Sequence record: OR050627.1
Strand: one strand, 5' to 3'
Length of the DNA stretch: 64,000 bases
Notes under the pieces: generated by a model
The model's database searches: none
The model's input: the letters and a program-made list of their open reading frames with translations, nothing else
What the model was told of the DNA's origin: nothing
Translations under genes and position numbers: made by a program
In this document: positions 1 through 64,000 of the stretch, piece after piece
Position numbering within the stretch: position 1 is the first letter of the stretch
Layout: the number at the start of each line of letters is the position of its first letter

Positions 1-2
1 AT

Positions 3-197
3 CTACGTAGCCAAGCTATAGAGTTCAAATATGAAGACTGGGATAAAGCAATTTTTGTGCCTAACGAATACTTGAACAAAACTACTGCTATGGAATTGAG
101 AAATATGTGGGCAGACTTTACTAGAAATCGTGCACTAAACCAATTGTCATCTAGCAATTTAGAAAATTTATTGTCCGGTAATGGCCAAAGAAGGTAG
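3..197 (+). CDS. 3' end of a gene truncated by the window edge; possibly T4 gp2-like DNA end-protector protein
   Basis: Frame-3 ORF ...EFKYEDWDKAIFVPNEYLN...GQRR* ends with TAG at 195-197. W-x-x-A-I-F-x-P resembles the gp2-family C-terminus, and the gene lies directly before the portal. Confidence 0.35.
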   Translation, partial: LRSQAIEFKYEDWDKAIFVPNEYLNKTTAMELRNMWADFTRNRALNQLSSSNLENLLSGNGQRR

Positions 198-278
198 AAC
201 GTTAAGCCTAGCTAACGTTATTACGTTCATAACGTTAAGCATAACTAACGTTAAACAACATTTTGCATAAGCTTTCGT

Positions 279-324
279 AACGTAAAAGCTTCCGGAACGT
301 AAAAGCTTCCGGAACGTAAAAGCT
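279..324. repeat. 17-bp tandem repeat AACGTAAAAGCTTCCGG x2.7 inside an ACGT-rich intergenic region
   Basis: Units read directly at 279-295, 296-312 and 313-324 (partial). Confidence 0.9.
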
Positions 325-422
325 AAATTTTGCAAAAGCCTACATAACGTCAACAACAAATTACGTTAAGCTAATATATAAACTACCTAACTACACACAA
401 CAAAGTTCAAATATTACATCAC

Positions 423-2135
423 ATGACAGTAGAAAATTTTAATAAAAACATAAACGTCACTAAGCAGAATGACTTGTTGCGTAAGCGTATCTTTAAGGAG
501 ATGCAAAACAACACAACAAAATCGGTCATAAACAAAATTTATAACTCAATCCAAGGTAACCAAACTACCATGGATAACATTATAAATGAGGATGCAGTGT
601 CTCCTGGAAACTTGGCTGGCAAAGCGCAGCAAACTGTTTTCAATACAAAAGTAGCTTCAGTAGCTGATTGTATTGGCGCAGCCTCCGAAATGGAAATTGC
701 AGACATTCTAGATCGTTTTGTTGACGAAATGATTGTATACGGAACCGGCAACAACAGATTCTGCGAACCTGATTATTCTGCAATTGAACAGCTTGATATA
801 ACTGACGATGCTAAACAGGAATTAAAGAACGAAATTGACAAGGCATTTTCAAGAGTTTATAGATTGCTTAAGTACTCACGGCATAACATTCGTAGCGTTG
901 AGGACGTTTCTGCATTAGCTAAACGTTGGCTAACAATTGGTAAACTTGCATACTTTATTGTCTATGACAACCTCGAAAAGCCAACAAAAATATTAGACAT
1001 CATTCCTATAGACTTACGTAGATACACGCTAATTAAGCATGATATTCCAGTTAAAATTAATAATGGAAAATATACATCTACAAAGACCGTTACTTATTGG
1101 ACACTGCATGAAAACACTGGTAATGATCAGTACGGACGGACGATGTATAATTCGGCAATGACTAACTTTACGTACTCGTTAGATAACGCTCAGTTCCAAA
1201 AAGACATATTTACTGATATGGAAATTACTATGGCTGACTGGTCTAGAGTAGAATTTGAGCTATCTAATGTTCAGTCATATACTGCTATGCTACTTAGACC
1301 TTTCAACATTCTACGTATCATGGAACGTACAAGAATTATCTGGGCTGTTATGAACTCACGTTACAGAACAATGTACAAAATTCCGGTTGCTAACTTAGGT
1401 AAGCAAAGAGGTAAACAAGTCATCTCAATGGTTATGAATGACTATAAAGAAAATGTAGAGTTCAATTCAACTACAGGACAAATTTCAGTTAACGGGCAAC
1501 CAGATTTACCATTTAACAAGGATATTTGGATGGGCCGAGGTAATGCAGGTGAACCTGAAATTATTCCGCTAGGAGGCAACGGTCCTGACATGTCAGATAC
1601 ACAATCTTCATTGCTGCCTTTCTATCAAAAACTTCAAAAGGCTTCAAAAATGCCAATGACTAGATTCGAGGAAAACAATTCAGTTTACTGGGATGTTAAC
1701 CCTATGGCAATTTCATTAGAAGAACGTAGATTTGGCAAATACAACGAAAAAGTTCAGCAACAATTTATCGAACCTCTACGTAAATGTACGTATTATCAGC
1801 TACTTATAGCTAATCCAAAATACATTGGCGATACTAACATTTATGACGCACTTAACATTCGATGCAACCGTAACAATGAGCTTGAACAAATGATGGAACT
1901 TGAAACTTTGAACAAGAAAATAGAACTTATCGGAGATGTTAAAGACAAAATGAAAGTTTACGATAAGGATGGTAATGAAGTTCCGCTTATTTCTGCTAGA
2001 TTGCTACTTGACAAATACTTACCACTTACTAAGGCTGAAAAAGAACTTAATGAGAAGTACATCAAAGAGGAACAGGAGAATATTAAGAAAGCTATACAAA
2101 ATCAAACATATTCTGGTGAAAACCAAGGTTACTAA
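423..2135 (+). CDS. gp20: Portal protein, T4 gp20-like
   Basis: 570 aa. LRPFNILRIMERTRIIWAVMNSRYRTMYKIPVANLGKQRGKQ, DIWMGRGNAGEPEIIPLGGNG and FYQKLQKASKMPMTRF match the gp20 pattern; synteny with protease and capsid genes. Confidence 0.9.
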   Translation: MTVENFNKNINVTKQNDLLRKRIFKEMQNNTTKSVINKIYNSIQGNQTTMDNIINEDAVSPGNLAGKAQQTVFNTKVASVADCIGAASEMEIADILDRFVDEMIVYGTGNNRFCEPDYSAIEQLDITDDAKQELKNEIDKAFSRVYRLLKYSRHNIRSVEDVSALAKRWLTIGKLAYFIVYDNLEKPTKILDIIPIDLRRYTLIKHDIPVKINNGKYTSTKTVTYWTLHENTGNDQYGRTMYNSAMTNFTYSLDNAQFQKDIFTDMEITMADWSRVEFELSNVQSYTAMLLRPFNILRIMERTRIIWAVMNSRYRTMYKIPVANLGKQRGKQVISMVMNDYKENVEFNSTTGQISVNGQPDLPFNKDIWMGRGNAGEPEIIPLGGNGPDMSDTQSSLLPFYQKLQKASKMPMTRFEENNSVYWDVNPMAISLEERRFGKYNEKVQQQFIEPLRKCTYYQLLIANPKYIGDTNIYDALNIRCNRNNELEQMMELETLNKKIELIGDVKDKMKVYDKDGNEVPLISARLLLDKYLPLTKAEKELNEKYIKEEQENIKKAIQNQTYSGENQGY

Positions 2136-2152
2136 CAACAAATAGTTACAGC

Positions 2153-2180
2153 AAAAGCCTAGCATAGCGTTAGGCTTTTT
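2153..2180 (+). terminator. Intrinsic terminator after the portal gene
   Basis: aaaagccta...taggctttt hairpin with T-run. Confidence 0.8.
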
Positions 2181-2204
2181 CTTAATTTAAAAATGCAATA
2201 CTAT

Positions 2205-2453
2205 ATGAAAACATTTACATGTTTTATTAATGAAGCTAAACGAAATGAAAATTTACGCAATGACGTTTATGCTAAATTGACTGCGGGCTCATCTAAAGTA
2301 CCGCTAACAGTTATACAACGATTAACTGCAATGATACAAGATAAAAAAGTATCATTGGCTGCAATTTTGTCATTTGCTGAAACTTTCATAAAAGACAAAG
2401 ACTTACTTAGTGAAATTGTTAGCATGCTAAATTCAAATTTTGTTAATGAATAA
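2205..2453 (+). CDS. Small putative internal head protein with T4-like capsid-targeting N-terminus (MKTFTCFINE/A)
   Basis: ORF-track start is 2193; the internal Met at 2205 gives MKTFTCFINEAK. Lies between the portal and protease genes. Confidence 0.55.
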   Translation: MKTFTCFINEAKRNENLRNDVYAKLTAGSSKVPLTVIQRLTAMIQDKKVSLAAILSFAETFIKDKDLLSEIVSMLNSNFVNE

Positions 2454-2500
2454 CACTATTGCGTAGTATACATACTAAAACCTACAATATTTAACAAATT

Positions 2501-5500
2501 ATGAACAACACACAGAACTTAGGTTTTCTTGTCGAAAATCATGTTTCGCATAACGTCTTCAAAAGAATTGACGAATCTGTTGCGTTACCAGACGGAGTTC
2601 TGATGCTTATGCGAGGTACGTTTATTCCTATGGACGTTCCTGGTGAAAACGGCCGATGGTACACTTACGCTGACTATGCACCGCAGGTAGAAATGTTACT
2701 ACCTAAAATTGCTAGAAAGGAATGTTTTGGAGAAATTGAACACCCTCAAAGAGTTCACGTTCCTTACGACTTAGCGTCTCACAGAGTTGAGGAAGTTTAC
2801 TACGACAAAGCATCAAATTCTTGGATTGGCACTATAGCAATTTTAGATACTGAAAAGGGTAGAGCAGTCTATGACATCGCCAAAACTGGAGCGCCTATAT
2901 ACGTTTCGCATAGAGCATTAGGTTCAGTTGACCAAAAGACAGGTAAAGGAATTCTACTTAAATTGTTGACTTGGGACGTTACTTCCAATCCATCATTTAA
3001 AGCTGCAGAATTTTCAAGAGCCGAACTTATCAATGAATCTGCTTACGTTTACTTGCCACTAGAAGGCGAAATGCTTAACGAATGCTATGCTGAACTTGGT
3101 TTAACTGCAGAAGACTTTATTAATGAATCTACTGTTACGTTAACGCAAAACGAATTGTTAGCTATGCTTAACGAAGCTGCTAACAATGCAAATGCTTTAG
3201 CTACTGAACGTTACGCAAAGCTTTTAGCTAACGCAATAAACGTAACTGACAATTTTGTTAATGAGCATATTGCGGTTCAGCCATCACAAGTAATTGACGT
3301 AGTTAAGAAAATTAAAGAACGTCCTTGGATGACTGCACAGGAAATGCTTGACCCGGAATTCAAATTTAACGATGAATATATGCATCCTTTAGATTTAATT
3401 GCTGCTATGCAAGCACTTGCTAGTGAAGGAATGCTGTATGACGAAGATGCTCCTGGCTTTGATGAAAAAGAACCTCAAGTAGCATCTATAATTGCAATAC
3501 CTCAACTAGAGGACGTAATTGCTAATTGGCAAATGGAACAGGATGCTTTAGCTGCAGATGCTATTGCCGCCGAAGAAGCTAAAGCTGCTAAATATGCAAA
3601 CGAATCTGCAGACTTCGTAAATAATTTTGCATCTGAATATGCTTTTGTAGGTCCTTATGAAGCTACTAAACAGGCAGTTGCTGCATTAACTGGTAAAGCT
3701 ATTTGCGATCTTTCAGAATCTGTAGAGGCTAGAATTTCTGACATCATGGTTAACGCCAAACCTGGTAATGCAGAAGAGATTATAAATGCTTTAGTCGATG
3801 CAGATTTGTACGCTAATGAAGCTTTGGCAGCTGCTAGCGATCCTAGCAAAAATAAACAAATGCTACAAATTTTAGTTAACTTTACAAAATATGTTGAACT
3901 AAAATTACATGTATTCCATCACAACACTAAAAGCTTTTCACAGCATAAAGCTTTCGATACTGCATACAAAAGCTTCCAAAAGCTAACTGATAGCATAATT
4001 GAACAAGCTATGGGATATAGCGGCGAACGTTACGATAGCATCGACCTTTCAGTTTCTATGCCAATTGTATATGCCGACGATTCTGGCGCAGATGTTATCG
4101 AATCACTTTATTCATTGTCAAAAGTTATCAAACTAATTTCTGAGGATTGGATTGCAGGAGGACTTTCTACGCTATCCGATGATGTTTCAGGAATTGCTGC
4201 TCAGCTTTCTTACTTAATGACGTTAAACGAATCTAAGCTTGACGAATTTGCTAATGAGGGCGTTGCTAGCTGGCTTAAAGATAAGTGGTCTAGGCTTAAA
4301 CGTTGGGCTAACTCAAATATGGATGCTACTGTAACTATTGATGGAGTAGACTACGTTATCGACGACATTCAGGAAGACGACAAAGTAATTTGCAGAGACT
4401 CCGATGGCAGAGCCAAAGAATTTACCTTCGATGAGGTTTATAAATACTTAAACGAAAACAACATATTACAACCACAAACAATGGCAAATACACACATTAA
4501 TGAGGGCGTTGACGAAGCAAAAGCAAACGTTCTAGCTATTCTTTCAGGAGCAAAATTTGTAAGCTCTGCAGATAGCGCAACAGATTATGATTTTTCAATT
4601 GAGGACGATGGTATTATTGCAGCTTCTGATGAAGTAGCTTTGGATATACTGACTGTTCTTAAAAATAACGCAGTCACTGCTTCCGTAGATGGCGCTAAAG
4701 TAAACATAACTTTCGGAATTGTTCCTGCAGTAGTTACTGACCAAATTAACGAATCTTTGGAGGACTTCTGCCAGAAAATGCTAACTTATGCTAACGAATC
4801 TGGTGTAGCGGAACACATTATTAACGCTGCTACTGCAATTCAGAACATTAACTGTGTAACTAATATAAACGAATCTTACGTTACTTACTGCGAACAAATT
4901 TTAGAATTTGCTAACGAATCCGGTGTAGCTTCTGACATTGCTAACGCTAATGCATTGTTACAAGGTGCTTTATCAGTAAAATTTGCTAACGAAGCTGACG
5001 AAACAGCAGCAATTGTATCTGATGCTACTATCGCTGGAGATGTTGCAGTTGATGACGTTAACGCAAGATATGCTGTAGGATGTACATTCTCAGTAGATTC
5101 TCAAAATTTCATAGTTGCTGAATTTGACGGTACTAACGTAGTAACTACTACTGGTGAAACTTTCACTGTAGCTGAATTGAAAAAAGAAGATGACGCTCCA
5201 ATTCCTGGAACTGATGATGCTTTAGAACCTGGTGCTGCTGTAGAAGGCGATAATGATGTTGATATGACTGTAACTCATGTAGGAACTATCGGTTCAATTG
5301 CAATTAATGAATCAGCATATAGCAAAACAAACAAACCAAAAATTGGCGATAAAGTTACTTTCATCATGGATAACCCAGATGGTCCTGGATTCGGAGGAAT
5401 TAAAAATGGCAAAAAAGTTACCGCTACTGTTTCAGATTTTGGCGACTGGGAAGGTGATGGTTATTCACTTGACGTAGTACTTACTGGTGTTTCTGAGGAA

Positions 5501-6544
5501 TACAGCGTTTACACTACTGAACTTATAAATGAAAGCGCTACTAAACCTAAAGTTGGCGACAAAGTTAAAGGTTCAAAAGATTTAACTGCAGGTAAAATTG
5601 GTACAGTTACTGAACTTGGTATGAATCAAGCTACAGTAGACTTCGGTAATGGAAACGCTTATGGAATTTCTTATGAAAGATTCGGTAATGAATTTACTTT
5701 CGTTAATGAATCTTTAAAGTATAAAGTCGAAGATTTTATTTCTGATGTAACTTACAGAGATGGCGTTGGTTATATTGATTTTGGTAGTGAAGTTAAATTC
5801 TCTGGATCAGGCAAAACTTTAACTGTTACTATTGCAGATGACGTTAATAAAAATAAAATTGTCAAGGCTATGGACGCTTATATTAAACAAAATGGCGGAA
5901 AATCTAATGGCTTAGTGTATACATTAAATGAAGCTGCCGAGGATTTAACTGATTTACCTAGCGGAACTGCAGAGAACATTGACCACAAAGTTATCGAGGA
6001 TGGTAATGAAACTAACATTCCAAACAACCTTGATAAGCCGCTAGAAAACAAATTGGCTGAGGACTTCCTTGCTAGAGCAGACAAAGCTGTAACGTTCGAG
6101 CAATGGATCGTTGACCAGGCTGCTTCAAATGACTTAGTAACTCCTCAATTAGTAATGACTGTGAAAACTATTATTTCTGATATGGAAGTTAAGCAAATGA
6201 TTAACGAATCTGCCGTGCTTACTGCAGCATTTATTAACGAATCTGCCGAAGCTACTGAACAATCTAAGCACTTAAAGCTTATTGGCGACCACATTGGACA
6301 ATCTCACAAATATATGTTTGAACACTTGAACGAATCTGCAAAAGGAGTTCTAGTTGCTCAAGCTGAATTGTATAATTTGTCTAGCCAAAATATCCACGAC
6401 TTCCTTGATACAAGAAACTGGGCCCAAATCGCTAATACTACAATTAACGAATCAGTCGCTCAAATTTCTGCAAATATTCAACAAAACGACTGGAAAGCTG
6501 CGCTTAAAGCATCTTTCAGAGCAGGTAGATATCAAACAATTTAA
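2501..6544 (+). CDS. gp21: Prohead protease (T4 gp21-like) fused to a long scaffold/cargo polyprotein
   Basis: First ~190 aa carry GENGRWY, FGEIEHP (His), YVSHRALGSV (Ser) and TWDVTSNPSF. The remainder is acidic with 21 [ILVA]NE[SAG] motifs, a Dps-like segment and two KOW/SH3-like segments. Confidence 0.88.
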   Translation: MNNTQNLGFLVENHVSHNVFKRIDESVALPDGVLMLMRGTFIPMDVPGENGRWYTYADYAPQVEMLLPKIARKECFGEIEHPQRVHVPYDLASHRVEEVYYDKASNSWIGTIAILDTEKGRAVYDIAKTGAPIYVSHRALGSVDQKTGKGILLKLLTWDVTSNPSFKAAEFSRAELINESAYVYLPLEGEMLNECYAELGLTAEDFINESTVTLTQNELLAMLNEAANNANALATERYAKLLANAINVTDNFVNEHIAVQPSQVIDVVKKIKERPWMTAQEMLDPEFKFNDEYMHPLDLIAAMQALASEGMLYDEDAPGFDEKEPQVASIIAIPQLEDVIANWQMEQDALAADAIAAEEAKAAKYANESADFVNNFASEYAFVGPYEATKQAVAALTGKAICDLSESVEARISDIMVNAKPGNAEEIINALVDADLYANEALAAASDPSKNKQMLQILVNFTKYVELKLHVFHHNTKSFSQHKAFDTAYKSFQKLTDSIIEQAMGYSGERYDSIDLSVSMPIVYADDSGADVIESLYSLSKVIKLISEDWIAGGLSTLSDDVSGIAAQLSYLMTLNESKLDEFANEGVASWLKDKWSRLKRWANSNMDATVTIDGVDYVIDDIQEDDKVICRDSDGRAKEFTFDEVYKYLNENNILQPQTMANTHINEGVDEAKANVLAILSGAKFVSSADSATDYDFSIEDDGIIAASDEVALDILTVLKNNAVTASVDGAKVNITFGIVPAVVTDQINESLEDFCQKMLTYANESGVAEHIINAATAIQNINCVTNINESYVTYCEQILEFANESGVASDIANANALLQGALSVKFANEADETAAIVSDATIAGDVAVDDVNARYAVGCTFSVDSQNFIVAEFDGTNVVTTTGETFTVAELKKEDDAPIPGTDDALEPGAAVEGDNDVDMTVTHVGTIGSIAINESAYSKTNKPKIGDKVTFIMDNPDGPGFGGIKNGKKVTATVSDFGDWEGDGYSLDVVLTGVSEEYSVYTTELINESATKPKVGDKVKGSKDLTAGKIGTVTELGMNQATVDFGNGNAYGISYERFGNEFTFVNESLKYKVEDFISDVTYRDGVGYIDFGSEVKFSGSGKTLTVTIADDVNKNKIVKAMDAYIKQNGGKSNGLVYTLNEAAEDLTDLPSGTAENIDHKVIEDGNETNIPNNLDKPLENKLAEDFLARADKAVTFEQWIVDQAASNDLVTPQLVMTVKTIISDMEVKQMINESAVLTAAFINESAEATEQSKHLKLIGDHIGQSHKYMFEHLNESAKGVLVAQAELYNLSSQNIHDFLDTRNWAQIANTTINESVAQISANIQQNDWKAALKASFRAGRYQTI

Positions 6545-6586
6545 AGTTAGGTTTTAAACAACGTGTGTTACACGTATATTTGAATG

Positions 6587-6618
6587 AACCCGGATTCTTT
6601 TTAGAGTCCGGGTTTTTT
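6587..6618 (+). terminator. Intrinsic terminator after the protease gene
   Basis: aacccgga/tccgggtt stem with T-run. Confidence 0.85.
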
Positions 6619-6714
6619 GTGTAGACTAAAGTCAATACTACGTATAAAATTTTCAAAAACTTTTCAAAAAAGTGCCCAAAATGGCCCATTTTTAAAACAA
6701 ACCTCGGGGTGGTG

Positions 6715-6722
6715 TATAAATA
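6715..6722 (+). promoter_or_regulatory. T4-type late promoter TATAAATA (capsid gene)
   Basis: Exact T4 gp55 late consensus 33 nt before the MCP ATG. Also exact at 43057 and 63214. Variants TATACATA at 2467, 26876, 32409 and 60121. Confidence 0.75.
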
Positions 6723-6754
6723 ATTTAACAATAACAAAAATAAAACATTTTCAC

Positions 6755-8476
6755 ATGCAAACATTATTTCCAAATGCTAACCAAGTTAGCAACATGGTAG
6801 ACAGATGGTCTGAATTTATTAACGAAGCAGCTCCTAAAGGTGGTAGTACTCTATCTGATGGTAAAAGAGCAATGATTGCTCAGGTTGCAGAATTCCATGC
6901 TCATGGTAAGGATATCGCAACTGGAGGATTCTTGAACGAATCTATCATCGGTACAAATATTATGTCAAACGGTGCTAACATGAACGGAATGGGTTCTATT
7001 ACTCTTCCTACTAACGTTAAAGCTGGATTTACTCAATTCAACCAACAAACTCCTGGTTCTGGTGATGTTCCTGTGACTGTGCTTTCAATGGCAATGTCAG
7101 TAGCTGCGACTACTATCGGTTTTGATTTGTTACCTACTATTCCAATTTATCAGCCTGCAGTAATGCTACAGTATGTAGATTACCTTTACGGTGGTGGTAA
7201 ACTTGATTCTGCTGATAACCCTCCTTTGATCGTTATGGCTAGAATCGAGGAACTTAGAGGACACCTTGATCTTAGACAAGGTTCTAAAGTTGCTATCCAC
7301 TCTGTTGCAGGTGATGCTACTTCTGGATGGACATTCGAGTTCGTTGGATTTACAAGATTAGAAGGGTATGCAACTTTAAAAGTTGACACTTTCGCTAACA
7401 AAGTAACTCCTGCATTAGGCACTCTTGCTTTAGTTGAATTTACTATTGATGGTGGCGCTCCTATGACTATTGCTCCTGCAGGAAATCCTAAATTAGAATT
7501 GGCTAGAGCGGTTGAAAACCACTTCTCAATGTTCACTGCTTACGGAAACCTTGATGGTGAAGGAGTTGATAGAGCTGAAGCTGAAAAGGGTACAAGATCA
7601 GTTATCGAAATGAGAACTTACTCTAAAGTAGTAAGAACTAAAGAACATGCTGTAGAAGGTATCGTTTCAAGACAACAAGCTAGAGATATCAAAGCTATGG
7701 GTCTTGATGCATTCCCTCAATTGAAAGTTGCAATGCAGAATGACATCTCTCAGTCATTAAACAAGGAAATCCTTATGAGAATGAGACAGATGGGTGTTTC
7801 TACACACTTAATGTTACAGAAATCTCAGGGAGTTAACTTGAACACTTACATTGACTTACCTGCTAACACTTCTAAGCCAATCGTACAGTTTAAAACTTCT
7901 CCACTTATCGACAAGAACGGAGTTAACCAAACTGCTAACTTCTTACCGGCGCCTAACTCTGAAACTAACTCGGCTGCTGAAAACCTTTGGACTAGACAAA
8001 GAAGAGTAACTTCTACCATCATCACTGGTGCTGCTCTAGTAGGACAGGCTTCTTTCCACGGTTCTGCTGATGCTGTAGTTGTTAACTCTCAGTTAATGGC
8101 TGCCATTAAGGAATCTGTTGGTTACCAACCAGCTACTATCGAGAACAAAATCTCTCAGTCTACAAAGGCTCTTTATTATGCAGGTACTATTTCTGACGTT
8201 GCAGTTTACTGTGACCCTAACATGAAATGGAACGATACTACTGCTATCTTGGCTAGAACAGGTAAAACTGATGACGGTCTAGATATTAACCAATTGGCAG
8301 AAGGGCTAGTTTTTCTTCCGTATGTCTTGAGTTCGGAAGTTGAAATTATCACTGAAGGAACTATGGGTCCTAAAGCGTTAATCGAAACTGTTTATGCTAT
8401 CGGTGAAATCGGTATCAGACCAGAACTTGCTTACTTAACTATCGTATTCGATAACGGATTTGGTAGATGGGCATAA
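6755..8476 (+). CDS. gp23: Major capsid protein, T4 gp23-like
   Basis: Start moved to ATG 6755, downstream of TATAAATA 6715-6722. Contains the gp23-type segments GFDLLPTIPIYQPAVMLQYVDYLY, SRQQARDIKAMGLDA and MQNDISQSLNKEIL. FINE/A (E24) and FLNE/S (E62) are predicted maturation sites. Confidence 0.92.
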   Translation: MQTLFPNANQVSNMVDRWSEFINEAAPKGGSTLSDGKRAMIAQVAEFHAHGKDIATGGFLNESIIGTNIMSNGANMNGMGSITLPTNVKAGFTQFNQQTPGSGDVPVTVLSMAMSVAATTIGFDLLPTIPIYQPAVMLQYVDYLYGGGKLDSADNPPLIVMARIEELRGHLDLRQGSKVAIHSVAGDATSGWTFEFVGFTRLEGYATLKVDTFANKVTPALGTLALVEFTIDGGAPMTIAPAGNPKLELARAVENHFSMFTAYGNLDGEGVDRAEAEKGTRSVIEMRTYSKVVRTKEHAVEGIVSRQQARDIKAMGLDAFPQLKVAMQNDISQSLNKEILMRMRQMGVSTHLMLQKSQGVNLNTYIDLPANTSKPIVQFKTSPLIDKNGVNQTANFLPAPNSETNSAAENLWTRQRRVTSTIITGAALVGQASFHGSADAVVVNSQLMAAIKESVGYQPATIENKISQSTKALYYAGTISDVAVYCDPNMKWNDTTAILARTGKTDDGLDINQLAEGLVFLPYVLSSEVEIITEGTMGPKALIETVYAIGEIGIRPELAYLTIVFDNGFGRWA

Positions 8477-8519
8477 GCCTAAAGGCTAATCCTAGCGGAT
8501 AATGCTTTATAACAATATG

Positions 8520-8552
8520 AACCTCGGTTACTTTTTGTAGCCGAGGTTTTTT
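8520..8552 (+). terminator. Intrinsic terminator after the capsid gene
   Basis: aacctcgg/ccgaggtt stem with T-run; two small hairpins upstream at 8478-8500. Confidence 0.85.
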
Positions 8553-8609
8553 GTATAAATTTAACACAAAATATTTTCATATGTTAAATAAAATGATTAA
8601 ATTTACATA

Positions 8610-10067
8610 ATGATTAAACGTAAAAGACTTACATATAGCGACGTTATAGCCGACTGCAAAAAGACACACGATAATTACTATGAATATGTAGATACTTCTG
8701 CAACTTGGTATAAGAAAACTGACAAACTTAGAATTATATGTCCAGTTCACGGAGAATTTGAACAATCTGGTAAAAATCATAGTAATGGCCAAGGATGTAC
8801 TAAATGCAAAAAGAACATGCAGTCATACGACCAAATTATGTCAAAAGTTTTAGAAGTTCATGCTAAACGAGGATATGCTTACGAAGATACTTCTGCAGAA
8901 TATACTGTGTCTACATCGTCTATGCTTAAAGCTAACTGTCATAAACATGGCAAATTTGAAGTCGGCGCGCATGCGCATAGTGTTGGCGTACTAGGCTGTC
9001 AAGGTTGTTATACTGATGATTTAGTTGAACGTCAAAGATATAGTAAAGATGAAATGCGCAATATTTGTACAGATATTTTGGCTAAACGAAACTTATCCAT
9101 TATAGACATTACTTTTTATGTCGATAAAGCAAATTCTAATTTTATAATAAATTGCCCTAAACATGGTAACTTTGAAAAGAACGCATATCAGATACTATTA
9201 AAACAAGGCTGCCCTAATTGTGTAGGTTACAACTCATCTAAAGCCGAAATATTTTTAAGAGATCATTTAGTCAGTAACGGAATTTTAGATGCTGTAGGAC
9301 GTAAACGTTTTAGACATCATGAAACTAATAAACTTTATGAAATTGACTTACAATCACCAAGCTTAAAAATTGGCATAGAATTTAACGGAATACATTGGCA
9401 TAGAGGTGAAATTTTTAAGCATAAGCATATGTTAAAAACTACAAGTCTAGACTATATGAACTGGCAGCTAATCCATATTTTCGAGGACGAATATCATACG
9501 AAGTTTAACTCAGTAATGTCAATGATTAATCATAAACATGGAGTCACTAAACAAAAAATTCATGCCAGGAAAACTAAGACTGCCCTAATTGACGAAGATA
9601 CTTATACACAATTCTGTAATGAAAATAGCGCACAAATTTTTGACAAACTAGCATTTAATTACGTCGGACTATATTTGGCTGAAACATTAGTTAGCGTAAT
9701 TGCTTATAACGTAGATAGCAAAGCTAACGTAAACATCATAAACATTGCAATGCTAAACAATCATACGATAATTGGTGGAGTTGGCAAATTAGTAGCTTAC
9801 ATAGAACGTTCAGAACGTCCGGCATCAATAACTGCTACGCTAAACAGGCAATTCTCAACTAAGCATAACGTTTTTGAAAAGTTAGGATTTGATTTTGTTG
9901 AATATACTGAACAAAATTTTATGTACAGTATACATAGTAGTACTAGGATTTTGCCAGAACACACGCCCATCGAACATCAAATAGATTACAACAAAGTCTG
10001 GGATGTCGGTAACATTATTATGAAAAAAGTGTTCAAATTATTTTCATATGTCATTTATTTTTCTTAA
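8610..10067 (+). mobile_element. Free-standing homing endonuclease: Zn-ribbon repeats + PD-(D/E)xK (DUF559/Vsr-like) nuclease + C-terminal GNAT-like domain
   Basis: Three I-x-C-x-x-HG-x-F...G-C-x-x-C repeats; YEIDLQSPSLKIGIEFNGIHWH; KIHARK. Inserted immediately after the capsid gene with its own promoter at 8581-8605. Confidence 0.75.
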
Positions 10068-10100
10068 ATTTACATATAATTAAAAAATAAAGATAACATT

Positions 10101-10283
10101 ATGAAAAAGACATATTTACTTAAAGGCCATGACAATTTGTACTATTGCTTTGAACACTATAGCTACTGGCATAAACAAAAAGACCAGGCTAAAGTTTTCC
10201 ATTCAATGGAAGACGTAGAAACTACAATAATCGAAAATAACCTTCAAGACGTAGAAATTATAACACTTTATAGCAAGCAATAA
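10101..10283 (+). CDS. Hypothetical early protein
   Basis: 60 aa, A-rich leader, follows promoter 10048-10072. Confidence 0.6.
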   Translation: MKKTYLLKGHDNLYYCFEHYSYWHKQKDQAKVFHSMEDVETTIIENNLQDVEIITLYSKQ

Positions 10284-10287
10284 AATT

Positions 10288-10716
10288 ATGAACATAGCAA
10301 ACATACAAAGGGCAATAGATCACCTTAAGACTATACAGCCAGAACATTTTGATATGACAGCATATCGTGACGTTAGAGATCAGTATGAGCCACAATGCAA
10401 TTCTGTCGGCTGTATAGTTGGTCACTGTACTATACTAGATAATGACAATATTTACGCTAACTTCATTGAACGTAACGACACAATTATGTTCACTGAATGG
10501 TCTTGCAATTTCTTTGGCATTGGGCTACTAAGCAAAACATGGGACTATATGTTCTCTTGTACTTGGGCAGATGCGCCAAAAACTAACACTATCGAACATG
10601 CAATATATCGAATGGAACGTATAATTGCAGGCTACAAACCAGGTCAAATTGATGAAGAGTTTGCGTATGAAACTGGCTATACTGAGCTTGAACCTGGCTA
10701 TACTGACAATGACTAA
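10288..10716 (+). CDS. Hypothetical phage protein (FDM...CNSVGCIVGH family)
   Basis: 142 aa with a Cys/His motif seen in phage hypotheticals. Confidence 0.6.
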   Translation: MNIANIQRAIDHLKTIQPEHFDMTAYRDVRDQYEPQCNSVGCIVGHCTILDNDNIYANFIERNDTIMFTEWSCNFFGIGLLSKTWDYMFSCTWADAPKTNTIEHAIYRMERIIAGYKPGQIDEEFAYETGYTELEPGYTDND

Positions 10717-10744
10717 CTTTTATAAACCAATAAATTTTAAAACA

Positions 10745-11695
10745 ATGACAAACATCAACGCGACCGAAAGACTCATTGCAATTTTTGCAGATGTACACGA
10801 GCGAAACTTAAAAAATGTACAACGAACTTACGCTACATCAGAATATGATGCTAACGGAAGACCTTACAAAAGTAAAATTAACTACGTCTATGCAGTATTA
10901 AGCCAAGACGTTATGACATCTATGCTGGAGGATTCTAAAATTTATGACTATCCAGGATTTGAATTTACTATTCCGGTTACTGACTTAAGCAAGCTGCCTC
11001 AACGAACTGAACATTTTGCAGTTTACGTTTTAGCCGATGGCTCAGTTATTAACATTTACGTAGACTACAACCAAAAGCCTAATCAAATGGTTATGTACTC
11101 TGCAGAACAAGAATATGACTTTGACAGACTTAGAAACGGCAGCAGGTCAAACCCTACACTAGGCAAAGTTTATTCAAAAATGTATCACAAAATAGTAACT
11201 ACAACACCAGTTACTGATTACTTGGGCGTTATGCTTTATAGACATCTTAACAACTTAGAAAACGTGCATACTAAATTTTATATGCTAATTTCTAGCAATG
11301 CTGCAAAGTATTTGAAAGATGAGGCTGACTTAACTGACCAACTAATGCTAACAAAAATTTCGGAAATTAAACACAATAAGTCAAGATTTGGCGTGTTTAA
11401 GCCTAAATACGATGTTAGTGGATATGGTCGTAAATTCGCAAATATTCTCGAAAACCATGCAGAAATTCAACTAATAGAATGTCATGACAAAGAATCTTCT
11501 ATTAACCAAGCGCATGCATATCCTATGGCAGTAGTGCTTACTAAGTACGTTATGCATAACCGATTCGACCAGGAATTAACACATTCGCCTATGAATCCAA
11601 ATGACCATACGCCAAAATCGCTAACATCTGAATTGATTGAGGATATTTTACAGCATTCTATAAAGCAACAAAACAAAGTTTTTTTAAAAAACTGA
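10745..11695 (+). CDS. Hypothetical protein, possibly two degenerate gp23 A-domain-like repeats
   Basis: Likely start ATG 10745 (leader ttttaaaaca). YVYAVLSQDVMTSM...INIYVDYNQKPNQMVM and FYMLISSNAAKYL...RKFANILENHAEIQLIE resemble the gp23 A-domain pattern. Confidence 0.4.
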   Translation: MTNINATERLIAIFADVHERNLKNVQRTYATSEYDANGRPYKSKINYVYAVLSQDVMTSMLEDSKIYDYPGFEFTIPVTDLSKLPQRTEHFAVYVLADGSVINIYVDYNQKPNQMVMYSAEQEYDFDRLRNGSRSNPTLGKVYSKMYHKIVTTTPVTDYLGVMLYRHLNNLENVHTKFYMLISSNAAKYLKDEADLTDQLMLTKISEIKHNKSRFGVFKPKYDVSGYGRKFANILENHAEIQLIECHDKESSINQAHAYPMAVVLTKYVMHNRFDQELTHSPMNPNDHTPKSLTSELIEDILQHSIKQQNKVFLKN

Positions 11696-11741
11696 CTAAA
11701 ATATGCAAAGCAAGTAAAACTTTATGGTTTTATATTTTCAC

Positions 11742-11766
11742 GTTTCAAAAATTTTTCTTATATTTG
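11742..11766 (+). promoter_or_regulatory. Bacteroidota-type early promoter (TATATTTG)
   Basis: TAnnTTTG at 11759-11766 upstream of the truncated MCP paralog. Confidence 0.75.
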
Positions 11767-11793
11767 TAATACAAAATAACACATAACAAAACA

Positions 11794-12528
11794 ATGCAAA
11801 ACAAACCAATCTTAACAAGAGACCAAAAGCTAGCAATCCTAGGAGATAACCCACATAACTGGGACGTAGACAACTTGGAAATTGTACAAGACATTGCAAT
11901 TACTAACGAATTTGTGCATCAGGCTAACGAAGCTAACTACAAAACTTTGCTAGGCTTAGGCTGGACAAACCACTACACAATTAACTTGCTAGACAAAATT
12001 AACATCAACTATTTTATTGCTACTCCGGAAGTTTCAGGAAAACCTTCAAGTGACTTCAAAATTTCAATGAGGAATCACTTTGACCAGGATGTTTCAGAAG
12101 ACTTAGGCACTACACCAAATGCAGAAGCTGGAACTGGCTTAGCTAACCTGTGGACTAGGCAAAACGCTTTAGTTGCACACTTATTTAGAGCGTCAAGCAT
12201 TATGAATACTATGTACGGTAACTTTGGCAAGACAATAATCGTAAACACGCATCTTGCTGCAGCTATAAAAAGTACAAATTTATTCAAGCCTACGCCAATT
12301 GAGGAATTGGTTGAAACTTCTACATCTACTATGCCGTACGTTGCAGGAACAATTACTACTGAAGATGGCAAAATGTCACTGAAAGTTGTTGTTAATCCTC
12401 AGCAACCTTGGGCAGACACTACGGCAATCCTGCATGATGGTGAATTTGACTTTCAGACAATTGACATGGAGGATGGCTTAACTTCAATTTCATTCGCATT
12501 TAACAATGACATTGGCCCATGGGCATAG
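11794..12528 (+). CDS. Truncated major-capsid-protein paralog (A-domain region only)
   Basis: ANLWTRQNAL / IIVNTHLAAAIKS / YVAGTI / NPQQPWADTTAIL / FNNDIGPWA align by eye to MCP ENLWTRQRRV / VVVNSQLMAAIKE / YYAGTI / DPNMKWNDTTAIL / FDNGFGRWA. Confidence 0.85.
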   Translation: MQNKPILTRDQKLAILGDNPHNWDVDNLEIVQDIAITNEFVHQANEANYKTLLGLGWTNHYTINLLDKININYFIATPEVSGKPSSDFKISMRNHFDQDVSEDLGTTPNAEAGTGLANLWTRQNALVAHLFRASSIMNTMYGNFGKTIIVNTHLAAAIKSTNLFKPTPIEELVETSTSTMPYVAGTITTEDGKMSLKVVVNPQQPWADTTAILHDGEFDFQTIDMEDGLTSISFAFNNDIGPWA

Positions 12529-12701
12529 AATTAACATCAGAAGAAAAGAAGGCGTATATCCAGTCAAAAGGCTGGACTACCCTTTGGCATAACAATTACT
12601 GGGTGCATTCAGGAATCATGGCAGGCGCTAATTTAGACTATTGCGGAATAGACTTAGAATCTGCATACAAATGCCAATTAAAACACGAACAACAAAATTA
12701 A
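12519..12701 (+). CDS. Hypothetical protein
   Basis: 60 aa, overlaps the upstream stop by 10 nt. Confidence 0.55.
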   Translation: MGIELTSEEKKAYIQSKGWTTLWHNNYWVHSGIMAGANLDYCGIDLESAYKCQLKHEQQN

Positions 12702-12720
12702 CAAACAAACTTTATACAAC

Positions 12721-13134
12721 ATGAAACAAAGACTTACAAAACTATTAACTTTTACATTCGTACTTATCACATTACTTTCACTACAATCATGCTGGGAATG
12801 GTCCAGGCAACAAAAAATCAAAGACGCAGAGGCTCATGGTATCGCAACTTTGAAAGAATCCGAATCTTCCAAGAAAGCTATGGTTGAACAAGCTAAAGCT
12901 GAAAACCAGGCATCTACACTTAAGGCTGAAGCTATGGTTAAAATTGCAAAAGCTCAAGCAGATGCCGAAATTGAAAGGGCTAAAGGCGTCGCTAAAGCAA
13001 ATGAAATTATCGGCAATTCGCTTAAAGGAAATTCTGAATACTTGAAGTACTTGCAAATTGATGCAATTAAGGAATCTAAAGGCGCCAAGGTTTACATTCC
13101 TACTGAGGCTGGACTTCCAATCATAGAAAAATAG
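12721..13134 (+). CDS. Membrane-anchored SPFH/band-7-tail-like protein
   Basis: N-terminal hydrophobic segment ending LQSC, an AEA-rich coiled coil, and C-terminal YLKYLQI...VYIPTEAGLPI typical of phage band-7-related proteins. Confidence 0.6.
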   Translation: MKQRLTKLLTFTFVLITLLSLQSCWEWSRQQKIKDAEAHGIATLKESESSKKAMVEQAKAENQASTLKAEAMVKIAKAQADAEIERAKGVAKANEIIGNSLKGNSEYLKYLQIDAIKESKGAKVYIPTEAGLPIIEK

Positions 13135-13158
13135 AATACATAAGCAGACTAATATAGC

Positions 13159-13190
13159 AATCCCAAGTGCCTAGTGTACTTGGGATTTTT
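13159..13190 (+). terminator. Intrinsic terminator
   Basis: aatcccaagt/acttgggatt; related element at 59708-59740. Confidence 0.8.
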
Positions 13191-13247
13191 GTGCATCTTA
13201 ACATTGCTTTGCACTAATATATACTTTATCAAACAAATTATTAAACT

Positions 13248-13478
13248 ATGACAACTCAACACGACATAACGATTCAAAACGTTACGGGTTCTGACAGCGG
13301 AGTTTGCGTTGTCACTCTCAAAAACTCAATTGACGAACAAACAAAACTAAGTATAGTAACTAAACCTAGCTATGTTTCAATAGTTCCAGTAATGGGTTCA
13401 AATAAAACTTTAAAACTAATATGGCATGCGGAAACAATTGCCGAACAATACAACGTCAAGCTAAAAATCGAAAGATAA
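13248..13478 (+). CDS. Hypothetical beta-rich protein
   Basis: 76 aa between two terminators. Confidence 0.55.
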   Translation: MTTQHDITIQNVTGSDSGVCVVTLKNSIDEQTKLSIVTKPSYVSIVPVMGSNKTLKLIWHAETIAEQYNVKLKIER

Positions 13479-13622
13479 CTCTGACGTTCTGCTTCTTGCA
13501 ACTTTGTCATGTGTATTTACAAAGGCGCATACTAAATTTAGTAGGCGCCTTTGTTGTGTTAAAAATTAACTTAATTTTATACCTTTGGCAATAACTTTTT
13601 ATTAAAAGTTTAACGTTTTAAA

Positions 13623-13654
13623 TTTTCATATGTCAAATAATTGTTATATATTTG
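13623..13654 (+). promoter_or_regulatory. Early/middle promoter TTTTCATATGTC-N12-TATATTTG
   Basis: Motif family member with fixed spacing. Confidence 0.8.
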
Positions 13655-13674
13655 TAATAACAAATTAAAATAAA

Positions 13675-13932
13675 ATGGCACCAAACAATTCATATTTAAC
13701 GCAAGCAGACATAGAAATTATACAATCTTTTGGTATGATTCGGCAAGATTCTAAGCATTCAGGATATTGGTATTACGAACATAGTTCTGCAGATGTTACA
13801 GTATTAATTCCATATCCTGACCACTTTAAAATAGAATGCTTAATTTATGACATTGACGGCAATGAACAACTATTTCCTACATTGTCAAAGCAAGGACAGA
13901 CATTAAAAGAATTTTTATCTGAAAATATTTAA
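13675..13932 (+). CDS. Hypothetical early protein
   Basis: 85 aa downstream of promoter 13623-13654. Confidence 0.65.
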   Translation: MAPNNSYLTQADIEIIQSFGMIRQDSKHSGYWYYEHSSADVTVLIPYPDHFKIECLIYDIDGNEQLFPTLSKQGQTLKEFLSENI

Positions 13933-14021
13933 AATTTTAACACTTTAAATTTTCTACTTTCAATTATTTTTCTTAAATTTACATTATAATAATTAAACAA
14001 TAACATTTAAAAACAAACATT

Positions 14022-14648
14022 ATGCAGGTAACTGCATTGTCAAACTTAAAATTTTTACATATGAAAAAGCAAATTAGAATTACGGCTATTATGAGAGAAA
14101 CTCTTACAACAAAACAAATTTTAAGCTTAGAAGCTAAACAAGCAAAAATTGCTAAAGCCAACAAGGAGGCTAAAGCAAAACAAAAAATCAAAGAAGCTAA
14201 AGCTGCAGAGAAAGCTGCTAAGGCTGAAGCTAAACGTTCAAAATTTGAACACGTAAAAATGCTTAACTATCCAGGAATGGAGTATATGCCAAATCTTGAT
14301 AACTTGCTAAAAGCTACTGATACTGTCGAGTTCTTTGCAAAGAAAAATCCGACTTCATTTGAAATTTTCAGAATCTGCAATAACAAGAAAACTCATGCTT
14401 TAGTTATTACGCCATCCAGGTTAGAACGTAACCACGTACTTTGCCAAAACTTAAATGGCAATTCAAGACAACAAGTAGTTTTAGAATTTGGCGCACAGGA
14501 TGAAATCCTTGCACTACTTGCAGGACTGCCAATCTACAATGACTACGATATGGACTATAACCACACTCAAAAGGACAAATATTACGTAGCAGGTCAATGT
14601 ATTCAGAACGACATGACTATCTACAGAGCAATATTTGCTTCCATCTAA
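14022..14648 (+). CDS. Hypothetical early protein with Lys/Ala-rich helix
   Basis: 208 aa downstream of promoter 13957-13981. Confidence 0.65.
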   Translation: MQVTALSNLKFLHMKKQIRITAIMRETLTTKQILSLEAKQAKIAKANKEAKAKQKIKEAKAAEKAAKAEAKRSKFEHVKMLNYPGMEYMPNLDNLLKATDTVEFFAKKNPTSFEIFRICNNKKTHALVITPSRLERNHVLCQNLNGNSRQQVVLEFGAQDEILALLAGLPIYNDYDMDYNHTQKDKYYVAGQCIQNDMTIYRAIFASI

Positions 14649-14720
14649 TAACGTTCTCTAATTCTTACAAAGCCTGGTTAAGGCCAGGCTTTTCTAAAAA
14701 TCAAACAAAATCAAAATATC

Positions 14721-15089
14721 ATGTTCACAATAAAATTACTTCAAGAAGCTTCAAAACTACAAAATGCTAACGATCCTAACGAAAGATTAATAGCAGTAGT
14801 ATCACAACTAACCCCGCAACAATATGTTGAGTTGCTTAGCGAAATTGATTTTGACGGCAATTATTCATTTGATGATGCTGGGCAGCTTTGGTTCTATGAT
14901 AAAATTGGTTATTATGACGAACCTAAGGTTAAAGTCGAAGACGCTAAGATTCCTACAAGCATGGTAATGTTTGTAGAACTTACGGATGAGTTACTTACTA
15001 CATTCGTAGAAATTTTGTATAGTTTAATACAAACTTACAATTCAGGCTTCAATCACCCTTCAAGAAGACATTTAAAAATCGCAATTTAA
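14721..15089 (+). CDS. Hypothetical acidic protein
   Basis: 122 aa, A-rich leader. Confidence 0.6.
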   Translation: MFTIKLLQEASKLQNANDPNERLIAVVSQLTPQQYVELLSEIDFDGNYSFDDAGQLWFYDKIGYYDEPKVKVEDAKIPTSMVMFVELTDELLTTFVEILYSLIQTYNSGFNHPSRRHLKIAI

Positions 15090-15096
15090 AAATAGC

Positions 15097-15378
15097 ATGG
15101 CAGAACTTACATTTTCAGAAAAATACAAAGCTTTACTGGCAGAAGCGCAAAACAAACTAAACGTTTGGTGTAATGATAATATAAAGTCTAAAGGCTTAAA
15201 GTCTATAAAGCTTAAGCATGAGTTTATCGACAATGGTGATGTGGATTGGTATAATTATGACGAACTTACGTCAGATGGCGAATTACTATCAACTGAAGAA
15301 AGCTACACGTTATCAGTTGCTTCAGCAACTAACGTATTTGGATTCCTTGAACTTATTGACGAACTTACACAAAACTAA
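15097..15378 (+). CDS. Hypothetical acidic protein
   Basis: 93 aa, in an operon with its neighbours. Confidence 0.6.
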   Translation: MAELTFSEKYKALLAEAQNKLNVWCNDNIKSKGLKSIKLKHEFIDNGDVDWYNYDELTSDGELLSTEESYTLSVASATNVFGFLELIDELTQN

Positions 15379-15384
15379 AATATC

Positions 15385-16299
15385 ATGGCAAAAACATTTG
15401 AACTTATAAAAGATGGTAGCATAAAGCATAACGGCTGTACGCTTTACAAAATCAAAGCTTTGGCGGACATTACAAATCATGGCGTAAAGGCTGGAGATAT
15501 TGGCGGCTGGGTAGAATCTGAAAATAACTTACAAAGCAATGAAGCTTGGATTGGTGATGCTGCTATGGTTTACGGAGATGCTGTAGTTTCAGAAAAGGCG
15601 TTAGTTACTGAATTTGCACAAGTTTCAGGGTTTGCTGAAATTAAAGGTTATGCTAAAGTACAAGGTAACGCTAAAATTTTAGGAAATGCTAGAGTTATGG
15701 GCAATTGTACAATTGAATGCTATGCTACAGTTTGTGGCAACGCATTTGTTGCAGACTTTGCCATAATACGAGGTCGTGCGCAAGTTTCAGGTGAAGTTCA
15801 AGTTAAAGACAATGCTAAAATTTGGGATCATGTAAATGCTTCAGGCAGTGCTATAATTAAAGGTTATGCGCAAGTTTACGGTCAAGCTAAAGTTTATGGC
15901 GGGACCATTGCAGGTAATACTATAGTTTATGATTATGCAAAAATTGGTTCGCGTGCTTATCTTAACAGCGGTATATTTTGCGGTCGAGCAATTATTACTG
16001 ATCATTCAGATTTTGCATTAATTTGCAACATTGGTTCAAGAAAAGGTACTACTATAGCATATAAAAATGATAATATTGCGCAAAATACATCGCAAATTGA
16101 AATTATATGCGGATGTTTTAAGGGTGACTTGCAACAATTTTATAACAGAGTAACTGAACATTACGGCGGACGTAATGCAGGCATAGCTTACAGACGTTAT
16201 TACAAAGAATACATGGCTGCCATACAACTTATTGAAGCTAAATTTACGGTTAAAGTAAAACGTAAAAGTCGACTTTTATCATGGTTATCAAAATCATAA
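15385..16299 (+). CDS. Left-handed beta-helix (hexapeptide-repeat) phage protein
   Basis: N-terminal LYKIKALADI...VKAGDIGGWVESENNL followed by many [AV]-x-V-x-G-x-A hexapeptides; C-terminal IICGCFKGDLQQF. Confidence 0.8.
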   Translation: MAKTFELIKDGSIKHNGCTLYKIKALADITNHGVKAGDIGGWVESENNLQSNEAWIGDAAMVYGDAVVSEKALVTEFAQVSGFAEIKGYAKVQGNAKILGNARVMGNCTIECYATVCGNAFVADFAIIRGRAQVSGEVQVKDNAKIWDHVNASGSAIIKGYAQVYGQAKVYGGTIAGNTIVYDYAKIGSRAYLNSGIFCGRAIITDHSDFALICNIGSRKGTTIAYKNDNIAQNTSQIEIICGCFKGDLQQFYNRVTEHYGGRNAGIAYRRYYKEYMAAIQLIEAKFTVKVKRKSRLLSWLSKS

Positions 16300-16365
16300 A
16301 CTTACTAATTGGAATTTTTGGTCTTAGGATTGAAATAACCAACTGTGAATACGAAAATTTTATTA

Positions 16366-17103
16366 ATGAACAAAGACAAATCGACAATGAACTATAACGA
16401 CATATCAATATCAATTCCTAACATTAAGTCAGGGTGCTATGAAAACCACATAGGCAACAATATTTCACCAAATGCTACCATAGCAGTGCTACTTTACGTT
16501 CTTTACGATCACAAAGTTATTAACAGACAATCGTTACTTGACAGAACAAAGATTTTACGTAACAAACCTAAGGAGCTTAACAGTAACTTGGAGAACTGCG
16601 GAGAACTATACCATTACTACGAAACTCACAAATGCCCAATTACTGGCGAGTGGTACAGTGACACTAGAAATCATCGCATTTTGAATGATGCTATTGACGA
16701 AAAAATAAACTTTCCTTCTGGTGACATCCAAGCACTAAGGATTCCTTATGCTAAAATGGTAGACTTTCTTATGTTAATCTACGGAGTTTCAAAAAGTAAG
16801 GCAAAATATTTGTTCAATAAACTATACATCATTGATGCTTTGGTTGATTTTAGATCACTAGGAAGTCATACAGTTGAATGGTATAAGTCACTTGGCTTTA
16901 CTGACATTGAACCTAAAGATTTTATGCTGCCTAGATACAACGACTTCAAGTTTGCATTTGTTGGAGAAATTGATACAGATGATTTTGAAACTGTGTTTAA
17001 CGAAGAGAAACGTAAAGCATATGCTAGGCTAGAACAACATAAACGTTCAACATTAGGATTGCTAATGCAAACCCATGCAATTAACCTTAAAGCATCATAC
17101 TAA
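16366..17103 (+). CDS. Hypothetical protein
   Basis: ~245 aa; the first ATG at 16366 is preferred over GTG 16345. Confidence 0.6.
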   Translation: MNKDKSTMNYNDISISIPNIKSGCYENHIGNNISPNATIAVLLYVLYDHKVINRQSLLDRTKILRNKPKELNSNLENCGELYHYYETHKCPITGEWYSDTRNHRILNDAIDEKINFPSGDIQALRIPYAKMVDFLMLIYGVSKSKAKYLFNKLYIIDALVDFRSLGSHTVEWYKSLGFTDIEPKDFMLPRYNDFKFAFVGEIDTDDFETVFNEEKRKAYARLEQHKRSTLGLLMQTHAINLKASY

Positions 17104-17104
17104 C

Positions 17105-17398
17105 ATGGACTTAGAACTATTACTTAGCAACATACTAACTAATGCTAGCAAAGCAGAACGTAAAGCCTACGAAACGTTGAACGAAACTAACCAAACGTTT
17201 AGCAACATAGGCACTTTCAAATTAAAGAAATTTGACAAACCATTTACAATAAAAGTGACTAAAGAACGCTGGTCTGGTAAGTTATGCTTCAGAAAGCAAG
17301 ACAAAAATAAGTACAAAGGTTTCACAGTTTCTACAGTACTTACTGATGATGAACTATCAGAAATCTACGGAAAATATTCAGACAATGACATAGCATAA
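17105..17398 (+). CDS. Hypothetical basic protein
   Basis: ATG 17105 lies directly after the upstream stop. Confidence 0.55.
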   Translation: MDLELLLSNILTNASKAERKAYETLNETNQTFSNIGTFKLKKFDKPFTIKVTKERWSGKLCFRKQDKNKYKGFTVSTVLTDDELSEIYGKYSDNDIA

Positions 17399-17400
17399 AC

Positions 17401-17437
17401 AAAAATGCCCAGCTAATTATTTAGCTGGGCATTTTTT
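17401..17437. terminator. Bidirectional terminator between convergent genes
   Basis: aaaaatgcccagctaa/ttagctgggcattttt. Confidence 0.88.
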
Positions 17438-17663
17438 ATTTCTTAGCAGATTCAAGTTTTTCGAGCTGATCAGCTTTAAGCTTCTTGTCTCCTTTTAATT
17501 TCTCCATTATAGCTTTATAAGTGATTGTTCCACCTACAGCAACAGTCGTCATTAGCGCAGTAGCCAAGTATTCAATTTGTTCTGGACTTAATCCTGAAAT
17601 TACGTCAGAAATTGATTCGTTGGCAAAAGATTGTTTAGGTCCTTGTTTTCTAAATGTACTCAT
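17436..17663 (-). CDS. Small putative head protein; the only credible minus-strand gene
   Basis: MSTFRKQGPKQSFANE/SI then a hydrophobic helix. GATAAATA late-like box on the - strand at 17697-17704; bidirectional terminator 17401-17437. Confidence 0.65.
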   Translation of the reverse strand: MSTFRKQGPKQSFANESISDVISGLSPEQIEYLATALMTTVAVGGTITYKAIMEKLKGDKKLKADQLEKLESAKK

Positions 17664-17740
17664 TGTAGTAAAGATTTAAATGTTGTTATGTTGAATTATT
17701 TATCACAACTTGCTAAAAGTTTTTGCAAAAATGTTTTACG

Positions 17741-17765
17741 ATGTCAAATAAAAGTTATATATTTG
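17741..17765 (+). promoter_or_regulatory. Early/middle promoter ATGTC-N12-TATATTTG
   Basis: Motif family member. Confidence 0.8.
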
Positions 17766-17788
17766 TATTATAAAATAAAGATAAAACT

Positions 17789-18061
17789 ATGAACAAACTA
17801 CAAATCTTAACAATAGTCGTATTATTCGGAATGCTATTTAGTGCCCTAGGCTACAAGATTTACAAAGGCAATTTTCAGCCAAAAGAAAACTTTATAATTG
17901 AGTTAACTTACATTGATGGCTACGCGGAAACTAAAACATACAACTTAAACAAAGACTCTGAGTTCTACGTGGAAACATCAAAGGGCAGCTATAGCCTGCT
18001 AACACAATATGCTGTGGTTGCGCCTGGCGTTATACGTTACAAACTTATAAACAATCAATAA
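17789..18061 (+). CDS. Hypothetical membrane-anchored early protein
   Basis: N-terminal TM segment; promoter 17741-17765. Confidence 0.65.
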   Translation: MNKLQILTIVVLFGMLFSALGYKIYKGNFQPKENFIIELTYIDGYAETKTYNLNKDSEFYVETSKGSYSLLTQYAVVAPGVIRYKLINNQ

Positions 18062-18063
18062 TC

Positions 18064-18294
18064 ATGGCAGAAACTAAACTTACTACAATTAACTATTGCA
18101 TTGACGACGTAACAGTTAAATTAGCATCAACTGCAGAAGACATCATAATTCCTAGCAAAAACTATTTTGTTATATTTTCAACTTATGCTGATGGTGAAAT
18201 TCGTATAAACAGTGCATATTATAACGGCCAACAAATTATGAAATGTACAATTCCTGCAAAATATATTCGTGAAAAACTTTTTGAAAATAAGTAA
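18064..18294 (+). CDS. Hypothetical protein
   Basis: 76 aa, coupled to the upstream gene. Confidence 0.55.
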   Translation: MAETKLTTINYCIDDVTVKLASTAEDIIIPSKNYFVIFSTYADGEIRINSAYYNGQQIMKCTIPAKYIREKLFENK

Positions 18295-18416
18295 CAAAAC
18301 ATTTTTTACTTTCAATTATTTTTCTTATATTTGTATTATAAAATTAATCAAATTAATAATTAACATTTATTATGCACTAAGGTGCAATTTACAAAAAACA
18401 AACAAAATCAAACAAA

Positions 18417-19700
18417 ATGACAGCAAACGTACAAAACTTAGGAACTATTTTCGCAGATAAATTCAATGAAGTAATGGCTAACGAAGCTAACGTAACAAAA
18501 GCTTACCAGGTCATAGCTAAATTTTGTATAAGCCAAGCTAACCAGGCTGACGAAGATGACTCAGAAACTATAGCTTTCTGGAATGAAAAGGAAACATATT
18601 GCATGGACAAAGCTAAAGCCGGAGTTGCTAAAGTTGCAACTACTATCGAACGTTTCCAAAAGAACACTTCAAATTTCAAAACAGAATTTAAGTTTTCAAG
18701 CAAGGAGGAGCGAACAATTTACCAAAGATTCGTAGAGAACAAAGAAAACACTACTAACAAGTTAATGTACTACACAGTAACTGATGAAAATTTCAATTAC
18801 AGAACACAATCAGGCGTTTACTTCCATAACATGGTTAATGCAATCGTTGAGAGGTTCAATGAAATTTCAAACTACGAATTTGCAATCGTTGACAAGGAGT
18901 TCTTAGTAAACAACGAATTTGCAATTGACACTGAACTTGGTAGAAGATATGCGTATTATGTAGATACTGAGGACTTCCATGCATCTACAAAAGAACAAGT
19001 AGCATCAGTATATTCAAAAGTACATCCTGGATGTAGAGTATTCGTATCTTATGAAGCATTAGCCGAACATATCTCAACTTACATCAGATACAAAGCAATT
19101 TACATTCTTAGCGACCAGGCGTTTAATGCTTTACGTTACTTAGTAGATTCCATCGAAGTTGTTAAATGTCCAAACCTTGACTTAACAGAATTTGAAGAGG
19201 ACGGTTTAATTAGCCATGACTTCCAGGCATACGCAGAATTCTTAAGCTTCAGAAAATTCAACACTCAGCATTATACTAATTCGGAAACTGTGGAGGTAGA
19301 AGTTGAACAAAAACAGGAGTTCTTCTCTGACTTCATCAGATTCAAAACTACTGGAAAATCAGAGAAAAAGTCAGTAACAAAGGACATTACATATGATTTA
19401 ATTACAATTTCCAAACCGGCATCCAAGGTACCAGTATATAGATTTGCTAAAAGAATGAAGCAAAACCCAGGTACTAGACAAATCCTGATTCAGAATATCT
19501 TGCTAACATTGAACGAAAACTTACAATTGGAAAACATTGAAGTTATGCCAGAAGACTTTACGTTAAGCAACAACAAAGATTACGTAATGCATAGCCAACT
19601 TAACTCCATCATTACAATTGCTAACAGAGATGCTGATAGATTCCATGCAGGAACGTTAGAAGTGCTAACAAACATTTTGCAAATACAAATTAGAAAGTAA
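18417..19700 (+). CDS. Hypothetical early protein (427 aa)
   Basis: Long ORF with highly-expressed-type codons; promoter TATATTTG 18326-18333; hairpin terminator near 19760-19790. Confidence 0.75.
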   Translation: MTANVQNLGTIFADKFNEVMANEANVTKAYQVIAKFCISQANQADEDDSETIAFWNEKETYCMDKAKAGVAKVATTIERFQKNTSNFKTEFKFSSKEERTIYQRFVENKENTTNKLMYYTVTDENFNYRTQSGVYFHNMVNAIVERFNEISNYEFAIVDKEFLVNNEFAIDTELGRRYAYYVDTEDFHASTKEQVASVYSKVHPGCRVFVSYEALAEHISTYIRYKAIYILSDQAFNALRYLVDSIEVVKCPNLDLTEFEEDGLISHDFQAYAEFLSFRKFNTQHYTNSETVEVEVEQKQEFFSDFIRFKTTGKSEKKSVTKDITYDLITISKPASKVPVYRFAKRMKQNPGTRQILIQNILLTLNENLQLENIEVMPEDFTLSNNKDYVMHSQLNSIITIANRDADRFHAGTLEVLTNILQIQIRK

Positions 19701-19809
19701 GCTTTCAGCCAATACTGACACATAGCATTTTCATTGACATATAATTTTTAATTGATTTGCCTGGGTAGTCTATAAGATTGCCCAGGATTTTTAAACAAAC
19801 AAAACACTC

Positions 19810-20286
19810 ATGGAAACAATAACAGTCATAACGAGTCCAGTTCACAGAAGCATTTATGAAGTCAACATTGGCGTAAATAGCTACGACATTACGTATGCGC
19901 AACAAAGTGGAACGTCAATACATCGCAACAAGGCAACTAATGATTTGCTAGAACTAAATCCTGATGATGAAGCTAAGCTAGAATTTGTATGCACGTACTT
20001 TAACGCTTTACGTAACTGGCATTTTGCATACATTAGCGAAAACCTTGATATTAGCGTAGGCTCCTTAATAATACCAGATATTTTAAAGAACAAATTTATC
20101 AGCGAAGTACGTAAACATACGCTAACTGCTATGTATGGCACTATACAAATAATGCATTCAATGAATGTAAAAATAGAAGTTCCTCAATCTGAAGTAGTCG
20201 GCAGACCTTTGCTAAAATACGCCAAAGCTATCGACCACTATCACAATTACTGCAAACAGATACTTAAAAATAATGAACAAAACTAA
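19810..20286 (+). CDS. Hypothetical protein
   Basis: 158 aa, overlaps the DHFR start. Confidence 0.6.
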   Translation: METITVITSPVHRSIYEVNIGVNSYDITYAQQSGTSIHRNKATNDLLELNPDDEAKLEFVCTYFNALRNWHFAYISENLDISVGSLIIPDILKNKFISEVRKHTLTAMYGTIQIMHSMNVKIEVPQSEVVGRPLLKYAKAIDHYHNYCKQILKNNEQN

Positions 20287-20869
20287 ACATACTCCAAAGC
20301 TTATAGCTATTTTTGCTACAACGACTAATAACGTTATTGGCGATATCAAAGATGGCCAGCATATTATGCCATGGCCTAGAATTAGCCAGGATATGAAAAG
20401 ATTCCGCAAACTTACCGAAGGTAATGTAGTTATTATGGGACGTAACACTTGGGATAGCCTAGGCGATTATGCACCTTTGCCTAACAGAACTAACATAATT
20501 GTTTCGCGTACGTTACGCTACACGGATGTTATGCATCACCCAAACACTTACGTTTTTGACAGCATTGATGACGCTATAGCATATGCTAAGGAAATTTGTG
20601 AGACTAACGTACCTGAACTTCGTAGAAACGTTTACATTATGGGAGGCGCTCAAATATACAGGCAAACTGCAGATATTGTAGATCAAATTGAAGTTACTAA
20701 CATTATAACATGCCCTATTGTAGGTCCAGATACTGTAAAGTTCAATTCATTCGAGGCATACAAAGGATTTAAACGTACAGAAACATCGCCAGTGTATAAC
20801 ATGACGGATAAAAGTACAGGTAAAAAGTTGGATTTTTATTTCTATACGGAGGTACGCAATACCCAATAA
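20273..20869 (+). CDS. folA: Dihydrofolate reductase
   Basis: MPWPRISQDMKRFRKLTEGNVVIMGRNTWDSL, PLPNRTNIIVSR, YIMGGAQIY. Confidence 0.93.
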   Translation: MNKTKHTPKLIAIFATTTNNVIGDIKDGQHIMPWPRISQDMKRFRKLTEGNVVIMGRNTWDSLGDYAPLPNRTNIIVSRTLRYTDVMHHPNTYVFDSIDDAIAYAKEICETNVPELRRNVYIMGGAQIYRQTADIVDQIEVTNIITCPIVGPDTVKFNSFEAYKGFKRTETSPVYNMTDKSTGKKLDFYFYTEVRNTQ

Positions 20870-20936
20870 TTGCCTTAAATTTTTGTACTTTAATATAACT
20901 TAACAAAATAAAATTAATACACAGACAAACACGACA

Positions 20937-21599
20937 ATGGCAAAAATCTTAAAAGAAATTACGACTATCGACTTAGGCATAAAATATGCAGGTAAAGTAT
21001 CAAAGTCAATCACTGACACTTTTGCAGACAGGCTTAACAATGTTACAATTAACGCAATAGTAACTCAGTTTGTGCATTCACCAGAAGGCGCCAAAATTAT
21101 GTTCATGGGTGTTGGTAAAAATTCATACCTTTCGCATAAACTTGCGGCTACTTGTCAGTCACTTAACATTAATGCAAACTACTTTGATTCTGTGCATGCT
21201 ATGCATGGTGACTTAGGCGCTTTACGCCCAGGCGATATCGTTATAGCATTTTCAAAATCAGGCAAAACTGCAGAATTACTGCATACTTTGGCTTATTTAA
21301 AGAAGCACAAAAAACATTTTGGCGTAACTACAGTAGGCGTTTTTGCATCCGATGAAGGCTACAATTCCGAGGCAGTTACTTCAATGGAAATAACTAAAAC
21401 TACAGACTACCAAATTTTGCTTAGATCATGCCAAGAATTGGACGACAACAAAACAGTTCCTACTACATCGGCATTAGTTATGCAAGCAGTCGGCGACGTT
21501 ATAGCATTACAAATTGCTTCAACTAACGGGCTTACTACAGAACAATTCGGGCTTACTCATCCTGGTGGATTAATTGGCGCAATACATAACAAAGACTAA
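20937..21599 (+). CDS. SIS-domain sugar-phosphate isomerase (KdsD/arabinose-5-phosphate isomerase-like, no CBS domains)
   Basis: MGVGKNSYLSHKLAAT, AMHGDLG, FSKSGKTAEL, PTTSA, THPGG. Confidence 0.88.
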   Translation: MAKILKEITTIDLGIKYAGKVSKSITDTFADRLNNVTINAIVTQFVHSPEGAKIMFMGVGKNSYLSHKLAATCQSLNINANYFDSVHAMHGDLGALRPGDIVIAFSKSGKTAELLHTLAYLKKHKKHFGVTTVGVFASDEGYNSEAVTSMEITKTTDYQILLRSCQELDDNKTVPTTSALVMQAVGDVIALQIASTNGLTTEQFGLTHPGGLIGAIHNKD

Positions 21600-21627
21600 T
21601 GTGGCTGTATCGCATAAACATGAAATA

Positions 21628-21846
21628 ATGGCAAAGCTAAAGCATCATTATGAACAAACAGATCATTATGATGCTGAGCTTGCTAAGCTATGCAAAGAGC
21701 ATATTAAACCTCTATGGGATAAAGCTCTTTGGGAAGAATGTAAACGTGCAGTCTATGACTTTTACGAAGGCTTAGACATCTCGATGGAAAAATACATGAT
21801 ACTTGCAAATTTAAACCAACGAATCAGACGCAACAAACAACCATAA
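21628..21846 (+). CDS. Hypothetical protein
   Basis: Probable start at internal Met 21628. Confidence 0.5.
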   Translation: MAKLKHHYEQTDHYDAELAKLCKEHIKPLWDKALWEECKRAVYDFYEGLDISMEKYMILANLNQRIRRNKQP

Positions 21847-21852
21847 TAACAT

Positions 21853-22095
21853 ATGAAAAAATACGTAGTAGCTACTATGAACTTTTTTGACAACAAAATA
21901 ATTCAAAAAGTTGTAGAGGCGGAATCAGATATCGAAGCTGCAAAGAAATTTAGAGCTTCGCAATACAACAATGACGAAGACAACGCAAATGAGCTAGAAT
22001 TTCAGCAATCGCCAGATTATCCAAAGACAGTCGAAGAACTAGATCAATATTTGTTTAATGGCGACGAGCTAATTTCGGTCATTGAAATTGAATAA
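21853..22095 (+). CDS. Hypothetical acidic protein
   Basis: 80 aa; followed by terminator 22101-22124. Confidence 0.6.
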   Translation: MKKYVVATMNFFDNKIIQKVVEAESDIEAAKKFRASQYNNDEDNANELEFQQSPDYPKTVEELDQYLFNGDELISVIEIE

Positions 22096-22100
22096 TAAAC

Positions 22101-22124
22101 AAGCCGAGGACATCCTCGGCTTTT
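22101..22124 (+). terminator. Intrinsic terminator
   Basis: aagccgagga/tcctcggctt. Confidence 0.85.
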
Positions 22125-22161
22125 GTACATTTCTTAAAAATTTATGTCAAACTATTTTAGC

Positions 22162-22186
22162 ATGTCGTAAATTTTGTTTATATTTG
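22162..22186 (+). promoter_or_regulatory. Early/middle promoter ATGTC-N12-TATATTTG
   Basis: Upstream of the NTP-transferase-kinase gene. Confidence 0.8.
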
Positions 22187-22219
22187 TACTAACAACAATA
22201 AAATACATCTACATATAAC

Positions 22220-23962
22220 ATGACAAAAAAGAAATTTGAAAACTTAATTATTGTAGCATCTGGCGCAGGAACTAGAATGGCTGAGTATACGATGAACAAC
22301 ACAATTCCAAAGTTGTTAGTAAGTCTAGGAAACGAAACAATCTGGTCGTCTATGCTTAAAAATATTGACCAAGTAGCTGAGTATGTTTTTGTTGTAGCAA
22401 ATTCTAAGCACATTCCAATGCTTAAAGAGGTTGCAAAACTTACATATCCTGAACAATCAGAGGACATTATCTACGTCGAATACGATGAGCAAGATGGCAC
22501 TGCTAACACAATTTCAAAAGTAGTTTCTGACAGAATGATTGATGGTAATGCTTTGATAGTTTGGTCAGATATTCTTGAAGCTTCTACAGAATCTTTGCTA
22601 CCTCTTACTGGTGCGTTATCTAAGCTTAATGAATATGATGTAGAAAACCTGGAAATGGTAGTTATTACAGACAATCAGCCAAGACATCGATTTAAAATTG
22701 ATGGTCCAGTTATTGAAGAAGTTGCCGATGCTTCTGGTAACATAGTAGGCGCTTATGCTACTAACGAAATTGCAAAATTCGGAAATTGGTCAGGTTCTTA
22801 CGGTAGAGGTTTAAGGGATTTTAAATTTACTGGTGAAGTGTTGAGACATAACCAGGATTTTATTTCGCTAGTCAAAGTTATGCATGAACGTGATGATATT
22901 AGAACTATCAAAACTTTCAAAGCGGATTTTATTGACCTTGGAGATTCTGCAAAATACCAAGCTTACATGGCTTCCAAAGAGATCAAAACTCGTTACTTTA
23001 ATGCTTTGGAAATTGACACAGACAGTGTTACAAAACGTGCAATAAACACTAAAGGCAAAGAAGTCATGGCTAACGAGGCAGACTTCTACAATTTTATGGA
23101 ATATGCAGGCTTTGATTCTATGTTTGCAAAAGTTATTGAAATTATTGGCGATGACGCTAACTATATTGACTGCATAACATTAGAGAAGCTTGACAAAACT
23201 ATACATCAACATATTACTGAGCATTCAGCTACAAGCAAACAAAAAACTGCAAGATCATATGCTGCAAGGATAGCTTACAAAAACTTTAAGCAGTTTATGA
23301 AGCCTTTGCATACTGCAAATCCCGAGGACTTCATACAACAAATGGATTTTTCAGATGATGCGTTGTATAACGCTGCTTGGAAGGAATACATTGAAGTAAC
23401 TAGGTCTAGGTACGAATCAATCAAAGGATTGCTTTCGGCATCTGACGTTATAAGATTTAATGGCGAACCGGCGCCTAACTTTGACTATGTAATGGCTAAG
23501 TTAGAGGACTACTTAAAAAATGCAAATCCTCTTAGACTAGGCCTTATTCATGGTGACACTAATACTGCCAATGTTATGATGGATGCCAAAGGTGCTATGA
23601 AGCTTATTGACCCTCGTGGAGTTTTTGGTGACATGCAATATGCTGGTGATACTAATTATGACCTAGCTAAATTCATTTATGGATTGACAGGCTATACTGA
23701 CTTTAATGATTCTACAGACTTTAAAGTTAAAAAGGACGGTACTTCGTTATACTGTGAATTATTCAACAAATTGCCGTCGCCATGGTATGTTTGCCAGGAT
23801 AACGATGGTAACGATGATATCAATGCAGTTATCTTAGTAGGCTTAATTTGGCTTAAACTACCTGCTTACATTATCAACAATCCGCTAAAATCGTTAGTAG
23901 CTTATTACAAAGGCTTAACATTGCTAAACAAAGCATTGAATGAATACGAATTTGCAAGATAA
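22220..23962 (+). CDS. Fusion: NTP-transferase (sugar-phosphate nucleotidyltransferase) + APH/choline-kinase-like phosphotransferase
   Basis: N-terminal IIVASGAGTRM...IPKLL; C-terminal LIHGDTNTANVM, KLIDPRG, GDTNYDLAKF; own promoter 22162-22186. Confidence 0.85.
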   Translation: MTKKKFENLIIVASGAGTRMAEYTMNNTIPKLLVSLGNETIWSSMLKNIDQVAEYVFVVANSKHIPMLKEVAKLTYPEQSEDIIYVEYDEQDGTANTISKVVSDRMIDGNALIVWSDILEASTESLLPLTGALSKLNEYDVENLEMVVITDNQPRHRFKIDGPVIEEVADASGNIVGAYATNEIAKFGNWSGSYGRGLRDFKFTGEVLRHNQDFISLVKVMHERDDIRTIKTFKADFIDLGDSAKYQAYMASKEIKTRYFNALEIDTDSVTKRAINTKGKEVMANEADFYNFMEYAGFDSMFAKVIEIIGDDANYIDCITLEKLDKTIHQHITEHSATSKQKTARSYAARIAYKNFKQFMKPLHTANPEDFIQQMDFSDDALYNAAWKEYIEVTRSRYESIKGLLSASDVIRFNGEPAPNFDYVMAKLEDYLKNANPLRLGLIHGDTNTANVMMDAKGAMKLIDPRGVFGDMQYAGDTNYDLAKFIYGLTGYTDFNDSTDFKVKKDGTSLYCELFNKLPSPWYVCQDNDGNDDINAVILVGLIWLKLPAYIINNPLKSLVAYYKGLTLLNKALNEYEFAR

Positions 23963-23970
23963 AGCTTTGA

Positions 23971-24001
23971 AGCCAGAACGTTCTGAACGTTCTGGCTTTT
24001 T
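23971..24001 (+). terminator. Intrinsic terminator (AAGCC-AACGTT family)
   Basis: aagccagaacgtt ctg aacgttctggctttt; relatives at 26757, 50165, 61642 and 63169. Confidence 0.85.
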
Positions 24002-24052
24002 GCATTAACTGCTGAATATATAAATCATAACAATATAAACAAACATTACGTA

Positions 24053-26722
24053 ATGGCAAAATTTACAAAACTTGCTGGAGAAGTTGCTAAGCTTTACGAC
24101 GGTAAAGTTACTGGTAACACTATCAAATTTGACAGTGAGGACGACTTATTTAAAGCAGCTGATGAAATTGCTGATCAGTTTGCATTTACGATGGACCAGG
24201 ATAAACTGACCATTGAGTTCCTTAACGAAAACATCGACATTAAATTCCTTAAACAATTTGCATCTGCTATGGGCGTTAGCAAATTTACAAACGAATATGT
24301 CGGTAAACTTACTAAACAAATAGGTATTCAGCTTAATGAGACTGAAGTTGACACAGTTACTACATTACTAAACAAAGTAGAAAGTCCGGAATATCCTGAT
24401 GTTGCTAAAGTTGCAGCTGACCCAATGCAACAAATTGCAGATACAATTACAGCATCTACGTCAACAGGCGCTACATTAGACATTGTTGATGGCGAAAATT
24501 CTGCAAAGCAAATAGTTATTAGAACTGACGGCAAACTTATTGCAGCCACGCCTACTGACATCGTAGCAATCAATGAATCTGCTTACGTGCACTACGGAAT
24601 GCATCAACTTAATGAAAATGAGTACAACGCACTTAAAGCTTTGGCAGATGTTGAAGCTAAACGTAGATTCCTAACAAGCATGGGTATTCAAGACCTTGAC
24701 GCCGAATCAATTGCTAAGAACTTAGAGTTGCTTAAACCTCTACATCCTGACATGGATGCAAACGGACTACTTCCACTAAACGAAGCCAAAGTTGAAATTG
24801 AGGTTGGCGTTACTTACGCTAGCAAAGCTAATGATGCTTTGGAAGATGTTAAACATCTGTACAAAAAACTAAAGCAAAAAGCTTCAAACTCATGGGTTGT
24901 CAAAGACTATGACGTCAATGATATTGTAGAAACTTTAGAAAAAGCCGGAGTTCCTGCTAACGAAATTTACGTTAACGAGTCTACAAAAGACATGGACATA
25001 TACAACTTACAATCTAAAGTCGCGCTATTCTGTAAAAAGTCAGGACTTTCTGGAGCCGATGTACAAAAAGCTTTACTACTTGTTAACTTAGAAGCTAAAG
25101 AAGCTAAGCCTAATTTTAGCAAATACATTAACATCAAGGACAGTATGCTAAACGAATCTGCAGATGCTGAGGACGCTGAGGAAATGTTCGAACGTAAGAA
25201 CAAAGCTTACTCTAAGATGATTGAGCAAGATGGCTTAGCTAAAGAACTTTCAGAATTCCTTGCGTCTTTTGGCGAAAACACTAAAATTCCTAAGGATGGC
25301 TTAGTTGGTGAGTATGGCGAACTTTCTGCAGATTTGCAAGAAGGAATCAACAAATTCATGGAAGAGCGTGGTTATTTTGCTAATGAGTCTGACAGTACTA
25401 ACGAAGAAATTGAAAGTGTATACAAATTTGAGTCGATAAAAGATATTGAAGTTGCTGCAGCGGCTAAAGGATATGTTTGCAAAGGGCATTCAGGACAATC
25501 TGAGTCTTCTGACAAATACAAATTTGACATTCTAGCCAAAGGTGGCAAAAAATGTGCAATGGGTGTTTATGACAAAACTAAAAAGATTGCAATATTGGAT
25601 GTTAATGATGAACATAAAGGAACTTCATTACTTGAGGCTAAAATGATCAATGAGAGCGCAGGCATTGAAAACTTCTTTGCATCTATGGGCGCTACGTTCA
25701 GCAAAGAGTTACGTACAGATGGCACTTACAAATACCAAGTCACTGGCTTAGTAGGTTATGCTAATGAGGCTACTGAAGTGCCTAACACTGCCGATCTAAT
25801 TGCATTTGAGATTCTTAAACTATACGGAAACTTCAAAGAAGCTACAAGGCTTTCACGTTCAGTAGTTAAGCAAGCATTACGTAACGTTATTGACACGTTG
25901 AAAGTTGACGACTCTTGGTTAACTGACGAATCAAAGTTTATTTCGCTTTTTGAAGCTATCGACACTATGAGAGTAGACTTTGGCCTAATTGACGAATCAA
26001 TACCTCAGCAAGAAGCTAAAATTGCCGGAACTAAAGCTAAGATAGCAGAAATTAAATCAGAAGCTAAGGCTGCTTCAGCTAACGCATCTTCTAAAATTTC
26101 TACAGAAAAGGCTAAGCTTGCAAATGCTAAAGCTACTTTGAAAAACCTTAAAAAGTCAAAGTCGTTAAATGAATCTAAAGCACCTCAAGGTGTAGGCGGA
26201 AATGTTTACGTAGTACCAAACTCGTCTTTCCAAAATCCTTGGCTGACTCATAAACTTGAAACGTCACAAGGCATGAGAGGATATCAGTTTGCAAATCAAT
26301 TTAAGTCTAACATAGTTAACGCAGACATTATGGTTGACTATTATTTGCCTAAAGATGACAATGTTGTTAATGAAGTTGGTATGGATACGGAAGGAACTTC
26401 AAAACCGCAAAAATCTGAAATTATAGCTACGCCAGTTTCAATTTACATTAACGAAAACAACGTACTTTGTTTCAATGAAAATCCGATCCCTTCTGAAATT
26501 GCAGAAAACGGTCAAATTGGCTCAGTTGCACAATTCAAGGAATATGCTAAATACATTCTTGGAGGAGGCATTCCTGGTGCAGAATCTGCATGCGAAGAAG
26601 GCCCAGTAACTGAAGAGGATATTGCAAAAATTGACATTATTTGTGATGCATGCGGTGAAAACTATGGCGCTATGATGGGTAAATTTGATGATTATCTTAG
26701 TCAGAAAGCTTCCAATTGCTAA
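24053..26722 (+). CDS. Large acidic putative internal-head polyprotein
   Basis: 889 aa with 8 [ILVA]NE[SAG] motifs; late-like TATAAATC at 24019-24026. Confidence 0.65.
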   Translation: MAKFTKLAGEVAKLYDGKVTGNTIKFDSEDDLFKAADEIADQFAFTMDQDKLTIEFLNENIDIKFLKQFASAMGVSKFTNEYVGKLTKQIGIQLNETEVDTVTTLLNKVESPEYPDVAKVAADPMQQIADTITASTSTGATLDIVDGENSAKQIVIRTDGKLIAATPTDIVAINESAYVHYGMHQLNENEYNALKALADVEAKRRFLTSMGIQDLDAESIAKNLELLKPLHPDMDANGLLPLNEAKVEIEVGVTYASKANDALEDVKHLYKKLKQKASNSWVVKDYDVNDIVETLEKAGVPANEIYVNESTKDMDIYNLQSKVALFCKKSGLSGADVQKALLLVNLEAKEAKPNFSKYINIKDSMLNESADAEDAEEMFERKNKAYSKMIEQDGLAKELSEFLASFGENTKIPKDGLVGEYGELSADLQEGINKFMEERGYFANESDSTNEEIESVYKFESIKDIEVAAAAKGYVCKGHSGQSESSDKYKFDILAKGGKKCAMGVYDKTKKIAILDVNDEHKGTSLLEAKMINESAGIENFFASMGATFSKELRTDGTYKYQVTGLVGYANEATEVPNTADLIAFEILKLYGNFKEATRLSRSVVKQALRNVIDTLKVDDSWLTDESKFISLFEAIDTMRVDFGLIDESIPQQEAKIAGTKAKIAEIKSEAKAASANASSKISTEKAKLANAKATLKNLKKSKSLNESKAPQGVGGNVYVVPNSSFQNPWLTHKLETSQGMRGYQFANQFKSNIVNADIMVDYYLPKDDNVVNEVGMDTEGTSKPQKSEIIATPVSIYINENNVLCFNENPIPSEIAENGQIGSVAQFKEYAKYILGGGIPGAESACEEGPVTEEDIAKIDIICDACGENYGAMMGKFDDYLSQKASNC

Positions 26723-26902
26723 CAAAACGTTAAGCATAAATAACGTAACGACTACAAAAGCCTGAACTAACATAACGTTCAGGCTTTTAAAACGTTCTAC
26801 AACATTTTGCAAAAGCTTTACTTACGTTAAACCTTACTTACGTTAAGCTACATTTAGCAAAAGCCTAACAAAACGTATACATACTAAAACATAACAAATA
26901 CA

Positions 26903-28204
26903 ATGTCAAATTACATAAATGAAGCAATGTCACTTAATGGCAAAGTGGCATATAACGAAGGCCAAGTAGCTTTCAAAACTAACACTGCGTTCTCCATCAT
27001 ACAGCATTTAGCTTGGCAATACAACGACACTTACGTTGGTAGTGTTAAGACGATAAAAATGCCTTACGAAATTAAAGCCAAAGCAGTTAAGCAACTTTCA
27101 TTAAATGGAACTCCTTGCATTTTTAGAGAACTTGGTGAACTTGAAACATTCCAGTCTGTAGGTGAATTTGACTTCCTACAAATGGTTTATATGTTCACTG
27201 ACAAGCCTGAATTGCTACAATACATTGACCAGTCATACGTAGAATTTGGAATTTTCTTACAAAATGGCACATGGTGGTTTGTTGAAAAGCAGAACAACGC
27301 TAAGCTTTTTGAAGAAATTGACGAACTTAACGTTGGCTACTACAACCTAGATTTGCCAACAGCTAAGCTGCCAAAAACAATTTCTATGATTGATTCTGTT
27401 AGTCAAGGCAAAACTGCATTACGTACATATGCAAAAGACAATGCACTTACTGATTTTGTTATATCTACGTTTACTACGCCAATGGCAGTACAACTTAATG
27501 CGTATCCATCAATAGCTAAATTTGCATCATTTGCTCCAGATGCTAACGAATTTACTAACCAACTAATTTCTGTAGTTTTAAAAGAAGAAACGGAAGTTCC
27601 TTACTTACTTGACAAAACTTCCGAGCATATGGTATTGTTAATATGTGTAGATGGCGTAAACAAATGGTTCAAAATTTCAGCATCAGACGTTCTTGCTGCA
27701 ATTAGCAAAAATCAACAAAACTTTTTTGTAGATAGCGTTAAGAACTCACTAGAATCTAGCAGATTAAATGCTGGATTAAAATCAGATGACTTGTATGCAG
27801 CAATTAAACGTTTACGTGCGGTAGCATTATTCAACAATTTGCTACAAGATACTGGTTACTCTGGCTATTATTACGTTAAGAACAACTCACATACACTAAA
27901 GGCTGATGCTTTCAACAAATTCAGCATTAATTCTCAAGGTTATGTTAACCAGATTTTTAATGACAAGGACTTAGTGCTTTACAAGGACACTATAATTTCA
28001 TATAGCGTCGATCTTAAAGCAGGCATCGTAGTTATTGGCTATCCTGCGTTAAACCATACTTGCTATATAACGTCAATTGATCAGTTGCCAGAATTGCAAA
28101 ATGAATTCCTGGATGGCAATGCTAAACTGGACACAGTAGTTTCAATTTCCGACATCTACTTTAAGGACAACGGTTCCAAGAAAGGCGATGGCGGTAAAAA
28201 ATAA
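26903..28204 (+). CDS. Late protein of unknown function, with N-terminal YINE/A motif
   Basis: 433 aa; TATACATA at 26876-26883. Confidence 0.65.
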   Translation: MSNYINEAMSLNGKVAYNEGQVAFKTNTAFSIIQHLAWQYNDTYVGSVKTIKMPYEIKAKAVKQLSLNGTPCIFRELGELETFQSVGEFDFLQMVYMFTDKPELLQYIDQSYVEFGIFLQNGTWWFVEKQNNAKLFEEIDELNVGYYNLDLPTAKLPKTISMIDSVSQGKTALRTYAKDNALTDFVISTFTTPMAVQLNAYPSIAKFASFAPDANEFTNQLISVVLKEETEVPYLLDKTSEHMVLLICVDGVNKWFKISASDVLAAISKNQQNFFVDSVKNSLESSRLNAGLKSDDLYAAIKRLRAVALFNNLLQDTGYSGYYYVKNNSHTLKADAFNKFSINSQGYVNQIFNDKDLVLYKDTIISYSVDLKAGIVVIGYPALNHTCYITSIDQLPELQNEFLDGNAKLDTVVSISDIYFKDNGSKKGDGGKK

Positions 28205-28266
28205 ACAGTAATTTAATATGCCGAATATGCTTAGACTTCGCACAAATCATTCGGTTTTCTTAAATC

Positions 28267-28290
28267 AAAGCAGGCTTCGGCCTGCTTTTT
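28267..28290 (+). terminator. Intrinsic terminator with C(UUCG)G loop
   Basis: aaagcaggc ttcg gcctgcttttt. Confidence 0.88.
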
Positions 28291-28302
28291 AAAGCTTAAA
28301 GC

Positions 28303-28521
28303 ATGACACATATACACATAACAGATTCCTGGATAATTAAAAACGTTAACAATCCAGAGTTAGTATTAGAACGTTTTGAAGCGTCTGAAGTAGTTTATGC
28401 TACAACTAAACTTACGCAAAGCATAGATAACGTAATTGCTAACAAAACGTTATTACGTAAAGACGTTATACATACAATATCAAACATAATCAAACAATAC
28501 CACAAAGAACTGTACTCATAA
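28303..28521 (+). CDS. Hypothetical protein
   Basis: 72 aa, directly upstream of the Ntn-hydrolase gene. Confidence 0.5.
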   Translation: MTHIHITDSWIIKNVNNPELVLERFEASEVVYATTKLTQSIDNVIANKTLLRKDVIHTISNIIKQYHKELYS

Positions 28522-28522
28522 T

Positions 28523-29368
28523 ATGCTAAATACATTTACAAATATGACGTCCGCCAATAACAATGAATTCTTAAATGAATGTGTTATTGCTGCTAAGAAA
28601 TTCGATGGCCACTTTATTATTGCAAAAAATCGTGACCGTCCGTACGATCCATCATTAACGTTAATCCACGAAATTATTGACGGTATTGAAACTGTGTGGA
28701 TGGTTGATGAAGATACTGACTGGTCAGAAGGTATGAATGAATTTGGCATTAGCATAGTTAATTCGGCGCTTATGGTTGCTAGAGATGAGGCTGAAAAGAA
28801 AACTGCCAAGAAAGAAGGCAAAAAGTTTTTGAAGGACGGCACAATAATTCGTGAAGCGCTAAAGCATTCTGATGTTGAAAAGATCATTGACATTATCATA
28901 AGCAAAGACGGCGGGCTTAAAGGTCATACTTTCGTTTGTACAAAAGATGAACTTTATGCAGTTGAATTGACTTCTAAACATCAGCCAGAAGTTCAAAACA
29001 TTTCTGATTCTGACAATGAAGTTAGGACTAACCACGGAATCAAACATACTTCTGCAGGTTACCAAAAAGGCTTGTCATTCAAGTCATCTGCAATTCGTAA
29101 AAATTCTGCAATTGCTCAGATTAGTAAAGCTAATACGCCTGAGGAAGTTCTGCAAAGAATGCGTAAACGTCTTTATAAAAAGGATTCTATGCTTAATATG
29201 AAACGTGATACTAAAAAGCTTTGGACATCTTCGCAACTTATGATGGACCCGACAAATCTGACCATTAAGCTAGTAGCATTTTCTGACAAAACTCAGGATT
29301 TGAAAATTGACAACAGATTGCCAGAAGGTTATGTGCCTAAAATCAAACTTGAATTGCAAGTTATATAA
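28523..29368 (+). CDS. Ntn-hydrolase (peptidase C45 / choloylglycine hydrolase-like)
   Basis: C20-VIAAKKFDGHFIIAKNRD and EGMNEFGISIVNSAL are typical Cys-Ntn motifs; later VRTNH. The Cys is preceded by FLNE. Confidence 0.75.
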   Translation: MLNTFTNMTSANNNEFLNECVIAAKKFDGHFIIAKNRDRPYDPSLTLIHEIIDGIETVWMVDEDTDWSEGMNEFGISIVNSALMVARDEAEKKTAKKEGKKFLKDGTIIREALKHSDVEKIIDIIISKDGGLKGHTFVCTKDELYAVELTSKHQPEVQNISDSDNEVRTNHGIKHTSAGYQKGLSFKSSAIRKNSAIAQISKANTPEEVLQRMRKRLYKKDSMLNMKRDTKKLWTSSQLMMDPTNLTIKLVAFSDKTQDLKIDNRLPEGYVPKIKLELQVI

Positions 29369-29417
29369 AAATAGTTGACATAAAATTTTCAAATGTCAAA
29401 TAATTTTTATATATTTG
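29368..29417 (+). promoter_or_regulatory. Full promoter AAAATAGTTG...ATGTC-N12-TATATTTG
   Basis: All three elements present. Confidence 0.8.
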
Positions 29418-29448
29418 CATTAATAAATAATCAAACAACATACACAAT

Positions 29449-30489
29449 ATGAACTTTAACAAAAATGAGGCCTACGGAATTGGAGGCGAAAAATTAACTT
29501 ATAAGGGCCAGACTTCTACAGCCAATAAAGTATACCATGCATTCGTTAACGAATCAGGAAGTAATGTTTTCTTAACTGCTGAGCAGATTAACGAAGCCAC
29601 AAACGGTTCTGCCGACGAAGAAGTTTACAATCAATGGGCCGAACTTTTACTTCAGCATATTGGCGTTACAAGAGCTAAAAAGTATCTTAATGCTAACGAC
29701 ATCAACAAAGAACTTAAAGCTATGCTTGATGCTAATCATGACATGGAGTCTGACATTCTTTACGATAAAGCAATGAACGCTAAGCTTATTGCTGCAGTAA
29801 GCAGACGTAGAAAGGCTGCAGGCTATGTTAATGAAAACGAATCTAGCGGCTTCATTAATTTCATTAACGAGCATTTTGAGCGTAGACGTTTTGGTTCGCC
29901 AAACTTTGAAGTTACTGACAGATTAGATAGTCAGCTTGATGGCGATGAAGTTATGGCAATTGCAGAAAAATATTGGAAAGGAGTTTCAAAATCTATCAGC
30001 TATCAGAACAACGTAGCATATGATGCTCAGAAAAAATTGGCAAAATATTTTAACGATAACAGGGCATCTATTGACAAAGCAGATTTTGATGTTTTTGCAT
30101 CTGAATATATTGCTGCATCTAAACGTAAATTAGATAATAAGCCTGCGTATACGCCGCCACCTGCAAACAGAATGGAGACTTATGCAGATTTCATTACTAA
30201 AAACTTCCCAGTTTTCAAAGGATTTAGGTTTCCGGAAGTCAAGGGCGACAAGCAATTCGAAGACACTCTTTATGTAAAAGTTAAGCCTGCAGATTATGGC
30301 GCATTAGCACCGCTATTTAAAGATATTACTGCATACATTTACATTCAAATAAATTCAAATGGTTCTGGTGATGTATCTTATGGACTTAAAGGTACTACAG
30401 TTCAAACTGGCAAAGAAAAACAGATTTACAAAGCTGGTTGGAATACTAAAGATGGAGGCAAAACCTTCAAAACTTTAGGTTGGGACTAA
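29449..30489 (+). CDS. Putative multi-domain internal head protein
   Basis: FVNE/S, QINE/A, YVNENE/S and FINE/H motifs; the C-terminal domain is paralogous to the next ORF. Confidence 0.6.
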   Translation: MNFNKNEAYGIGGEKLTYKGQTSTANKVYHAFVNESGSNVFLTAEQINEATNGSADEEVYNQWAELLLQHIGVTRAKKYLNANDINKELKAMLDANHDMESDILYDKAMNAKLIAAVSRRRKAAGYVNENESSGFINFINEHFERRRFGSPNFEVTDRLDSQLDGDEVMAIAEKYWKGVSKSISYQNNVAYDAQKKLAKYFNDNRASIDKADFDVFASEYIAASKRKLDNKPAYTPPPANRMETYADFITKNFPVFKGFRFPEVKGDKQFEDTLYVKVKPADYGALAPLFKDITAYIYIQINSNGSGDVSYGLKGTTVQTGKEKQIYKAGWNTKDGGKTFKTLGWD

Positions 30490-30508
30490 CATAAATACAT
30501 TAAGCAGC

Positions 30509-30850
30509 ATGAAAGGATTTTTTATTAACGAAGCTACTGAAAGCTTCGATTCTAAAGATACGGTAGCATTTATTAACAAAACATTCCCAGGAATTTCAAC
30601 AAAATTCTTGCCGGCTAACTTCATGACTAAAATGAAGTACGAAAACAGTAACATTATTGCTGACAAGGAAATGTGAATTTTCTCAGCAGTATTAGCTGAT
30701 TGTATCAGCAAACTGACTGTTAGAACTTTTGGAGTTAATGAAGTTGAGATATTATTTGACTTAAGCTATGAACTTAAAAACCGTAAAAGCAATGGAATGT
30801 CAGTTTCTTACACATCTAGCGATGGCGGTAAGAACTTCAAAATTCAATAA
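30509..30850 (+). pseudogene. Paralog of the upstream C-terminal domain, interrupted by one in-frame TGA (30674-30676); pseudogene, read-through or sequencing error
   Basis: MKGFFINE/ATESF...DKEM*IFSAVLAD...SYTSSDGGKNFKIQ*, compared with upstream ...DYGALAPLFKD...GWNTKDGGKTFK. CATAAATA late-like box at 30490-30497. Not in the ORF track. Confidence 0.7.
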
Positions 30851-30867
30851 GCATACTTTAAAATAGC

Positions 30868-30900
30868 AATGCCTAGCACTTTAGAGTGCTAGGCATTTTT
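30868..30900 (+). terminator. Intrinsic terminator (GCCTAGCACT family)
   Basis: aatgcctagcact/agtgctaggcatt; relatives near 32366 and at 45403. Confidence 0.85.
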
Positions 30901-30950
30901 GTACATTTAAGCTAGCCGAATAAATAATAAAACTAAACAAATTTTTTATA

Positions 30951-31349
30951 ATGGCATTTGACTTTAAAGATATTTTGTACGACAGAGTCAGATTTGAAAC
31001 GCCAGGAATTCCAGGTAATGTAGTTATTGAGGACGGTTTGGTACGTCAAACGCAAATGCCTGATGGCGACATCGACAATCTTTTTAAGTACATTTACATT
31101 TATGCAGGTGATGGCACGCCTAGAAAAATACCAGCTACTTCAATTGCTAGTGTTTATTATGCTGATGGTCAGCTATCATCAAACAGAACAATAGACACTA
31201 ACGGATTTACTTTTGCAATATCCGGACTAACTAAACAAACAACCAATCTAAGTAACTACACAGTAATGCTACAGGATGGCAATGCTAATATGCATGTAGC
31301 AGATGCTAGTGAATTTGTTAACAACGTATATACAGAAACTGATTGGTAA
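30951..31349 (+). CDS. Putative tail-fibre-associated protein
   Basis: First gene of the fibre cluster; N-terminus paralogous to 40849..41955. Confidence 0.55.
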   Translation: MAFDFKDILYDRVRFETPGIPGNVVIEDGLVRQTQMPDGDIDNLFKYIYIYAGDGTPRKIPATSIASVYYADGQLSSNRTIDTNGFTFAISGLTKQTTNLSNYTVMLQDGNANMHVADASEFVNNVYTETDW

Positions 31350-31409
31350 CAAAACACGACTTGACCTAAAAGACTACATAAAAATCTAACATATAACAAA
31401 ACAACACTA

Positions 31410-32333
31410 ATGGCAAACAAGGCTGTAGGGATGTTATGGAAGACCGCACTACCGGCTGTAGCGGACTTACTCCCAAATTCAATTTATTTTATTAAACCGG
31501 CTACTGGTGTAAAACCAGGAGTATTCGTTACGAACAATGATGCTTCACAGGTTATGCAAATTAACCCTGATACTATTGTCGGGGACTTTGTTGCCAAAAT
31601 TAACGGCATAGCGCCAACAGACGGTAATGTTAATTTGGACATTGCGTTTAACGCTACTACTGGAGTGCTTACATTTACTGGAGGAGCTAACCAAGTTAAC
31701 CTTGACGCTAGGTACGTTAAGAAGGCAGATTTTGCACCTTGGCAGTCTACTACAGATAATAGACTTACTGCATTAGAAGCGTTAGCTGCTACAGGACTAA
31801 AAACTCCAGTTGCATTCGATGCATCAGCCAATGCAACGTTCCCTACACAAGCACAAGGTTTTACGTACAAAGTTACTGTAGCAGGTACAACTTCAGGAGT
31901 ACTACTTGAAGTAGGAGATACAATTATTTACGACAAGCCAGGAAATACTAACACACCTTATGTCGTTCAGGCAAACATTGATGCCGCAACTACAACAGTA
32001 AAAGGTATCATCAGAATAGCTACACAAACTGAAGTTAACAACAAAGTAGTAGGTTCGTTAGTAGGCGATGCTTCCGTAACGCCACTTACGCTTTACTACA
32101 AACTAAATGCTTGGCTAGCAGATATTACTGCATCTCAGACTGACGTAAACGCCGGAACTCGTAATGATGTTTTCGTTACTCCTGCTACTTTAAAAGTTAG
32201 GCTAGACACTATCGTAGCTAGTTTACATACCCACACCAACAAAACTCAGCTAGATAAAATAGGAGAGGATGCTGGCGGTAATATGACTTATGGTGGCAAG
32301 CCAGTTTACACTCTGCAAATTTCCGAGTGGTAG
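31410..32333 (+). CDS. Tail fibre protein (proximal/connector type)
   Basis: RIATQTEV...VTPLTL and ASQTDVNAG...VTPATL fibre repeats; ends with the HTHTNKTQLDKI motif. Confidence 0.7.
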   Translation: MANKAVGMLWKTALPAVADLLPNSIYFIKPATGVKPGVFVTNNDASQVMQINPDTIVGDFVAKINGIAPTDGNVNLDIAFNATTGVLTFTGGANQVNLDARYVKKADFAPWQSTTDNRLTALEALAATGLKTPVAFDASANATFPTQAQGFTYKVTVAGTTSGVLLEVGDTIIYDKPGNTNTPYVVQANIDAATTTVKGIIRIATQTEVNNKVVGSLVGDASVTPLTLYYKLNAWLADITASQTDVNAGTRNDVFVTPATLKVRLDTIVASLHTHTNKTQLDKIGEDAGGNMTYGGKPVYTLQISEW

Positions 32334-32443
32334 TGTAAATTAAAACTTTTAACGACAACAAATTCAAGCCTAGTACTTTTAAAAGTGCTGGGCATTTGTC
32401 GTTGACTATATACATACTTAAAATATAACATAACTTTTCGACG

Positions 32444-35400
32444 ATGCTATACAAATACACAACACTCCCGGCAGATACTTCAGCGTTACCAGTAGGCGCT
32501 TTGATTCTTACAAAGAGTGGTGACGGTTACATTCTTGACAATAATAAAGTTGCGGTGCCTTTCAAAGGTAATGTACTTACTACTACGCTAATAAACAATT
32601 GGAATGACGCTTACACTAAAGCGCATGTGCATGCTAACAAAGATACGTTGGACCTTATTAGCTTACTTTCAATTCAAAAATGGGATGAGGCTTACTCACT
32701 AAAGCACTCGCATACTAACCTGGCAACGTTAGAAACTATAACTCCTTCTAAAATTGCTGAGTGGAACAGTGCAATGAAGTTTATAAAAACATTGTCTACT
32801 GAGGACTTAGATACTGTAATTACTAACGGAATCTATACTCAGCCATCTAATGCCAACGCGACAACAGCAAATCACTATCCAATTGGTTACGCCGGAACGT
32901 TAACAGTGCTAGGCAATGGTACTAACCACATTGTTCAGGAATATGTTAGGCTTGCGTCAGGTGCTACTGGCAACGTAAAATATCGCAGATACTACTATGT
33001 TTCATCAGGATGGTCTAACTGGCAAAAATCGTTAGATGATCGTGATATTACTCAGGCAATGATTGATTCTTGGAATCTTGCAGTGTCTTGGGGTAACCAC
33101 GCATCGGCTGGATATTTAACTAGCACTACTGGTGACGCTAGGTATCTAAAACTTACTGGAGGCACATTAACTGGTGATGTTGCAGTAACTGGAGGTAAAA
33201 CATTTACATTCACTGCTACCGATGGCAAAACTTATGAAGTTAACGGTTCAGGCACTAAGCATACTTCTGGAGCTAACGTTTTCAGCACTAACTTTATTAA
33301 CGCTACAACGTATGGGCTGACTCATGGTACTCAGCAAATGCTAACCAAGGACATTACTAACAACATACTAAAAATTGGTAATGACACTGCACCTGCACAA
33401 TTAAGATTAAAATCTGCAGTAGGTCCAAATCCTACATCAACAGTACTTACTGATAGCAATGGTGACGTTTCTATAGTTCCTGCTTTACCGCTATTTACGA
33501 ACTATCTTGAACCGCAACTAATTGCTAATGCTGATAGCGCAACAACAAAAGGCATAGAGCTTAACTACTTAGACTCTACTTCACTAAACAAACCTACTAC
33601 ATTAGCTAACGGAACGTTAATGTCGTTGAACATAAACAGTTCAGGAGGCTCGCAATTAGCAATATCAACATCAACTGATCCTGCAGTTTATTTCAGAACT
33701 AGATCAAACACTACATTCGGTGGATGGACTAGGTTAGCTACAACTAACGATCTTACTGCAATTGGCAATGACTATATTAGCAAAACTACTAACGACTTAC
33801 CTGCTAATTCGGCTTGGTATGTTAAGAAAGGAACTTCTGGAATTGGTGTAGTAGATACTAACTTTATTGGATTGTTTGATGCTTCTACAAAAGCTTACGT
33901 TACTGGCGGAGTGCTAAAAATTGTTAATGGGGGTGTAGAAACTAATGCATTATCTACATTTAACGGAACGACTACGTTCAACAACAACACTACTTATGTT
34001 AACGCTAGTACGTTATTTATGTTAGGCGTGCATAACGCTACGCTAGGTATGCAAGGCAACGGCAGACTTTCCGTAACGTCTGGAAGTGCTAACAAAACCG
34101 GTAGTATAATTGTTGAAGGAGATTCACCAATTATTGCAAGACCTGAAACTATAGTTAATTCTGATACTGTACTTGCAAACTTACCTGTAGGTACTCATGG
34201 TGCAGGTACTAGCATAGGAGGCGTTAATGCATCATTCATAACTTTTGGTAGCCCAGTTACTGGAACTAAAACAAACTTGCTTGGCTCTACTACAGGCTTC
34301 TTGAAATTCAGATCATCGTCAGGTGCTACTTTTAACGATTGGAAGTCTTTAGTTTCTTTTGAAGACTTACAATTAGCTACTACAGAAACTTCAGTTAGCT
34401 TAACGTTCAATGGCGTAACAAAGACTGCGCCAATAACTACCGGAACGTTAACTGGCGTAATGTACACAAACAACTGGACATTACCATTTGGTACAACTAA
34501 AGGTTATATTGATATTGAAATGCCGACGTCTACTACCGGTGACATAGTACTTACGTTAGTAGGCTACTGGGGTAACGAACGACAATCAGGTTCTGTTAAG
34601 TATCAAATTGGATTTGGCGCAAATACTACTCAGATTTACGATCAGTATGCAAATATAGTTTCGGTTACAGGAGGTCAAGTTTTGTTAGATAGCTATGCAG
34701 TTAATTTATCTGCGGCTATAGTGCTAGTTAATGCTAAGCCTTGTTTACGTATTTGGTGTATGCGTGATGGCATTTCACAAACTAACACAGTTAGGGCTTT
34801 CTTACAAATAAAAACTAGACAAGGTACTCCGTTTACATCATTGGCTGATGTTAAGCCGTTAGCTTTCGTAGCAGAGCCTAACATACCAACATTTATGGAC
34901 CTTGACCAGGCGCCTAAGTCAGTTTCATTTAATCAGATTGCAGTAAGATCATCTGCGCAAAATGATGACAACGCCGCAATTAAGCTTAAAACTGCTAGAA
35001 TTTCAACATCGCCAACAAATACAAATGGTATTCGTGTAGTAGGTACATCAAATACTGCAGCAGGTTATCTTTATTTAGGTTCAGGTAACAATAGACTAGG
35101 AGTTGATGACGGCTCAGCAAATTCGCCTTTGCTTTATAACTCATCACCAGTAGTTACAAGAGACTATGCTATAGCAAATGGTTTTATATTTTCAGAAGGC
35201 AATGCCAGAGGTACTATAAATGGAGTTTCTGCTGAAGTAGGACTTCCTGCTAACTCATTTAAACCAGTAAAATCAGGATTCTACAGAGCTAATGGCGAAA
35301 ACAACTGGGGCGCATTATCGCTAAACATTGCACACCCATCGCAATCTAATGGAGGATTTATGGCAGGTATTGCTTTTGATTATTCGGGAGCTAATGCATA

Positions 35401-38400
35401 CTTAACGGGTAATGATTCGGCAGGTAACAAACTTCCTAACAAGAAAATTTTAACATCTGCAGATATCGACATATCTAAGTATTGGGAGAAATGGACCGAT
35501 GGCACTAATGTAGGATTTAATAATGTTACACCTTACTACTTCCTAGGCGCAGATGCTAACACTGCACAGAAAGTTTATACTGGCGGATTACTTGCATCAA
35601 ACAGCTTCAGTGATGGTACTAAAATTCCTACTTTTGGATTATATTCAAAGGGTGACATTGCATTTGACGGCAATTTAAACAGGTTATCAGGCGAATTAAA
35701 CATTCAACGTACAGGCATTAATAAGCTTAGAACTAACGGGCCATCTACAATTTTATCTGCCGAAGCGACTAACACTACATCAGGTGCTTTTATTAGACCT
35801 TTAGGTGATAACAATACTGCAGGGCAAACTATATTTGCTAAAGACATCGTACGTTACAACACAAAAGCTAGACAATTTAGTAGTGTATCTAACGTAACTA
35901 AATATGAAAACTTGGCAGCAGTATCGTTGGCACATAACGGCCCTAGTACAATAAAAGTTATGTTCCCTCATAGTTTGAATACTATAATGTGGAACATTAA
36001 GCTTACTGTAGTTTCATATACTGGCGCAAACAATACTAACGTTAACCAGCTGCCAATGGAACTAACAATTTCAGGTTATGGCTCGGCGCCTACAACACCG
36101 TCGACTAATACTGGTGCTTCTGTAGTGAACGCGTTTCCTGCGTTCACTGGAGTTAAAATTGGTTTAGATGATGCTACTGGCTTTAAAACGTTAATGCTTA
36201 ATTTTAGTGCGCCTTTAGCATATCCAAAAGTCATAATCGACCAAGTAATTTATCATCACTCTGGGCTAACGCCGACAATTACTGACTTAGATAATGACTA
36301 TGTTATTACACAAACTGCTGACGAAACTGGATTTACTGCACAAACTGATATTCCGTTAACGCAATTTAAAGGTTATTTTGACATTGCTAAGGCTAGCACA
36401 GCATTTCCTACTAACATAGCTAATGCTAACCAAGCATCAGCAATAAACCAGGATATGAACACATTGCCTAGCGGTAACTACGTTGGCGGTGTAAGTGTAT
36501 CTGCACAAAATTTGCCGATTCCTGTAGGCACTGGCAATCCAGGAGGCTTAATATCTTTTGGTAGCGGTTCACAGACGACTAGAATTCTAGGCGCTAGTGA
36601 TGGTTCTGATAATCTTTGGTTTAATTCAGGTACTTCTACAAAATGGTATCAGCTAGCTTCAAGAGATTACGTAACTACGCAATTAGCAAACTACATACCA
36701 ACGTCACAGAAAGGCGTAGCTAATGGGGTTGCTACGTTAGATGCTAATGGTACTGTACCTTCTACGCAACTGCCTTCTTACGTTGATGATGTTTTAGAAT
36801 TTGCATCGTTATCGGCATTCCCAGCAGTAGGTGAATCTGGTAAAATTTATATTGCTATTGATACTAATTTACAGTATAGATGGTCTGGTTCAGTTTACGT
36901 ACCTATTATGAGTTCCGGAGGTGTAATATCCGTAAATGGTAAAACTGGCATAGTTACTTTAGATAAAACTGACATTGGTTTAGGAAATGTAGACAATACT
37001 GCAGATAACGTAAAGAACGTACTTAGCGCCACTAAGTGGACTACGCCAAGAACATTTACGTTAAATGGTGACATTTCTGCTATAGGTACAGTTGATGGCT
37101 CGGCTAACGTAACGTTCGCAACTACTTTGCCAAACATTGTAACTGCAGGAACTTATAAAATTACTACAGTCAATGCTAAAGGCCAAGTTACTGGAGGTTC
37201 AAATCCTACAACTTTAGCAGGCTTTGGCATTACTGATGCTATGTCAACATCGCATCCAGCTAATGTGATTACTTCAACTGACATTGCTAACTGGAATGCT
37301 CAAGTAGCAGTAGGCAATTTTAGAACTTATGGTTTAGGAACATACAATGCACAAACTATATCTGATTTTAATACGTTACAGACGCAACTTGAAAATGTAA
37401 CTAGATTCTATGGTTCAGTTAATGCTGCAGTTACTAATGGGCCTGCCGGAATTGATTATCCTGGAGGTGTTTTTAATAGTATAAGTAATGCAGTACAATC
37501 TGCATTAGTTTTTGGAGGTCATGGCAATAACAATGGTTTAGCATACAGAAACAAAACTGGTACTAATGCATGGGGTAACTGGATATACGCTTGGACAGAC
37601 AAGCATTTTAGCCAAACTAACATAAACAATTGGAATGCCGCGTTTGGTTGGGGTAACCACTCAACTCAAGGCTACTTAAAGGCTGCAGATTTAACAGGAT
37701 TAGTTAAGAAATCTGGCGATACTATGTCAGGTATGCTTACGATAAACTCAACATCGCAACCATTAGCACTTAAAGGCGCATCTGCAAATACTAACTACAC
37801 TACTTACATTAAACATGATGGCAGCGGTAATATTGGATTTATTGGTTCAAATGGCGGTGGTGCTATTGGTGATGGCGGAACTGGTGACCGATTTGTAATT
37901 CGCGGAACTGCAGGTCTTGATCTTTATAATGATGCTGGTGCAATTACTGCTAATGGTGGCGCAATTTGGAGCACTATGCATTTTTCAAGCACTGATTTAG
38001 AAAGTTTCTTTGAAGCTTATAATAACAGCATTTCAGGCGGAACTATGACACCTACACAGCTACAGCTTACAAGAACAGGGTCCACTCCAATTAACATTGC
38101 TATACCGACGTTCAACCAAAATACTACAGGCAATGCAGGTTCTGCAACTAAATTGCAAACTGCAAGGACTATAAAAATTGGTGAGCAATCAGGAGCTTTT
38201 GATGGTACTGGAAACTTAACTTTCGGTCACAACGAAATGAAAGTTACTATGTGCGGTGTTAAGACATATGGCGAATCTTGGAACTCAGTAGTAGTGCTAG
38301 ATACTAGAAATGCCAGCCCATTACCATCGACAGATTTACAATCAGCAGTTACATTTGACTTTAAGCAGTCATCTGCAATTGGACTAAATAGCATTCCTGG

Positions 38401-39565
38401 AGTTTCTACATATGCAAGTGCTATTACTATGGCGCCATTCGTTAACGACTCCGGTAATAATAATTCTGCATTTACACTAGCTCAATCTAATGGTGTTTTA
38501 GCATTTAAAAATTATGTTAATGGCGCATGGGGTTCATGGATTAAATTGTTAACATCTGCAGATATTTCTACAGCGTCAATTAACAACTGGAACCAGGCAT
38601 ATTCTTGGGGTAACCATGCAAATGCAGGCTATATGTCCAAGTCTACGCAGATGGGAATATTAAGTTTTAACAGTTTATCTGGAACTGGTGCTAACGGAAT
38701 TTATCGTTCTGATGCTGACCCAACTACAGCAAATGGCGTTAAGAACAAGTATTCGCCAATGTTGCATATGGGCGCTTCTGATACAATGACGCAATTGTCC
38801 ATAGCTTACCAAACTGGTGAACTTTCATTCAGAGGAGGCTACAATAATAGCTGGCAAGATTGGCGTACTGCTTGGGATAACGTTAATTTACCTCAGCCAG
38901 TAACAAGAAACACTGCACAAACTATTACGGCAGATAAAACTCACACAGAGAACATTTTGCTTAATGGTAACAACATGATTAAGTTTTTTGGTACTGCGTC
39001 AACAAGAGTAATGATACTATCTGCTGATAGAATTACTGGTTGGACTGGTATCTCTGATGACCAAGATCGTAAAGTTGCAGGTATTGACTATGGTTCAGGT
39101 AACTATACGTTAGGTGAAATGATCTATGTTAGGAAGACTAACAATGGCACTGGTAATGTAGGTATTAGATCAACTCCGCATGCAACATATCCAGTTTACT
39201 TAAATGGTGACACTGCATGTACTGGTAACTTCATTGGTGTAGGATTCTATGAGTCTTCACGTAGGGCACTGAAAACTAACATTAAAGCTTTTGAGAAATC
39301 AGGACTTGACTTAGTTAATGAACTTGACATTGTAACGTTTGACCGTAAGGACAACGAGGAAATTAAAGATAAAATCGGAGTTATCATAGATGACACACCA
39401 TCCGAATTTGCTTCAATTTCAGGTGATGAGGTTGACTTATACAAAACAACCTTCATTCAAGCCAAGGCTATTCAGGAACTTTCTGCAACTGTTGAGAAGC
39501 AATCTGCCGAAATTGAAGAGCTAAAGAAAATGGTAAATATATTACTAAAAGGTACGAATGGATAA
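32444..39565 (+). CDS. Long tail fibre / receptor-binding protein with C-terminal intramolecular chaperone (peptidase S74)
   Basis: 2,373 aa, G/T/N/S-rich; several knob-like modules; three WGNH repeats; C-terminal SSRRALKTNI...KAIQEL plus coiled coil. Confidence 0.9.
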   Translation: MLYKYTTLPADTSALPVGALILTKSGDGYILDNNKVAVPFKGNVLTTTLINNWNDAYTKAHVHANKDTLDLISLLSIQKWDEAYSLKHSHTNLATLETITPSKIAEWNSAMKFIKTLSTEDLDTVITNGIYTQPSNANATTANHYPIGYAGTLTVLGNGTNHIVQEYVRLASGATGNVKYRRYYYVSSGWSNWQKSLDDRDITQAMIDSWNLAVSWGNHASAGYLTSTTGDARYLKLTGGTLTGDVAVTGGKTFTFTATDGKTYEVNGSGTKHTSGANVFSTNFINATTYGLTHGTQQMLTKDITNNILKIGNDTAPAQLRLKSAVGPNPTSTVLTDSNGDVSIVPALPLFTNYLEPQLIANADSATTKGIELNYLDSTSLNKPTTLANGTLMSLNINSSGGSQLAISTSTDPAVYFRTRSNTTFGGWTRLATTNDLTAIGNDYISKTTNDLPANSAWYVKKGTSGIGVVDTNFIGLFDASTKAYVTGGVLKIVNGGVETNALSTFNGTTTFNNNTTYVNASTLFMLGVHNATLGMQGNGRLSVTSGSANKTGSIIVEGDSPIIARPETIVNSDTVLANLPVGTHGAGTSIGGVNASFITFGSPVTGTKTNLLGSTTGFLKFRSSSGATFNDWKSLVSFEDLQLATTETSVSLTFNGVTKTAPITTGTLTGVMYTNNWTLPFGTTKGYIDIEMPTSTTGDIVLTLVGYWGNERQSGSVKYQIGFGANTTQIYDQYANIVSVTGGQVLLDSYAVNLSAAIVLVNAKPCLRIWCMRDGISQTNTVRAFLQIKTRQGTPFTSLADVKPLAFVAEPNIPTFMDLDQAPKSVSFNQIAVRSSAQNDDNAAIKLKTARISTSPTNTNGIRVVGTSNTAAGYLYLGSGNNRLGVDDGSANSPLLYNSSPVVTRDYAIANGFIFSEGNARGTINGVSAEVGLPANSFKPVKSGFYRANGENNWGALSLNIAHPSQSNGGFMAGIAFDYSGANAYLTGNDSAGNKLPNKKILTSADIDISKYWEKWTDGTNVGFNNVTPYYFLGADANTAQKVYTGGLLASNSFSDGTKIPTFGLYSKGDIAFDGNLNRLSGELNIQRTGINKLRTNGPSTILSAEATNTTSGAFIRPLGDNNTAGQTIFAKDIVRYNTKARQFSSVSNVTKYENLAAVSLAHNGPSTIKVMFPHSLNTIMWNIKLTVVSYTGANNTNVNQLPMELTISGYGSAPTTPSTNTGASVVNAFPAFTGVKIGLDDATGFKTLMLNFSAPLAYPKVIIDQVIYHHSGLTPTITDLDNDYVITQTADETGFTAQTDIPLTQFKGYFDIAKASTAFPTNIANANQASAINQDMNTLPSGNYVGGVSVSAQNLPIPVGTGNPGGLISFGSGSQTTRILGASDGSDNLWFNSGTSTKWYQLASRDYVTTQLANYIPTSQKGVANGVATLDANGTVPSTQLPSYVDDVLEFASLSAFPAVGESGKIYIAIDTNLQYRWSGSVYVPIMSSGGVISVNGKTGIVTLDKTDIGLGNVDNTADNVKNVLSATKWTTPRTFTLNGDISAIGTVDGSANVTFATTLPNIVTAGTYKITTVNAKGQVTGGSNPTTLAGFGITDAMSTSHPANVITSTDIANWNAQVAVGNFRTYGLGTYNAQTISDFNTLQTQLENVTRFYGSVNAAVTNGPAGIDYPGGVFNSISNAVQSALVFGGHGNNNGLAYRNKTGTNAWGNWIYAWTDKHFSQTNINNWNAAFGWGNHSTQGYLKAADLTGLVKKSGDTMSGMLTINSTSQPLALKGASANTNYTTYIKHDGSGNIGFIGSNGGGAIGDGGTGDRFVIRGTAGLDLYNDAGAITANGGAIWSTMHFSSTDLESFFEAYNNSISGGTMTPTQLQLTRTGSTPINIAIPTFNQNTTGNAGSATKLQTARTIKIGEQSGAFDGTGNLTFGHNEMKVTMCGVKTYGESWNSVVVLDTRNASPLPSTDLQSAVTFDFKQSSAIGLNSIPGVSTYASAITMAPFVNDSGNNNSAFTLAQSNGVLAFKNYVNGAWGSWIKLLTSADISTASINNWNQAYSWGNHANAGYMSKSTQMGILSFNSLSGTGANGIYRSDADPTTANGVKNKYSPMLHMGASDTMTQLSIAYQTGELSFRGGYNNSWQDWRTAWDNVNLPQPVTRNTAQTITADKTHTENILLNGNNMIKFFGTASTRVMILSADRITGWTGISDDQDRKVAGIDYGSGNYTLGEMIYVRKTNNGTGNVGIRSTPHATYPVYLNGDTACTGNFIGVGFYESSRRALKTNIKAFEKSGLDLVNELDIVTFDRKDNEEIKDKIGVIIDDTPSEFASISGDEVDLYKTTFIQAKAIQELSATVEKQSAEIEELKKMVNILLKGTNG

Positions 39566-40460
39566 AATTATAACTTTTGAATATGCTGCAGCTAACCTTG
39601 CAGCATTTCAATTGCAACCAATACCAAATACCAAGAAAGGTATGACTAAGGACGAGGTCAACGCTTACATTAGCGTTGACCAAGTTCCGTTAGCTTCATA
39701 TGTAGGTAACCGTTTAGTACCTATTAGCAAAGTTATTGGAGTTACTAAAGTGCCTGCTGATTTAACTTATTACATAATGGGCTCAATGTATAACGAGCAA
39801 GGTAATTACAATGAGTCTTATGTTTGGAACAACGGATATTCAGAATACCGTAACTTTTCAACATTGGCTAATGACGACATGGTAGTTAATGTAGTTGCTT
39901 ATTTTCAAAAAGTCTATAGACGTTCAAATTCCGACCCATCGTTTAATGCAGAATTTGCTTTGAATTTTAGAGAACCTCTTAATGCTATATTGGAAGATGT
40001 CTTTAACTTGGCAGGATTTGCACTTAATGCAAACAATATAGAAATGTCGAGGACTATGTTACAGATGATAGGATGGCCTGCTGCAGATTATGGTGATCAG
40101 ATTTACAAAGAAAATGGCACTGACATTACTAAGTCTACTACATACCAAAAAATGTTTACGTCATCACCGCCACTAGTTAATCCATCAACAAACTTAGGAA
40201 TTATGACTTATGGTGAATCCGACTTGCCGAATACTAACGCACACAATAAAGTTAGGGATAGGGAACTGCTTAAAATTAATGTAGGCCCTTCCGGACAGAA
40301 TGAAATTTTACCTCAAATGACCAGGGATACGCTTAACACTAACACTAATGGTTATTGGGACGTTCAGTTTAGTCTTAATCCATTTGAATGTTCTTATGTA
40401 ATTAAACGATTGACTGGAGGTGACGCTAAGTTTGCAGTTAAATATTTTGCACCTTTATAA
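39558..40460 (+). CDS. Putative tail-fibre accessory/adhesin protein
   Basis: Overlaps the fibre stop; N-terminal MTKDEV...YVGNRLVPISKV resembles modules that follow Bacteroidota phage fibres. Confidence 0.5.
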   Translation: MDKIITFEYAAANLAAFQLQPIPNTKKGMTKDEVNAYISVDQVPLASYVGNRLVPISKVIGVTKVPADLTYYIMGSMYNEQGNYNESYVWNNGYSEYRNFSTLANDDMVVNVVAYFQKVYRRSNSDPSFNAEFALNFREPLNAILEDVFNLAGFALNANNIEMSRTMLQMIGWPAADYGDQIYKENGTDITKSTTYQKMFTSSPPLVNPSTNLGIMTYGESDLPNTNAHNKVRDRELLKINVGPSGQNEILPQMTRDTLNTNTNGYWDVQFSLNPFECSYVIKRLTGGDAKFAVKYFAPL

Positions 40461-40471
40461 ACCAATAGCGC

Positions 40472-40837
40472 ATGAAAAATATTGAATTAACAAAGGAAAA
40501 TGCGTTAGTATCGAAAGTGGTCGAGATAGCTGAATACAACAATTTCAGTGCGTTTCTTGTTGGTTCACAGCTTGACGACAGTAAACAATCAAAGGATATA
40601 AATATCATAGGCGTTATGGAAAACCAAGACTTTATTGATAAGTTCGGCTTTCCATACACCGAAATATTCAGGCGTTTAATGCAATCAGACTATTCTGACT
40701 TGCGTACAATACGTTACATAAGCATAAGTAACCGAATTAAAATTGAATTGCGATTTACTACAGCAATGAACGTTACTTTTATTCTAATGGATGTCGAAAG
40801 CTTTGACTACGACTTACCTTACAAACAAATACACTAA
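40472..40837 (+). CDS. Degenerate minimal nucleotidyltransferase-like protein
   Basis: FLVGS-x9-DINII resembles hG[GS]-x9-13-DhD with the second Asp replaced by Asn. Confidence 0.35.
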   Translation: MKNIELTKENALVSKVVEIAEYNNFSAFLVGSQLDDSKQSKDINIIGVMENQDFIDKFGFPYTEIFRRLMQSDYSDLRTIRYISISNRIKIELRFTTAMNVTFILMDVESFDYDLPYKQIH

Positions 40838-40848
40838 ACAAAACAAAA

Positions 40849-41955
40849 ATGAGCATAAAATACGGCTTAAATCAATTTAAAAATACTGCAGACAATAGTA
40901 CTGAAGTAGTCATTGACAATGGTTTACTTTATGAAATTGGCATACCAATTGGCGAAGTTAACGAAGCTACAAACAACATTTACGTAACTGATGCTTCTGG
41001 CAAAAAGATAAGAGTGCCTATACATGATGCAATAATTCAGTCAATTCAGCTAATGTCTGATGACGTTAAAAGCCAATTTAAGTCTAGCGTTTTTGGCGAA
41101 ATAGACTTATTGCCAGCATCAATTTCAGGAGCTATGCCATTCATGCTAACTTCGGCAGATTTTGGCAAGTCGATAGACGTCATAATTTACGGCAAAAATA
41201 TGAATATGCACGACACTGCAAATACTAAAGTTGCGTTAGTCGACAAAAATTCAGGTGCCGAGATAGTAGCGACTACTTGGAATACATTGAACGTCAACCA
41301 AATGCAGGCCACTTTTAAAATCCCTGCTAAATGCAAAGCTACTGCGTTTTTAGTTGCAGTGACTTATGGTGACATCGCAGCACAATCTACTGCAGAAATT
41401 ATCGTTAACACTTCGGTAACTTTTGAACCTGTAGAGCTTAACTTTACAAAATTTGGTGAAGAATATTGCATAGCAACTACACCAAAATCTATAACATTTT
41501 CGCCACTTTTTAACAACAATATTGGTGCAGATTCAGTGTCAGTTACTTCCGAAGCTATCGACTGTACAAAGAATTTTGTTTTGTCGGCAGACTTGGCAAT
41601 AAATACTAAATCCGGAGCTTCACTTAACGCTATTGACTTGACTAGGTCAGGCTTTGGTTTAGGCTTTGCAGGACAGCCTGGAGAAGTTAGGTTTGACGGC
41701 GTTAACATGGACTTACGTGACTTTAAGCCAAGGTTCAACACATTCCTAACTAAGGAACCTATAAAGCATGTAAAATTCATAAAGCAAGGTAACTCAATTT
41801 ATAAGCTGCTATATTCAGATAATAGCGTGTATACATTCAAAACTATACTTAGTATAGATGATGACATAGCCATATGCGCATCTATGCAAAGACTTGATGA
41901 TAGCGGAAGTATCATTAATGTATCATACAACAATATAACTTTAAAAACATTCTAA
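40849..41955 (+). CDS. Putative virion fibre/appendage protein
   Basis: N-terminus shared with 30951..31349; beta-rich Ig-like and lectin-like segments. Confidence 0.5.
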   Translation: MSIKYGLNQFKNTADNSTEVVIDNGLLYEIGIPIGEVNEATNNIYVTDASGKKIRVPIHDAIIQSIQLMSDDVKSQFKSSVFGEIDLLPASISGAMPFMLTSADFGKSIDVIIYGKNMNMHDTANTKVALVDKNSGAEIVATTWNTLNVNQMQATFKIPAKCKATAFLVAVTYGDIAAQSTAEIIVNTSVTFEPVELNFTKFGEEYCIATTPKSITFSPLFNNNIGADSVSVTSEAIDCTKNFVLSADLAINTKSGASLNAIDLTRSGFGLGFAGQPGEVRFDGVNMDLRDFKPRFNTFLTKEPIKHVKFIKQGNSIYKLLYSDNSVYTFKTILSIDDDIAICASMQRLDDSGSIINVSYNNITLKTF

Positions 41956-41957
41956 AA

Positions 41958-42380
41958 ATGGCAAATTTCTTAATTGCATACAAAAAGACAGGAGGCTTTG
42001 AAGGCGGCTGGAACCACATAAAAGGAGATACTGGAGGAGAAACATATTGCGGAATTGCAAGAAACTATTGGCCTAAATGGGCTGGCTGGGCAATCATAGA
42101 TTCTAAAAAGCCAATTAAAACAGGTACAATTTTTAAAGACAACGCTAAACTTGAAGATTTAGTGCATGCGTTTTACAAAACTAATTTCTGGGACGTTGTC
42201 GGTGGAGATGACATCGAGGACCAAACTATAGCTAACACGCTTTATGATTTTGGGGTTAACGCCGGAACGTCAAGATCAGTTAAGCAAATTCAGGGCGCTT
42301 TAGGCTTAGCACAAACTGGTAAAGTAGACAAAGCTTTAGTTGAAGCTATCAACAATCCATCCAAAAACTTACTTAAATAA
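41958..42380 (+). CDS. Endolysin catalytic half, glycoside hydrolase family 108
   Basis: FEGG motif, DTGGETYCGIAR, YKTNFWD, LYDFGVNAG. Stops before the usual C-terminal PG-binding-3 domain. Confidence 0.9.
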   Translation: MANFLIAYKKTGGFEGGWNHIKGDTGGETYCGIARNYWPKWAGWAIIDSKKPIKTGTIFKDNAKLEDLVHAFYKTNFWDVVGGDDIEDQTIANTLYDFGVNAGTSRSVKQIQGALGLAQTGKVDKALVEAINNPSKNLLK

Positions 42381-42384
42381 CAAA

Positions 42385-43053
42385 ATGAAGAACATATTTT
42401 TTAGTATGATGTTAGGGCTTTTTGCTTTAACATCATGCAACAACAAAAATGCTAGTAACGTTAAGAATGACGTTGACTCATTAACACTAGTAGACACTGC
42501 GTTTATCGTAGTAGACTCAGCAACTAGAGATTCAGTTCCAATTTACATCGAACAGGAAGCTTACGACAATAAAGCACAGATTGCTAAAGAAGAGTTTAGC
42601 AGACTTAAAAAATCGGCCGACTCACTTTACAATATTACGTTATCACTTAAGCATCTGGAAGGTCAGTATGCCAATATAATCGCAACAGGCAAAGCAGACT
42701 ACAAAAGCTTAGACGCTAAAAAGATTAAGTTAGCACAATATAAAGCTAAACTTAAAGCTAACTTAGAACGTAAAATTGTTAAAAAGTCATTTGACGATGA
42801 AGTCATAGCTTCACCAATATTTACTGAGGCAGACTCTGCAAAAGACAAATTTGTAGTATATCTTGGTGTTATAGAAAAAATTGAGACTGAGATCATACCT
42901 ACATTAAAAGAACAAGAACTTGACATTAGTCGATCTACATTGCATAAAAAGTTAGTAGTTGCAAATGCACAATATTACTTAAACATCACATTACGTAATC
43001 CAAGCCAGGACAAATTCTTGAAAGGTTGGACACGAAGAGCCTGGTCTCAGTAA
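42385..43053 (+). CDS. Lipoprotein carrying the GH108 C-terminal PG-binding-3 motif
   Basis: MKNIFFSMMLGLFALTS-C18 lipobox; ends QYYLNITLRNPSQDKFLKGWTRRAW. Confidence 0.75.
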   Translation: MKNIFFSMMLGLFALTSCNNKNASNVKNDVDSLTLVDTAFIVVDSATRDSVPIYIEQEAYDNKAQIAKEEFSRLKKSADSLYNITLSLKHLEGQYANIIATGKADYKSLDAKKIKLAQYKAKLKANLERKIVKKSFDDEVIASPIFTEADSAKDKFVVYLGVIEKIETEIIPTLKEQELDISRSTLHKKLVVANAQYYLNITLRNPSQDKFLKGWTRRAWSQ

Positions 43054-43056
43054 CAA

Positions 43057-43064
43057 TATAAATA
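43057..43064 (+). promoter_or_regulatory. Late promoter TATAAATA (holin/spanin genes)
   Basis: Exact consensus in the intergenic gap. Confidence 0.65.
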
Positions 43065-43100
43065 CTAAAATTTAAAAAACAAAATCCAGAATAAAACCAA

Positions 43101-43715
43101 ATGACTATGTCTATACTACAAGACTACAGCGTAGTTATAGGAAGCATTCTAGTTATTGTCGCTACATTTTTGAAAAAAGGTAATGTTCAACAACTAAACC
43201 AGTATATTAACACAATTAATATGCTGAGAGTTGACTTATTAGCACTCAAAAAGGACAATGCAGATATTGCATCCGACATACGTAAGTTACAGGCCGAATT
43301 GCACGACAAGGATCGTTTGGTTGCATTATTGGAAGCGACTTCTTGGGACTTACCGTTTCCTTATTGGCTTAAGGACATGCAACATAACATGGTGTACATT
43401 AATGCTAAATATGAAAAAACGTTTAACGTTAGGTCCATTGATTATGTTGGCAAAAAAGATAGCGACATCTGGCCTGTAGAAATTGCCGAAAAGTTCAAAG
43501 CTAATGACCAAAAGATGATTGACGGTGACGACGAGTTTATAATTTCACAAACAGAAGTTGACGGCTTTGTAGTCATAAAATGGAAACGTTGGGCTGGTAG
43601 CATTTTAATTGGCGTTGCAGGAATGTGTATACCAATTAATGTATTTCATAATTTTACGCAAGATGTCTTAAACGTAGTTAATCAGAATAACAGCAATGAG
43701 CGAACACGAAACTAA
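43101..43715 (+). CDS. Holin candidate: single TM + coiled coil + PAS domain
   Basis: TM VVIGSILVIVATFL then KK; PAS signature LPFPYWLKD...YINAKYEKTF...YVGKKDSDIWP...F...D; located in the lysis cassette after TATAAATA 43057-43064. Confidence 0.65.
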   Translation: MTMSILQDYSVVIGSILVIVATFLKKGNVQQLNQYINTINMLRVDLLALKKDNADIASDIRKLQAELHDKDRLVALLEATSWDLPFPYWLKDMQHNMVYINAKYEKTFNVRSIDYVGKKDSDIWPVEIAEKFKANDQKMIDGDDEFIISQTEVDGFVVIKWKRWAGSILIGVAGMCIPINVFHNFTQDVLNVVNQNNSNERTRN

Positions 43716-44094
43716 CACAGAATATACAATGCCGCAAGAGGAAACTACAGCAGGCGGCATCTTAAACAACATGGAGCTTGCTCAAAAAAATCCTAGTTTA
43801 TGGCTTTGGATTGGAATTATAATAGCAATAGTAGCCATTTTTGGCTATTTTACAAGGTCGCAAGAGCTTAGAATCGATGAGGTTAAGGCTGAACGTGATA
43901 CTTGGAAGAGTAAATTTGAGGAAGTGTCTAAAGCTTACAATGAATTATTGATGAGTCGATACTACGGAAACGTTACTACTATGCCAGGAGTTCCTCAAGT
44001 TCCTCATGATTCAGTTGGCAAATTCCAAAACCAGGATGCAATAAGACCAAAAGAACTAGAAGACAAAACAAAAACAAATACTGACAATGATTAA
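43696..44094 (+). CDS. Putative inner-membrane spanin (or antiholin)
   Basis: Single TM (LWLWIGIIIAIVAIFGYF) followed by a coiled coil; overlaps both neighbours. Confidence 0.55.
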   Translation: MSEHETNTEYTMPQEETTAGGILNNMELAQKNPSLWLWIGIIIAIVAIFGYFTRSQELRIDEVKAERDTWKSKFEEVSKAYNELLMSRYYGNVTTMPGVPQVPHDSVGKFQNQDAIRPKELEDKTKTNTDND

Positions 44095-44719
44095 AACAAT
44101 TAAAAGCGCTATAGTTATTACAACAATTGCGCTTTTTGCGTTTGGATGCGGTGCACGTAAAGTCGATCTTTCAAAACATAAGGAAGTTGAAACTACTGAA
44201 TATGCCAAAGAAAACGTAAAGCAAACAGAAAGTAACGTACAGACTAACGTTACGCAGAGCGAAAAGAACGTAACTACTAAGCAAACAGAAGCTACGAAGA
44301 GCGAAAAGGCTGATAATACTGAGCTAAACATAACAATTGAACCTTCAGGAAAAGGTGAAGTTGCTGAGTATGAATTTGTATTTGGTGACAAAGTTTTCAA
44401 AGGCAAAACGTCAGGTAAGCTAATAGTTTCCAACAAAACTGGAACTAACGTTAAGGACGAAAAGAACGTTAGTAACGAAAATGCTAACAACGAAAAGAAC
44501 GCTAGCGACAATAGCGTAAGTAACGTAAAAGCTTCAGAAGCAAACAAAGAGTCTGGCTCTAGCGAAAATAAAGTAGAAGACAAAACTAAAAACACTGACA
44601 AAAAGGAACCGTTTATTTTCAATTTCATGTCAGGCCTAGCCATTGTAGCAGGTGTTGCTATACTAGGATTCCTTGTCTACTTAGTATTACTTAGATTTGG
44701 ATTGATTAAAAGAACATAG
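44087..44719 (+). CDS. Putative spanin lipoprotein with additional C-terminal TM
   Basis: Lipobox LFAFG-C; low-complexity T/N/E/K linker; C-terminal hydrophobic helix. This layout could be a unimolecular spanin. Confidence 0.6.
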   Translation: MIKTIKSAIVITTIALFAFGCGARKVDLSKHKEVETTEYAKENVKQTESNVQTNVTQSEKNVTTKQTEATKSEKADNTELNITIEPSGKGEVAEYEFVFGDKVFKGKTSGKLIVSNKTGTNVKDEKNVSNENANNEKNASDNSVSNVKASEANKESGSSENKVEDKTKNTDKKEPFIFNFMSGLAIVAGVAILGFLVYLVLLRFGLIKRT

Positions 44720-44784
44720 TATAAATTAAAGTAAATATGCGGTCATATATGTATAATAAATTCACAATATAAAACAAATATATT

Positions 44785-45300
44785 ATGAGCAATACATTAG
44801 CCTTACCGGATAGCAAGCGGTTTGCAGACAACAAAATCATTCATTCATTATTCCGTAACTATATCGGAATATATCATTACAGTGGCCCTTCGCCAAAATC
44901 TCCAGATGCTAAACAAACTAAAAAGTTTAGTGAACATGGCTATCAAATGGTAAACAGAGAGGACGGCAAACCTTCACATTTTTACATTTTTGACCCTACA
45001 GATGATCCTAATAATTATTTCAGACTGCAGATAATTTGGGCCTTTGATACAATTAATCGCATACTTAAACATTATGACCTGTCAGTAACTTTTGAATTTA
45101 TTGACGTAGACTTTTGGCAATTCTTTTATTCTGAGTTTTTGAATAAACCTGCAGCTGAATCTAAACGATATAAATTTGTGGAAGGTTTAAGAGGTTTTGC
45201 ATCGCAAACACGAGGATTAGCATCTTACGGTTATACAATTAATGATGTTTTAGCTTTTGAAAAAGTACAATTATCAAAATACAGACTTAATAAAAGATAA
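44785..45300 (+). CDS. Hypothetical protein
   Basis: 171 aa, A-rich leader. Confidence 0.65.
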   Translation: MSNTLALPDSKRFADNKIIHSLFRNYIGIYHYSGPSPKSPDAKQTKKFSEHGYQMVNREDGKPSHFYIFDPTDDPNNYFRLQIIWAFDTINRILKHYDLSVTFEFIDVDFWQFFYSEFLNKPAAESKRYKFVEGLRGFASQTRGLASYGYTINDVLAFEKVQLSKYRLNKR

Positions 45301-45397
45301 CCGGCCCCGCTAAGCGTTGATTTGGAATTATGCCTTATCTGTAATACGCCTTAGCCGAGCAATCTTGGCAGGTAGGTACCACTGGGCCAAGCGTTAT
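45297..45397 (+). ncRNA. Candidate structured RNA (unclassified)
   Basis: About 52% GC island (counted over 45301-45390) with several complementary segments, lying between a stop codon and terminator 45403-45433. Confidence 0.4.
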
Positions 45398-45402
45398 TTA
45401 TA

Positions 45403-45433
45403 AGCCTAGCACTCAAAAAGTGCTAGGCTTTTT
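45403..45433 (+). terminator. Intrinsic terminator downstream of the candidate RNA
   Basis: aagcctagcact/agtgctaggctt with T-run. Confidence 0.85.
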
Positions 45434-45448
45434 GCGTTAAAAATGTTG

Positions 45449-45498
45449 AAAATAGTTGCATAAAAATTTTCAGATGTCAAATAATTGTTATATATTTG
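45449..45498 (+). promoter_or_regulatory. Full promoter AAAATAGTTG...ATGTC-N12-TATATTTG
   Basis: Upstream of the PolB-like fragment operon. Confidence 0.8.
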
Positions 45499-45569
45499 TA
45501 TTATAAAATTAAGGTAATAACATACAATTGATAAAATCATAAACAACTAATTTTTAAAACATTCATAAA

Positions 45570-46433
45570 ATGAACAAATTCACAGAAAGCCTAGATAAAT
45601 TCAGGCTTAACCCAGAACAACTACAAAACCTAATTTGGGCGTTAAACAAAAGATATGACGCGGAACCTGCAGTAAACAATCCTAAACAAATGACTACTGT
45701 CGACGTCGGCATGCTGTATGGAAATTATGCATTTACTAGCAACTACAGACGTATGGCAAATGCTTTAATAAAAGATGCTAAAATTGTAGGCGACTATCCT
45801 CACTTCTTTACTGAAATTGATGATTCCAGGGAGTTCTTTACTACGCATTTAACGTCTAAACTTTCGCATCGTAGCTGCAAAGCTAACGCGACTATCGTAG
45901 ACAAAGATTACCTTGAAGATGTATACTTCATAGAGTTAAAACGACTTTACACTGCGCTTTTCGTAAAATCATTTGTAGATGGGCGACTTGAAGTTGATTT
46001 GAATGGATTTAAGGAATTGTACATTGCATTGCATTTACACTTAGAAGACTTCAAGCAATATGACGAATTGCGTAAAACTAACACTGCATATATGGCTAGG
46101 TATATTATGAATGCATTTTACGGAGTTATTTGCGGCAAAGCCAATGCAAAAGTATTCCAAATTTCAGGACATACTCAACCAATATTCTACGACTTCTACA
46201 AAAAGCTTAATGAAATTGTACCAACCGAAAAGCTAATTATGCTTTCTACTGACGATTTATGGCTGCCGCAAACAAATGAATCATTGGAAATTCTTAAAAA
46301 AATGATTACGTTATGCGAAGACTACGGTGTACACATGGACTTTAGCAAACTTAGACATTACAAAGTTGAACGTAACATTCTACGTAGAACTTTAGGAATT
46401 CCTGCAAACAGACCTAACAAAAACACCAGATAA
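45570..46433 (+). CDS. Truncated, degenerate family-B DNA polymerase palm/fingers domain
   Basis: IELKRLYTAL (motif A, DxxSLYPS), RYIMNAFYG (motif B, KxxxNSxYG) and LSTDD (motif C, DTDS) occur in the correct order; 287 aa. Confidence 0.65.
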   Translation: MNKFTESLDKFRLNPEQLQNLIWALNKRYDAEPAVNNPKQMTTVDVGMLYGNYAFTSNYRRMANALIKDAKIVGDYPHFFTEIDDSREFFTTHLTSKLSHRSCKANATIVDKDYLEDVYFIELKRLYTALFVKSFVDGRLEVDLNGFKELYIALHLHLEDFKQYDELRKTNTAYMARYIMNAFYGVICGKANAKVFQISGHTQPIFYDFYKKLNEIVPTEKLIMLSTDDLWLPQTNESLEILKKMITLCEDYGVHMDFSKLRHYKVERNILRRTLGIPANRPNKNTR

Positions 46434-46437
46434 TATC

Positions 46438-47316
46438 ATGACAAAGAATATCGAACTTTTACAAAAAGAGGCTAAATCATGTCCAAGACTAATTAAGCCG
46501 TTTACTACCGTACATAATGCATTAAAGCAAGCATTGTTTGCTGGCCATAAGAAATTCAAACTTTACAAAGTCGAAGCATTCGACATTTACAAAAATAACC
46601 TTGCTGACGATGACTATGAAGTTATGATTGACAATTTGGCTAACAATGCGTCGACTAATTGTGACAACTGGGATAACTACGCATCTTATGTTACTAAACA
46701 ATCAGTTATTAGGGCAATTTCGACAAGAGTTATTGCGTTTACTAAAGCAGAGCCTCATAGATTGCCTTACGTTACTGGTGTTCTTGGAGGCAAAAGCGTA
46801 ACGTTAGCTAACGTAACAGCATATGTACGCAAGCATATTGAAGAGGTTGACATGTCCAAAGTTACACTTAATGTTGCCGAAGAAAACAAAGATACTGCTT
46901 ACGAAAAATGCAACAAAATTTTAGCATCCGGCGAATATGGCTTAATTGCTTTGGGCACTACTACATTTGCAATAGTTAAACGTCTAAAAGGTGGAAAATT
47001 CGATGTAGCGTACAATGTTAACGTAATATTCAATCCTGTAGCTGAAATTTACGCAGTAATGGTACAAACTCCTGAACAATTTAAAGAATCTAGCGATGAA
47101 TACTTATTTGCATTTACATCTGAAGAGCCTACTGCTTTGCTAACTATACTTAACATTTACTACGTTAAGCCTTCCATTGAATTAAAAAGTCATTCATGTA
47201 TCTGCGGATTTAAGCCGGAACGTACTACGTTAGAAACGTTCTACCGCATAACGCAAGGACTGCTTGAACATACTTTGATTAACTTTGGAAATGTTGAATA
47301 TGGATCGCTATCATAG
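46438..47316 (+). CDS. Hypothetical early protein
   Basis: 292 aa, in operon. Confidence 0.65.
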   Translation: MTKNIELLQKEAKSCPRLIKPFTTVHNALKQALFAGHKKFKLYKVEAFDIYKNNLADDDYEVMIDNLANNASTNCDNWDNYASYVTKQSVIRAISTRVIAFTKAEPHRLPYVTGVLGGKSVTLANVTAYVRKHIEEVDMSKVTLNVAEENKDTAYEKCNKILASGEYGLIALGTTTFAIVKRLKGGKFDVAYNVNVIFNPVAEIYAVMVQTPEQFKESSDEYLFAFTSEEPTALLTILNIYYVKPSIELKSHSCICGFKPERTTLETFYRITQGLLEHTLINFGNVEYGSLS

Positions 47317-48031
47317 ACAAACATACGACAGCCTGGCGGAACGCACTACAACGTACCGCCAGGCTAAATATAAAGCTTTTACGTCACTTAGCCAAACTGA
47401 CTTAACGTTATGGGCGTTATACAAACAAGACGTAAACGCTTTTAGATTGTATAGCTTTGAAATGGCTGGACATAAATATTTTGTAACACATGACGATAAT
47501 AGCAACTTAGAGTTGTTACGTCAACAATGTATTGCATATGGACTTATGTACTTTCATGCAGCTTGGCTACACAGTACGTTACGTAGAGAAGGTTTTACGT
47601 TAACTGAGTTAACGCCGGATAACTACAAACTAACAGGAACTAAATTGTTTGACTCTACATTAGCTAAGTCAGATGTCGCTGATATTATCGTACAAAATTC
47701 AGCATTGCGTCTTATTAGAGCTAGTTCGGCTAATGGAAGTTTTGCGCATAGCATAAACATTTACAACAAAAAGGTTATCATAACGTCACGCTATCATACG
47801 TCAAATGTTTATGACTTTGAATGCTTTATGCATATGATGCTTTTTATGGCTCGCTATGAAACGTTTTATGCTTTAAGCTTTATAAAAAATATGAAGAATT
47901 TTGGTAGACGATTTATAGCAGATCGTGATAACGTCATAGATTTTTTGACATATGGCGATGTAGTAATAGATCACCTCAACAAATCCAAAATTTCATACAA
48001 AACACTACAAAACAATGTCGACACAATATAA
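47300..48031 (+). CDS. Hypothetical early protein
   Basis: Probable start ATG 47300. Confidence 0.6.
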   Translation: MDRYHRQTYDSLAERTTTYRQAKYKAFTSLSQTDLTLWALYKQDVNAFRLYSFEMAGHKYFVTHDDNSNLELLRQQCIAYGLMYFHAAWLHSTLRREGFTLTELTPDNYKLTGTKLFDSTLAKSDVADIIVQNSALRLIRASSANGSFAHSINIYNKKVIITSRYHTSNVYDFECFMHMMLFMARYETFYALSFIKNMKNFGRRFIADRDNVIDFLTYGDVVIDHLNKSKISYKTLQNNVDTI

Positions 48032-48560
48032 AGTAATTTGCGGTACTGGCCACAGACCAGACAAGCTAGGAGGTTATGACAACCAAGCAGCACACGACTG
48101 CCTAGTGCATTTGTTAATTGATGCTTTACGTGAAATAGAACCTGAATTAGTAATTGTTGGCATGGCTCAAGGTTTTGACCAAGCATTAGCCGAAGCTGCA
48201 TATGAATTAGACATTCCGTTTATTGCAGCACTACCATACAAAGGTCAGGAGTTACGTTGGCCACAAAAAGCTCAACGGCATTATAACTATTTGCTAAGTT
48301 TAGCAAAAGCTATAACAATTGTTAATGAAGGCGACTATAAACCATGGTTCATGCAAACTAGAAATAAATTTATGGTAGACAATAGCCAGGCAGTTTTGAC
48401 AATTTGGGATGGCACGTCTGGCGGAACTTGCAATACAATTGAGTATGCCTCTGGCATGCACAAAAACAATGATTTTGTGTATACTAAACAAAATGAAAAA
48501 CCAATAATCAACATATACGACAAATGGAAAACCAAATACAACTCAAAAACCGGACATTAA
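48015..48560 (+). CDS. SLOG-family protein (YspA/DUF1273-like)
   Basis: CGTGHRPDKLGGY, GMAQGFDQ, RNKFMVDNS, WDGTSGGTCNTIEYA. Confidence 0.88.
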   Translation: MSTQYKVICGTGHRPDKLGGYDNQAAHDCLVHLLIDALREIEPELVIVGMAQGFDQALAEAAYELDIPFIAALPYKGQELRWPQKAQRHYNYLLSLAKAITIVNEGDYKPWFMQTRNKFMVDNSQAVLTIWDGTSGGTCNTIEYASGMHKNNDFVYTKQNEKPIINIYDKWKTKYNSKTGH

Positions 48561-49099
48561 ACGCTTTCGTAAACAAATCTGCTAAACGACAAGATCACGA
48601 ATACATTACATCGGATTGCCTTTATTTAGGTAGTATCACATCATCTACAATAGATTTATGGCTAGGCTTCGACTACAAAGACCCATCTGGATTAGTAGGA
48701 TTTGCTACATTAAATGCCGATGACGAAGCTTTTCAAGTACGTATAGATCATGACGATTCTGAGTATGGCACGTTAGCCGATGAGCACGAATATATAGCGC
48801 TTACTGAAATTCGTAAGCGTGCAGTAGCGCTTAACTTAATTAGCGAAGAGTATTTGAAACTTAACGTTAAGATACATGCAACAAAGGCTGTATGGCTAAA
48901 ACAAAATGGCTGGATTAGAATTGGCGACTATTGGTCGTTACAATATACTAATGGTCCAGGTAGACCGCCGCAGTACGGAACTGATCAAGCATATTACGTT
49001 GCAGTGTTGTCAAGGATTAAACTTGATAATGAAATTCGTTCAACGTTACGAAAGCAAATAGAGGACCAACAAGAACAGTACAAAAAACAAACAAAATAG
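48524..49099 (+). CDS. Hypothetical protein
   Basis: 191 aa, in operon. Confidence 0.6.
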   Translation: MENQIQLKNRTLNAFVNKSAKRQDHEYITSDCLYLGSITSSTIDLWLGFDYKDPSGLVGFATLNADDEAFQVRIDHDDSEYGTLADEHEYIALTEIRKRAVALNLISEEYLKLNVKIHATKAVWLKQNGWIRIGDYWSLQYTNGPGRPPQYGTDQAYYVAVLSRIKLDNEIRSTLRKQIEDQQEQYKKQTK

Positions 49100-49111
49100 T
49101 ACAATAGCAAC

Positions 49112-49615
49112 ATGACAAAACAACAACAATTAGAAAAGCTAGAATGCAAAGTTATCGAATGGGCAGATGCTCGTAATATGTTTGACAAAGACAACGGAGG
49201 CACGATAACAACACAATTATTCAAATTAGTAGAGGAACAGGGCGAAGCATTTTCAGCAAAACTTAAAAACAAGCAGGATTTATTAAAGGACGGTACTGGT
49301 GACCAGAAAGTATGTCTCATAAATATGAAAAAGTTATTTGAGGAATTTGGCCTTGGCCAGGTTGACAGACTTGAACTTTGGGAAAAGTTAAGACTACTTC
49401 AATTAGCTACAATAGGTAAAATTGCAGAAAGTATTTTGACTGACGACAACATTGGTGTAAGCGAGGGTATCAATTCACTTGATGATATTCTAAAAGACTT
49501 GGCTGAGGCTGATGGCCTTGACTTCCTTGAATGCCTTGGTATAGCTTACGACGAAATTAAAAATCGTAAAGGCAAGATGGTTAACCGAACTTTTGTTAAA
49601 GAATCTGACCTTTAG
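49112..49615 (+). CDS. MazG-like nucleotide pyrophosphohydrolase
   Basis: EWADARNM, KLVEEQGE, DGTGD, ECLGIAYDEIKNRKGKMVNRTFVKE. Confidence 0.85.
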   Translation: MTKQQQLEKLECKVIEWADARNMFDKDNGGTITTQLFKLVEEQGEAFSAKLKNKQDLLKDGTGDQKVCLINMKKLFEEFGLGQVDRLELWEKLRLLQLATIGKIAESILTDDNIGVSEGINSLDDILKDLAEADGLDFLECLGIAYDEIKNRKGKMVNRTFVKESDL

Positions 49616-49655
49616 CAACCTTATTTAAAATGAATATAAATTGCAACTATTTTCA

Positions 49656-49705
49656 AAAATAGTTGCAATTTTGTTTTTATATGTCATAAAAATTGATTAA
49701 TTTTA
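49656..49705 (+). promoter_or_regulatory. Promoter variant with TAATTTTA; overlaps a 16-bp-arm inverted repeat at 49638-49671
   Basis: Same spacings as the family; same variant at 50660-50709. Confidence 0.7.
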
Positions 49706-49747
49706 TACTATCAAAATAAAACAATAACAATTTAAAACTTTAAAACA

Positions 49748-50158
49748 ATGGCAAAATTAAGATTTATCGCAATGGGAAGAGACCCACTTAATGTATTAGG
49801 AGGTTATTATAACCAGGAGGCTGCCAAGAATCTTTGTAAATCGGCAAAGATTATGAACGAAGGTTCACAAACATATGGCCATAAAGAATTGGCTGACAAC
49901 AAAAAGTCATACTTCTACGATCATACAACTAATGTACATTTATTGACTAACGATGGTGTAGCTATAGAGTTCTCAACGTTAACAACAACTTACGTTAATA
50001 CATCACAGAAGTTACCGTTAGGCCCAAGAACTTCACTAAAAGAAGCTTCATTGAAAATTGATGGCATTCCTGTAGAGGCATTACCTCATGAATTGTTTCT
50101 GAACAACAGAGATAGTTTAGTGCATTTAATTGAAAACTTAGTAAAATTAACAAAATAA
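49748..50158 (+). CDS. Hypothetical early protein
   Basis: Promoter 49656-49705. Confidence 0.65.
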   Translation: MAKLRFIAMGRDPLNVLGGYYNQEAAKNLCKSAKIMNEGSQTYGHKELADNKKSYFYDHTTNVHLLTNDGVAIEFSTLTTTYVNTSQKLPLGPRTSLKEASLKIDGIPVEALPHELFLNNRDSLVHLIENLVKLTK

Positions 50159-50210
50159 ACAACAAAAAGCCAGAACATTACTAACGTTCTGGCTTTTAAA
50201 TGCAAAGCAT

Positions 50211-50666
50211 ATGGAAGCTACAAACAACATAGCGTTCGACTACAATTACGTAAGTACGTTACTAACGCCATACTATGATAAGCCAGGCAAACTAACTATG
50301 CCAGCATCAGATACTACAGGACTGCAACTTGGAATAAACCAAGGAGGTCACACTAAATTTTTTGTACATGATAACAAAATTTCATTTATTCATAACGGAA
50401 CAAATTACGCTGCGGTACAGGATTTTGAGTATATGCTAAACAAAACTACGCAGAATTTGTTGAAAATATCTTGTCTAGACTATAACAAATTGGACCCTGA
50501 AAAATTTAAGGGCATACATAGTGGCTACAATGCTTTGCGTGATGGATTGCTTGAATATTTTAGCATACAACTATGTGCAATTTATTTTGACGACATTAAG
50601 TCAATGGAGGTTAGCCAAGAAGGCTTTGTAGTTAATGATGTTCAATTTAAACTTTCTAAAAAATAG
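50211..50666 (+). CDS. Hypothetical protein
   Basis: 151 aa. Confidence 0.6.
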   Translation: MEATNNIAFDYNYVSTLLTPYYDKPGKLTMPASDTTGLQLGINQGGHTKFFVHDNKISFIHNGTNYAAVQDFEYMLNKTTQNLLKISCLDYNKLDPEKFKGIHSGYNALRDGLLEYFSIQLCAIYFDDIKSMEVSQEGFVVNDVQFKLSKK

Positions 50667-50761
50667 TTGCCAAAATATTTTCATATGTCGTTTATTTTGA
50701 TTAATTTTACTATAACAAAATAACAATATACACAAAGTGTAATTGCTAAAGCATAAAAATT

Positions 50762-51010
50762 ATGATTAACGAAGAACTTACAACAGATCACTTTAAAGGA
50801 CTTCCAAAATTTGGAACTTGTAAAGTAGGAATGCGAATTGAATGTTTAGATACATTTGGTGACCCAATAAAGGAAATTTCAGGAGTTATACTTGAACTTT
50901 CAGAAGACAAAAAAGAAGCTTTAATTCAGTCAAGCTATGGCTTTGGAAAGCTACGTACATCTAAAATGCTGTACAACAGAATCAAACAAATTAACCAACA
51001 AGAATATTAG
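50762..51010 (+). CDS. Hypothetical early protein (SH3/KOW-like)
   Basis: KVGMRIEC...GVILE pattern; promoter 50660-50709. Confidence 0.55.
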   Translation: MINEELTTDHFKGLPKFGTCKVGMRIECLDTFGDPIKEISGVILELSEDKKEALIQSSYGFGKLRTSKMLYNRIKQINQQEY

Positions 51011-51014
51011 TATT

Positions 51015-52130
51015 ATGTTTATCTACCCGCTACACGAAGACCCTAAGCAGTCAGTTAAATATTTAACCGACTTCCATATAAAGAAACACGTTAAGTCAGT
51101 AACTAAGCTTTTGTTAGCGCACTTAGTAGCTAACGAAAGTGAAATTTACGATGAGGTTCCTGCACATTTGAAATTTTTTAAGTTTGAAAAGGAAATTAAC
51201 AAAACTGAGGAATGGCTTAACGAAAGCATGGCTAACGTACATTGGTTGCTAATTTATGGCACAGCAATGTTCGATGAGTACAAATTTAGATTTGGCAAAG
51301 ACTATAAATACTTGAAAATTTGGTCTGAATTAATGTCGTTAGTTTATGGTGCTGCAATGAAGCATTACAAAGACTTGATATACGAAGACCATACGTCATT
51401 CCTGCTAACAATTCCGGATATGTATGTCGTTTACGAAGAACCTGTTGATTGTTACAGATACTTCTATGTTCATGCAAGACTTTCTGGTGATAAAAGCGTT
51501 AAGTGGACAAAAGGTACTCCGCCAGACTTCCTAGATCAAACAAAATACACTCAGGAAATCGACTCTTTTGAAGGAGGTACTAAATTGGCTAAGATGGTTG
51601 CTAAATACAAAGATTCTGCAGTATCTGCCGAGGAAAAGGACATGATTCTAGGCTTTATACAAAAAGAAGCTGACAAGTTAAGAATGCCAGTAGAACGACT
51701 AATTTATGATAAATTTGAAAAACGTAAATGGCATTTTTTCAGATGGTATACACAATTAGACAGTCAGCTGCTGACAAAATTAGCACTGCATTTATTTGGC
51801 GATATTCCTCAATACTATGGTTCACATAACAAAAAAGTTAAGGAATGGAAGTTCAAATTGACTGACATTGAAGCCATTAAACTTCGCGAATACTACGACT
51901 TCCATAGAGCTAAACTTTGGCAAGAATTCAAAAAGGTAGAGGATTCTATGGCTACTGCATATGCCGCAGCACAAGGCTTGGATATTAGTGAAAATGTAGA
52001 CATTGATTACGCTAACGATGACGACGATTACAAATCTAAGTCTACATCATTTTATGATCATGCTACTGCAGCCGGATTAACTATGGGTATGGAAAAACAT
52101 ACGTATACTAAAACTTTAGGTAACAAGTAA
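51015..52130 (+). CDS. Pyrimidine-dimer-glycosylase-like domain fused to a DUF2786-like domain
   Basis: The N-terminal half parallels 53646..54140 (MFIYPLHEDP...DFHIKKH vs MNIFVLDEHP...NKHVVKM; DCYRYFY vs NSYRAYY). C-terminal KLAKMV...SAEEKDMI resembles DUF2786. Confidence 0.55.
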   Translation: MFIYPLHEDPKQSVKYLTDFHIKKHVKSVTKLLLAHLVANESEIYDEVPAHLKFFKFEKEINKTEEWLNESMANVHWLLIYGTAMFDEYKFRFGKDYKYLKIWSELMSLVYGAAMKHYKDLIYEDHTSFLLTIPDMYVVYEEPVDCYRYFYVHARLSGDKSVKWTKGTPPDFLDQTKYTQEIDSFEGGTKLAKMVAKYKDSAVSAEEKDMILGFIQKEADKLRMPVERLIYDKFEKRKWHFFRWYTQLDSQLLTKLALHLFGDIPQYYGSHNKKVKEWKFKLTDIEAIKLREYYDFHRAKLWQEFKKVEDSMATAYAAAQGLDISENVDIDYANDDDDYKSKSTSFYDHATAAGLTMGMEKHTYTKTLGNK

Positions 52131-52212
52131 AACTAACACCATTTTAAATGGTGTATGTAAAAACACGTACAAATTGCTAGCAATTTGTGTAAATAAACAA
52201 ATTACAACAACA

Positions 52213-52512
52213 ATGAAAACATTTTTCAACTTCGTTAACGAATCTATAACAAATTATCCTAAAGTAGCGTCTACTGCAGATTTAGTTGCTGCATTACCAG
52301 GATTAGTTGCAGAAAAATCAAAAGTTCAAGAGGGCAAACTATATAACACTTTATTAGCCAAAAACAATGGCAGCGTAATTATAGAATTGCAAACTTCCAA
52401 TGGCGCTGTTAAGGATGCTACTACTGAGGTTCTTGAATTTTATGCAAAAGTAAAATCATTCAAGTCGTATGAATATGACAGTAAAATGGGCATATTTATT
52501 GTACAATTCTAA
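52213..52512 (+). CDS. Small putative internal head protein with capsid-targeting N-terminus (MKTFFNFVNE/S)
   Basis: ATG 52213; late-like TGTAAATA at 52188-52195. Confidence 0.6.
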   Translation: MKTFFNFVNESITNYPKVASTADLVAALPGLVAEKSKVQEGKLYNTLLAKNNGSVIIELQTSNGAVKDATTEVLEFYAKVKSFKSYEYDSKMGIFIVQF

Positions 52513-52535
52513 CAACTTAAAAATCTAAAAATAAA

Positions 52536-52913
52536 ATGACATTTACCGAAATTTTCAGCGAAGAGATTATTGCGGAATTCAGAGCAGAATTGGCTAAAAT
52601 TAAAAAATCACAAAGCGTTAATATGTTCACCGAACCAGTTATTGATGCATACGAGGACATTCTGGAATGCATTGAAAATGGGTCAATAAATGATATTGAC
52701 GAATTGGAGGACTACATAGACATTCATTACGGAAGTACTGAGGAGGACGACAATGAATATTTTATAATTTGCTCACTTACGCAATATGCTGATGGCGACT
52801 TCGACGATGTTCACCAAATTTTCAAACAGGCCACATTATCCAAAAAGAAAATTAACCTTGAGGAGTTGTTAGCTGAAGAAGGTGATACGTTCGCATATGA
52901 AGACGAATTCTAG
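52536..52913 (+). CDS. Highly acidic protein (DNA-mimic candidate)
   Basis: 34 D/E versus 8 K/R in 125 aa (hand count). Confidence 0.5.
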   Translation: MTFTEIFSEEIIAEFRAELAKIKKSQSVNMFTEPVIDAYEDILECIENGSINDIDELEDYIDIHYGSTEEDDNEYFIICSLTQYADGDFDDVHQIFKQATLSKKKINLEELLAEEGDTFAYEDEF

Positions 52914-52932
52914 GTAGCATAAAACCAAACAC

Positions 52933-53187
52933 ATGGCAGAGTTAAATACAAACGACACAATAATACTTTATGACATTTATGATTATAACGTAGTACCAAT
53001 TGAAGTAGTCATGCAGATAAACGAAAATTATACTGCATGCATAAACCGATCAACAGATACACCAATAAAAATTTACAACAAACGTTTACTTGAGCTTTAC
53101 ACTAGCAAACGTGATGCGCTGGAAGCTTTACGTGAGCTTTTGTTGGCAAAGCTACAAGAAACTTTAGGACATATAAACGAACTTTAG
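52933..53187 (+). CDS. Hypothetical protein
   Basis: 84 aa. Confidence 0.55.
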   Translation: MAELNTNDTIILYDIYDYNVVPIEVVMQINENYTACINRSTDTPIKIYNKRLLELYTSKRDALEALRELLLAKLQETLGHINEL

Positions 53188-53195
53188 AACAAACA

Positions 53196-53474
53196 ATGAA
53201 GATTTTAAAATTTTACGCTGATTGGTGCGGACCATGTAAAGCGTTAAGCAACGCACTAGCTGGAATTGAAGGCGACTTAGCAGAAAGAAATGTAAAGCTA
53301 GAAAACATAAATGCTGATGACAAGGATGAACTTGCAGCAGATTTTGGCGTACGAGGATTGCCTACAACTTTAATCATTGCAGAAGATGGTGAAACTGTAC
53401 TTTTCAGAAAGCCTGGAATGTATAGCAAAGAGGACCTTTTGGCAATTATAGATGAACTGCAAAAACCAAAATAA
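53196..53474 (+). CDS. trxA: Thioredoxin
   Basis: FYADWCGPCK; FGVRGLPT. Confidence 0.95.
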   Translation: MKILKFYADWCGPCKALSNALAGIEGDLAERNVKLENINADDKDELAADFGVRGLPTTLIIAEDGETVLFRKPGMYSKEDLLAIIDELQKPK

Positions 53475-53645
53475 CTTAACATACTATGAAAAGAGACGTT
53501 ATCGTAATTGGTAGTGAAACTACTGAAGGATTTGCCAATGAATACTATTGGGGAATCTAAAATTTTTTAAAAATAAATTCCCAAATGTTTTCACGTTTGG
53601 GAATTTTTGTTTATATTTGTAATAACAAATTAAACAATAAAAGCT

Positions 53646-54140
53646 ATGAATATTTTTGTATTAGATGAACATCCAGTTAAAGCTGCACAAATGCAATGTA
53701 ATAAGCATGTAGTAAAAATGATAGTAGAAACTGCACAAATGCTTTCTACATATGCAAGAAAACATGAATTGCCTGGTAGTGATATGCTTTACAAAGCGAC
53801 ACATAAAAATCATCCATGTACATTATGGCTAGATGAATCTGTTAATAACGTACATTGGTTAGCTTTGCACGGCTTAGCATTAATTAAAGAATATTATCGT
53901 AGATATGGCAAACGACATAAAACTACTGATGTAATGTTGAATTTTTATAGCGTAGCATATAAAGAATTAATGCATGCAGATTTTAGCAAGCATACTAAAT
54001 TTGCATTAGCTATGCCAGAGGAATACATTACTGATGATGCAATAAATAGCTATAGAGCATATTATGCTAACGCCAAGAAAGATTTGTTGATTTACACTAA
54101 CAGAGAAATGCCTGAATGGATATCTTACTTTACTAAATAA
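53646..54140 (+). CDS. Pyrimidine dimer DNA glycosylase / endonuclease V superfamily protein
   Basis: MNIFVLD...KHVVKMIVETAQMLST, YKATHKNHPCTLW, AMPEEY...YRAYY. Confidence 0.8.
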   Translation: MNIFVLDEHPVKAAQMQCNKHVVKMIVETAQMLSTYARKHELPGSDMLYKATHKNHPCTLWLDESVNNVHWLALHGLALIKEYYRRYGKRHKTTDVMLNFYSVAYKELMHADFSKHTKFALAMPEEYITDDAINSYRAYYANAKKDLLIYTNREMPEWISYFTK

Positions 54141-54205
54141 AGTTGCATTAAAATTTTTACATGCCATAAATGTTTATGAAAAATTTAATAAATTTTTAAC
54201 ATTTT

Positions 54206-54240
54206 AAATTTTACTACGTAGTAAAATTTTAATATATTTG
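54206..54240 (+). promoter_or_regulatory. Topoisomerase promoter with a perfect 24-bp palindrome in the spacer
   Basis: AAATTTTACTACGTAGTAAAATTT at 54206-54229; TATATTTG at 54233-54240. Confidence 0.7.
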
Positions 54241-54274
54241 TATTATAAAATTAATCAAACAATAAAATTACATA

Positions 54275-56254
54275 ATGTCAGACGAACAAAATTACCAAGA
54301 AGTACACCAAAATGCGGATATCGAAAATAAGTACAAGAAACTTACAGATATTGAGCATGTACTTATTAGGCCTACAATTTACATAGGTTCAGTTATAGCA
54401 GAAAAATTTGTAACTGAAAAATACGTAACATTTCCAGATTCTGATGAAAAACCAAAAATCGTAACAGCAGAACTTACTTATAGTAAAGGCATCATTACGT
54501 TATTCAATGAGTTAGTCAATAACTCTTACGATGAGTACATCAGAACATTGAAAATGCGTCCAGCCGAAAGACTTACAGAATTACGTGTTACTATCAAAAG
54601 AAAGTCAGGAATTCTGGAAGTTGGCGATAACGGCGGTATTCCAGTAGTTTTGCATAAGGGTGAAAATATGCTATTGCCTACAATGTTATTTGGTCACTTA
54701 CGTTCAGGTTCAAACTACGACGATAGTAGAGGAGATGTTTCTGGAACTAATGGTGTCGGAGCATCTTTGGTTAACGTAATGTCTAAGTCATTCAAAGTAG
54801 AAACTTGCGATGGCAAAAACGTTTACGAAGGTAAGTGGTCAAACAATATGCAAACGTTCGAAGGCGATAATGTAACTAAAGCTAAACGTGACAACTCAAA
54901 AGGCACAACAATTTCTGCAGAATTAGATTTTGCCAGATTAGGAATGGAAGGCTTTACGCAGGATTTGGTTGACAAATTTAGAACCAGAACTTTAGAAGTT
55001 GCAGCTATGGCGGCATCCAAAGATAAGCCTATGAAAGTTATTTTCACTGTACTTAATGAAGAATCAAACTTAGCTGATTCAAGTGAAGAATTTTTGTTCC
55101 ATAGTTTCCAGGATTATGCAAGACTTTACGAAGGCGTTGACGAAAACTTCAATGGATTTACTTTGGAAAAAATGGACTTCTTAGTAGGACCTTCCACTTC
55201 CGATAGTTTAGAATCTTCGGCTTTATTGAACTCAATCAGATGTGACTATGGTACGCATATTGATACTTTGGCTGACAGAATAGTAGGACATATAAGATGG
55301 TTCATTAACAAAAAGCATAAAATTGATTTGAAGCCAAAACAAATCAAGGATAGACTTAGGTTTATTTCAAAATGGTCAGTACCTCAACCATCGTTTAACA
55401 ACCAAACTAAGGATGCTTTAGTAACTCCACCAAAAGACTTTGGATATGATGTTACTGAATTACCTTTGAAATTCTGCGGATGGCTTGACAAATCTGAAAT
55501 CGTTGCCAGACTTTTAGACTTCCACAAAAACAAACAACAAGAGGAGGAAAACGCTGCAGTACGTAGAGCAACAAAAGTCAAAGTTAATCACCAAAAGATC
55601 GACAAATTACTAGATGCTTCATCGCGTAACCAACGTAACAAATGTGAAATATTCTTGGCCGAAGGGGACTCTGCTATGAATGGTGTTCGTAGATGTAGGA
55701 ATGCAGAATATCAAGGTGCCTTTGGACTTGGTGGTAAATTCTCAAATGTTTTCTATGCCAAACCTGCCGATATTATCAAAGTTAGAGGTAAGGAAACTGC
55801 GTCTAAAGCTAAAAACTTAATGGACGCTACAGGTTTACAATTTGGAGTTAATGCTTTGGAAACTCTACGTTGGAACAGAATTAACATTATGACTGACGCT
55901 GACTACGATGGATACGCTATCGCATGCCAATTAGTTTTGTTCTTTAGAAAGTTCTGGCCTGAGTTGATTGAAGCTGGTAAGATAGCCAGAGTACTTTCGC
56001 CAATCATGGTTGCTAGAAAAGACAAAGATGTTAAAGTTTACTACACAATGGAAGACTATCAAAAAGATGAGGCTTGGTTAAACAAAAACAAATACCAATC
56101 AAAGCATATCAAAGGACTTGCAGCATTAAGACCTGAGGAATATGCAGATGTTATCAAAAATCCAGTGTTACAAAAAATCACTGAGGATTCAGAAGACTGG
56201 GCATCATTAGAACAATGGTTCGGAGATAATGCCGATGCAAGAAAAGTATTTTAA
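54275..56254 (+). CDS. Type IIA DNA topoisomerase large subunit (GHKL + TOPRIM; T4 gp39+gp60 equivalent in one ORF)
   Basis: EHVLIRPTIYIGS, ELVNNSYDE, GTNGVGASL, IFLAEGDSA, IMTDADYDG, IKGLAAL. Confidence 0.95.
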   Translation: MSDEQNYQEVHQNADIENKYKKLTDIEHVLIRPTIYIGSVIAEKFVTEKYVTFPDSDEKPKIVTAELTYSKGIITLFNELVNNSYDEYIRTLKMRPAERLTELRVTIKRKSGILEVGDNGGIPVVLHKGENMLLPTMLFGHLRSGSNYDDSRGDVSGTNGVGASLVNVMSKSFKVETCDGKNVYEGKWSNNMQTFEGDNVTKAKRDNSKGTTISAELDFARLGMEGFTQDLVDKFRTRTLEVAAMAASKDKPMKVIFTVLNEESNLADSSEEFLFHSFQDYARLYEGVDENFNGFTLEKMDFLVGPSTSDSLESSALLNSIRCDYGTHIDTLADRIVGHIRWFINKKHKIDLKPKQIKDRLRFISKWSVPQPSFNNQTKDALVTPPKDFGYDVTELPLKFCGWLDKSEIVARLLDFHKNKQQEEENAAVRRATKVKVNHQKIDKLLDASSRNQRNKCEIFLAEGDSAMNGVRRCRNAEYQGAFGLGGKFSNVFYAKPADIIKVRGKETASKAKNLMDATGLQFGVNALETLRWNRINIMTDADYDGYAIACQLVLFFRKFWPELIEAGKIARVLSPIMVARKDKDVKVYYTMEDYQKDEAWLNKNKYQSKHIKGLAALRPEEYADVIKNPVLQKITEDSEDWASLEQWFGDNADARKVF

Positions 56255-56274
56255 AAGTAAATGACAATACAATA

Positions 56275-56307
56275 AAAACGAGGTACCAAAAAGTACCTCG
56301 TTTTTTC
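56275..56307 (+). terminator. Intrinsic terminator after the topoisomerase large subunit
   Basis: aaaacgaggtac/gtacctcgtttt. Confidence 0.85.
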
Positions 56308-56594
56308 GTTTAATATTTAACCAAAATAAAATTTTTTATGGCCTTAGAATGTCTGATTTGGTATATGCACGTTTTATGAATTGAATAATAAAATGTATAT
56401 TATGATAGATATGCCAATGCAAGAAATTTGGCAAGCCAAACAAAGTTTACAAAGTCAAGGCTTTGATGAAACTAAAAAGATCATTACAAACCTGATGGTA
56501 CTTTAGGCTGGGAAGACATTCCGCAAAATCCATAACGCTAAAAAGACACTGCAATTGCAGTGTCTTTTGTATTTTAAACAAAACATTAAATATC

Positions 56595-56861
56595 ATGGCA
56601 GACTACAAAATCAAAAGAACTGGCGAAATGTTAAGCCTAAAAGACATTATGAAATCGCACATTGACGGTAACGTTGCCGAAAACGCACGATTTGAAAGTA
56701 CTGATGGCAAATTTACAATCAGCAATAGCTACTCGCTAGGCTTAACTTACATTAAAAATGATGATAAGTCGAATCCTCGTAAAATTTACCTTAAGCCATC
56801 TACTGAATATGTTACGCTATCTAAGCTAACGTTTGAAAAAGTTTTTGTAAATTGGCATTAA
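56595..56861 (+). CDS. Hypothetical protein
   Basis: 88 aa, A-rich leader. Confidence 0.55.
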   Translation: MADYKIKRTGEMLSLKDIMKSHIDGNVAENARFESTDGKFTISNSYSLGLTYIKNDDKSNPRKIYLKPSTEYVTLSKLTFEKVFVNWH

Positions 56862-56929
56862 AATAGTTGTAAAAATATTTTTTAGTTTGATAAAAAATTC
56901 TTATATTTGTACTATAAAATTTAACAATT

Positions 56930-57154
56930 ATGGACATTTTTTTAATTAAAGCAGCATATAAAGTCGGTTACGATAGCTTTGACAGCCATGTAATTGCAGC
57001 AAATTCCAAATTTGAAGTTGTAGAACTAGCAATTGATACATGCGCAGATGAAGGCGAGCATGCATGGTTAGTAACTAACGTAATACGCTTAGGTACTTAT
57101 GAAGGTAATAAAAGTGAACCTTTTGTTATAATTTCATCATTTAATGCAGGATAA
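56930..57154 (+). CDS. Hypothetical early protein
   Basis: Promoter 56860-56909. Confidence 0.6.
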   Translation: MDIFLIKAAYKVGYDSFDSHVIAANSKFEVVELAIDTCADEGEHAWLVTNVIRLGTYEGNKSEPFVIISSFNAG

Positions 57155-57163
57155 AATTTTCAC

Positions 57164-57188
57164 ATGTCAAATATTTTTCTTATATTTG
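57164..57188 (+). promoter_or_regulatory. Early/middle promoter ATGTC-N12-TATATTTG (topoisomerase medium subunit)
   Basis: Motif family member. Confidence 0.8.
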
Positions 57189-57260
57189 TATTATACAAAT
57201 GGTAATAATTACCATTTTTGAATTGGTCAACAACCTATAAATTATAACAATCAATAACAC

Positions 57261-58730
57261 ATGGCAAAACGTAAAAATGTAGCGGAAGCATCTGAATTTG
57301 AACTAACTGAGTTTAACGACCAGATCAACATCACTACTTTACTTAACACTGATTATAAGGCTTATGCAGGATATACTGTATTTAACAGGGCAATTCCATC
57401 ATTAGCCGACGGATTCAAAACTGTACAACGAAAAATTATGTACACTGCTTTAGGCGAACTTAAAGGCAACAAACCAATTAAGGTAGCTGCATTAGGAGGA
57501 TTCGTAATGGCAAAATCACATTACGCTCACGGTGATGCTTCGCTAGAATCTGCTATCGTAACAATGGGCCAAGGATTTAAACAATCGCTGCCTTATTTCT
57601 TACCTGATGGTGACTTTGGTGAAATTTATACACCTCAAGCTGGTGCGGCAAGGTATATTTCAATGTACAAATCTGATGTTTTCGATTTGTTGATGAAAGA
57701 TTCCAACCAGCTTGTTAAGCAATATTCAGAAGGTGATGAAATTGAACCTACTCATTACTTACCAATTATTCCAACAGTACTTATCAATTCAACTGAAGGT
57801 ATGGCTGTAGGATATTCATCAAACATCATTAACAAAAACCCGCTTGGCTTAATTGATGCTTGTATCGAATATGTTAAGTCAGGAAAATTGGACGATTCGT
57901 TAGAGTTGATTCCTTACTTCCAAGGAGCTATAGGACGTTACGTTAACTATACCAATCATATTGGTGAGTCCAGATTTGAACATTACGGACTTTGGGAACA
58001 AGTTAATCCTAAAATGCTTAGAGTTACAGGACTTCCTGCAGGAACTACATTAGAAAAGTTTGAAGATCACTTAAACTCATTGATTGACGCAGGTCAAATT
58101 TTCGACTGGGTTAACCGATCAGAAAACAACAAAATTAACTACGAGGTTCACTTTGACAAAAACGTACTTGCAGACATTATCAAAAAAGGAACAGTGCTTA
58201 ACGTTCTAAAATTGTTCACAAGACTTCAAGTTGATAACTTAACAATGCTGGATATTGATGGAAAAGTTAAAAGATTTGATAATGTTGCACAAGTTATCCG
58301 TAGATTTATCGATTGGAGAATGCCGTACGTAGAAACTCGTAGACAGCTAAAAATTGATGAAATTGCCAAAAAGATCAAGGCTGCAAATGACAAACTAAAA
58401 TTCATTCAGCTTGTTCAGGAAGGTAAAATTGATGTTAAGTCATTCGTTTCAAGAGCCAATGCTGCAGAAAAACTTAGCAAATTCGACTTACCTGTTGAAA
58501 TGGTAGACATCAAAATTTATTCAATATCCAAGGAGGAAGTTGAAAAACTAAAGAAAAGTATTGCAGACTTAGAAAAAGAGCTTAGCTACTATGAAAAGCT
58601 GACTGCAAAGAAAATGTACCTAACAGATTTAACTGACTTACTTAAAGCAGTAGAAGCAAAAGGTTATCAAAGAGACGAATGCGAATACATTGTAGATAAA
58701 GTATGGCAAGCACAACTGGCTCAACAATAA
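57261..58730 (+). CDS. Type IIA DNA topoisomerase medium subunit (T4 gp52 / GyrA-ParC-like)
   Basis: RAIPSLADGFKTVQRK, YAHGDASL, active-site AARYI, GMAVGYSSNI. Confidence 0.95.
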   Translation: MAKRKNVAEASEFELTEFNDQINITTLLNTDYKAYAGYTVFNRAIPSLADGFKTVQRKIMYTALGELKGNKPIKVAALGGFVMAKSHYAHGDASLESAIVTMGQGFKQSLPYFLPDGDFGEIYTPQAGAARYISMYKSDVFDLLMKDSNQLVKQYSEGDEIEPTHYLPIIPTVLINSTEGMAVGYSSNIINKNPLGLIDACIEYVKSGKLDDSLELIPYFQGAIGRYVNYTNHIGESRFEHYGLWEQVNPKMLRVTGLPAGTTLEKFEDHLNSLIDAGQIFDWVNRSENNKINYEVHFDKNVLADIIKKGTVLNVLKLFTRLQVDNLTMLDIDGKVKRFDNVAQVIRRFIDWRMPYVETRRQLKIDEIAKKIKAANDKLKFIQLVQEGKIDVKSFVSRANAAEKLSKFDLPVEMVDIKIYSISKEEVEKLKKSIADLEKELSYYEKLTAKKMYLTDLTDLLKAVEAKGYQRDECEYIVDKVWQAQLAQQ

Positions 58731-58957
58731 CAATAAAGTTCCAAAAAGGAGTATATGCTTTCCAGCGTGAATTAACGCTGGAAATGTATCTCCACTTACT
58801 AAAGGAAAATCCGCAACCATTGATCGACGATATTCAAAAGATCAGGGCAGATATTGACAGAATGCCGGAATCACACTCTGGAAACTGTAGATGCGCATGT
58901 TGTTATGCACATCATAAAGACGACTTACCGCCAACAGTAGACCCAATAATTATTTAA
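58703..58957 (+). CDS. Hypothetical protein with CRCACC/His cluster (start uncertain)
   Basis: Fills the gap between topoisomerase and the next gene. Confidence 0.4.
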   Translation: MASTTGSTITIKFQKGVYAFQRELTLEMYLHLLKENPQPLIDDIQKIRADIDRMPESHSGNCRCACCYAHHKDDLPPTVDPIII

Positions 58958-58962
58958 AAACT

Positions 58963-59301
58963 ATGAAATTACCACAACAAGTAGATTCAGAATCTACAGA
59001 AGCTAAACTAGCTGAAAAGCTTGAAGAAGTAAAAACAGAAATCAAAATTTTGTTATTGCATACTGCGCTATTATTCGTACACGTTACTATAATCTGGCTA
59101 ATATACAGCTGGATTGCCCCAAAAATTGTACAGTTCAGCCTACCAGAATTTTCATGGACGGAATTTGCATTTGCACTTATTCTTGGTAGATTTTTGTATG
59201 CAGGAATATCAGTAAAAATTGAGGCTAGGAAAGCATACAACAAATACAAAGAACGTGAAGCTAAACGAAAGAATGAAGAAGTTACGACTTGGTTAGATTA
59301 A
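58963..59301 (+). CDS. Hypothetical membrane protein (2 TM)
   Basis: Two hydrophobic segments. Confidence 0.6.
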   Translation: MKLPQQVDSESTEAKLAEKLEEVKTEIKILLLHTALLFVHVTIIWLIYSWIAPKIVQFSLPEFSWTEFAFALILGRFLYAGISVKIEARKAYNKYKEREAKRKNEEVTTWLD

Positions 59302-59350
59302 CAGCCAACTTTCTAAGCAACATAGTATAATAAAAACATAATACAAGACA

Positions 59351-59671
59351 ATGCAAAATACACAACAAGAAGATAACGTAGCTGACGTACAAATCGACAG
59401 TAAAGAATTACTTAATGAACTTGAACAACTTACTGGACAACGAATAGTTTCTGAGGAATACCAAAAGGACCAGGCTCAGCTTATGGAGTACATGGAGCAA
59501 AACAAATTATACAATAGGTCTTCAATGAACAGACAACAAAAACGTAACCACTTCTTAAAAGCCGATCTTGGCGGAGATAAGTCTAACCAACAAAGAGCTC
59601 AGGCTAAAAAGATTGCCAAAGTAAAAGCTAAATCCAAAGCCGCTAAGAAAGCTAGGAAAAAGCAAAGATAA
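59351..59671 (+). CDS. Hypothetical protein with basic C-terminal tail
   Basis: 106 aa; K/A/R-rich tail. Confidence 0.6.
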   Translation: MQNTQQEDNVADVQIDSKELLNELEQLTGQRIVSEEYQKDQAQLMEYMEQNKLYNRSSMNRQQKRNHFLKADLGGDKSNQQRAQAKKIAKVKAKSKAAKKARKKQR

Positions 59672-59785
59672 CGACCATGATTTTTGATTTTTAATATTAT
59701 TGATTTTATCCCAAGTGTCTTAATTGATACTTGGGATTTTTGCATTTATTAATGCTTAATACATAAAATCTAAAAATTATAAAAT

Positions 59786-60067
59786 ATGGCTAACGACACA
59801 TTTGAATGGAAAACACCTGCAGAAGCATTGCCTAAAATAGGCGAAGTAATTATTGTAGAATTAATGCCTGCATCAGGTGAACCTAACAGTAACGTTATTA
59901 GGTTCAATGGACAATATGTTAATGTATTTTCTGACAATGCTACGTTCAATCACAAAAATTACTTTTTTGACATTGACCAAAAACATGATGAAAAAACTTT
60001 TACGGTTGACAAAGTTAAGCAATGGTCGCCTTGGTTCGAAGGTTGGGAAACTGCATCAGTAGATTAA
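59786..60067 (+). CDS. DUF551-like protein, paralog 1
   Basis: EWKTPAEALPKIGEVIIV...VKQWSPWFEGW. Confidence 0.55.
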   Translation: MANDTFEWKTPAEALPKIGEVIIVELMPASGEPNSNVIRFNGQYVNVFSDNATFNHKNYFFDIDQKHDEKTFTVDKVKQWSPWFEGWETASVD

Positions 60068-60155
60068 GTTAACAAACAAAACTCCTATACTTTTTGTTTA
60101 GGAGTTTTGTTTTATACGTTTATACATACATTAATTATACAAATTAAAATTACAT

Positions 60156-60476
60156 ATGGCAACAATAACTTGGAAGCAAGTTTCCGCAGAAAAGCCGGAA
60201 CCAAACACAAAAATACTAATCAAAGCTAAATTTACTCAATACGAATCTTGGAATGACGTAAAAATTGGTAACAATAACTGTCAGACTATAGTAGCTAAAG
60301 ATTTTGAAGAGCCACTAGAGGCTGTACTATCAGGAGAATATAACGACAATGCAACACTAACCAATTTTACTCCGCTTTGGAAATTATTCAAAGCCAGACA
60401 CGGAGTATCTGCATTTGAATTTGACAAAATTACAGAGTGGGCTGAGTGGTTCCCTGGATGGGATTTAGAAGACTAA
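60156..60476 (+). CDS. DUF551-like protein, paralog 2
   Basis: TWKQVSAEKPEPNTKILI...ITEWAEWFPGW. Confidence 0.55.
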   Translation: MATITWKQVSAEKPEPNTKILIKAKFTQYESWNDVKIGNNNCQTIVAKDFEEPLEAVLSGEYNDNATLTNFTPLWKLFKARHGVSAFEFDKITEWAEWFPGWDLED

Positions 60477-60509
60477 GATTAAACCAAAAACTTTTTAAAA
60501 TATTTTAAT

Positions 60510-60785
60510 ATGGCCGAAATAAAATGGATTAGCACTAAGGACCGTATGCCTAAAAAAGACACTACTGTGCTAATAAAAGCAGTGTTTTATACTAATGAAG
60601 GCATGCCATATGAAAGAATTGTAGAAGCTAAGCTTATTGACAAACTTAACGATCATGGCTCAGTAGCATGGAACACAACTACTTTATGGCAAATGCCTAG
60701 AGGCTTGGCTGGCGTAAATGCTTTTGAATATTACAAAATTTTAGAATGGGCTGAGTGGTTCAAAGATTGGCAAAATACAAACTAA
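60510..60785 (+). CDS. DUF551-like protein, paralog 3
   Basis: KWISTKDRMPKKDTTVLI...ILEWAEWFKDW. Confidence 0.65.
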   Translation: MAEIKWISTKDRMPKKDTTVLIKAVFYTNEGMPYERIVEAKLIDKLNDHGSVAWNTTTLWQMPRGLAGVNAFEYYKILEWAEWFKDWQNTN

Positions 60786-60799
60786 CAACAAATTTTAAT

Positions 60800-61141
60800 A
60801 TGGCAACAAAATATAACGTTAACGATAGACTACCGCAAGAAAATCGTTTAGTAAGCATAACTTACACTGATGAGTACGGAAAGACTCGTACACGTAACGC
60901 TTACATGGGTAGAAGCTACCAAAATGTAGGCAAAGATTCTTATACAATTCAATGGTTCTTTAAACCGCAATTTGACTTTGTATCTGGCGCTTTATTAGCT
61001 GACACTGAATGGTCGTTTTTACCAGGTGATGAGGACAAAGAATGGTTTGCACTATCTAGCAAAGATGGCTCTTTCTTAACATTCAAGGATGTATCAGGAG
61101 GCGAATGTTTGCTAGTACAAGCAGAAGTTCCTGCGCCTTAA
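60800..61141 (+). CDS. DUF551-like protein, paralog 4 (divergent)
   Basis: Start ATG 60800; YNVNDRLPQENRLVSI. Confidence 0.5.
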   Translation: MATKYNVNDRLPQENRLVSITYTDEYGKTRTRNAYMGRSYQNVGKDSYTIQWFFKPQFDFVSGALLADTEWSFLPGDEDKEWFALSSKDGSFLTFKDVSGGECLLVQAEVPAP

Positions 61142-61183
61142 CAATTTTTACAAAACACAAAAACAAACAAATTTATTTTTATT

Positions 61184-61615
61184 ATGGCTGACGAAACTTT
61201 AAACAAATTGCCAGTTGACCAATTACCTGCAGCTACTAGTGCTACAGGAATTAATGTAGTAGTTCATAAAGACGGCGTACTTATGCAATCTGCTGTTAGC
61301 GTTATTACGTCTGCAGTTAATGCAGAAATTACGACAATAAAGGCTGACGTTGCTACTGCAAAAGCTGATGCTAGTGCTGCTAAGGGCGATCTTGACGTTT
61401 TTAAACAAAACGAATTTGCTCCAGTTAAAGCAGAATCCGCTGCTACTAAAACACTGGCTAATACTAACAAAACTGACATTGCTACGTTAAAAACTAATAA
61501 CACAGCAAACAAAGCAGATATTGCTACATTAAAAACTACATTAACTAAAGATGGCAAAATTGTAGTTTTGTCATTTGAAGCTGACGGTACTGTTAAGTGG
61601 GCTGCAGGAACGTAA
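61184..61615 (+). CDS. Short coiled-coil fibre-like protein
   Basis: N-terminal KLPVDQLPAAT; heptads such as DIATLKT x2. Confidence 0.55.
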   Translation: MADETLNKLPVDQLPAATSATGINVVVHKDGVLMQSAVSVITSAVNAEITTIKADVATAKADASAAKGDLDVFKQNEFAPVKAESAATKTLANTNKTDIATLKTNNTANKADIATLKTTLTKDGKIVVLSFEADGTVKWAAGT

Positions 61616-61737
61616 ATAACCAATAACGTCAACAACAAATTAAGCCAGGGCGTCCTGAACGTCCTGGCTTTTTACATTAAACATGACATTAATATCATTG
61701 CAAATAGAACGAACTGCATGTACGTAAAACTTAAAAT

Positions 61738-63162
61738 ATGCTAAACGAATATAATGACAGCCATAAGTGTAATGTAGCGCTTATTGATGCTGATGCTAAA
61801 TGGGAAACTAACGACAAGTTTCCTGAAAATTTTCAAAGAGTCTACATTAAATGGAAATATCCAAATGCTGAGGAAGTTAATACAGCTTATGCGTATTTTT
61901 GGCGGGCTTACGGCGAAGGTGTAGGATATCATTTTAAGCATAGATTTTGGCTAGTATGCCCAGTAGATGAAATGAAATCTGTGCCTATGGAATGGGTTAC
62001 TGGCTGGACTACTGGCGAAAAAGACGAAGATAATAATGTAGGCAAAGTTATTGGTACTATTTACGATCTTACAGATTTTTCTGACAGATCTTTATTTTCG
62101 CTTAGATTTGGCGATGTTAATACATCCGAAGGCACTCTAAAATTTGACCTTGGAGGTAACAACTTGGTGCAATTTAAACGATATACTGGATTTGTAAATT
62201 GTACTTACACTATAGTAGTTGAAAATTTAGGCAAGCTTAGATTTTATTTGCAAGGTGATTTTTATGATACTGAAACTAACAAGTCTACTAACACATCCAT
62301 AATGCTAGACCATGAAATGTGGGATGGCATGAACCTTAGAGGTTTTGGCTTGTGGGAGACGCTTGAAAAACTGCCTGACGAGCTAATGGGTAAAACTGAC
62401 AACTGGGAAATAACTCTAAAATTTAGTTATGCTGGCATAAAACTTACTTACAAACATTTAGGTACAGGTCAAATTTTTGAACGTTATAGCGGGCCTAACT
62501 TATGTTCAAATGCGCATTATTTTTCAGTAGGATCATCATGGTCAACTACTACAGACTATGCTACAGTTAAGCAGATTAAGCTTGATGCTGATGATGTACT
62601 TAGTAGAACGTTAGTCATTGCAGATGCTTCTGGAATAGGTACTGATAGTAATGATGGATTGACAGGTACTGGCTGGGCTAGCAATTTCGGCGGCTTACTT
62701 TATGGCGGCGCAGTAGCTACCAACATGGACATTATAAAATTGTTGCCTGAAATAAATGAGTTTATTAAGCCTACAAAAATTATTTTTGCAGCAGGTAGTT
62801 ATCCAAGTGCATTAACAATGACTGCAGCAGAAGCGTCTGAGGCTGTACATAATGCAATAGGATTGGTTCAGACAGTTAGGCAATACGGCGTATGTACTAT
62901 GCCAGTTTACGAAGCGACTAATGCAAATTGCGCATTCCAGTTTAAAGTAACTAATTTGCTACGTAACTTACCTGATAACAAATATAAATTATACAATGAC
63001 ATAGACATTTGGAACTCTTTAGCAGACAAAACAAATATAGATGCTCCAGTATTGCAATCGACGTATGCATCCGGCAGAAACAGTAAGTTCTGGGGAACTT
63101 TATCTGATACGGGTAATAATGAAATTGCAAATTTACTAAGCTCATCAAATTCACCTGCTTAA
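61738..63162 (+). CDS. DUF551-like N-terminus + beta-rich domain + degenerate SGNH-like domain
   Basis: KWETNDKFPENFQRVYIKW...EWVTGW; C-terminal LVIADAS, FAAGS and LSDTGNNEIA lack the canonical catalytic His. Confidence 0.45.
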   Translation: MLNEYNDSHKCNVALIDADAKWETNDKFPENFQRVYIKWKYPNAEEVNTAYAYFWRAYGEGVGYHFKHRFWLVCPVDEMKSVPMEWVTGWTTGEKDEDNNVGKVIGTIYDLTDFSDRSLFSLRFGDVNTSEGTLKFDLGGNNLVQFKRYTGFVNCTYTIVVENLGKLRFYLQGDFYDTETNKSTNTSIMLDHEMWDGMNLRGFGLWETLEKLPDELMGKTDNWEITLKFSYAGIKLTYKHLGTGQIFERYSGPNLCSNAHYFSVGSSWSTTTDYATVKQIKLDADDVLSRTLVIADASGIGTDSNDGLTGTGWASNFGGLLYGGAVATNMDIIKLLPEINEFIKPTKIIFAAGSYPSALTMTAAEASEAVHNAIGLVQTVRQYGVCTMPVYEATNANCAFQFKVTNLLRNLPDNKYKLYNDIDIWNSLADKTNIDAPVLQSTYASGRNSKFWGTLSDTGNNEIANLLSSSNSPA

Positions 63163-63168
63163 AGCTTT

Positions 63169-63201
63169 AAAGCCTGAACGTTACGAACGTTCAGGCTTTT
63201 T
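63169..63201 (+). terminator. Intrinsic terminator
   Basis: aaagcctgaacgtt/aacgttcaggcttt. Confidence 0.85.
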
Positions 63202-63213
63202 GTTGTTCAACGT

Positions 63214-63221
63214 TATAAATA
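63214..63221 (+). promoter_or_regulatory. Late promoter TATAAATA
   Basis: Exact consensus just after a terminator, 21 nt before the ATG. Confidence 0.7.
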
Positions 63222-63241
63222 AACTACAAATATTTCCAAAC

Positions 63242-64000
63242 ATGGCATTTAACGTAATTACGTTGATGGACGCTAACGTTCTTGTTGAGAAAACGCGAAA
63301 CATCGACATACTTTCAGATAATAAACTTTACAAATTAAATACTACTCATGGCGAACAAGTTTGGTCGTCTAATAAAGCTACAAACAATTCAGAAGCTTCT
63401 ACGTTCACAAGGGAGTATATTAGACCTGTTTTAGTTGGCAAAAATTCAGATGGATTCAGGCCAGTAGCACCTACTGAAATTGTAGCAGATGGTAATGCTC
63501 AGCTACTTTGTAGCATACATAACATTTTTATTTCGTCATTTGACTTTAAAACGTTGTATGCTAACGCGTACTCAGCTACTTTGGAAATCTACCAAGTTTA
63601 TGGCGGCAAAGAAATTATACTAAGCTCAAATGTTTTGGCCTTAATGGACTTCAGGCTTTCAAAATTTGACTTGGAATATGCTAATCGTTTTTATAGCACT
63701 TATTGCCCAGTTCAGGTAGTTGACTTAACTTCAATGCTACTGTCCAAAAATCCTGACCATATTGAGTTAGTTTCGCAAATTATTGATGTTCCTAGCAGCC
63801 AAATTAACGAGGCTTTACTTAGCAATATCCATTACAGATTCGCGTATATTGACGAATCTACAATAACAGTTCCGCCGACTACACCATACTTTGAATTTGA
63901 CATTACTGAAATTGTAAGTAGACCAGAAAGTCCTGCATCTTGGGCACTTGAAGGTGATTTAAATGTGTTAGTTACTAGGTCAGGTCGCAGAATACAAATT
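63242..64000 (+). CDS. Late gene, truncated by the window end
   Basis: MAFNVITLMDANVLVEK... stays open to 64000; TATAAATA at 63214-63221. Confidence 0.75.
   Translation, partial: MAFNVITLMDANVLVEKTRNIDILSDNKLYKLNTTHGEQVWSSNKATNNSEASTFTREYIRPVLVGKNSDGFRPVAPTEIVADGNAQLLCSIHNIFISSFDFKTLYANAYSATLEIYQVYGGKEIILSSNVLALMDFRLSKFDLEYANRFYSTYCPVQVVDLTSMLLSKNPDHIELVSQIIDVPSSQINEALLSNIHYRFAYIDESTITVPPTTPYFEFDITEIVSRPESPASWALEGDLNVLVTRSGRRIQI

Follow-up and report, generated by a model that had tools for sequence, protein, structure and literature searches.

A probable self-processing protease-scaffold fusion with modular inserts in Chryseobacterium phage MA9V-1

The locus and its protease domain

The window analysed here is a stretch of 64,000 nucleotides from the record of the jumbo phage MA9V-1 of Chryseobacterium (OR050627.1), in which positions 2501 to 6544 of the plus strand form a single intact ORF by translation. 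The 1347-aa product is 100% identical to MA9V1_151, annotated in the record as 'prohead core protein serine protease', and was divided into a protease domain, a linker, a block of cassettes and a C-terminal domain that is probably the scaffold core; these parts and the genes next to the ORF all lie on the plus strand. The upstream neighbour is a portal protein of the T4 gp20 type (423 to 2135; Pfam Portal_T4, E 1e-54; PHROG 213) and the downstream neighbour is a major capsid protein of the gp23 type (6755 to 8476; Pfam Gp23, E 1.6e-12). Between the portal and protease genes lies the small ORF MA9V1_150 (2205 to 2453), which has a site of the N-E type described below near its N-terminus, ends in V-N-E, and is a candidate small core protein in a position that corresponds to that of T4 genes 67 and 68. 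A late-promoter-like 14-mer, TATAMATACTWAAA, was found 34 nt upstream of the ORF start (2467 to 2480), and it has five exact matches in the window compared with 0.05 expected.

Sequence comparison identifies the first 179 residues (2501 to 3037) as a prohead serine protease of the T4 gp21 type. With E 9e-25 the N-terminus matches PHROG 207 ('head maturation protease'), a profile built from 20 relatives matches 5jbl, the solved structure of the T4 prohead core protease (E 8.7e-13), and Pfam S77 scores 25.9 bits, just under its curated cut-off of 27. Four residues, namely His81 (2741-2743), His94 (2780-2782), Ser136 (2906-2908) and Asp159 (2975-2977), are invariant, with column shares of 99% to 100% among 142 relatives of at most 50% pairwise identity. 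A preliminary description of this DNA had given the domain about 190 residues; the gp21 type holds, and the end falls at about residue 179. Directly behind the domain stands the sequence L-I-N-E/S (residues 176-180, 3026 to 3040; the slash marks the putative cleavage position), whose Glu179 is present in 99% of the 142 relatives, while among 135 sequences of the family 83 have Asn at P2 and 100 have Ser at P1'. T4 gp21 carries I-T-E-S where this first site, a probable self-release site, aligns.

The N-E motif in the ORF and elsewhere in the genome

Our recount agreed with the 21 copies of [ILVA]-N-E-[SAG] described previously for the ORF, the residue before Asn always being I, L, V or A, and the Asn positions are 178, 208, 224, 367, 439, 576, 585, 667, 750, 765, 790, 805, 830, 936, 1010, 1069, 1143, 1235, 1246, 1277 and 1316. 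The mean count of hydrophobic-N-E-[SAG] in 20,000 residue shuffles was 1.7 with a maximum of 8, and the composition-based Poisson P for 21 sites is 1e-22. P2 is not strictly Asn, as the total for h-x-E-[SAG], where h is hydrophobic, is 28. The Asn codons at the sites (AAC at 12, AAT at 9) are mixed and resemble those in the remainder of the ORF, which means that selection acts on the peptide and that no repeated DNA element was copied to give the sites. The same enrichment extends to relatives, since counts over 126 fusion-protein tails reach 1416 for h-x-E-[SAG], with 517 expected, and 345 for h-N-E-[SAG], with 43 expected.

As had been claimed, no site was counted in the 2373-aa fibre (32444-39565) or in either topoisomerase subunit (54275-56254, 57261-58730), and the capsid protein, numbered from its annotated start at 6755, carries the motif at both Glu24 (6824-6826) and Glu62 (6938-6940). 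Glu24 is invariant in five capsid proteins with identity down to 31%, and a second h-x-E site is found near position 62 in the same five; the two sites occupy conserved propeptide positions. Outside the two multi-site ORFs of the genome, 23 of 41 sites fall within the first 50 residues (P 5e-7), compared with about 20% for control motifs in the same count, and about 20 other proteins have the motif at their N-termini. One example is the ORF at 26903 to 28204 (plus strand; 14-mer 27 nt upstream), with two sites within its first 19 residues, which form a short N-terminal leader like the capsid-targeting leaders of T4 internal proteins, and another is the ORF at 29449 to 30489 (plus strand), with four N-E-[SAG] sites within its first 131 residues. 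The second multi-site protein, MA9V1_179 (24053 to 26722, plus strand), has 889 aa and 8 sites and is without a protease domain.

Because of its placement behind the protease domain, in the capsid propeptide and at some 20 N-termini, the motif behaves like a cleavage site of the protease. It is very improbable that it represents another signal, such as an N-x-S modification sequon, or arose through internal duplication, or that faulty assembly or annotation joined several genes into this ORF. The 15 of 21 sites with Ser at P1' (N-E-S) would be compatible with N-x-S/T, and residues 752-831 are truly tandem-duplicated, but the six sites with Ala or Gly at P1' are incompatible with a sequon, the residue conserved in the family is Glu (99%) and not Asn, and the sites stand in unrelated sequence contexts with mixed codons. 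The capsid propeptide and leader positions suit a protease, and against an artefact, the long ORF is also present in MA9V-2 and is longer still in independent metagenome assemblies.

Architecture of the tail in MA9V-1 and its relatives

The protease domain is followed by an acidic helical linker (residues 180-368, 3038 to 3604; sites 208 and 224), modelled by AF2 as helices with low confidence and partly shared with P0004, a 703-aa protein that is the closest of the short relatives and is encoded in the order gp2-portal-P0004-capsid. P0004 matches only residues 2-201, 250-372 and 1152-1343 of MA9V1_151, the last with E 2e-41 and with all four N-E pairs kept. Since only the two ends are matched, residues 369-1144 (3605 to 5932), between sites 367 and 1143, were regarded as a block of added cassettes, and no homologue of this block was found among sequenced phages other than MA9V-2.

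The clearest cassette is the Dps/ferritin-like unit at residues 441-577 (3821 to 4231), where the preliminary description was borne out. It matches Pfam DUF5856 with 46.8 bits (cut-off 34.6), its profile matches Dps-family chains (best 1ji4, E 3.7e-4), Foldseek gives a probability of 0.95 to Dps, and the His/His/Asp/Asp/Glu columns of the metal site are invariant in the profile comparison. Its homologues also occur as separate proteins (P0018, P0022, P0082), and the separate Dps-like protein has an N-terminal leader ending in Y-A-N-E/S and the same L-T-L-N-E/S end as the cassette. Among the cassettes without an established identity, residues 587-668 (4259 to 4504) are best predicted, with four strands and one helix (pLDDT 71-80 at residues 605-655, AF2), and they match PHROG 3711 weakly (E 0.005). 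For the next cassette, residues 669-751 (4505 to 4753), a weak homologue (E 1e-4) lies within the tail of P0042, a relative of 1418 aa. Behind this cassette, residues 752-831 (4754 to 4993) carry five sites and consist of a 40-residue helical unit repeated in tandem, in which 15 + 25 residues occur twice with a DNA repeat spacing of 75/45/75 nt and helices of pLDDT 58-80 (AF2). A very acidic cassette comes next (residues 832-937, 4994 to 5311; net charge -19, pLDDT below 60). The beta-rich cassette at residues 938-1011 (5312 to 5533), whose strands have pLDDT 50-67 when modelled by AF2 in the long sequence but below 50 in the short sequence, is the first of two units that had been proposed as KOW/SH3-like; family searches gave no match for these two units, which were modelled with pLDDT 39. 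The AF2 models of MA9V1_151 are of low confidence overall, with mean pLDDT values of 45 and 39.

The tail closes with a C-terminal helical domain with four sites (residues 1145-1347, 5933 to 6541; pLDDT 58-84, AF2), and 111 of 151 representatives, among them each of the eight long ones, end in this domain. The 30 residues behind the final site (6452 to 6541; pI 10.3) form the only basic fragment of a chain whose pI is 4.4 and whose other fragments are all acidic (pI 4-6), and by analogy with scaffold C-termini they are a candidate capsid-binding tail.

Comparison with MA9V-2, which infects the same host strain and has a genome of 218.5 kb, showed that a block of two cassettes (residues 1010-1142, 5528 to 5926; alignment A1) is missing there, the deletion starting at an N-E site and ending at the second such site after it. 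The MA9V-2 orthologue of MA9V1_179 has three insertions, each flanked by x-E/S sites, and all four large indels between the two phages in these two multi-site proteins thus span E/S site to E/S site. The comparisons support a modular tail in which cassettes are gained and lost exactly between sites.

Against this, some of the in-register indels could stem from recombination between copies of the short AA(T/C)GAA sequence and not from selection for modules.

The protease-tail arrangement is not peculiar to MA9V-1. Most of the best 150 relatives are protease-plus-tail fusions, eight of them of 960-1620 aa, whereas ordinary fusions in this phage lineage have 500-750 residues, and the layout is common to more than 100 metagenomic relatives, where it is unannotated. 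Pfam Peptidase_S80 additionally gives a score for three of the long relatives.

Scaffold or cargo, and comparison with known systems

The tail is read as a scaffold on account of its position, its charge and helicity, and the C-terminal domain shared across the family, and the ORF very probably joins a prohead protease to its scaffold. Searches against known scaffold proteins, including PAU gp152 and the pT24 tail, showed no sequence similarity. We consider MA9V1_151 as a whole to be, with good probability, a self-processing fusion of a gp21-type protease and an internal scaffold carrying modular inserts. The preliminary description had combined protease, scaffold and a string of small domains released within the head; the joining of protease and scaffold, the cleavage-like motif and the modular tail stand, while the retention of the pieces as head cargo is not supported, as fragments that are acidic, like all of these but the last 30 residues, are typical of expelled scaffold.

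How the cassettes are used can be read in two further ways. One, to which we give a substantial chance short of even, is that the scaffold is enlarged and disposable, with cassettes as spacers setting the size or shape of the core, sites serving clearance, and only the protease perhaps staying. The uniformly acidic fragments with a basic C-terminal tail, the many close-set sites (pieces of 9-31 residues) like those of T4 gp22, and the site-rich tails usual in the 126 relatives agree with it, and multiple sites aid clearance of peptides from the capsid (PMC5694885). On the other hand, MA9V-2 has a similar genome size without two of the cassettes, which indicates that capsid size does not depend on them, P0004 with the same gene order needs just 703 residues, and a spacer would have no reason to retain all Dps metal-site residues. 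The other reading is possible and rather doubtful: folded cassettes, both the Dps-like unit and the beta units, would be released, kept in the mature head in hundreds of copies and delivered into the cell with the DNA, the scaffold doubling as carrier. In its favour, the Dps-like cassette is a member of a genuine, independent domain family and has a complete metal site, its separate relatives bear a leader of the kind targeting T4 internal proteins, cassettes are swapped among multi-site proteins (the last cassette of MA9V1_179 is homologous to P0035, where it follows a Dps-like domain) and differ between two phages of one host strain as accessory functions would, and ten fragments of 59-143 residues are in the size range of T4 internal proteins. 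Yet all cassettes are acidic or neutral, unlike DNA-associated internal proteins, most lack a confident fold (AF2), domain searches of MA9V1_151 and six of the long relatives found no effector-type domains, and about 900 residues per chain at scaffold copy number would, by our own estimate, place tens of MDa in a 213 kb head.

For the favoured protease-scaffold fusion, we infer cleavage at the sites, an order of cutting and a fate of the pieces as follows. The C-terminal helical domain and the basic 30-residue end would bring the chain into the assembling procapsid, and after shell closure the protease would cut behind Glu in hydrophobic-Asn-Glu/Ser, Ala or Gly, first at Glu179 behind its own domain and then at about 20 tail sites, as well as at capsid Glu24 and Glu62 and, in about 20 other proteins, in short N-terminal leaders. 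The tail would end as 21 pieces of 9-143 residues, and the short acidic helical ones most likely leave the head as scaffold debris. Relative to the ordinary fusions of the lineage, the tail's middle part (about 369-1144) has acquired site-flanked cassettes, among them a Dps-like domain of four helices and a number of small beta-rich units, and close relatives gain or lose these cassettes as wholes. An SDS gel of MA9V-1 virions has at least 15 unassigned bands of 20-260 kDa (PMC10537231).

The 'polyprotein strategy in a dsDNA phage' proposed earlier has close precedents in T4 gp22, gp67 and gp68, which are cut at multiple sites, in protease-scaffold fusions and in polyvalent proteins. The T4 prohead core resembles MA9V-1 in its homologous protease (5jbl), its portal...protease...capsid order and its cleavage after Glu with hydrophobic P3, and differs in that protease and scaffold are separate genes, while MA9V-1 has one chain with extra domains between, a P2 almost fixed as Asn and a tail without sequence similarity to gp22. 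In T4, numerous cuts are made in the scaffold, the capsid protein loses about 60 residues, and internal proteins have short N-terminal leaders ending in the motif (PMC5694885).

The jumbo phages phiKZ, 201phi2-1 and SPN3US (MEROPS S80) likewise have a three-residue Glu motif that defines the head protein set, although their protease is separate, with about 260 residues, and its substrates are separate genes. Proteases of the phiKZ type cut themselves at the C-terminus and long propeptides have multiple sites (PMC5694885, PMC10052503), while the scaffold of these three phages is not identified (PMC5694885). Polyvalent proteins of phages and conjugative elements (Iyer et al. 2017, PMC5512222) also hold many unrelated domains per chain, and their packaging and their release by a peptidase within the chain have been proposed; the authors likened them to viral polyproteins (PMC5512222). 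They carry a zincin-like metallopeptidase and enzymatic or DNA-binding effector domains, neither of which was found in MA9V1_151.

The closest isolated relatives of the protease, with 33% to 37% identity, are in Tenacibaculum phage pT24 and Sphingomonas phage PAU, both of which have a site directly behind the protease domain and no Asn bias at P2. In pT24, gp140 ('prohead core scaffold', 527 aa) is also a protease-tail fusion, with 20 E-S dipeptides, at under half the length and without a Dps-like unit, while PAU has the same gene order as MA9V-1 but encodes its protease, its scaffold and its internal capsid proteins individually in this interval (gp151-gp155).

As proposed for MA9V-1, the herpesvirus assemblin-scaffold precursor, and also lambda C/Nu3 and P2 gpO, are single chains with an N-terminal protease and a C-terminal scaffold, in which the protease releases itself at a site immediately after its domain and another cut falls near the capsid-binding C-terminal end. 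The gp21 fold is related to assemblin, whereas the protease folds of lambda and P2 are unrelated, and all of these fusions have two or few sites and no inserted foreign domains. Herpesviruses further make a nested scaffold-only product, and a counterpart is predicted for MA9V-1, where an exact copy of the late-promoter-like 14-mer within the ORF (4439-4452) is followed by the in-frame ATG of Met661 (4481-4483; whole feature 4439 to 4483, plus strand). The spacing of 42 nt compares with 27-44 nt for the four intergenic copies, and the stretch from the 14-mer to Met661 is identical in MA9V-2. The presence of such a motif within the ORF suggests a nested product lacking the protease, and Met661 is its possible start, giving 687 aa. 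If each scaffold molecule bears a protease, the protease copy number would be unusually high, a point against the fusion reading unless this nested product exists.

Motif sites, protease domain and putative substrates

The ORF at 2501-6544 (MA9V1_151) of Chryseobacterium phage MA9V-1, a jumbo myovirus of C. indologenes MA9 with a genome of 213.5 kb, is one uninterrupted reading frame of 1347 aa, whose sole annotation in the record is 'prohead core protein serine protease'. The window matches record OR050627.1 at 100% identity, its base 1 falling on record base 124001. The published accounts of MA9V-1 and of its sister phage MA9V-2 contain nothing on the length, motif or processing of this protein, and the sole virion data for MA9V-1 in the literature are an SDS gel without band assignment. 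The 21 N-E-[S/A/G] sites counted in the preliminary description were recovered, and the residue before each of them was always I, L, V or A. In 20,000 residue shuffles of the protein the mean was 1.7 sites and the maximum 8, the Poisson probability of 21 sites calculated from composition was 1e-22, and NE was the top over-represented dipeptide (z 7.5). The site codons varied (AAC 12, AAT 9, with P1' codons of six kinds), and the DNA repeats detected in the gene were the sites themselves and one true tandem duplication, with no others; the motif signal thus lies at the peptide level, and a reading of the sites as a DNA repeat was ruled out. The long ORF is present also in MA9V-2 and in long metagenomic relatives, which likewise ruled out an assembly artefact.

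The assignment of the N-terminus to the gp21-type prohead proteases was upheld by PHROG 207 and by a profile match to 5jbl. Residues 25-241 matched PHROG 207 'head maturation protease' (E 9e-25), and Pfam S77 (PF03420 / MEROPS S77) scored 25.9 bits, slightly below its 27-bit cut-off. A PDB search with the domain as a single sequence gave no match and a profile was required; the profile built from the MA9V-1 domain and 19 short relatives (20 sequences) matched the T4 'Prohead core protein protease' 5jbl with E 8.7e-13. His81, His94, Ser136 and Asp159 were retained in 99-100% of 142 relatives with pairwise identity <=50% (Ser136 100%, His81 99%). In the profile alignment, Ser136 and His81 fall on Ala positions of the deposited 5jbl chain; we infer that these Ala residues are inactivating substitutions of the crystallised construct, and we take the aligned Ser and His to be the catalytic pair of gp21. 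The gene order in the window, with the portal gene at 423-2135, MA9V1_151 at 2501-6544 and the capsid gene at 6755-8476, is common to two further genomic loci (L009 and L011), to Tenacibaculum phage pT24 and to Sphingomonas phage PAU.

Glu179, which occupies P1 of the first N-E site, lies immediately past the protease domain and is kept in 99% of relatives, while the first site across relatives has Asn at P2 in 83/135, Ser at P1' in 100/135, and V, I, F or L at P3. A reading of the sites as a glycosylation sequon was ruled out by the same figures, as it is the Glu and not the Asn that is nearly fixed. The T4 gp21 sequence I-T-E-S aligned with the first site of MA9V-1, and this position is read as a putative self-release site throughout the family; C-terminal self-cleavage is on record for the proteases of phiKZ and SPN3US (PMC5694885).

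The capsid protein sites noted previously at Glu24 and Glu62, numbered from the annotated start, were also found. Across five capsid proteins with identities as low as 31%, Glu24 was invariant within h-x-E-[SA] (h, hydrophobic), and a second h-x-E was located near position 62 in 5/5, with the two most distant falling outside a single alignment column. This pattern fits the loss of a propeptide of about 60 residues and matches that of T4, in which a capsid propeptide of about 60 residues is removed. The genome-wide motif count proposed in the preliminary description gave 70 sites versus 22.6 expected (263 ORFs, with the genome taken as five separate stretches and motif counting only). Beyond the two multi-site ORFs, MA9V1_151 and MA9V1_179 (24053-26722), the Glu fell in the first 50 residues for 23 of 41 sites (P 5e-7); seven of eight control motifs had 8-24% there, with about 20% expected, and the rarest control, h-Q-E-[SAG], had 4/8, counts too sparse to judge. 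Examples are the ORF at 26903-28204, with sites at residues 7 and 19, and the ORF at 29449-30489, with early motif sites. By analogy, such N-terminal sites look like the short capsid-targeting leaders borne by T4 internal proteins (PMC5694885). The motif statistics, the conserved positions and the N-terminal bias indirectly suggest that the protease cuts after Glu in hydrophobic-x-Glu.

Several other features were observed. Lying between the portal and protease genes, the small ORF at 2205-2453 carries a site at residues 12-14 and terminates precisely in ...F-V-N-E, as though its C-terminus mimicked a cut site. The ORF at 11794-12528 (244 aa) is a diverged paralogue of the C-terminal half only of the capsid protein, with 26% identity over residues 325-529 (E 8e-20). 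It carries a motif site at its residue 46, is preceded at 35 nt by a host-type promoter motif, and may encode a vertex protein that is truncated or otherwise atypical; the upstream ORF at 10625-11695 was rejected as its missing N-terminal half. Immediately behind the capsid gene, and at the same place in MA9V-2, lies an HNH/homing-type endonuclease (8610-10067; PHROG 559, E 2e-49). Cell-envelope sugar genes are clustered at 15385-16299, 20937-21599 and 22220-23962 and encode an LpxA-like acyltransferase, a KpsF/GutQ isomerase and a GlmU-like protein with an extra kinase-like C-terminal part, and a Kdo-8-phosphate phosphatase is annotated outside this cluster at record 72188-73558. The fibre (32444-39565, 2373 aa) and both topoisomerase subunits are without any site, as had been stated; the fibre has a very low Glu content (2.0%) and carries a terminal Peptidase_S74 intramolecular chaperone domain at residues 2274-2317. 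Outside the window, the annotation divides the family-B DNA polymerase between two genes, with a pair of unrelated ORFs separating them (locus L001 3843-5330 and 7519-8796, which are record 110343-111830 and 114019-115296).

Relatives and probable scaffold architecture

A word-indexed homologue search with the full protein found MA9V-2 alone, owing to its length filter. An exhaustive search of 1.84 billion representatives gave 1418 matches to the MA9V1_151 query, and among the best 150 of these most were 500-750 residues long with the protease N-terminal and eight spanned 960-1621 residues, all metagenomic. The closest short relative, a metagenomic protein of 703 aa (P0004), sits between portal and capsid genes as in MA9V-1 and aligned to MA9V-1 residues 2-201, 250-372 and 1152-1343 (E 2e-41) with no alignment between the last two segments; both breakpoints lay no more than about 8 residues from sites 367 and 1143. 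A profile built iteratively from the final ~200 residues located the same domain C-terminally in 111/151 representatives, including all eight long ones, and this C-terminal domain was predicted to be helical (pLDDT 58-84). The tails of 126 relatives contained 1416 h-x-E-[SAG] versus 517 expected and 345 h-N-E-[SAG] versus 43 expected. Since the C-terminal domain and the site-rich tails are family-wide, a protease followed by a site-rich middle and a C-terminal domain is the standard architecture of the lineage, of which MA9V-1 is one expanded form.

The MA9V1_151 chain has a pI of 4.4, and its basic part is only the last 30 residues past the final site (pI 10.3); the Glu column of that site was kept in 56% of all rows and in about three quarters of ungapped rows. 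The single chain with a putative release site behind the protease resembles the herpesvirus assemblin precursor type of protease-scaffold fusion. In that type a cut near the C-terminus frees the scaffold from its capsid-binding end, and the MA9V-1 site 30 residues before the end may be a candidate counterpart. In the same interval PAU has separate genes recorded as protease, scaffolding and internal capsid protein, and the fusion of pT24, 527 residues long and containing 20 E-S dipeptides, bears the annotation 'prohead core scaffold'. We infer from where the tail lies, from its charge and helicity, and by analogy that it would serve as a scaffold. BLAST and phmmer comparisons of the tail with the proteins encoded next to the pT24 and PAU proteases yielded nothing significant, the equivalence of the cassettes (segments between sites) to PAU gp152-155 found no support from these searches, and similarity of the tail to any named scaffold was not detectable. 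We consider MA9V1_151 to be quite probably a self-processing protease-scaffold fusion carrying modular inserts.

Cassettes and site-to-site indels

Cassette 441-577 matched Pfam DUF5856 with 46.8 bits against a cut-off of 34.6, and its profile of nine sequences matched the Dps-family structures 1ji4, 4evd, 2d5k and 5lbh (best E 3.7e-4); in all nine, the columns of the Dps metal site (His, His, Asp, Asp, Glu) were invariant. These matches bear out the Dps-like unit of the preliminary description. Foldseek, run with the whole tail, gave a Dps probability of 0.95; the size of this query accounts for an E of only 0.29. On its sequence profile, the cassette is a predicted Dps / ferritin-like four-helix bundle. 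The domain occurs as separate proteins in related phages: in one of 317 aa (P0018) the leader ends ...Y-A-N-E↓S (↓, putative cut), comparable to MA9V-1 residue 367, and the Dps-like domain ends L-T-L-N-E↓S, the same as in MA9V-1, while another of 459 aa with 13 sites (P0082) is encoded distant from the head genes in a phage with the same topoisomerase genes.

Residues 605-655 were modelled as a small four-strand-plus-helix unit (pLDDT 71-80), and residues 752-831 comprise a 40-residue helical unit, duplicated; the AF2 model of residues 832-1144 had a mean pLDDT of 39. The two cassettes previously called KOW/SH3-like (938-1011 and 1012-1070) were given beta strands in that model and had no Pfam or PHROG match, nine separate cassettes searched against Pfam and PHROGs gave nothing significant, and tblastn of residues 587-1151 against 50,697 phage genomes found MA9V-2 alone. 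Used as a fold-search query, the 1172-residue tail model had no match at E <= 0.001 and high probability only for Dps matches. In MA9V1_151 Pfam found S77 and DUF5856 and no other family, and in six long relatives it found no more than the protease; membership in the polyvalent-protein class (PMC5512222) was rejected, as Pfam found no zincin-like metallopeptidase or recognisable effector domains.

The MA9V-2 orthologue of MA9V1_151 (1207 aa, 93% identical) is without exactly residues 1010-1142, a gap which spans one N-E to the next but one. The second multi-site protein, MA9V1_179, has 889 aa and 8 sites (P 1e-7), with no protease domain and no family match, and tblastn against the same 50,697 genomes again found MA9V-2 alone. 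Its MA9V-2 orthologue is longer by 155 residues through three insertions of ~87, 5 and 65, each flanked on both sides by x-E↓S. All four large indels (~65 residues and upwards) in the two proteins are bounded by sites and thus in register. The recurring AA(T/C)GAA offers microhomology that may favour such site-to-site events; even if it does, the indels show, at the level of the compared sequences, that the cassettes behave as separable units. The last MA9V1_179 cassette is homologous to the segment after the Dps-like domain of a further metagenomic relative (P0035), indicating that cassettes are exchanged among multi-site proteins.

Promoter-like motifs, possible fates of the pieces and significance

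A late-promoter-like 14-mer, TATAMATACTWAAA, had five exact copies in the window versus 0.05 expected, four of them 27-44 nt upstream of the starts of MA9V1_151, the ORF at 26903, the fibre and the ORF at 43101. The fifth lies inside MA9V1_151 at 4439, with the in-frame ATG of Met661 42 nt downstream (4439-4483) and an A/C-rich stretch after it as in the other leaders; MA9V-2 shares the surrounding 48 bases without a change, which is unexceptional at 90% overall identity. No usable consensus of such a motif was obtained inside the L009 and L011 fusion genes. As a lead, the internal copy points to a possible nested product of 687 aa without the protease, which would start M-A-N-T-H-I-N-E↓G, akin to the leader of the 26903 ORF, and would parallel the nested scaffold genes of herpesviruses and lambda. 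If real, it would relieve the difficulty that every scaffold chain brings a protease with it. A second motif, TATATTTG(T/C)A, fits the Bacteroidetes -7 element TAnnTTTG and precedes many genes, both topoisomerase genes included, with 15 intergenic copies listed (e.g., 11759, 18326, 22179, 29410, 54233 and 57181), mostly 34-91 nt ahead of the next start. The TATA(C/A)ATAC motif upstream of head and tail genes differs from it, and the two probably mark two promoter classes.

The acidic charge, the abundance of very short pieces and the occurrence of sites throughout the family fit a core that is cut up and then leaves the head, while the conserved Dps metal site, the cassette turnover in the sister phages and the leader-bearing homologues fit accessory proteins that are retained. 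Retention of at least some cassettes in the head is in our judgement conceivable, though the odds lean somewhat against it, and their delivery into the host as functional cargo is unlikely. Equally speculative is a slot system, in which small domains of any kind sitting between h-N-E↓S sites of the protease-scaffold chain would enter every procapsid at scaffold copy number, be freed, be retained at least in part and be delivered with the DNA. If it were true, the Dps-like unit would be a packaged protein with a DNA-protecting or iron-handling role, the Met661 nested transcript from the internal late promoter would fix how much cargo and scaffold is made per protease, and the relatives of 1.3-1.6 kaa would be larger versions.

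Multi-site cutting of core proteins, motif-ended leaders and protease self-cleavage are established already (PMC5694885, PMC10052503), as are protease-scaffold fusions and the polyprotein analogy (PMC5512222). In the literature outside subscription journals, we found no description of a gp21-type protease-scaffold fusion as the rule of a large lineage, of an almost fixed P2 Asn, or of foreign folded domains between sites in chains to 1.6 kaa.

The analysis provides a concrete candidate for a jumbo-phage capsid scaffold and gives more than 100 unnamed metagenomic protein clusters (500-1600 residues) one common architecture of protease, variable site-rich middle and conserved C-terminal domain. 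A sharp motif that can be checked in sequence predicts the processed head proteome of MA9V-1, namely the capsid protein, the two multi-site proteins and about 20 short-leader proteins. The site-to-site indels in two phages of one host strain suggest that head components can be gained or dropped without upsetting assembly, and if cassettes are retained, a Dps-like protein within the capsid would represent a novel category of packaged protein.

Follow-up and report, generated by a model that had tools for sequence, protein, structure and literature searches.

A shortened copy of a gp23-type major capsid protein behind a non-late promoter in Chryseobacterium phage MA9V-1: a candidate decoy for capsid sensors

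Paralogs of a major capsid protein (MCP) are known as vertex proteins. In phage T4, gp24 is a second, diverged gp23-type copy encoded downstream of the MCP gene; its HK97 fold is complete, its gene is a late one, and it is present in the virion in stoichiometric amounts and conserved among T4-like phages. The Bacteroidota jumbo phages of the PAU/PTm1/pT24/Lak type have MCPs of PHROG 28442 (PF07068), each encoded at a single locus. A phage protein that competes with the trigger of a defence sensor has also been described, as DSAD1 reportedly counters DSR2 in this manner. To our knowledge, the known trigger-competing phage proteins are not homologs of the trigger, and a pruned copy of a trigger is undescribed. 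The MCP itself is sensed by defence receptors, including Avs7, Avs8, Avs10, Dsr1, CapRel, and Lit (PMC13581612). Avs7, Avs8, and Avs10 bind the capsomer-forming face of the MCP A-domain, and the Avs receptors act on newly synthesised MCP monomers (PMC13581612). Avs7 additionally touches the P-domain and the E-loop, and two lobes of the sensor clamp the MCP (PMC13581612). The convergence of several unrelated receptors on the A-domain face is a finding of 2026 (PMC13581612).

The locus described here lies in a window of 64,000 nucleotides (positions 124001-188000 of record OR050627.1) of Chryseobacterium phage MA9V-1, a 213.5-kb jumbo myovirus whose host is C. indologenes MA9; coordinates below are those of the window. 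The original prediction had read an open frame at 11794-12528 as a truncated, early-expressed copy of the phage's own MCP and a decoy candidate. The frame is real and corresponds to the annotated gene MA9V1_157 (ORF157). Like gp24, ORF157 is a second diverged gp23-type copy encoded downstream of the MCP gene, whereas it consists of a spine helix and an A-domain, has a promoter of a non-late class, and occurs in two phages only, MA9V-1 and MA9V-2. It is clearly homologous to the PAU/PTm1/pT24/Lak-type MCPs but is shorter by ~300 residues at the N-terminus and has no P-domain hairpin, and the two phages have two MCP-like loci instead of one. The receptors listed above are host proteins and no relatives of ORF157; the point of contact is that the target of Avs7, Avs8, and Avs10, the A-domain capsomer face, belongs to the domain that ORF157 keeps whole. 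The relevant genes are as follows.

423-2135: T4-type portal gene of the head-gene cluster
2501-6544: ORF151, a prohead-protease fusion of 1347 amino acids, head-gene cluster
6755-8476, plus strand: full-length gp23-type MCP, MA9V1_152, 573 amino acids (Pfam Gp23, E-value 1.6e-12; PHROG 28442, E-value 2e-98)
8610-10067: HNH/homing-type endonuclease, immediately 3' of the MCP gene and also found in MA9V-2
11794-12528, plus strand: ORF157 (MA9V1_157), 244 amino acids, ATG start, annotated as "hypothetical protein"

The head-gene cluster is just upstream of ORF157, at a distance of 3.3 kb. Among the neighbouring genes, ORF155 (10288-10716) is one of five paralogs of ~140 amino acids in MA9V-1 (31-51% identity; the others at record positions 11716, 12204, 12668, and 22901) and has no family match. 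ORF156 (10745-11695) is a fast-evolving orphan of 316 amino acids, with 55% identity between the two phages and a dN/dS of 0.17.

The MCP MA9V1_152 was taken as the paralog for comparison. BLASTP aligned it to ORF157 with 26% identity over 215 columns (E-value 9e-20), and both proteins matched PHROG 28442, ORF157 with an E-value of 5.9e-13 at profile positions 359-534 of 604. The best viral match in a Foldseek search with the AF2 model of ORF157 was the pT24 MCP (E-value 1.5e-14, TM 0.73), and the top matches in the PDB were T4 gp23 and gp24 (1yue, 7vrt, and 5vf3; probability 0.99). Pfam Gp23 stayed below threshold on the ORF157 fragment; Terminase_3, the sole Pfam/NCBIfam match on this protein, was also sub-threshold and was taken as spurious. 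When ORF157 was aligned with 34 MCPs of the PHROG 28442-type family, homology began at about residue 7 (TRDQ, the family TRxQ motif) and reached the final residue, with the motifs NLWTRQ, VNxxLAAAIK, YxAGTI, WxDTTAIL, and a GxWA end common to ORF157 and the MCPs. The prediction that the C-terminal ~140 residues align with the MCP was thus correct as to homology but too narrow in extent, which is residues ~7-244. The C-terminal ending that it had pointed out is indeed held in common (FAFNNDIGPWA in ORF157 and IVFDNGFGRWA in the MCP), and both the homology and the fold were confirmed by pairwise and structural alignment.

The AF2 models of ORF157 (pLDDT 80.6, pTM 0.78) and the MCP (pLDDT 71.5) were compared. 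The counterpart of ORF157 in the MCP comprises residues ~304-520 plus 560-573, within the C-terminal 45% of the protein, while nothing in ORF157 corresponds to MCP residues 1-303 and ~521-559 in the alignment or the models. The start of ORF157 falls exactly after the E-loop hairpin of the MCP (strands 284-303) in the models. Two parts of the gene can be assigned.

11866-11994, plus strand: equivalent of the spine helix, codons 25-67, a 43-residue helix corresponding to MCP H319-358 (AF2 and alignment)
11995-12525, plus strand: A-domain and C-terminal strand, codons 68-244, with helices 119-141 and 152-159 and a beta-sheet

An internal deletion of ~40 amino acids, which the earlier reading had overlooked, has its junction near codons 226-231 and removes the long P-domain beta-hairpin (MCP ~521-559); beyond it, the protein resumes with a final helix and a strand that returns to the A-domain. 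What ORF157 retains is therefore the spine helix together with the entire A-domain and the strand at the C-terminus, and it is without the propeptide, the N-arm, the insertion domain, the E-loop, and the P-domain beta-hairpin. The view of ORF157 as a truncated MCP paralog without N-arm and E-loop was supported by BLASTP, the alignment, and the models. The statement that most of the P-domain is missing holds for the beta-hairpin but not for the spine helix (H25-67), which is retained. As modelled, ORF157 is a cleanly cut-out module of spine helix and A-domain with two deletions, not a simple 5' truncation. In HK97-fold subunits, the N-arm, the E-loop, and the P-domain sheet link capsomers and overlap neighbouring subunits. 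Because these capsomer-linking elements are missing, ORF157 is predicted to be unable to serve as a regular shell subunit. The domain that it keeps makes up the central part of hexamers and pentamers.

The alignment and the AF2 models agree that a complete HK97 fold is absent, and this bears on whether ORF157 could be a gp24-like vertex (penton) protein, possibly a split one with ORF156 providing the N-terminal half. The summed length of ORF156 (316 amino acids) and ORF157 (244 amino acids) is roughly that of the MCP, and the vertex paralog of T4 is likewise encoded just downstream of gp23. However, a gp24-like protein would be a full-length, penton-forming paralog that is conserved across the capsid type, and ORF157 is neither. 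It has its own promoter and start, lacks the P-domain hairpin, is absent from relatives, and has no late motif. The gp24-like vertex protein that had been offered as an alternative is thus very unlikely in view of the truncated fold, the absence from relatives, and the promoter. The split form was rejected, as ORF156 showed no homology to the MCP or ORF157 (BLASTP E-value 0.24; hhalign probability 0.3%). BLASTP and hhalign both picked one weak, non-significant stretch, ORF156 49-117 against MCP A-domain residues 440-497 (E-value ~0.2).

ORF157 keeps 22 of the 43 positions that are conserved in at least 85% of the MCPs in the shared region, compared with an overall identity of 26%. The retention of exactly the capsomer-forming domain and of half of the family-invariant residues, together with the location 3.3 kb past the head genes, would suit an assembly modulator or chaperone whose target is the A-domain face of MCP monomers of the same phage, or a low-copy minor head component or capsomer plug. 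Such a protein may prevent premature or aberrant polymerisation of MCP monomers or shield their A-domain face. This assembly role is the main rival to the decoy reading; we consider it possible, although on balance unlikely, for reasons given below with the protease motif, the promoter, and the distribution of the gene.

The motif [ILVA]NE[SAG] is clearly meaningful in MA9V-1 as judged from its distribution: 21 matches were found in ORF151 (1347 amino acids), 8 in ORF179 (889 amino acids; 24053-26722), and 2 in the MCP, at N-terminal residues 22 and 60, as compared with 14 in the other ~16,700 residues. It looks like the cleavage code of the prohead protease, with a polyprotein-like scaffold. 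ORF157 had been described as having no such site, and this was incorrect in the literal sense, since one match, ANEA, is present at residues 44-47. The match would favour an assembly role as a putative prohead-protease site. However, it lies inside the spine helix, where it is conserved in MA9V-2, and from the 14 matches in ~16,700 other residues about 0.2 are expected for a protein of such length, so that the single match is compatible with chance.

The region upstream of ORF157 was compared with promoters of the whole genome, in which two classes of element are found.

11725-11780, plus strand: 56-nt promoter element of ORF157, comprising a -33-like TTTTCA (11735-11740) and, as its -7 box, TATATTTG (11759-11766)
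6715-6722: late-type TATAAATA of the MCP gene

The 56-nt element occurs in 40 copies in MA9V-1, all on the plus strand and 26-91 nt upstream of ORF starts, and the copy of ORF157 (PWM score 59.5) is among the best. It is built of a -33-like TTTTCA, a core resembling ATGTCAAAT, and a -7 box of the TATATTTG or TTAAATTTA subclass. The TATATTTG box fits TAnnTTTG, the Bacteroidetes sigma-A consensus. This subclass also precedes the sigma factor MA9V1_023, the NAD-dependent DNA ligase 095, GlmU 178, the DNA-binding protein 211, and the topoisomerase II subunits B (212) and A (216), and no copy of the 56-nt element lies upstream of an annotated structural gene in the genome. In MA9V-2, the element of ORF157 is conserved near base for base, and the flank upstream has diverged. 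Further copies in the window are located at 13613-13668, 17724-17779, 22145-22200, 54199-54254, and 57147-57202. The second class is the motif TATA[ACT]A[TA]A, which resembles the T4 late TATAAATA and is found 27-48 nt upstream of structural genes, namely those of the tail sheath, the portal, the protease fusion, and the MCP, as well as several very large ORFs; none is present upstream of ORF157. Sites of the late-type motif are 6715-6722, 43057-43064, and 63214-63221, and late-type TATACATA/TATATAAA sites occur upstream of 423, 2501, 24053, 26903, and 32444. The predicted host-type TATATTTG promoter at 11759, in place of a late motif, was therefore supported by the sequence, and it belongs to the class of replication and metabolism genes.

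From the promoter class, we infer that ORF157 is expressed at an early or middle time, not late, which argues against an assembly role. The strong conservation of the ATGTCAAAT-like core 5' of the -7 box hints at a dedicated factor besides the host sigma, and that of the element's upstream half may mean that a phage-specific (middle) factor is used instead of plain host sigma-A. The position of the sigma factor MA9V1_023, outside the window, behind an early-type element suggests a transcription cascade. The papers on MA9V-1 and MA9V-2 contain no transcriptome and no virion mass spectrometry, only unassigned SDS-PAGE. A role of ORF157 other than shell building is probable because of this non-late promoter and the strong selection described below.

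ORF157 heads what appears to be a transcription unit of promoter, ORF157, ORF158, ORF159, and terminator, as judged from a stop/start overlap, a 20-nt gap, and the sole strong hairpin, which follows ORF159.

12519-12701, plus strand: ORF158, 60 amino acids, whose start overlaps the ORF157 stop (ATGGGCATAG)
12721-13134, plus strand: ORF159, 137 amino acids, last gene of the unit, 20 nt after ORF158, lipoprotein-like
13159-13195, plus strand: intrinsic-terminator-like hairpin and U-tract (dG -19.1 kcal/mol, z -4.5, by folding)

Owing to the overlap, ORF157 and ORF158 are probably translationally coupled. ORF158 is an orphan of MA9V-1 and MA9V-2 with a dN/dS of 0.05. ORF159 matched PHROG 11227 (E-value 1.3e-30), PHROG 200 (lipoprotein), and prohibitin-2 (E-value 0.02); of the SPFH/prohibitin architecture, it has the coiled-coil tail alone, after a putative lipoprotein signal peptide (assigned by eye). 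Homologs were found in 109 phage records, with haloviruses, cyanophages, and jumbo phages among them; their annotations vary (protease, SPFH, and lipoprotein), and their hosts are bacteria and haloarchaea. The two partner genes indicate no particular pathway, capsid sensing included. The terminator hairpin (13159-13187) has perfectly complementary arms of 10 nt, with a 12-bp stem in the fold, and no other strong hairpin lies between 11700 and 13300. A generic sigma-70/terminator scan was uninformative for this Bacteroidota phage and missed the terminator, whose loop is above the limit of the scan.

The ortholog of ORF157 in MA9V-2 (OR513085.1) has equal length and 87.7% identity. By the Nei-Gojobori method, the pair has 73.7 synonymous and 35.3 non-synonymous differences (dN 0.064, dS 0.74), and the resulting dN/dS of 0.087 rests on one pairwise comparison of two closely related phages. 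The ratio is alike in each quarter of the gene, neighbouring genes range from 0.03 to 0.22, and a binomial test against neutrality gave a p value of 4.5e-25. The frame of 244 codons is intact, and the two phages agree in its length, start, stop overlap, and promoter. ORF157 appears to be under strong purifying selection in this one comparison, and the value near 1 expected for neutral evolution was not seen. The HNH endonuclease gene that directly follows the MCP gene and the truncation of the copy could have suggested a homing-endonuclease co-conversion relic, or a decaying partial duplication (pseudogene) as had been considered originally, but the low dN/dS in every quarter and the intact frame make either extremely improbable, as far as one pair allows.

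The divergence between the two phages is strongly mosaic, as compared at 6755-8476, 10101-11695, and 14721-15378. Their MCPs are 99.1% identical, and ORF154-156, which adjoin ORF157, form a fast-diverging block with 55-72% amino acid identity; dS is 0.12 for the MCP and 1.4-2.4 for ORF154-156. ORF164 is base-identical and ORF163 differs by one non-synonymous base, both being without synonymous change. This mosaic pattern indicates recent recombination tracts.

The source of the copy was addressed by phylogeny. ORF157 is 24-28% identical to each MCP of the clade, and the ORF157 pair of MA9V-1 and MA9V-2 lies outside all MCPs, on a very long branch (~3.6 substitutions per site). The AU test did not reject the phage's own MCP as the sister group (p = 0.35), nor the clade of that MCP (p = 0.25). 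The phage's own MCP is thus a possible source, and the attribution to it in the original prediction goes beyond a tree that cannot place ORF157 and identities that are similar for all MCPs of the clade. A recombination cassette for MCP diversification was ruled out, because no nucleotide homology is left at 26% protein identity.

The very long branch and the replacement of many family-invariant residues are also what a neofunction unrelated to capsids and capsid sensing might leave, with the A-domain fold reused as a scaffold for another early role. The N-terminal 61 residues, in which a single substitution separates the two phages, could be a new binding element, and residues 1-40 were modelled with lower confidence (block-mean pLDDT 53-68). 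However, the complete A-domain was kept, including the distant C-terminal strand beyond a clean hairpin excision, which suggests selection on the domain as such. On these grounds we consider a neofunction rather unlikely.

The shortened form was searched for in several collections. In tblastn against 50,697 phage records, it was found solely in MA9V-1 and MA9V-2, and a word-indexed search of 5.8 billion clusters returned the same two phages as its 2 matches. HMMER against 1.84 billion representative proteins gave 10 matches (the MA9V-2 ortholog, seven full-length MCPs, and two short ones) with no further shortened form among them; the two short matches (347 and 228 amino acids) were rejected as MCP fragments on ~1-kb contigs. 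IMG/VR and the JGI metagenomes contained no ORF157 homolog of the shortened form. Among 31 phage records with this MCP family, including PAU, PTm1/5, pT24, the Lak phages, and MaF61, a second MCP-like locus was present only in MA9V-1 and MA9V-2. The two nearest relatives are metagenomic contigs (L006 and L007) with MCPs 75% and 71% identical to that of MA9V-1, and neither has ORF157, ORF158, or ORF159 between the MCP gene and the orf160 homolog (~2.5 kb after the MCP). Because the shortened form is limited to the two phages and the syntenic site of the relatives is without it, the 157-159 cassette appears to be a lineage-specific accessory. The absence of the gene at that site in these relatives, and of a second copy in the other phages of the MCP family, also implies that ORF157 is dispensable for the assembly of this capsid type, and this weighs against the assembly role.

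A pre-late, lineage-specific, assembly-incompetent protein in a variable accessory region could in addition act as an inter-virus weapon that poisons, in a dominant-negative way, the capsomers of co-infecting phages or satellites with related MCPs and would spare the phage's own MCP by divergence. The MCPs of MA9V-1 and MA9V-2 are 99% identical, so that such a weapon would be unable to tell the known competitors apart; we regard this as quite unlikely.

ORF157 is best described, from its sequence, as a putatively functional, lineage-specific offshoot of a gp23-type MCP. The single most likely role among those considered is that of a decoy or sensor antagonist, to which we assign a probability of roughly 30%. 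In the specific form that we put forward tentatively, the phage's own capsid protein would have been carved down to the A-domain face gripped by the receptors and would be expressed before the MCP as a non-activating competitor. ORF157 would be produced before, or independently of, the capsid proteins and, being unable to tile into the shell, would act via its sole preserved surface, the capsomer-forming face of the A-domain. It would preload a candidate host receptor for newly made MCP monomers. Without the P-domain and E-loop contacts, it would occupy the sensor with no clamping or activation, and a capsid-triggered abortive defence would be blunted once the real MCP appears. An A-domain-only protein made ahead of the MCP is a plausible non-clamping competitor because Avs7 clamps via the P-domain and the E-loop as well, and preloading would be stoichiometrically feasible because sensors are scarce. 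The proposed logic is, by functional analogy only, like that of the DSAD1/DSR2 type, in that a protein present before the trigger would fill the ligand site of the sensor without activation.

Several points stand against the decoy reading. An early A-domain could equally be a trigger of the sensor. The MCP is in vast excess over any decoy late in infection, and a decoy would therefore need tight or inactivating binding. The co-transcribed orphan and mini-SPFH lipoprotein suggest no capsid-sensing pathway.

As far as we found, a selected, separately transcribed module of A-domain and spine helix that is shell-incompetent has no description in the literature. If the decoy reading is true, ORF157 would be the first anti-defence protein homologous to the trigger itself. 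Blocking of sensing by such a protein would represent a new route to anti-defence genes, in which the trigger is duplicated and then pruned, and would provide a search rule, namely truncated early copies of structural genes. If ORF157 instead binds its own MCP, it would regulate the assembly of large T4-like capsids and, as such a regulator, be of a new type. In both cases, it marks the smallest stable unit of a gp23-type A-domain.

The structural search also returned short BFVD matches of 190-250 amino acids, which are probably fragments of g23 amplicons. Two neighbouring BFVD accessions, A0A345MM72 (250 amino acids) and A0A345MM67 (328 amino acids), matched the ORF157 model with an MCP-like fold and could be another case of a shortened MCP in one genome, or just fragments.

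Follow-up and report, generated by a model that had tools for sequence, protein, structure and literature searches.

Ntn hydrolases are textbook self-activating enzymes, and those of the Cys type (C45, choloylglycine hydrolase, penicillin V acylase) require a free N-terminal Cys for catalysis. In the C45 family, AAT processes itself after a small residue and keeps the N-terminal fragment as a subunit. The Cys-Ntn fold is shared by BSH/PVA (C59) and NAAA/acid ceramidase (C89), and among BSH/PVA enzymes some members begin with Met-Cys ("MC"), the Cys being bared by Met removal, and others carry a short leader.

In phage T4, the head protease gp21 cuts after Glu in the motif L/I-x-E, with P3 and P1 as the determinants and Asp at P1 acting as a block, and the propeptides that it removes range from 7 residues (Alt) to 65 residues (gp23); gp21 itself has a conforming "LIE-9" near its own N terminus and undergoes C-terminal processing (PMC9026906; PMC5694885). 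Alt, an enzyme that T4 packages and then injects, loses its propeptide to gp21 (PMC9026906; PMC5694885). T4 leaders of 10 residues are enough for targeting and are able to bring foreign enzymes into heads (PMC9026906). The jumbo phages phiKZ, 201phi2-1, and SPN3US have a gp21-related protease that cuts after Glu in a short motif, and phages of this type fragment their head proteins extensively and package enzymes that bear propeptides, virion RNAP subunits among them. In the literature searched, no Ntn hydrolase is reported among the processed proteins of phiKZ-type giant phages, and no paper connects this enzyme class to prohead proteases or describes one of its members as a virion protein that undergoes processing. 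Zymogens of the Ntn type and the removal of T4-type propeptides from packaged enzymes (e.g., Alt) are each known, and their combination in a maturation cut that creates a catalytic N terminus would be new.

Here, we analyzed MA9V1_182, a 281-amino-acid open reading frame (28523-29368) of Chryseobacterium phage MA9V-1, a 213.5-kb jumbo myovirus, that is annotated in GenBank as "hypothetical protein." Coordinates are those of the window, the whole 64-kb stretch of DNA that was analyzed (record positions 124001-188000 of OR050627.1), and all features given below lie on its plus strand. The translation reads MLNTFTNMTSANNNEFLNE-C20-VIAAKK...AKNRD...EGMNEFG, and the residues ...N-N-E-F-L-N-E run up to Cys20 (codon 28580-28582) with no gap. 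A first-pass annotation of this DNA had proposed a Cys-type Ntn hydrolase that would be switched on only by the prohead protease in the assembling head. We found that activation of MA9V1_182 by the prohead protease is the best reading of the locus, and one that we judge modestly probable.

The locus resembles the T4 Alt/IPI-IPIII system in its S77-protease head module, in a short N-terminal leader that ends in L/I-x-E, and in a single predicted N-terminal cut that would leave a folded protein. In T4, however, the cut only removes a tag, whereas in MA9V1_182 it would create a catalytic N-terminal Cys; the T4 proteins also have no sequence homology to MA9V1_182, and packaging of MA9V1_182 is a prediction. 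The cleavage sites differ from those of the phiKZ-type phages, which have S/A/G-x-E or A-x-E and long propeptides, in that the predicted MA9V-1 motif is hydrophobic-N-E.

Fold and leader of MA9V1_182

The AlphaFold2 model of MA9V1_182 (pLDDT 90.3, pTM 0.88, from an alignment of 71 sequences) has the four-layer alpha-beta-beta-alpha core of Ntn hydrolases, with the first core strand beginning at residue 21, straight after Cys20. When this model was compared with the PDB by Foldseek, the best 22 matches comprised Cys-Ntn hydrolases and MTH1020, a protein of the Ntn fold, with proteasome beta subunits ranking next, and the leading matches were isopenicillin-N acyltransferase (AAT/C45, in both precursor and mature forms), CV2077, BSH, NAAA, and PVA. 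The best of them, AAT/IAT and CV2077 (E = 5e-8, probability 1.0, TM 0.58 to 0.60), have 13 to 15% sequence identity to MA9V1_182, while BSH, PVA, NAAA, and acid ceramidase are weaker structural matches (TM 0.44 to 0.56, and 0.44 to 0.52 for the fold-level similarity to C59) with no Pfam match. The Cys that opens the first strand is present in 71 of 71 sequences, and the invariant positions also include R37, D38, R39, N72, N170, H171, and R228; besides Cys20, about 30 positions are invariant across these highly diverged sequences.

At the sequence level, the Pfam model AAT (PF03417, peptidase C45) aligned with residues 33 to 251 of MA9V1_182 at 22.2 bits, against a cutoff of 23.2. A Pfam scan at an E value of 0.1 or lower returned nothing but AAT, so that the choloylglycine hydrolase/PVA (C59) model found no match. 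Among homologues, P0148 passes the PF03417 cutoff (25.0 bits), and several close homologues have precomputed PF03417 matches. The NCBIfam model NF040521, "C45 family autoproteolytic acyltransferase/hydrolase," gave 41.6 and 31.9 bits with homologues (cutoff, 85) and no match with MA9V1_182 itself. Searches of PDB sequences (with the single sequence and with a profile), PHROGs, and NCBIfam gave nothing usable for MA9V1_182, and only the fold search succeeded. Thus, the assignment of MA9V1_182 as a Cys-type Ntn hydrolase, already made in the first-pass annotation, is sound by its predicted fold and is borne out by the invariant Cys at the opening of strand 1, while strict C45 membership appears borderline from the sequence match.

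The predicted products of the gene are a leader of residues 1 to 19 (28523..28579), which ends in ...E-F-L-N-E and would be removed, and a mature Cys-Ntn hydrolase domain from Cys20 to Ile281 (28580..29368, including the stop codon), with Cys20 as the predicted N-terminal nucleophile. As in AAT, the nucleophilic Cys would be bared by cleavage of a precursor; unlike AAT, the MA9V1_182 leader consists of 19 disordered residues ending in Glu (pLDDT 51 to 58 for residues 1 to 19 in the model), and the MA9V1_182 family is viral. The CDS start in GenBank is the second ATG, at 28544 (Met8). The longer form is plausible because the first ATG lies 1 nucleotide downstream of the stop codon of the preceding open reading frame and because the leaders of the nearest homologues are 16 to 19 residues long; with either start, ...EFLNE still precedes the Cys. 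Between MA9V-1 and its sister phage MA9V-2, which are about 89% identical across the MA9V1_182 region, four of five substitutions fall within the 19-residue leader (Fisher P = 7e-5), and F-[L/I]-N-E is retained despite them. By this comparison, the leader is evolving rapidly with its motif retained. Sigma-70 promoter and terminator scans around MA9V1_182 gave nothing interpretable, the sigma-70 model having been applied to a Bacteroidota phage, and the terminator scan found no plus-strand terminator between 24053 and 30489.

Head module of MA9V-1 and its predicted cleavage-site signature

MA9V-1 encodes a gp21/S77-type protease together with a portal and a gp23-type major capsid protein (MCP). 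The T4-type, gp20-like portal gene (423..2135; Pfam Portal_T4, E = 1e-54) precedes a gene for a small candidate prohead-core protein (2193..2453), in which CFINE↓A at residue 14 (the arrow marks the predicted cut) and a C-terminal ...FVNE make two hydrophobic-N-E sites where 0.2 is expected. Because it is encoded between portal and protease, we infer by analogy that this protein may be the positional counterpart of T4 gp67/gp68. The prohead protease polyprotein MA9V1_151 (1347 amino acids; 2501..6544) combines an S77/gp21-like domain (approximately residues 1 to 179) with a long extension that contains 24 hydrophobic-N-E sites and DUF5856. It scores 25.9 bits for Pfam Peptidase_S77 (cutoff, 27) and matches, with a phmmer E value of about 1e-15, 199-amino-acid proteases that score 94.5 bits for S77. 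The His and Ser columns are invariant in MA9V1_151 and the related S77 proteases, as is the junction ...INE↓S at residue 179. In the gp23-like MCP (6755..8476; Pfam Gp23, E = 1.4e-12), the fold match begins at residue 109, and upstream of it are two sites at which the propeptide is predicted to be cut, residue 24 (EFINE↓A) and residue 62 (GFLNE↓S).

We counted occurrences of [LIVMFYA]-N-E and tested them against 2,000 shuffles of each protein. The 24 sites of MA9V1_151 (3.07 expected) and the 15 sites of MA9V1_179 (2.04 expected) were each reached in 0 of 2,000 shuffles, and the MA9V-2 orthologue of MA9V1_179 has 20 sites versus 2.4 expected. MA9V1_179 (889 amino acids; 24053..26722) is encoded two genes upstream of MA9V1_182 and is, on the basis of its sites, a candidate head-internal or scaffold-like protein that would be cut into fragments of 135 amino acids or less. 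MA9V1_183 (346 amino acids; 29449..30489) has sites at residues 35, 49, 129, and 141, a total of four versus 0.68 expected (9 of 2,000 shuffles), and is also enriched in MA9V-2. MA9V1_180 (433 amino acids; 26903..28204), a candidate packaged protein, has the 7-residue leader MSNYINE↓A. When the 252 open reading frames of MA9V-1 were compared locus by locus, only five proteins in the genome were enriched for hydrophobic-N-E; a 2373-amino-acid tail-region protein, with one [LIVMFYA]-N-E site versus 1.62 expected, was not.

The sites outside the two polyproteins are concentrated at N termini, with half of the [FYM][LIVA]NE occurrences at residue 30 or earlier, an excess of 7.4-fold (binomial P = 3.5e-7); none of six control tetrapeptides was biased to this region. 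Approximately 12 MA9V-1 proteins have a short N-terminal tag that ends in aromatic-hydrophobic-N-E and is followed by Ala or Ser. The 39 sites of MA9V1_151 and MA9V1_179, and no others, were then used to train a position-weight profile, with which we ranked the 3,580 Glu residues in all other proteins. Glu19 of MA9V1_182 ranked 2nd, the MCP sites at residues 62 and 24 ranked 3rd and 8th, and the GMNE in the conserved core of MA9V1_182 (residue 73) ranked 629th. A Cys at P1′ is also present at one polyprotein site. In 79 S77 relatives from IMG/VR, the C-terminal junction of the protease domain is [M/V/L]-N-E↓S (Glu in 79, Asn in 68, and Ser in 74 of the 79), and L-L-I-E↓T is found at the N terminus of 75.

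The MA9V1_182 leader, ending EFLNE↓C, conforms to the T4 pattern of a leader that ends in the protease motif L/I-x-E, here as hydrophobic-N-E followed by a small residue. The proposal that its propeptide ends in a capsid-maturation motif holds up, given a T4-type S77 protease and the enrichment of hydrophobic-N-E in head polyproteins, the MCP propeptide, and N termini, and FLNE as the predicted capsid-maturation motif of MA9V-1 is well supported statistically. These data also provide a predicted cleavage motif and substrate list for head maturation in a new lineage of Bacteroidota-infecting jumbo phages. The particle-protein data on record for MA9V-1 are an SDS-PAGE gel.

Leader classes and genomic settings of the homologues

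A word-indexed search with MA9V1_182 gave 129 matches, and an exhaustive search gave 472 clusters at 50% identity (E value of 1e-3 or lower). More than 513 viral contigs in IMG/VR carry the Ntn family. The 185,579 species-representative prokaryotic genomes yielded a single match, on a 7-kb phage-like contig with the leader ...L-L-N-E↓C, and among 50,697 deposited phage genomes the family was found in MA9V-1 and MA9V-2 only. The MA9V1_182 family is almost entirely viral, which leaves essentially no bacterial copies for the phage-versus-bacterial contrast suggested in the first-pass annotation, and these two phages are the only cultured carriers of a large and uncharacterized group.

Of 117 close homologues, 105 have Glu at P1, 2 have Ala, and in 10 the initiator Met occupies this position; the 107 leader-bearing sequences have Glu at P1 in 105 and Ile, Leu, or Val at P3 in 104; P2 is variable, with Asn in 52. 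The expectation that N-E before the Cys would be kept in homologues was therefore confirmed for the Glu, with Asn at P2 in about half. Similarly, of the Ntn genes at 73 IMG/VR loci, 55 encode a leader, without exception ending in [L/I]-x-E, and the other 18 start with "MC." These leaders share the class A motif, [L/I/V]-x-E↓C, to which MA9V1_182 belongs, and Asp at P1 was not seen in any of them (107 close homologues, 55 IMG/VR loci). Leaders range from 4 to approximately 200 residues in length and are never 2 or 3 residues long; many consist of Met plus 3 or 4 residues. Stop codons directly upstream indicate that the very short leaders, like the "MC" starts, are genuine. No known T4 targeting leader is as short as Met plus 3 or 4 residues, an observation that speaks against activation in the prohead. 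Elsewhere in class A multidomain proteins, the P3-P1 tripeptide is not enriched.

Class B homologues have [K/R]-x-[A/G/S]↓C before the Cys, which is invariant in their alignment as well, and they often lie within giant multienzyme fusions, for example, RNA ligase, nucleotidyltransferase, HAD, LigT, Ntn, and topoisomerase IB or LigT, SOD, DUF5661, and Ntn. We considered whether the [A/G/S]↓C of class B might be a lipoprotein lipobox and rejected this, as no hydrophobic signal segment lies ahead of the site. Gene-call artifacts, with an internal Met before the Cys, were likewise rejected as a source of the giant fusions, since such a Met is not general and the open reading frames are long and uninterrupted. 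An AlphaFold2 model of a class B member leaves the leader unplaced, as in class A, and does not discriminate between mechanisms.

On a neighbor-joining tree of 256 Ntn domains, two changes suffice to account for leader class, with class B basal and class A derived. The leader class switched essentially once, from a small P1 and basic P3 to Glu at P1 and an aliphatic P3. The leaderless "MC" forms make up approximately 10 to 25% of relatives and have at least eight origins from class A, some of them beside near-identical leader-bearing sisters.

The surroundings of the Ntn gene vary among phages. On the 266-kb contig L078, the one contig shared by the listed IMG/VR matches to the Ntn gene and to the S77 protease, the gene (MAKLLNE↓C) is inside the head operon, flanked by the S77 protease on one side and by the scaffold/MCP genes on the other. 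The order there is T4-type TerL, portal (E = 2.7e-67), S77 protease (94.5 bits), three small open reading frames, two of which have 11-residue ...L-I-M-E↓G leaders, and Ntn, followed by genes for a DUF3008 protein, a scaffold-like protein, and a gp23-like MCP (E = 2.5e-75). At five further loci, the Ntn gene precedes TerL and the head module by approximately 1 kb. Its neighbors in MA9V-1 and MA9V-2 are genes for site-bearing proteins of 889 (MA9V-2, 1044), 433, and 346 (MA9V-2, 234) amino acids. On L097, a 144-kb MA9V-like contig, the gene adjoins one for a 620-amino-acid protein with 12 sites versus 1.6 expected, and its neighbors include small proteins with 12-residue ...F-A-N-E↓S leaders and a homologue of MA9V1_180 that keeps the site at the homologous position, so that this protein is encoded near the Ntn gene in both phages. 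Covariation at P2 between Ntn leaders and the site signatures of their phages is only partly informative, because Asn at P2 is preferred across the whole protease clade.

In other phages (L002, L005, and L008), the Ntn gene lies among nonstructural genes, including those for sugar-nucleotide enzymes and methyltransferases, and site enrichment was absent from the Ntn neighbors of these loci and of L010, all of which are nonstructural regions. The "MC" form of L005 and the MANLIQE↓C form of L008 are syntenic. That the gene has a nonstructural, sugar-metabolism setting in most other phages counts against activation by the prohead protease. No T4-like head genes were found within 10 kb at the class B IMG/VR loci, where the head modules lie beyond the stretches examined.

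Possible routes to a free N-terminal cysteine

In the mechanism that we propose, MA9V1_182 would be made as an inactive precursor of a C45/AAT-like Cys-Ntn amidohydrolase. Its 19-residue leader would function as do the short propeptides at the N termini of T4 Alt and the internal proteins, carrying the precursor into the prohead or at minimum being exposed inside it. The S77/gp21-type prohead protease, which is predicted to cut between F-L-N-E and a small residue, would then cleave after Glu19 and leave Cys20 with the free alpha-amino group needed for Ntn catalysis. Active enzyme would first arise in the maturing head and may then enter the next cell with the DNA. Activation by the prohead protease is favored because the motif before the Cys matches the specificity of the same phages' protease at P3 and P1, with Asp never seen, and because the leader in the MA9V lineage also fits the extended site signature of that lineage. 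It is favored as well by the Ntn gene being a head-operon gene in at least one lineage by a flexible, fast-evolving leader, and by a predicted cut that coincides in every case with the nucleophile. Ntn chemistry alone hardly explains the motif, since the leader class switched wholesale once while the catalytic core stayed unchanged.

The most serious competing account is that the folded precursor cuts the Glu19-Cys20 bond itself through an N-to-S acyl shift, yielding a cytoplasmic enzyme, with the aliphatic P3 and Glu P1 serving the intramolecular reaction or mirroring the substrate pocket and the likeness to head sites being coincidental or secondary. Self-processing is the rule in the superfamily, and the characterized leader-bearing relatives (AAT, PVA, and NAAA) process themselves, as does acid ceramidase; the structural neighbors of MA9V1_182 include precursor forms of self-processing enzymes, and the nearest NCBIfam model, which homologues match below threshold, is named for autoproteolysis. 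An acidic P1 might likewise assist self-cleavage, as in glycosylasparaginase. The small P1 (Ala, Gly, or Ser) of class B is typical of self-processing Ntn enzymes, and within the giant fusions of that class self-cleavage is the simplest route to a free Cys. Leader and "MC" forms interchange often and in an apparently neutral manner, as in the PVA/BSH family, and this points the same way, as do the nonstructural gene neighborhoods in many phages and the four-residue leaders, which are shorter than any known targeting sequence. However, self-processing needs a coincidence with the maturation-protease specificity at both P3 and P1, without a single Asp, and within the MA9V lineage the agreement also takes in the P4 aromatic residue and the P2 Asn, to give the profile rank of 2 among 3,580. 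It also sits poorly with a leader that AlphaFold2 leaves unplaced rather than docked in the cleft, with the position of the L078 gene inside a head operon, and with a motif that was replaced wholesale between classes while the catalytic core remained invariant. On balance, we consider self-processing unlikely, though a serious contender.

It is also conceivable, though in our view improbable, that the leader is mainly a capsid-targeting tag, with activation a by-product of its removal by the protease and "zymogen gating" an overstatement. Selection would then act on packaging and delivery, as in the T4 internal proteins, and earlier activity would be harmless. The sufficiency of 10-residue T4 leaders for targeting and for carrying foreign enzymes into heads is consistent with this, as are the approximately 12 MA9V-1 proteins with the same N-terminal tag and the "MC" forms, in which constitutive activity is evidently tolerated. 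Yet leaders of 4 or 5 residues, in which Met and the motif are all there is, do not look like known targeting sequences for want of length and still have the motif exactly abutting the nucleophile, and the predicted cut is always at the Cys and never a few residues upstream, which argues for selection on the new N terminus. Far less probable still is a MA9V1_182 that keeps its leader after a Met8 or Met1 start and has a noncatalytic role. Nothing points to this directly apart from the GenBank start at Met8, and it is at odds with the invariance of the Cys and about 30 other residues, including an R/D/N/R constellation typical of Cys-Ntn active sites, and with the recurrent "MC" forms, which would bare the Cys through Met removal.

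Returning to activation by the prohead protease, the claim that MA9V1_182 is a maturation-gated zymogen stood in part: the predicted cleavage motif does lie directly before the Cys, but gating is not obligatory in the family, given the "MC" forms and the class B motif. Because the "MC" forms are genuine and have at least eight origins, gating appears to be dispensable. A stronger version would make the capsid-maturation protease an obligatory trans-activator, with enzyme active only inside capsids and delivered prearmed, and would read the tree as a shift away from self-processing, in the basal [K/R]-x-[A/G/S]↓Cys forms, to dependence on the protease, in the [L/I/V]-x-E↓Cys forms of T4-like phages, with repeated reversions to "MC." This version is tentative and, in our judgment, falls somewhat short of probable. 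If activation by the prohead protease is correct, the Ntn superfamily would gain a regulatory logic that is new to it, trans-activation through an unrelated protease whose trimming stops exactly at the nucleophile, and the T4-type propeptide system would have a new use, in which the cut makes an active site and does not merely remove a tag.

The fold neighbors of MA9V1_182 are hydrolases of linear amides, and its substrate is probably a linear, nonpeptide or pseudopeptide amide. Because so many charged residues are invariant, its substrates are probably unlike those of BSH, PVA, and NAAA. An antidefense or cell wall-directed role, as raised in the first-pass annotation, is speculation. The partners of the Ntn domain in fusions and gene neighborhoods (cytidylyltransferase-like/DUF5661, LigT, nucleotidyltransferase, RNA ligase, SOD, and ChaC) hint at a possible auxiliary or counterdefense toolkit.

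Predicted processing of the head proteins

The prohead protease of MA9V-1 (window 2501-6544), of the gp21-like S77 type, differs from that of its relatives: in those phages the enzyme is a stand-alone protein of about 200 aa, whereas here the protease domain is fused to an extension of approximately 1170 residues. The extension contains a DUF5856 domain at residues 473 to 572 and has 24 predicted cleavage sites, which would release fragments of 9 to 137 aa, and the product as a whole looks like a protease-scaffold/core polyprotein. Among related S77 proteases (those at loci L167-L246 on other viral contigs, and entry A3), an N-terminal L-L-I-E/T is invariant and [M/V/L]-N-E/S closes the catalytic domain, the slash marking the putative cut. 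These two sites would fit conserved self-cleavage at either end.

A second site-rich protein, of 889 aa with 15 predicted sites, is encoded at window 24053-26722 and gave no family match; its orthologue in the sister phage MA9V-2 (L099:1011-4145) is 155 residues longer and has 20 sites. The protein is probably another scaffold-like or internal component of the head, broken down as the head matures. In addition, about a dozen MA9V-1 proteins start with a short tag that closes with aromatic-hydrophobic-N-E before an Ala or Ser. They are encoded both in the window (2193-2453, 17436-17663 on the minus strand, 18417-19700, 26903-28204, and 52213-52512) and beyond it (record positions 65572, 95824, 106131, and 122538). 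There was no Pfam match among these tagged proteins, which we predict to be a set of packaged, processed head proteins.

The Ntn hydrolase gene and its setting in MA9V-1

In GenBank, both the Ntn hydrolase gene MA9V1_182 and its MA9V-2 orthologue start at the second ATG (window 28544) rather than the first (28523). The first ATG begins 1 nt after the stop codon of the preceding open reading frame, and homologues have leaders of a length that agrees with the longer form. Immediately downstream are the genes for a 307-aa tail-fibre/collar-like protein (31410-32333; PHROG 910/972) and a 2373-aa protein with a single hydrophobic-N-E site (32444-39565), and this pair marks the boundary between head-associated and tail genes. 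MA9V-1 also has envelope sugar and lipid A/KDO pathway genes, encoding LpxD-like, KpsF/GutQ, GlmU, and KDO-8-P-phosphatase proteins (window 15385-16299, 20937-21599, and 22220-23962; record 72188-73558), and many nucleotide-sugar enzymes adjoin the Ntn gene in relatives that carry it.

Neighbors, fusions, and a class-B motif in other phages

At 13 to 16 aquatic T4-like loci, the genes flanking the Ntn gene encode a cytidylyltransferase-like plus DUF5661 protein, a small Asp/Arg-hydroxylase-like protein, and a 226-aa protein (for example, L054:6902-9445, 9445-9957, and 10862-11542). One uncultured Mediterranean phage has the Ntn domain within a 944-aa fusion protein annotated "cytidylyltransferase like" (P0196), and DUF5661 directly precedes the Ntn domain in P0148 (1879 aa). 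The latter is one of several giant single open reading frames of large phages, with P0249 (2792 aa), L102:10016-16378 (2120 aa), and one at L096, that chain RNA ligase, PolyA_pol-type nucleotidyltransferase, HAD, LigT/2H phosphoesterase, Ntn, and topoisomerase IB or superoxide dismutase domains. In other phages, separate neighboring genes code for these enzymes, and the giant products look like multi-enzyme, RNA-repair-type polyproteins.

In class-B IMG/VR loci (L100-L110, L132, and L139), where [K/R]-x-[A/G/S] precedes the Ntn Cys, about 75,000 residues contain 31 copies of a short motif whose typical form is (A/P)-S-x-x-R-V-A-x-R-(F/Y/W); class-A loci ([L/I/V]-x-E before the Cys) have 8 copies in about 262,000 residues. 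The motif occurs in many different proteins, at N termini, C termini, and internal junctions, and possibly serves as a targeting or module-boundary signal in the high-GC large phages of class B. In about one-third of class-B leaders it lies 13 to 14 residues ahead of the Ntn Cys, and it forms a short helix in the AF2 model.

Follow-up and report, generated by a model that had tools for sequence, protein, structure and literature searches.

Family-B DNA polymerases (PolBs) are among the best-studied enzymes and, to our knowledge, every member known to be active has several domains and exceeds about 500 residues in length. Earlier work describes split PolBs, PolB derivatives that are multi-domain but inactivated, and divergent second family-A polymerases (PolAs) that lack a thumb (PMC7544198, PMC4304020, PMC11348598). 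The inactivated derivatives include the C-terminal module of Pol epsilon, herpesvirus UL8 and chordopoxvirus F12 (PMC4304020, PMC7544198), while the divPolA2 of barbaviruses is a second, divergent polymerase homologue whose palm is conserved and in which no thumb can be recognised (Yutin et al. 2024, PMC11348598). In the open-access literature, we found no description of a stand-alone PolB of 250–290 residues comprising just the palm and fingers.

The DNA analysed here is a stretch of 64,000 nucleotides (the window) of OR050627.1, the record of Chryseobacterium phage MA9V-1, a jumbo phage of 213.5 kb that infects C. indologenes MA9; record coordinates are window coordinates plus 124000. The gene of interest, gp197 (MA9V1_197), is annotated in the record as a ‘hypothetical protein’ and is undiscussed in the genome paper (PMC10537231). 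An initial annotation of the window, made from the sequence, had described its product as a stand-alone miniature PolB palm with altered catalytic motifs. The open reading frame is present on the + strand as described, is an annotated gene and encodes 287 residues. Its ortholog in the sister phage MA9V-2 is 83% identical, with a dN/dS of 0.11 that is similar to that of adjacent genes and indicates purifying selection; gp197 is therefore a genuine gene under selection. All three motif strings quoted in the initial annotation were found and in the correct order, and the substitutions it had listed (motif A Asp to Glu, motif B Lys to Arg, and loss of the first motif C Asp) are all borne out. The gene and its parts are as follows.

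45570..46433, + strand: gp197, an open reading frame of 287 residues, a predicted stand-alone PolB-like palm plus fingers.
45570..45899, + strand: N-terminal part (residues 1–110), with helices at 3–30 and 53–69 and a low-confidence linker at 76–114, from secondary structure and pLDDT.
45930..45959, + strand: motif A equivalent IELKRLYTAL (residues 121–130), from profile alignment to E. coli Pol II 414–431 and gp135 389–407.
46005..46139, + strand: short fingers of two helices (residues 146–190), with a conserved GFxELY segment and K162.
46098..46124, + strand: motif B equivalent RYIMNAFYG (residues 177–185), with R177 in place of Lys, N181 invariant and Y184-G185 conserved.
46242..46256, + strand: motif C equivalent LSTDD (residues 225–229), in a beta-hairpin.
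46347..46430, + strand: C-terminal strand and basic tail (residues 260–287), with K265 and R268 conserved, in the place of the thumb.

Residue roles in gp197 were assigned through motif alignment rather than residue-level superposition, with the structures of RB69 gp43 and archaeal PolBs as reference. On this basis, we take E122, which replaces the metal-ligand Asp of motif A, and D228, the essential second Asp of motif C (the first Asp of DTD being Ser in gp197), to occupy the metal-ligand positions. Y127 lies at the steric-gate position, where the Tyr of PolBs meets the dNTP sugar, and K162 and R177 match the basic residues of the two finger helices that hold the triphosphate in PolBs. N181, Y184 and G185 form the Asn-x-x-Tyr-Gly of motif B, which in PolBs touches the nascent base pair.

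The chain runs on for only 58 residues beyond motif C and has about 110 ahead of motif A, so gp197 lacks an exonuclease domain, an N-terminal domain and a thumb. The initial annotation had proposed the absence of the exonuclease and of most or all of the thumb, and this stands, as the chain is too short and the predicted model aligns to the palm and fingers of a PolB (5mdn residues 349–602). A search for the 3'-5' exonuclease domain with PF03104 matched gp135 alone in the MA9V-1 genome, with no match to gp197, and the structural alignments of both models described below stop at the palm, at about residue 602–619 of 5mdn. A capsid-targeting leader was also considered for gp197 and rejected, as its N-terminus has no xINE-type motif of the kind found on other genes of the window. 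This xINE/xLNE-type motif, probably a prohead-protease or capsid-targeting signal, lies near the N-terminus of the proteins at window positions 2193, 6755, 26903, 28523, 29449 and 52213.

Scans of gp197 and its family members with Pfam, PHROGs, NCBIfam and PADLOC returned no significant family. The DNA_pol_B model PF00136 gave no match even at E<=10 to gp197 or to any of eight members, while the same model detected both gp135 and gp138, which served as positive controls; the only sub-threshold matches were to two ‘DNA polymerase’ PHROGs (E about 0.05–0.07). Word-index searches recovered the MA9V-2 ortholog only, with one more sequence (P0010) added when a profile was used. Six distant metagenomic relatives of 242–280 residues (E 1e-6 to 9e-4) emerged from an exhaustive phmmer search across 1.84 billion representatives, and a family profile then added ORF12 of Flavobacterium phage MaF61 as the ninth member (E 2.8e-18). 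The family known so far thus numbers nine, from three cultured Flavobacteriia phages and six metagenomic sequences, with 18–26% identity between lineages. Searches of cultured phages by tblastn with three other members gave no further isolates, and pattern-based scans of IMG/VR and JGI metagenomes, built on a 4-sequence alignment, gave no matches. The family is small and rare.

The PolB motifs are clearer in the distant relatives than in gp197 by itself. P0008 has near-canonical motifs A and B (ELNSLYPSIY and KYILNSFYGVL), and P0005 carries IDVPALYPTIF and KFILNSFYGIL. Across the family, the motif A residue is acidic in all nine members (Glu in eight) and is followed by an invariant L-Y; motif B has Lys or Arg in eight of nine, an invariant Asn and then Y-G; and the motif C Asp is present in seven to eight of nine. 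The strictly invariant residues are L126, Y127 and N181. The exception is P0006, which has Asn for Lys/Arg in motif B and Cys for Asp in motif C; it comes from the phage most syntenic with MA9V-1 and was seen in two independent contigs. When 208 alignment columns were ranked by conservation, leaving out the near-duplicate MA9V-2 row, the top columns were Y127, N181, Y184, F209, H157, G146, E122, F147, L126, E149, K162 and G185 (the H157 column is Asn in every row except gp197), and D228, R268, K265 and R177 fell within the top 30.

The formal sequence statistics for kinship with PolBs are weak. Searched against the whole PDB, the family profile has a sole match, E. coli Pol II, at motifs A and B with an E of about 1. 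When the family was compared by hhalign with four T4-like gp43 proteins, the alignment covered the fingers and motifs B and C at P 0.11 (8 rows) and P 0.013 (9 rows), the latter placing gp197 residues 142–243 on the T4-like fingers and motifs B and C. In the N-terminal halves of split PolBs, residues 115–133 aligned on motif A of gp135 (P 0.026). As the motif positions score highest in the nine-member family and both models match PolBs first, chance does not account for the motifs.

The AlphaFold2 model of gp197, built from an 8-sequence alignment, has a mean pLDDT of 65.8 and a pTM of 0.71, with the core (residues 115–260) mostly at 70–90. In the model, a strand ending at E122 is followed by a helix, two finger helices (the second containing motif B), a further helix, the TDD hairpin, a helix and a strand; as modelled, this order of elements is the topology of a PolB palm and fingers. 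The N-terminal helices align with the portion of the PolB palm that lies ahead of motif A. The 50 leading rows of Foldseek against the PDB were all PolBs (best E 0.018, probability 0.99). Using VIA-align against 48,161 representative chains, P. calidifontis PolB ranked first (Z 7.7 across 193 residues, model residues 22–275 on chain residues 349–602), followed by Pol alpha (Z 7.2) and, at Z 5.6, the C-terminal module of Pol epsilon, which is inactive, while generic palm proteins such as GGDEF domains and reverse transcriptases reached a Z of about 5 across only ~100 residues.

Because these values were moderate, we made a second model, that of P0008, which is 22% identical to gp197 (pLDDT 72.3, pTM 0.74). 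All 50 of its top Foldseek rows were PolBs (best E 8.9e-4), and VIA-align placed six PolBs (Z 8.5, 8.5, 7.9, 7.0, 6.8 and 6.6) ahead of any other fold; the leading values of the two models, Z 7.7–8.5 across 177–193 residues, are in the range that the tool calls middling. Both models, together with the collinear motif alignment, thus predict a palm and fingers on which the motifs run in the order A, B, C. From the two models, the PolB-specific signatures and the collinear profile alignments, we are highly confident that the gp197 family is a PolB core consisting of palm and fingers. The check by structure prediction that the initial annotation had called for leaves its central claim standing, since the predicted fold matches PolBs first in two members, with the addition that fingers are present as well as the palm.

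The initial annotation had also advised locating the replicative polymerase of the phage, and noted that a separately encoded partner completing an ordinary split replicase would overturn its reading. Searches with PF00136 and PF03104 over the whole records revealed a split PolB in both MA9V-1 and MA9V-2, which in MA9V-1 lies outside the window.

OR050627.1 110343–115296 (record coordinates, strand not given): split PolB region, gp135 to gp138.

The product of gp135 (495 residues) has the exonuclease motifs and a motif A of DFSSLYPS, and that of gp138 (425 residues) has motif B (KTMMNSIYG), motif C (YMDTDS), KKKY and a C-terminus of thumb length. The split is within the fingers, between motifs A and B, with two genes in between, and jointly the two proteins carry every exonuclease and polymerase motif. 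Phages PAU and pT24 have the same split and no detectable member of the gp197 family, while MaF61 has an unsplit PolB of 994 residues together with a family member (ORF12). Since gp135 and gp138 are complete and MaF61 pairs an unsplit PolB with a member, gp197 is an extra protein and not a missing piece; the replicase is encoded elsewhere, as gp135 plus gp138, and no partner makes gp197 part of an ordinary split one.

Neither BLASTP nor the family profile searched over both phage genomes detected any similarity of gp197 to gp135 or gp138, and the family is nearest to short-fingered enzymes, namely Pol II and PolBs of the archaeal type, rather than to T4-type gp43. Compared at the sequence level, gp197 is neither a fragment of the gp43-type polymerase of the phage nor a recent copy of it, and its earlier description as a ‘fragment of a core phage protein’ finds no support in that form. 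A conserved gene of ~270–300 codons lies directly upstream of the C-terminal PolB half in these split loci (gp137, PAU gp109 and pT24_167; BLASTP 2.5e-4 to 8e-4) and may encode a third subunit of the split PolB; a chimallivirus split polymerase with a clamp-derived subunit has been described in a preprint (PMC13648687). The idea of clamp tethering was dropped, because no sliding clamp was located with PF02916 or PF09116.

The surroundings of gp197 in the window contain the following features.

45402..45430, + strand: strong intrinsic terminator with a 12-bp stem, a 5-nt loop and a T tract, ending the upstream lysis-region unit (gp196).
45455..45515, + strand: promoter-like element with a -7 box, TATATTTG, at 45491–45498 that fits the Bacteroidota sigma-A consensus TAnnTTTG.
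46438..48031, + strand: gp198 and gp199, orphans that begin after a 4-nt gap behind gp197, then overlap, and are co-transcribed.
48015–49615, closely packed in the same transcription unit as gp197: gp200 (SLOG/YpsA family), gp201 and gp202 (MazG-like pyrophosphatase).

The long conserved promoter-like element, which ends in TATATTTGTA, recurs at least ten times in the window, including ahead of the genes for both topoisomerase II subunits. Near-identical elements have their -7 boxes at 13647, 17758, 29410 and 57181, and related ones at 11759, 18326, 22179, 53612, 54233 and 56902. TAnnTTTG itself occurs 58 times in the window against 28 in shuffles, that is, twice as frequently. As the element resembles the host sigma-A consensus, early or middle expression of the gp197 unit is plausible. 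No tRNA and no Rfam family were found in the intergenic region upstream of gp197. The promoter core (45463–45512) matches many contigs of a wastewater metatranscriptome. Separately, a 2022 tick-metagenome contig is identical to window positions 45300–45724, so MA9V-1 or a near-identical phage is present in a tick sample unrelated to the sewage from which the phage was isolated.

The initial proposal that gp197 is the first gene behind a full promoter agrees with the terminator and the promoter-like element that precede it in MA9V-1. It does not extend to MA9V-2 (L002:7068-8000), where an equivalent hairpin and T run lie ahead of the unit and an equivalent promoter has the -7 box TATATTTA, but two extra small genes, gp253 and gp254, sit between the terminator and promoter and the gp197 ortholog, which is third.

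The two genes that follow, gp198 (292 residues) and gp199 (243 residues), have dN/dS values of 0.09–0.11, indicating purifying selection, and their products matched no fold or family. Comparisons with the PDB, Pfam, the Atlas and by hhalign showed no similarity of either product to PolBs or to gp197, and these searches give no support to either as a thumb or exonuclease partner. A weak homologue of gp198 occurs in a syntenic metagenomic locus, L013, in which (11203–12378) the MazG part forms the N-terminal portion of a 391-residue protein. The gene order from gp195 to gp202 is retained around the distant relative P0006. The P0005 gene sits between the topoisomerase II subunit genes and, at the end of the MaF61 genome, ORF12 belongs to a block of small genes; because these contexts differ, gp198 and gp199 are not universal neighbours.

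We consider the chances about even that gp197 is a PolB-derived catalytic palm with short fingers, extra to a complete replicase, that acts as a minimal nucleotidyltransferase. Our best reading is that it is a nucleotidyltransferase of this type or, failing that, at least a binder of dNTP and primer-template. Conservation at the positions that would contact nucleotide, metal and primer suggests a functional active site or binding pocket more than an imitation of a polymerase surface. That the first Asp of motif C is missing need not prevent activity, as piPolB and PolB2 share the loss and can be active (PMC7544198), and divPolA2 offers a precedent in phages for a second polymerase that has no thumb (PMC11348598). 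Against catalysis by gp197 are the Glu of motif A in eight of nine members, which is unusual for a PolB, and the degenerate P0006, whose motif B Asn and motif C Cys suggest that catalysis is perhaps not needed in every member. No thumb and no DNA-binding partner were found for gp197, which also counts against the main reading, and the PolB assignment draws mainly on predicted structures from only 8 sequences (mean pLDDT 66 and 72).

The motif A Glu and the degenerate P0006 are the main grounds for doubt, and they make a non-catalytic binder or regulator a serious competing explanation, in which the PolB pocket would bind dNTP and/or the end of a primer-template but perform no chemistry, sensing or regulating the nucleotide pool or acting, by analogy with inactivated PolB scaffolds, as an accessory or structural factor of the replisome. 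We regard this as a real but lesser possibility. Besides the replacement of Asp in motif A, it would account for the persistence in two independent contigs of P0006, which has neither the basic residue of motif B nor the Asp of motif C, and it fits the identity of the strictly invariant residues, which are binding residues and not metal ligands. Neighbours in the same transcription unit are nucleotide-related (SLOG/YpsA and MazG), and inactivated modules (the Pol epsilon C-terminal half and HSV UL8) are among the structural matches. Yet the acidic residue of motif A in all nine members and the Asp of motif C in seven to eight would be unexpected were metal binding irrelevant, and the known inactivated PolBs show the opposite pattern, keeping the architecture and losing the residues. 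An anti-defence decoy, made early as a mimic of the polymerase core to mislead a host sensor of phage DNA polymerase, appears improbable. It would suit an extra, polymerase-like protein behind a host-type promoter, a MaF61 member placed in a small-gene block of the kind typical of early or accessory regions, and a rare, fast-evolving family with so little identity between lineages. However, gp197 has no detectable sequence similarity to the surface of the phage's own PolB and is nearest to Pol II and archaeal-type PolBs instead of T4-type gp43; its conservation sits in buried active-site positions and not across the surface; no PADLOC model matches it and it has no defence context; and we know of no polymerase-sensing system for this host. 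The decoy idea of the initial annotation is therefore not supported in the form in which it was made.

Two further readings carry little weight. The split of the MA9V-1 and MA9V-2 replicase within the fingers, between motifs A and B, might invite the idea that gp197 is a missing subunit that gives palm or fingers elements to gp135 and gp138. This is very hard to credit and was set aside as largely refuted, as the two halves hold the exonuclease motifs, motifs A to C, KKKY and the thumb-length C-terminus, and the split and the family do not co-occur (PAU and pT24 are split with no detectable member, whereas the MaF61 member accompanies an unsplit PolB of 994 residues). It is also very unlikely that gp197 is not polymerase-related at all, its motifs arising by chance and its fold being a generic RRM/ferredoxin-like palm or an AlphaFold bias. 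The absence of significant polymerase HMM matches, the shallow alignments behind the models and the presence of generic palms (GGDEF, reverse transcriptases and ACT-like domains) at a Z of about 5–6 are what such a reading would lead one to expect. Nevertheless, both models rank PolBs first, across 177–215 residues as opposed to 70–110 for the generic palms and including the fingers and the helices ahead of motif A, the top 50 Foldseek rows are all PolBs for each model, and signatures specific to PolBs, which read SLYPxI and KxxLNSFYG in P0005 and P0008, are retained throughout the family.

If gp197 is the minimal nucleotidyltransferase that we favour, it would be made from the host-type promoter alongside genes of nucleotide metabolism (SLOG and MazG) and would bind dNTP and Mg2+ in a PolB-type pocket. 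It would then transfer a deoxynucleotide to the 3'-OH of a primer-template, where templated synthesis is favoured over template-independent synthesis because the Y184-G185 pair, which in PolBs touches the nascent base pair, is conserved. The basic C-terminal tail may bind DNA and, with K265 and R268, could substitute for the thumb. Synthesis would be distributive, of low processivity and free of proofreading, suited to some special task, for example filling gaps, bypassing lesions or extending ends, and not to bulk replication. That the family is a self-sufficient PolB of ~30 kDa, the smallest of its kind, operating with only palm and fingers, a metal site of Glu and Asp, and a basic tail that stands in for the thumb, is a more tentative proposal. 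If true, large Bacteroidota phages would have a polymerase of their own without proofreading, reserved for repair, bypass or the extension of ends.

Among known systems, the short-finger PolBs (E. coli Pol II, the archaeal Tgo/KOD/9N enzymes and P. calidifontis PolB) share with gp197 the palm topology, the motif order and most of the active-site residues; they are its best structural matches, and E. coli Pol II is the one PDB sequence match of the family profile. They differ in size, being about 750–800 residues against about 250–290 in the gp197 family, which has no N-terminal domain, exonuclease or thumb, and gp197 has a motif A Glu, a motif B Arg and no first motif C Asp. The phage's own split PolB, gp135 plus gp138, belongs to the T4 gp43 lineage (split as in PAU and pT24) and to the same superfamily and genome as gp197; it has all domains and canonical motifs but is divided within the fingers; in gp197, a single chain bears all three of motifs A, B and C. 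The polymerase of African swine fever virus (ASFV), Pol X, is a minimal 20-kDa viral enzyme consisting of the catalytic core only and carrying out repair-type synthesis; unlike gp197, it is a family-X enzyme with the Pol beta fold, unrelated to the PolB palm.

Both piPolB and archaeal PolB2/Dpo2 are, like gp197, without the first motif C Asp and yet polymerise DNA (PMC7544198; PMC8764526), although they are full-length, multi-domain proteins with the canonical motif A Asp. The divPolA2 proteins resemble gp197 in occurring in phages that already have a replicative PolB, and their gene neighbourhoods are variable (PMC11348598), but they belong to family A, are much larger and have an extra N-terminal globular domain. 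The Pol epsilon C-terminal module, UL8 and F12 are, like gp197, PolB-derived and found beside an active polymerase. They keep the multi-domain architecture and have lost catalytic residues, whereas gp197 has lost domains and kept most of the residues, so it does not belong to the inactivated-PolB type, with its full architecture and replaced residues.

The gp197 protein could be the smallest polymerase of the family-B type. An active PolB of 250–290 residues, consisting of palm and fingers and keeping the positions for nucleotide binding and metals, would define the minimal catalytic unit of the family, offer a compact scaffold for polymerase engineering and point to a task in large phages that is not done by the high-fidelity replicase. 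If inactive, the gp197 family would be a new kind of PolB-derived pseudo-enzyme, with its domains lost and its pocket kept, the reverse of what is seen in the Pol epsilon C-terminal module, UL8 and F12.
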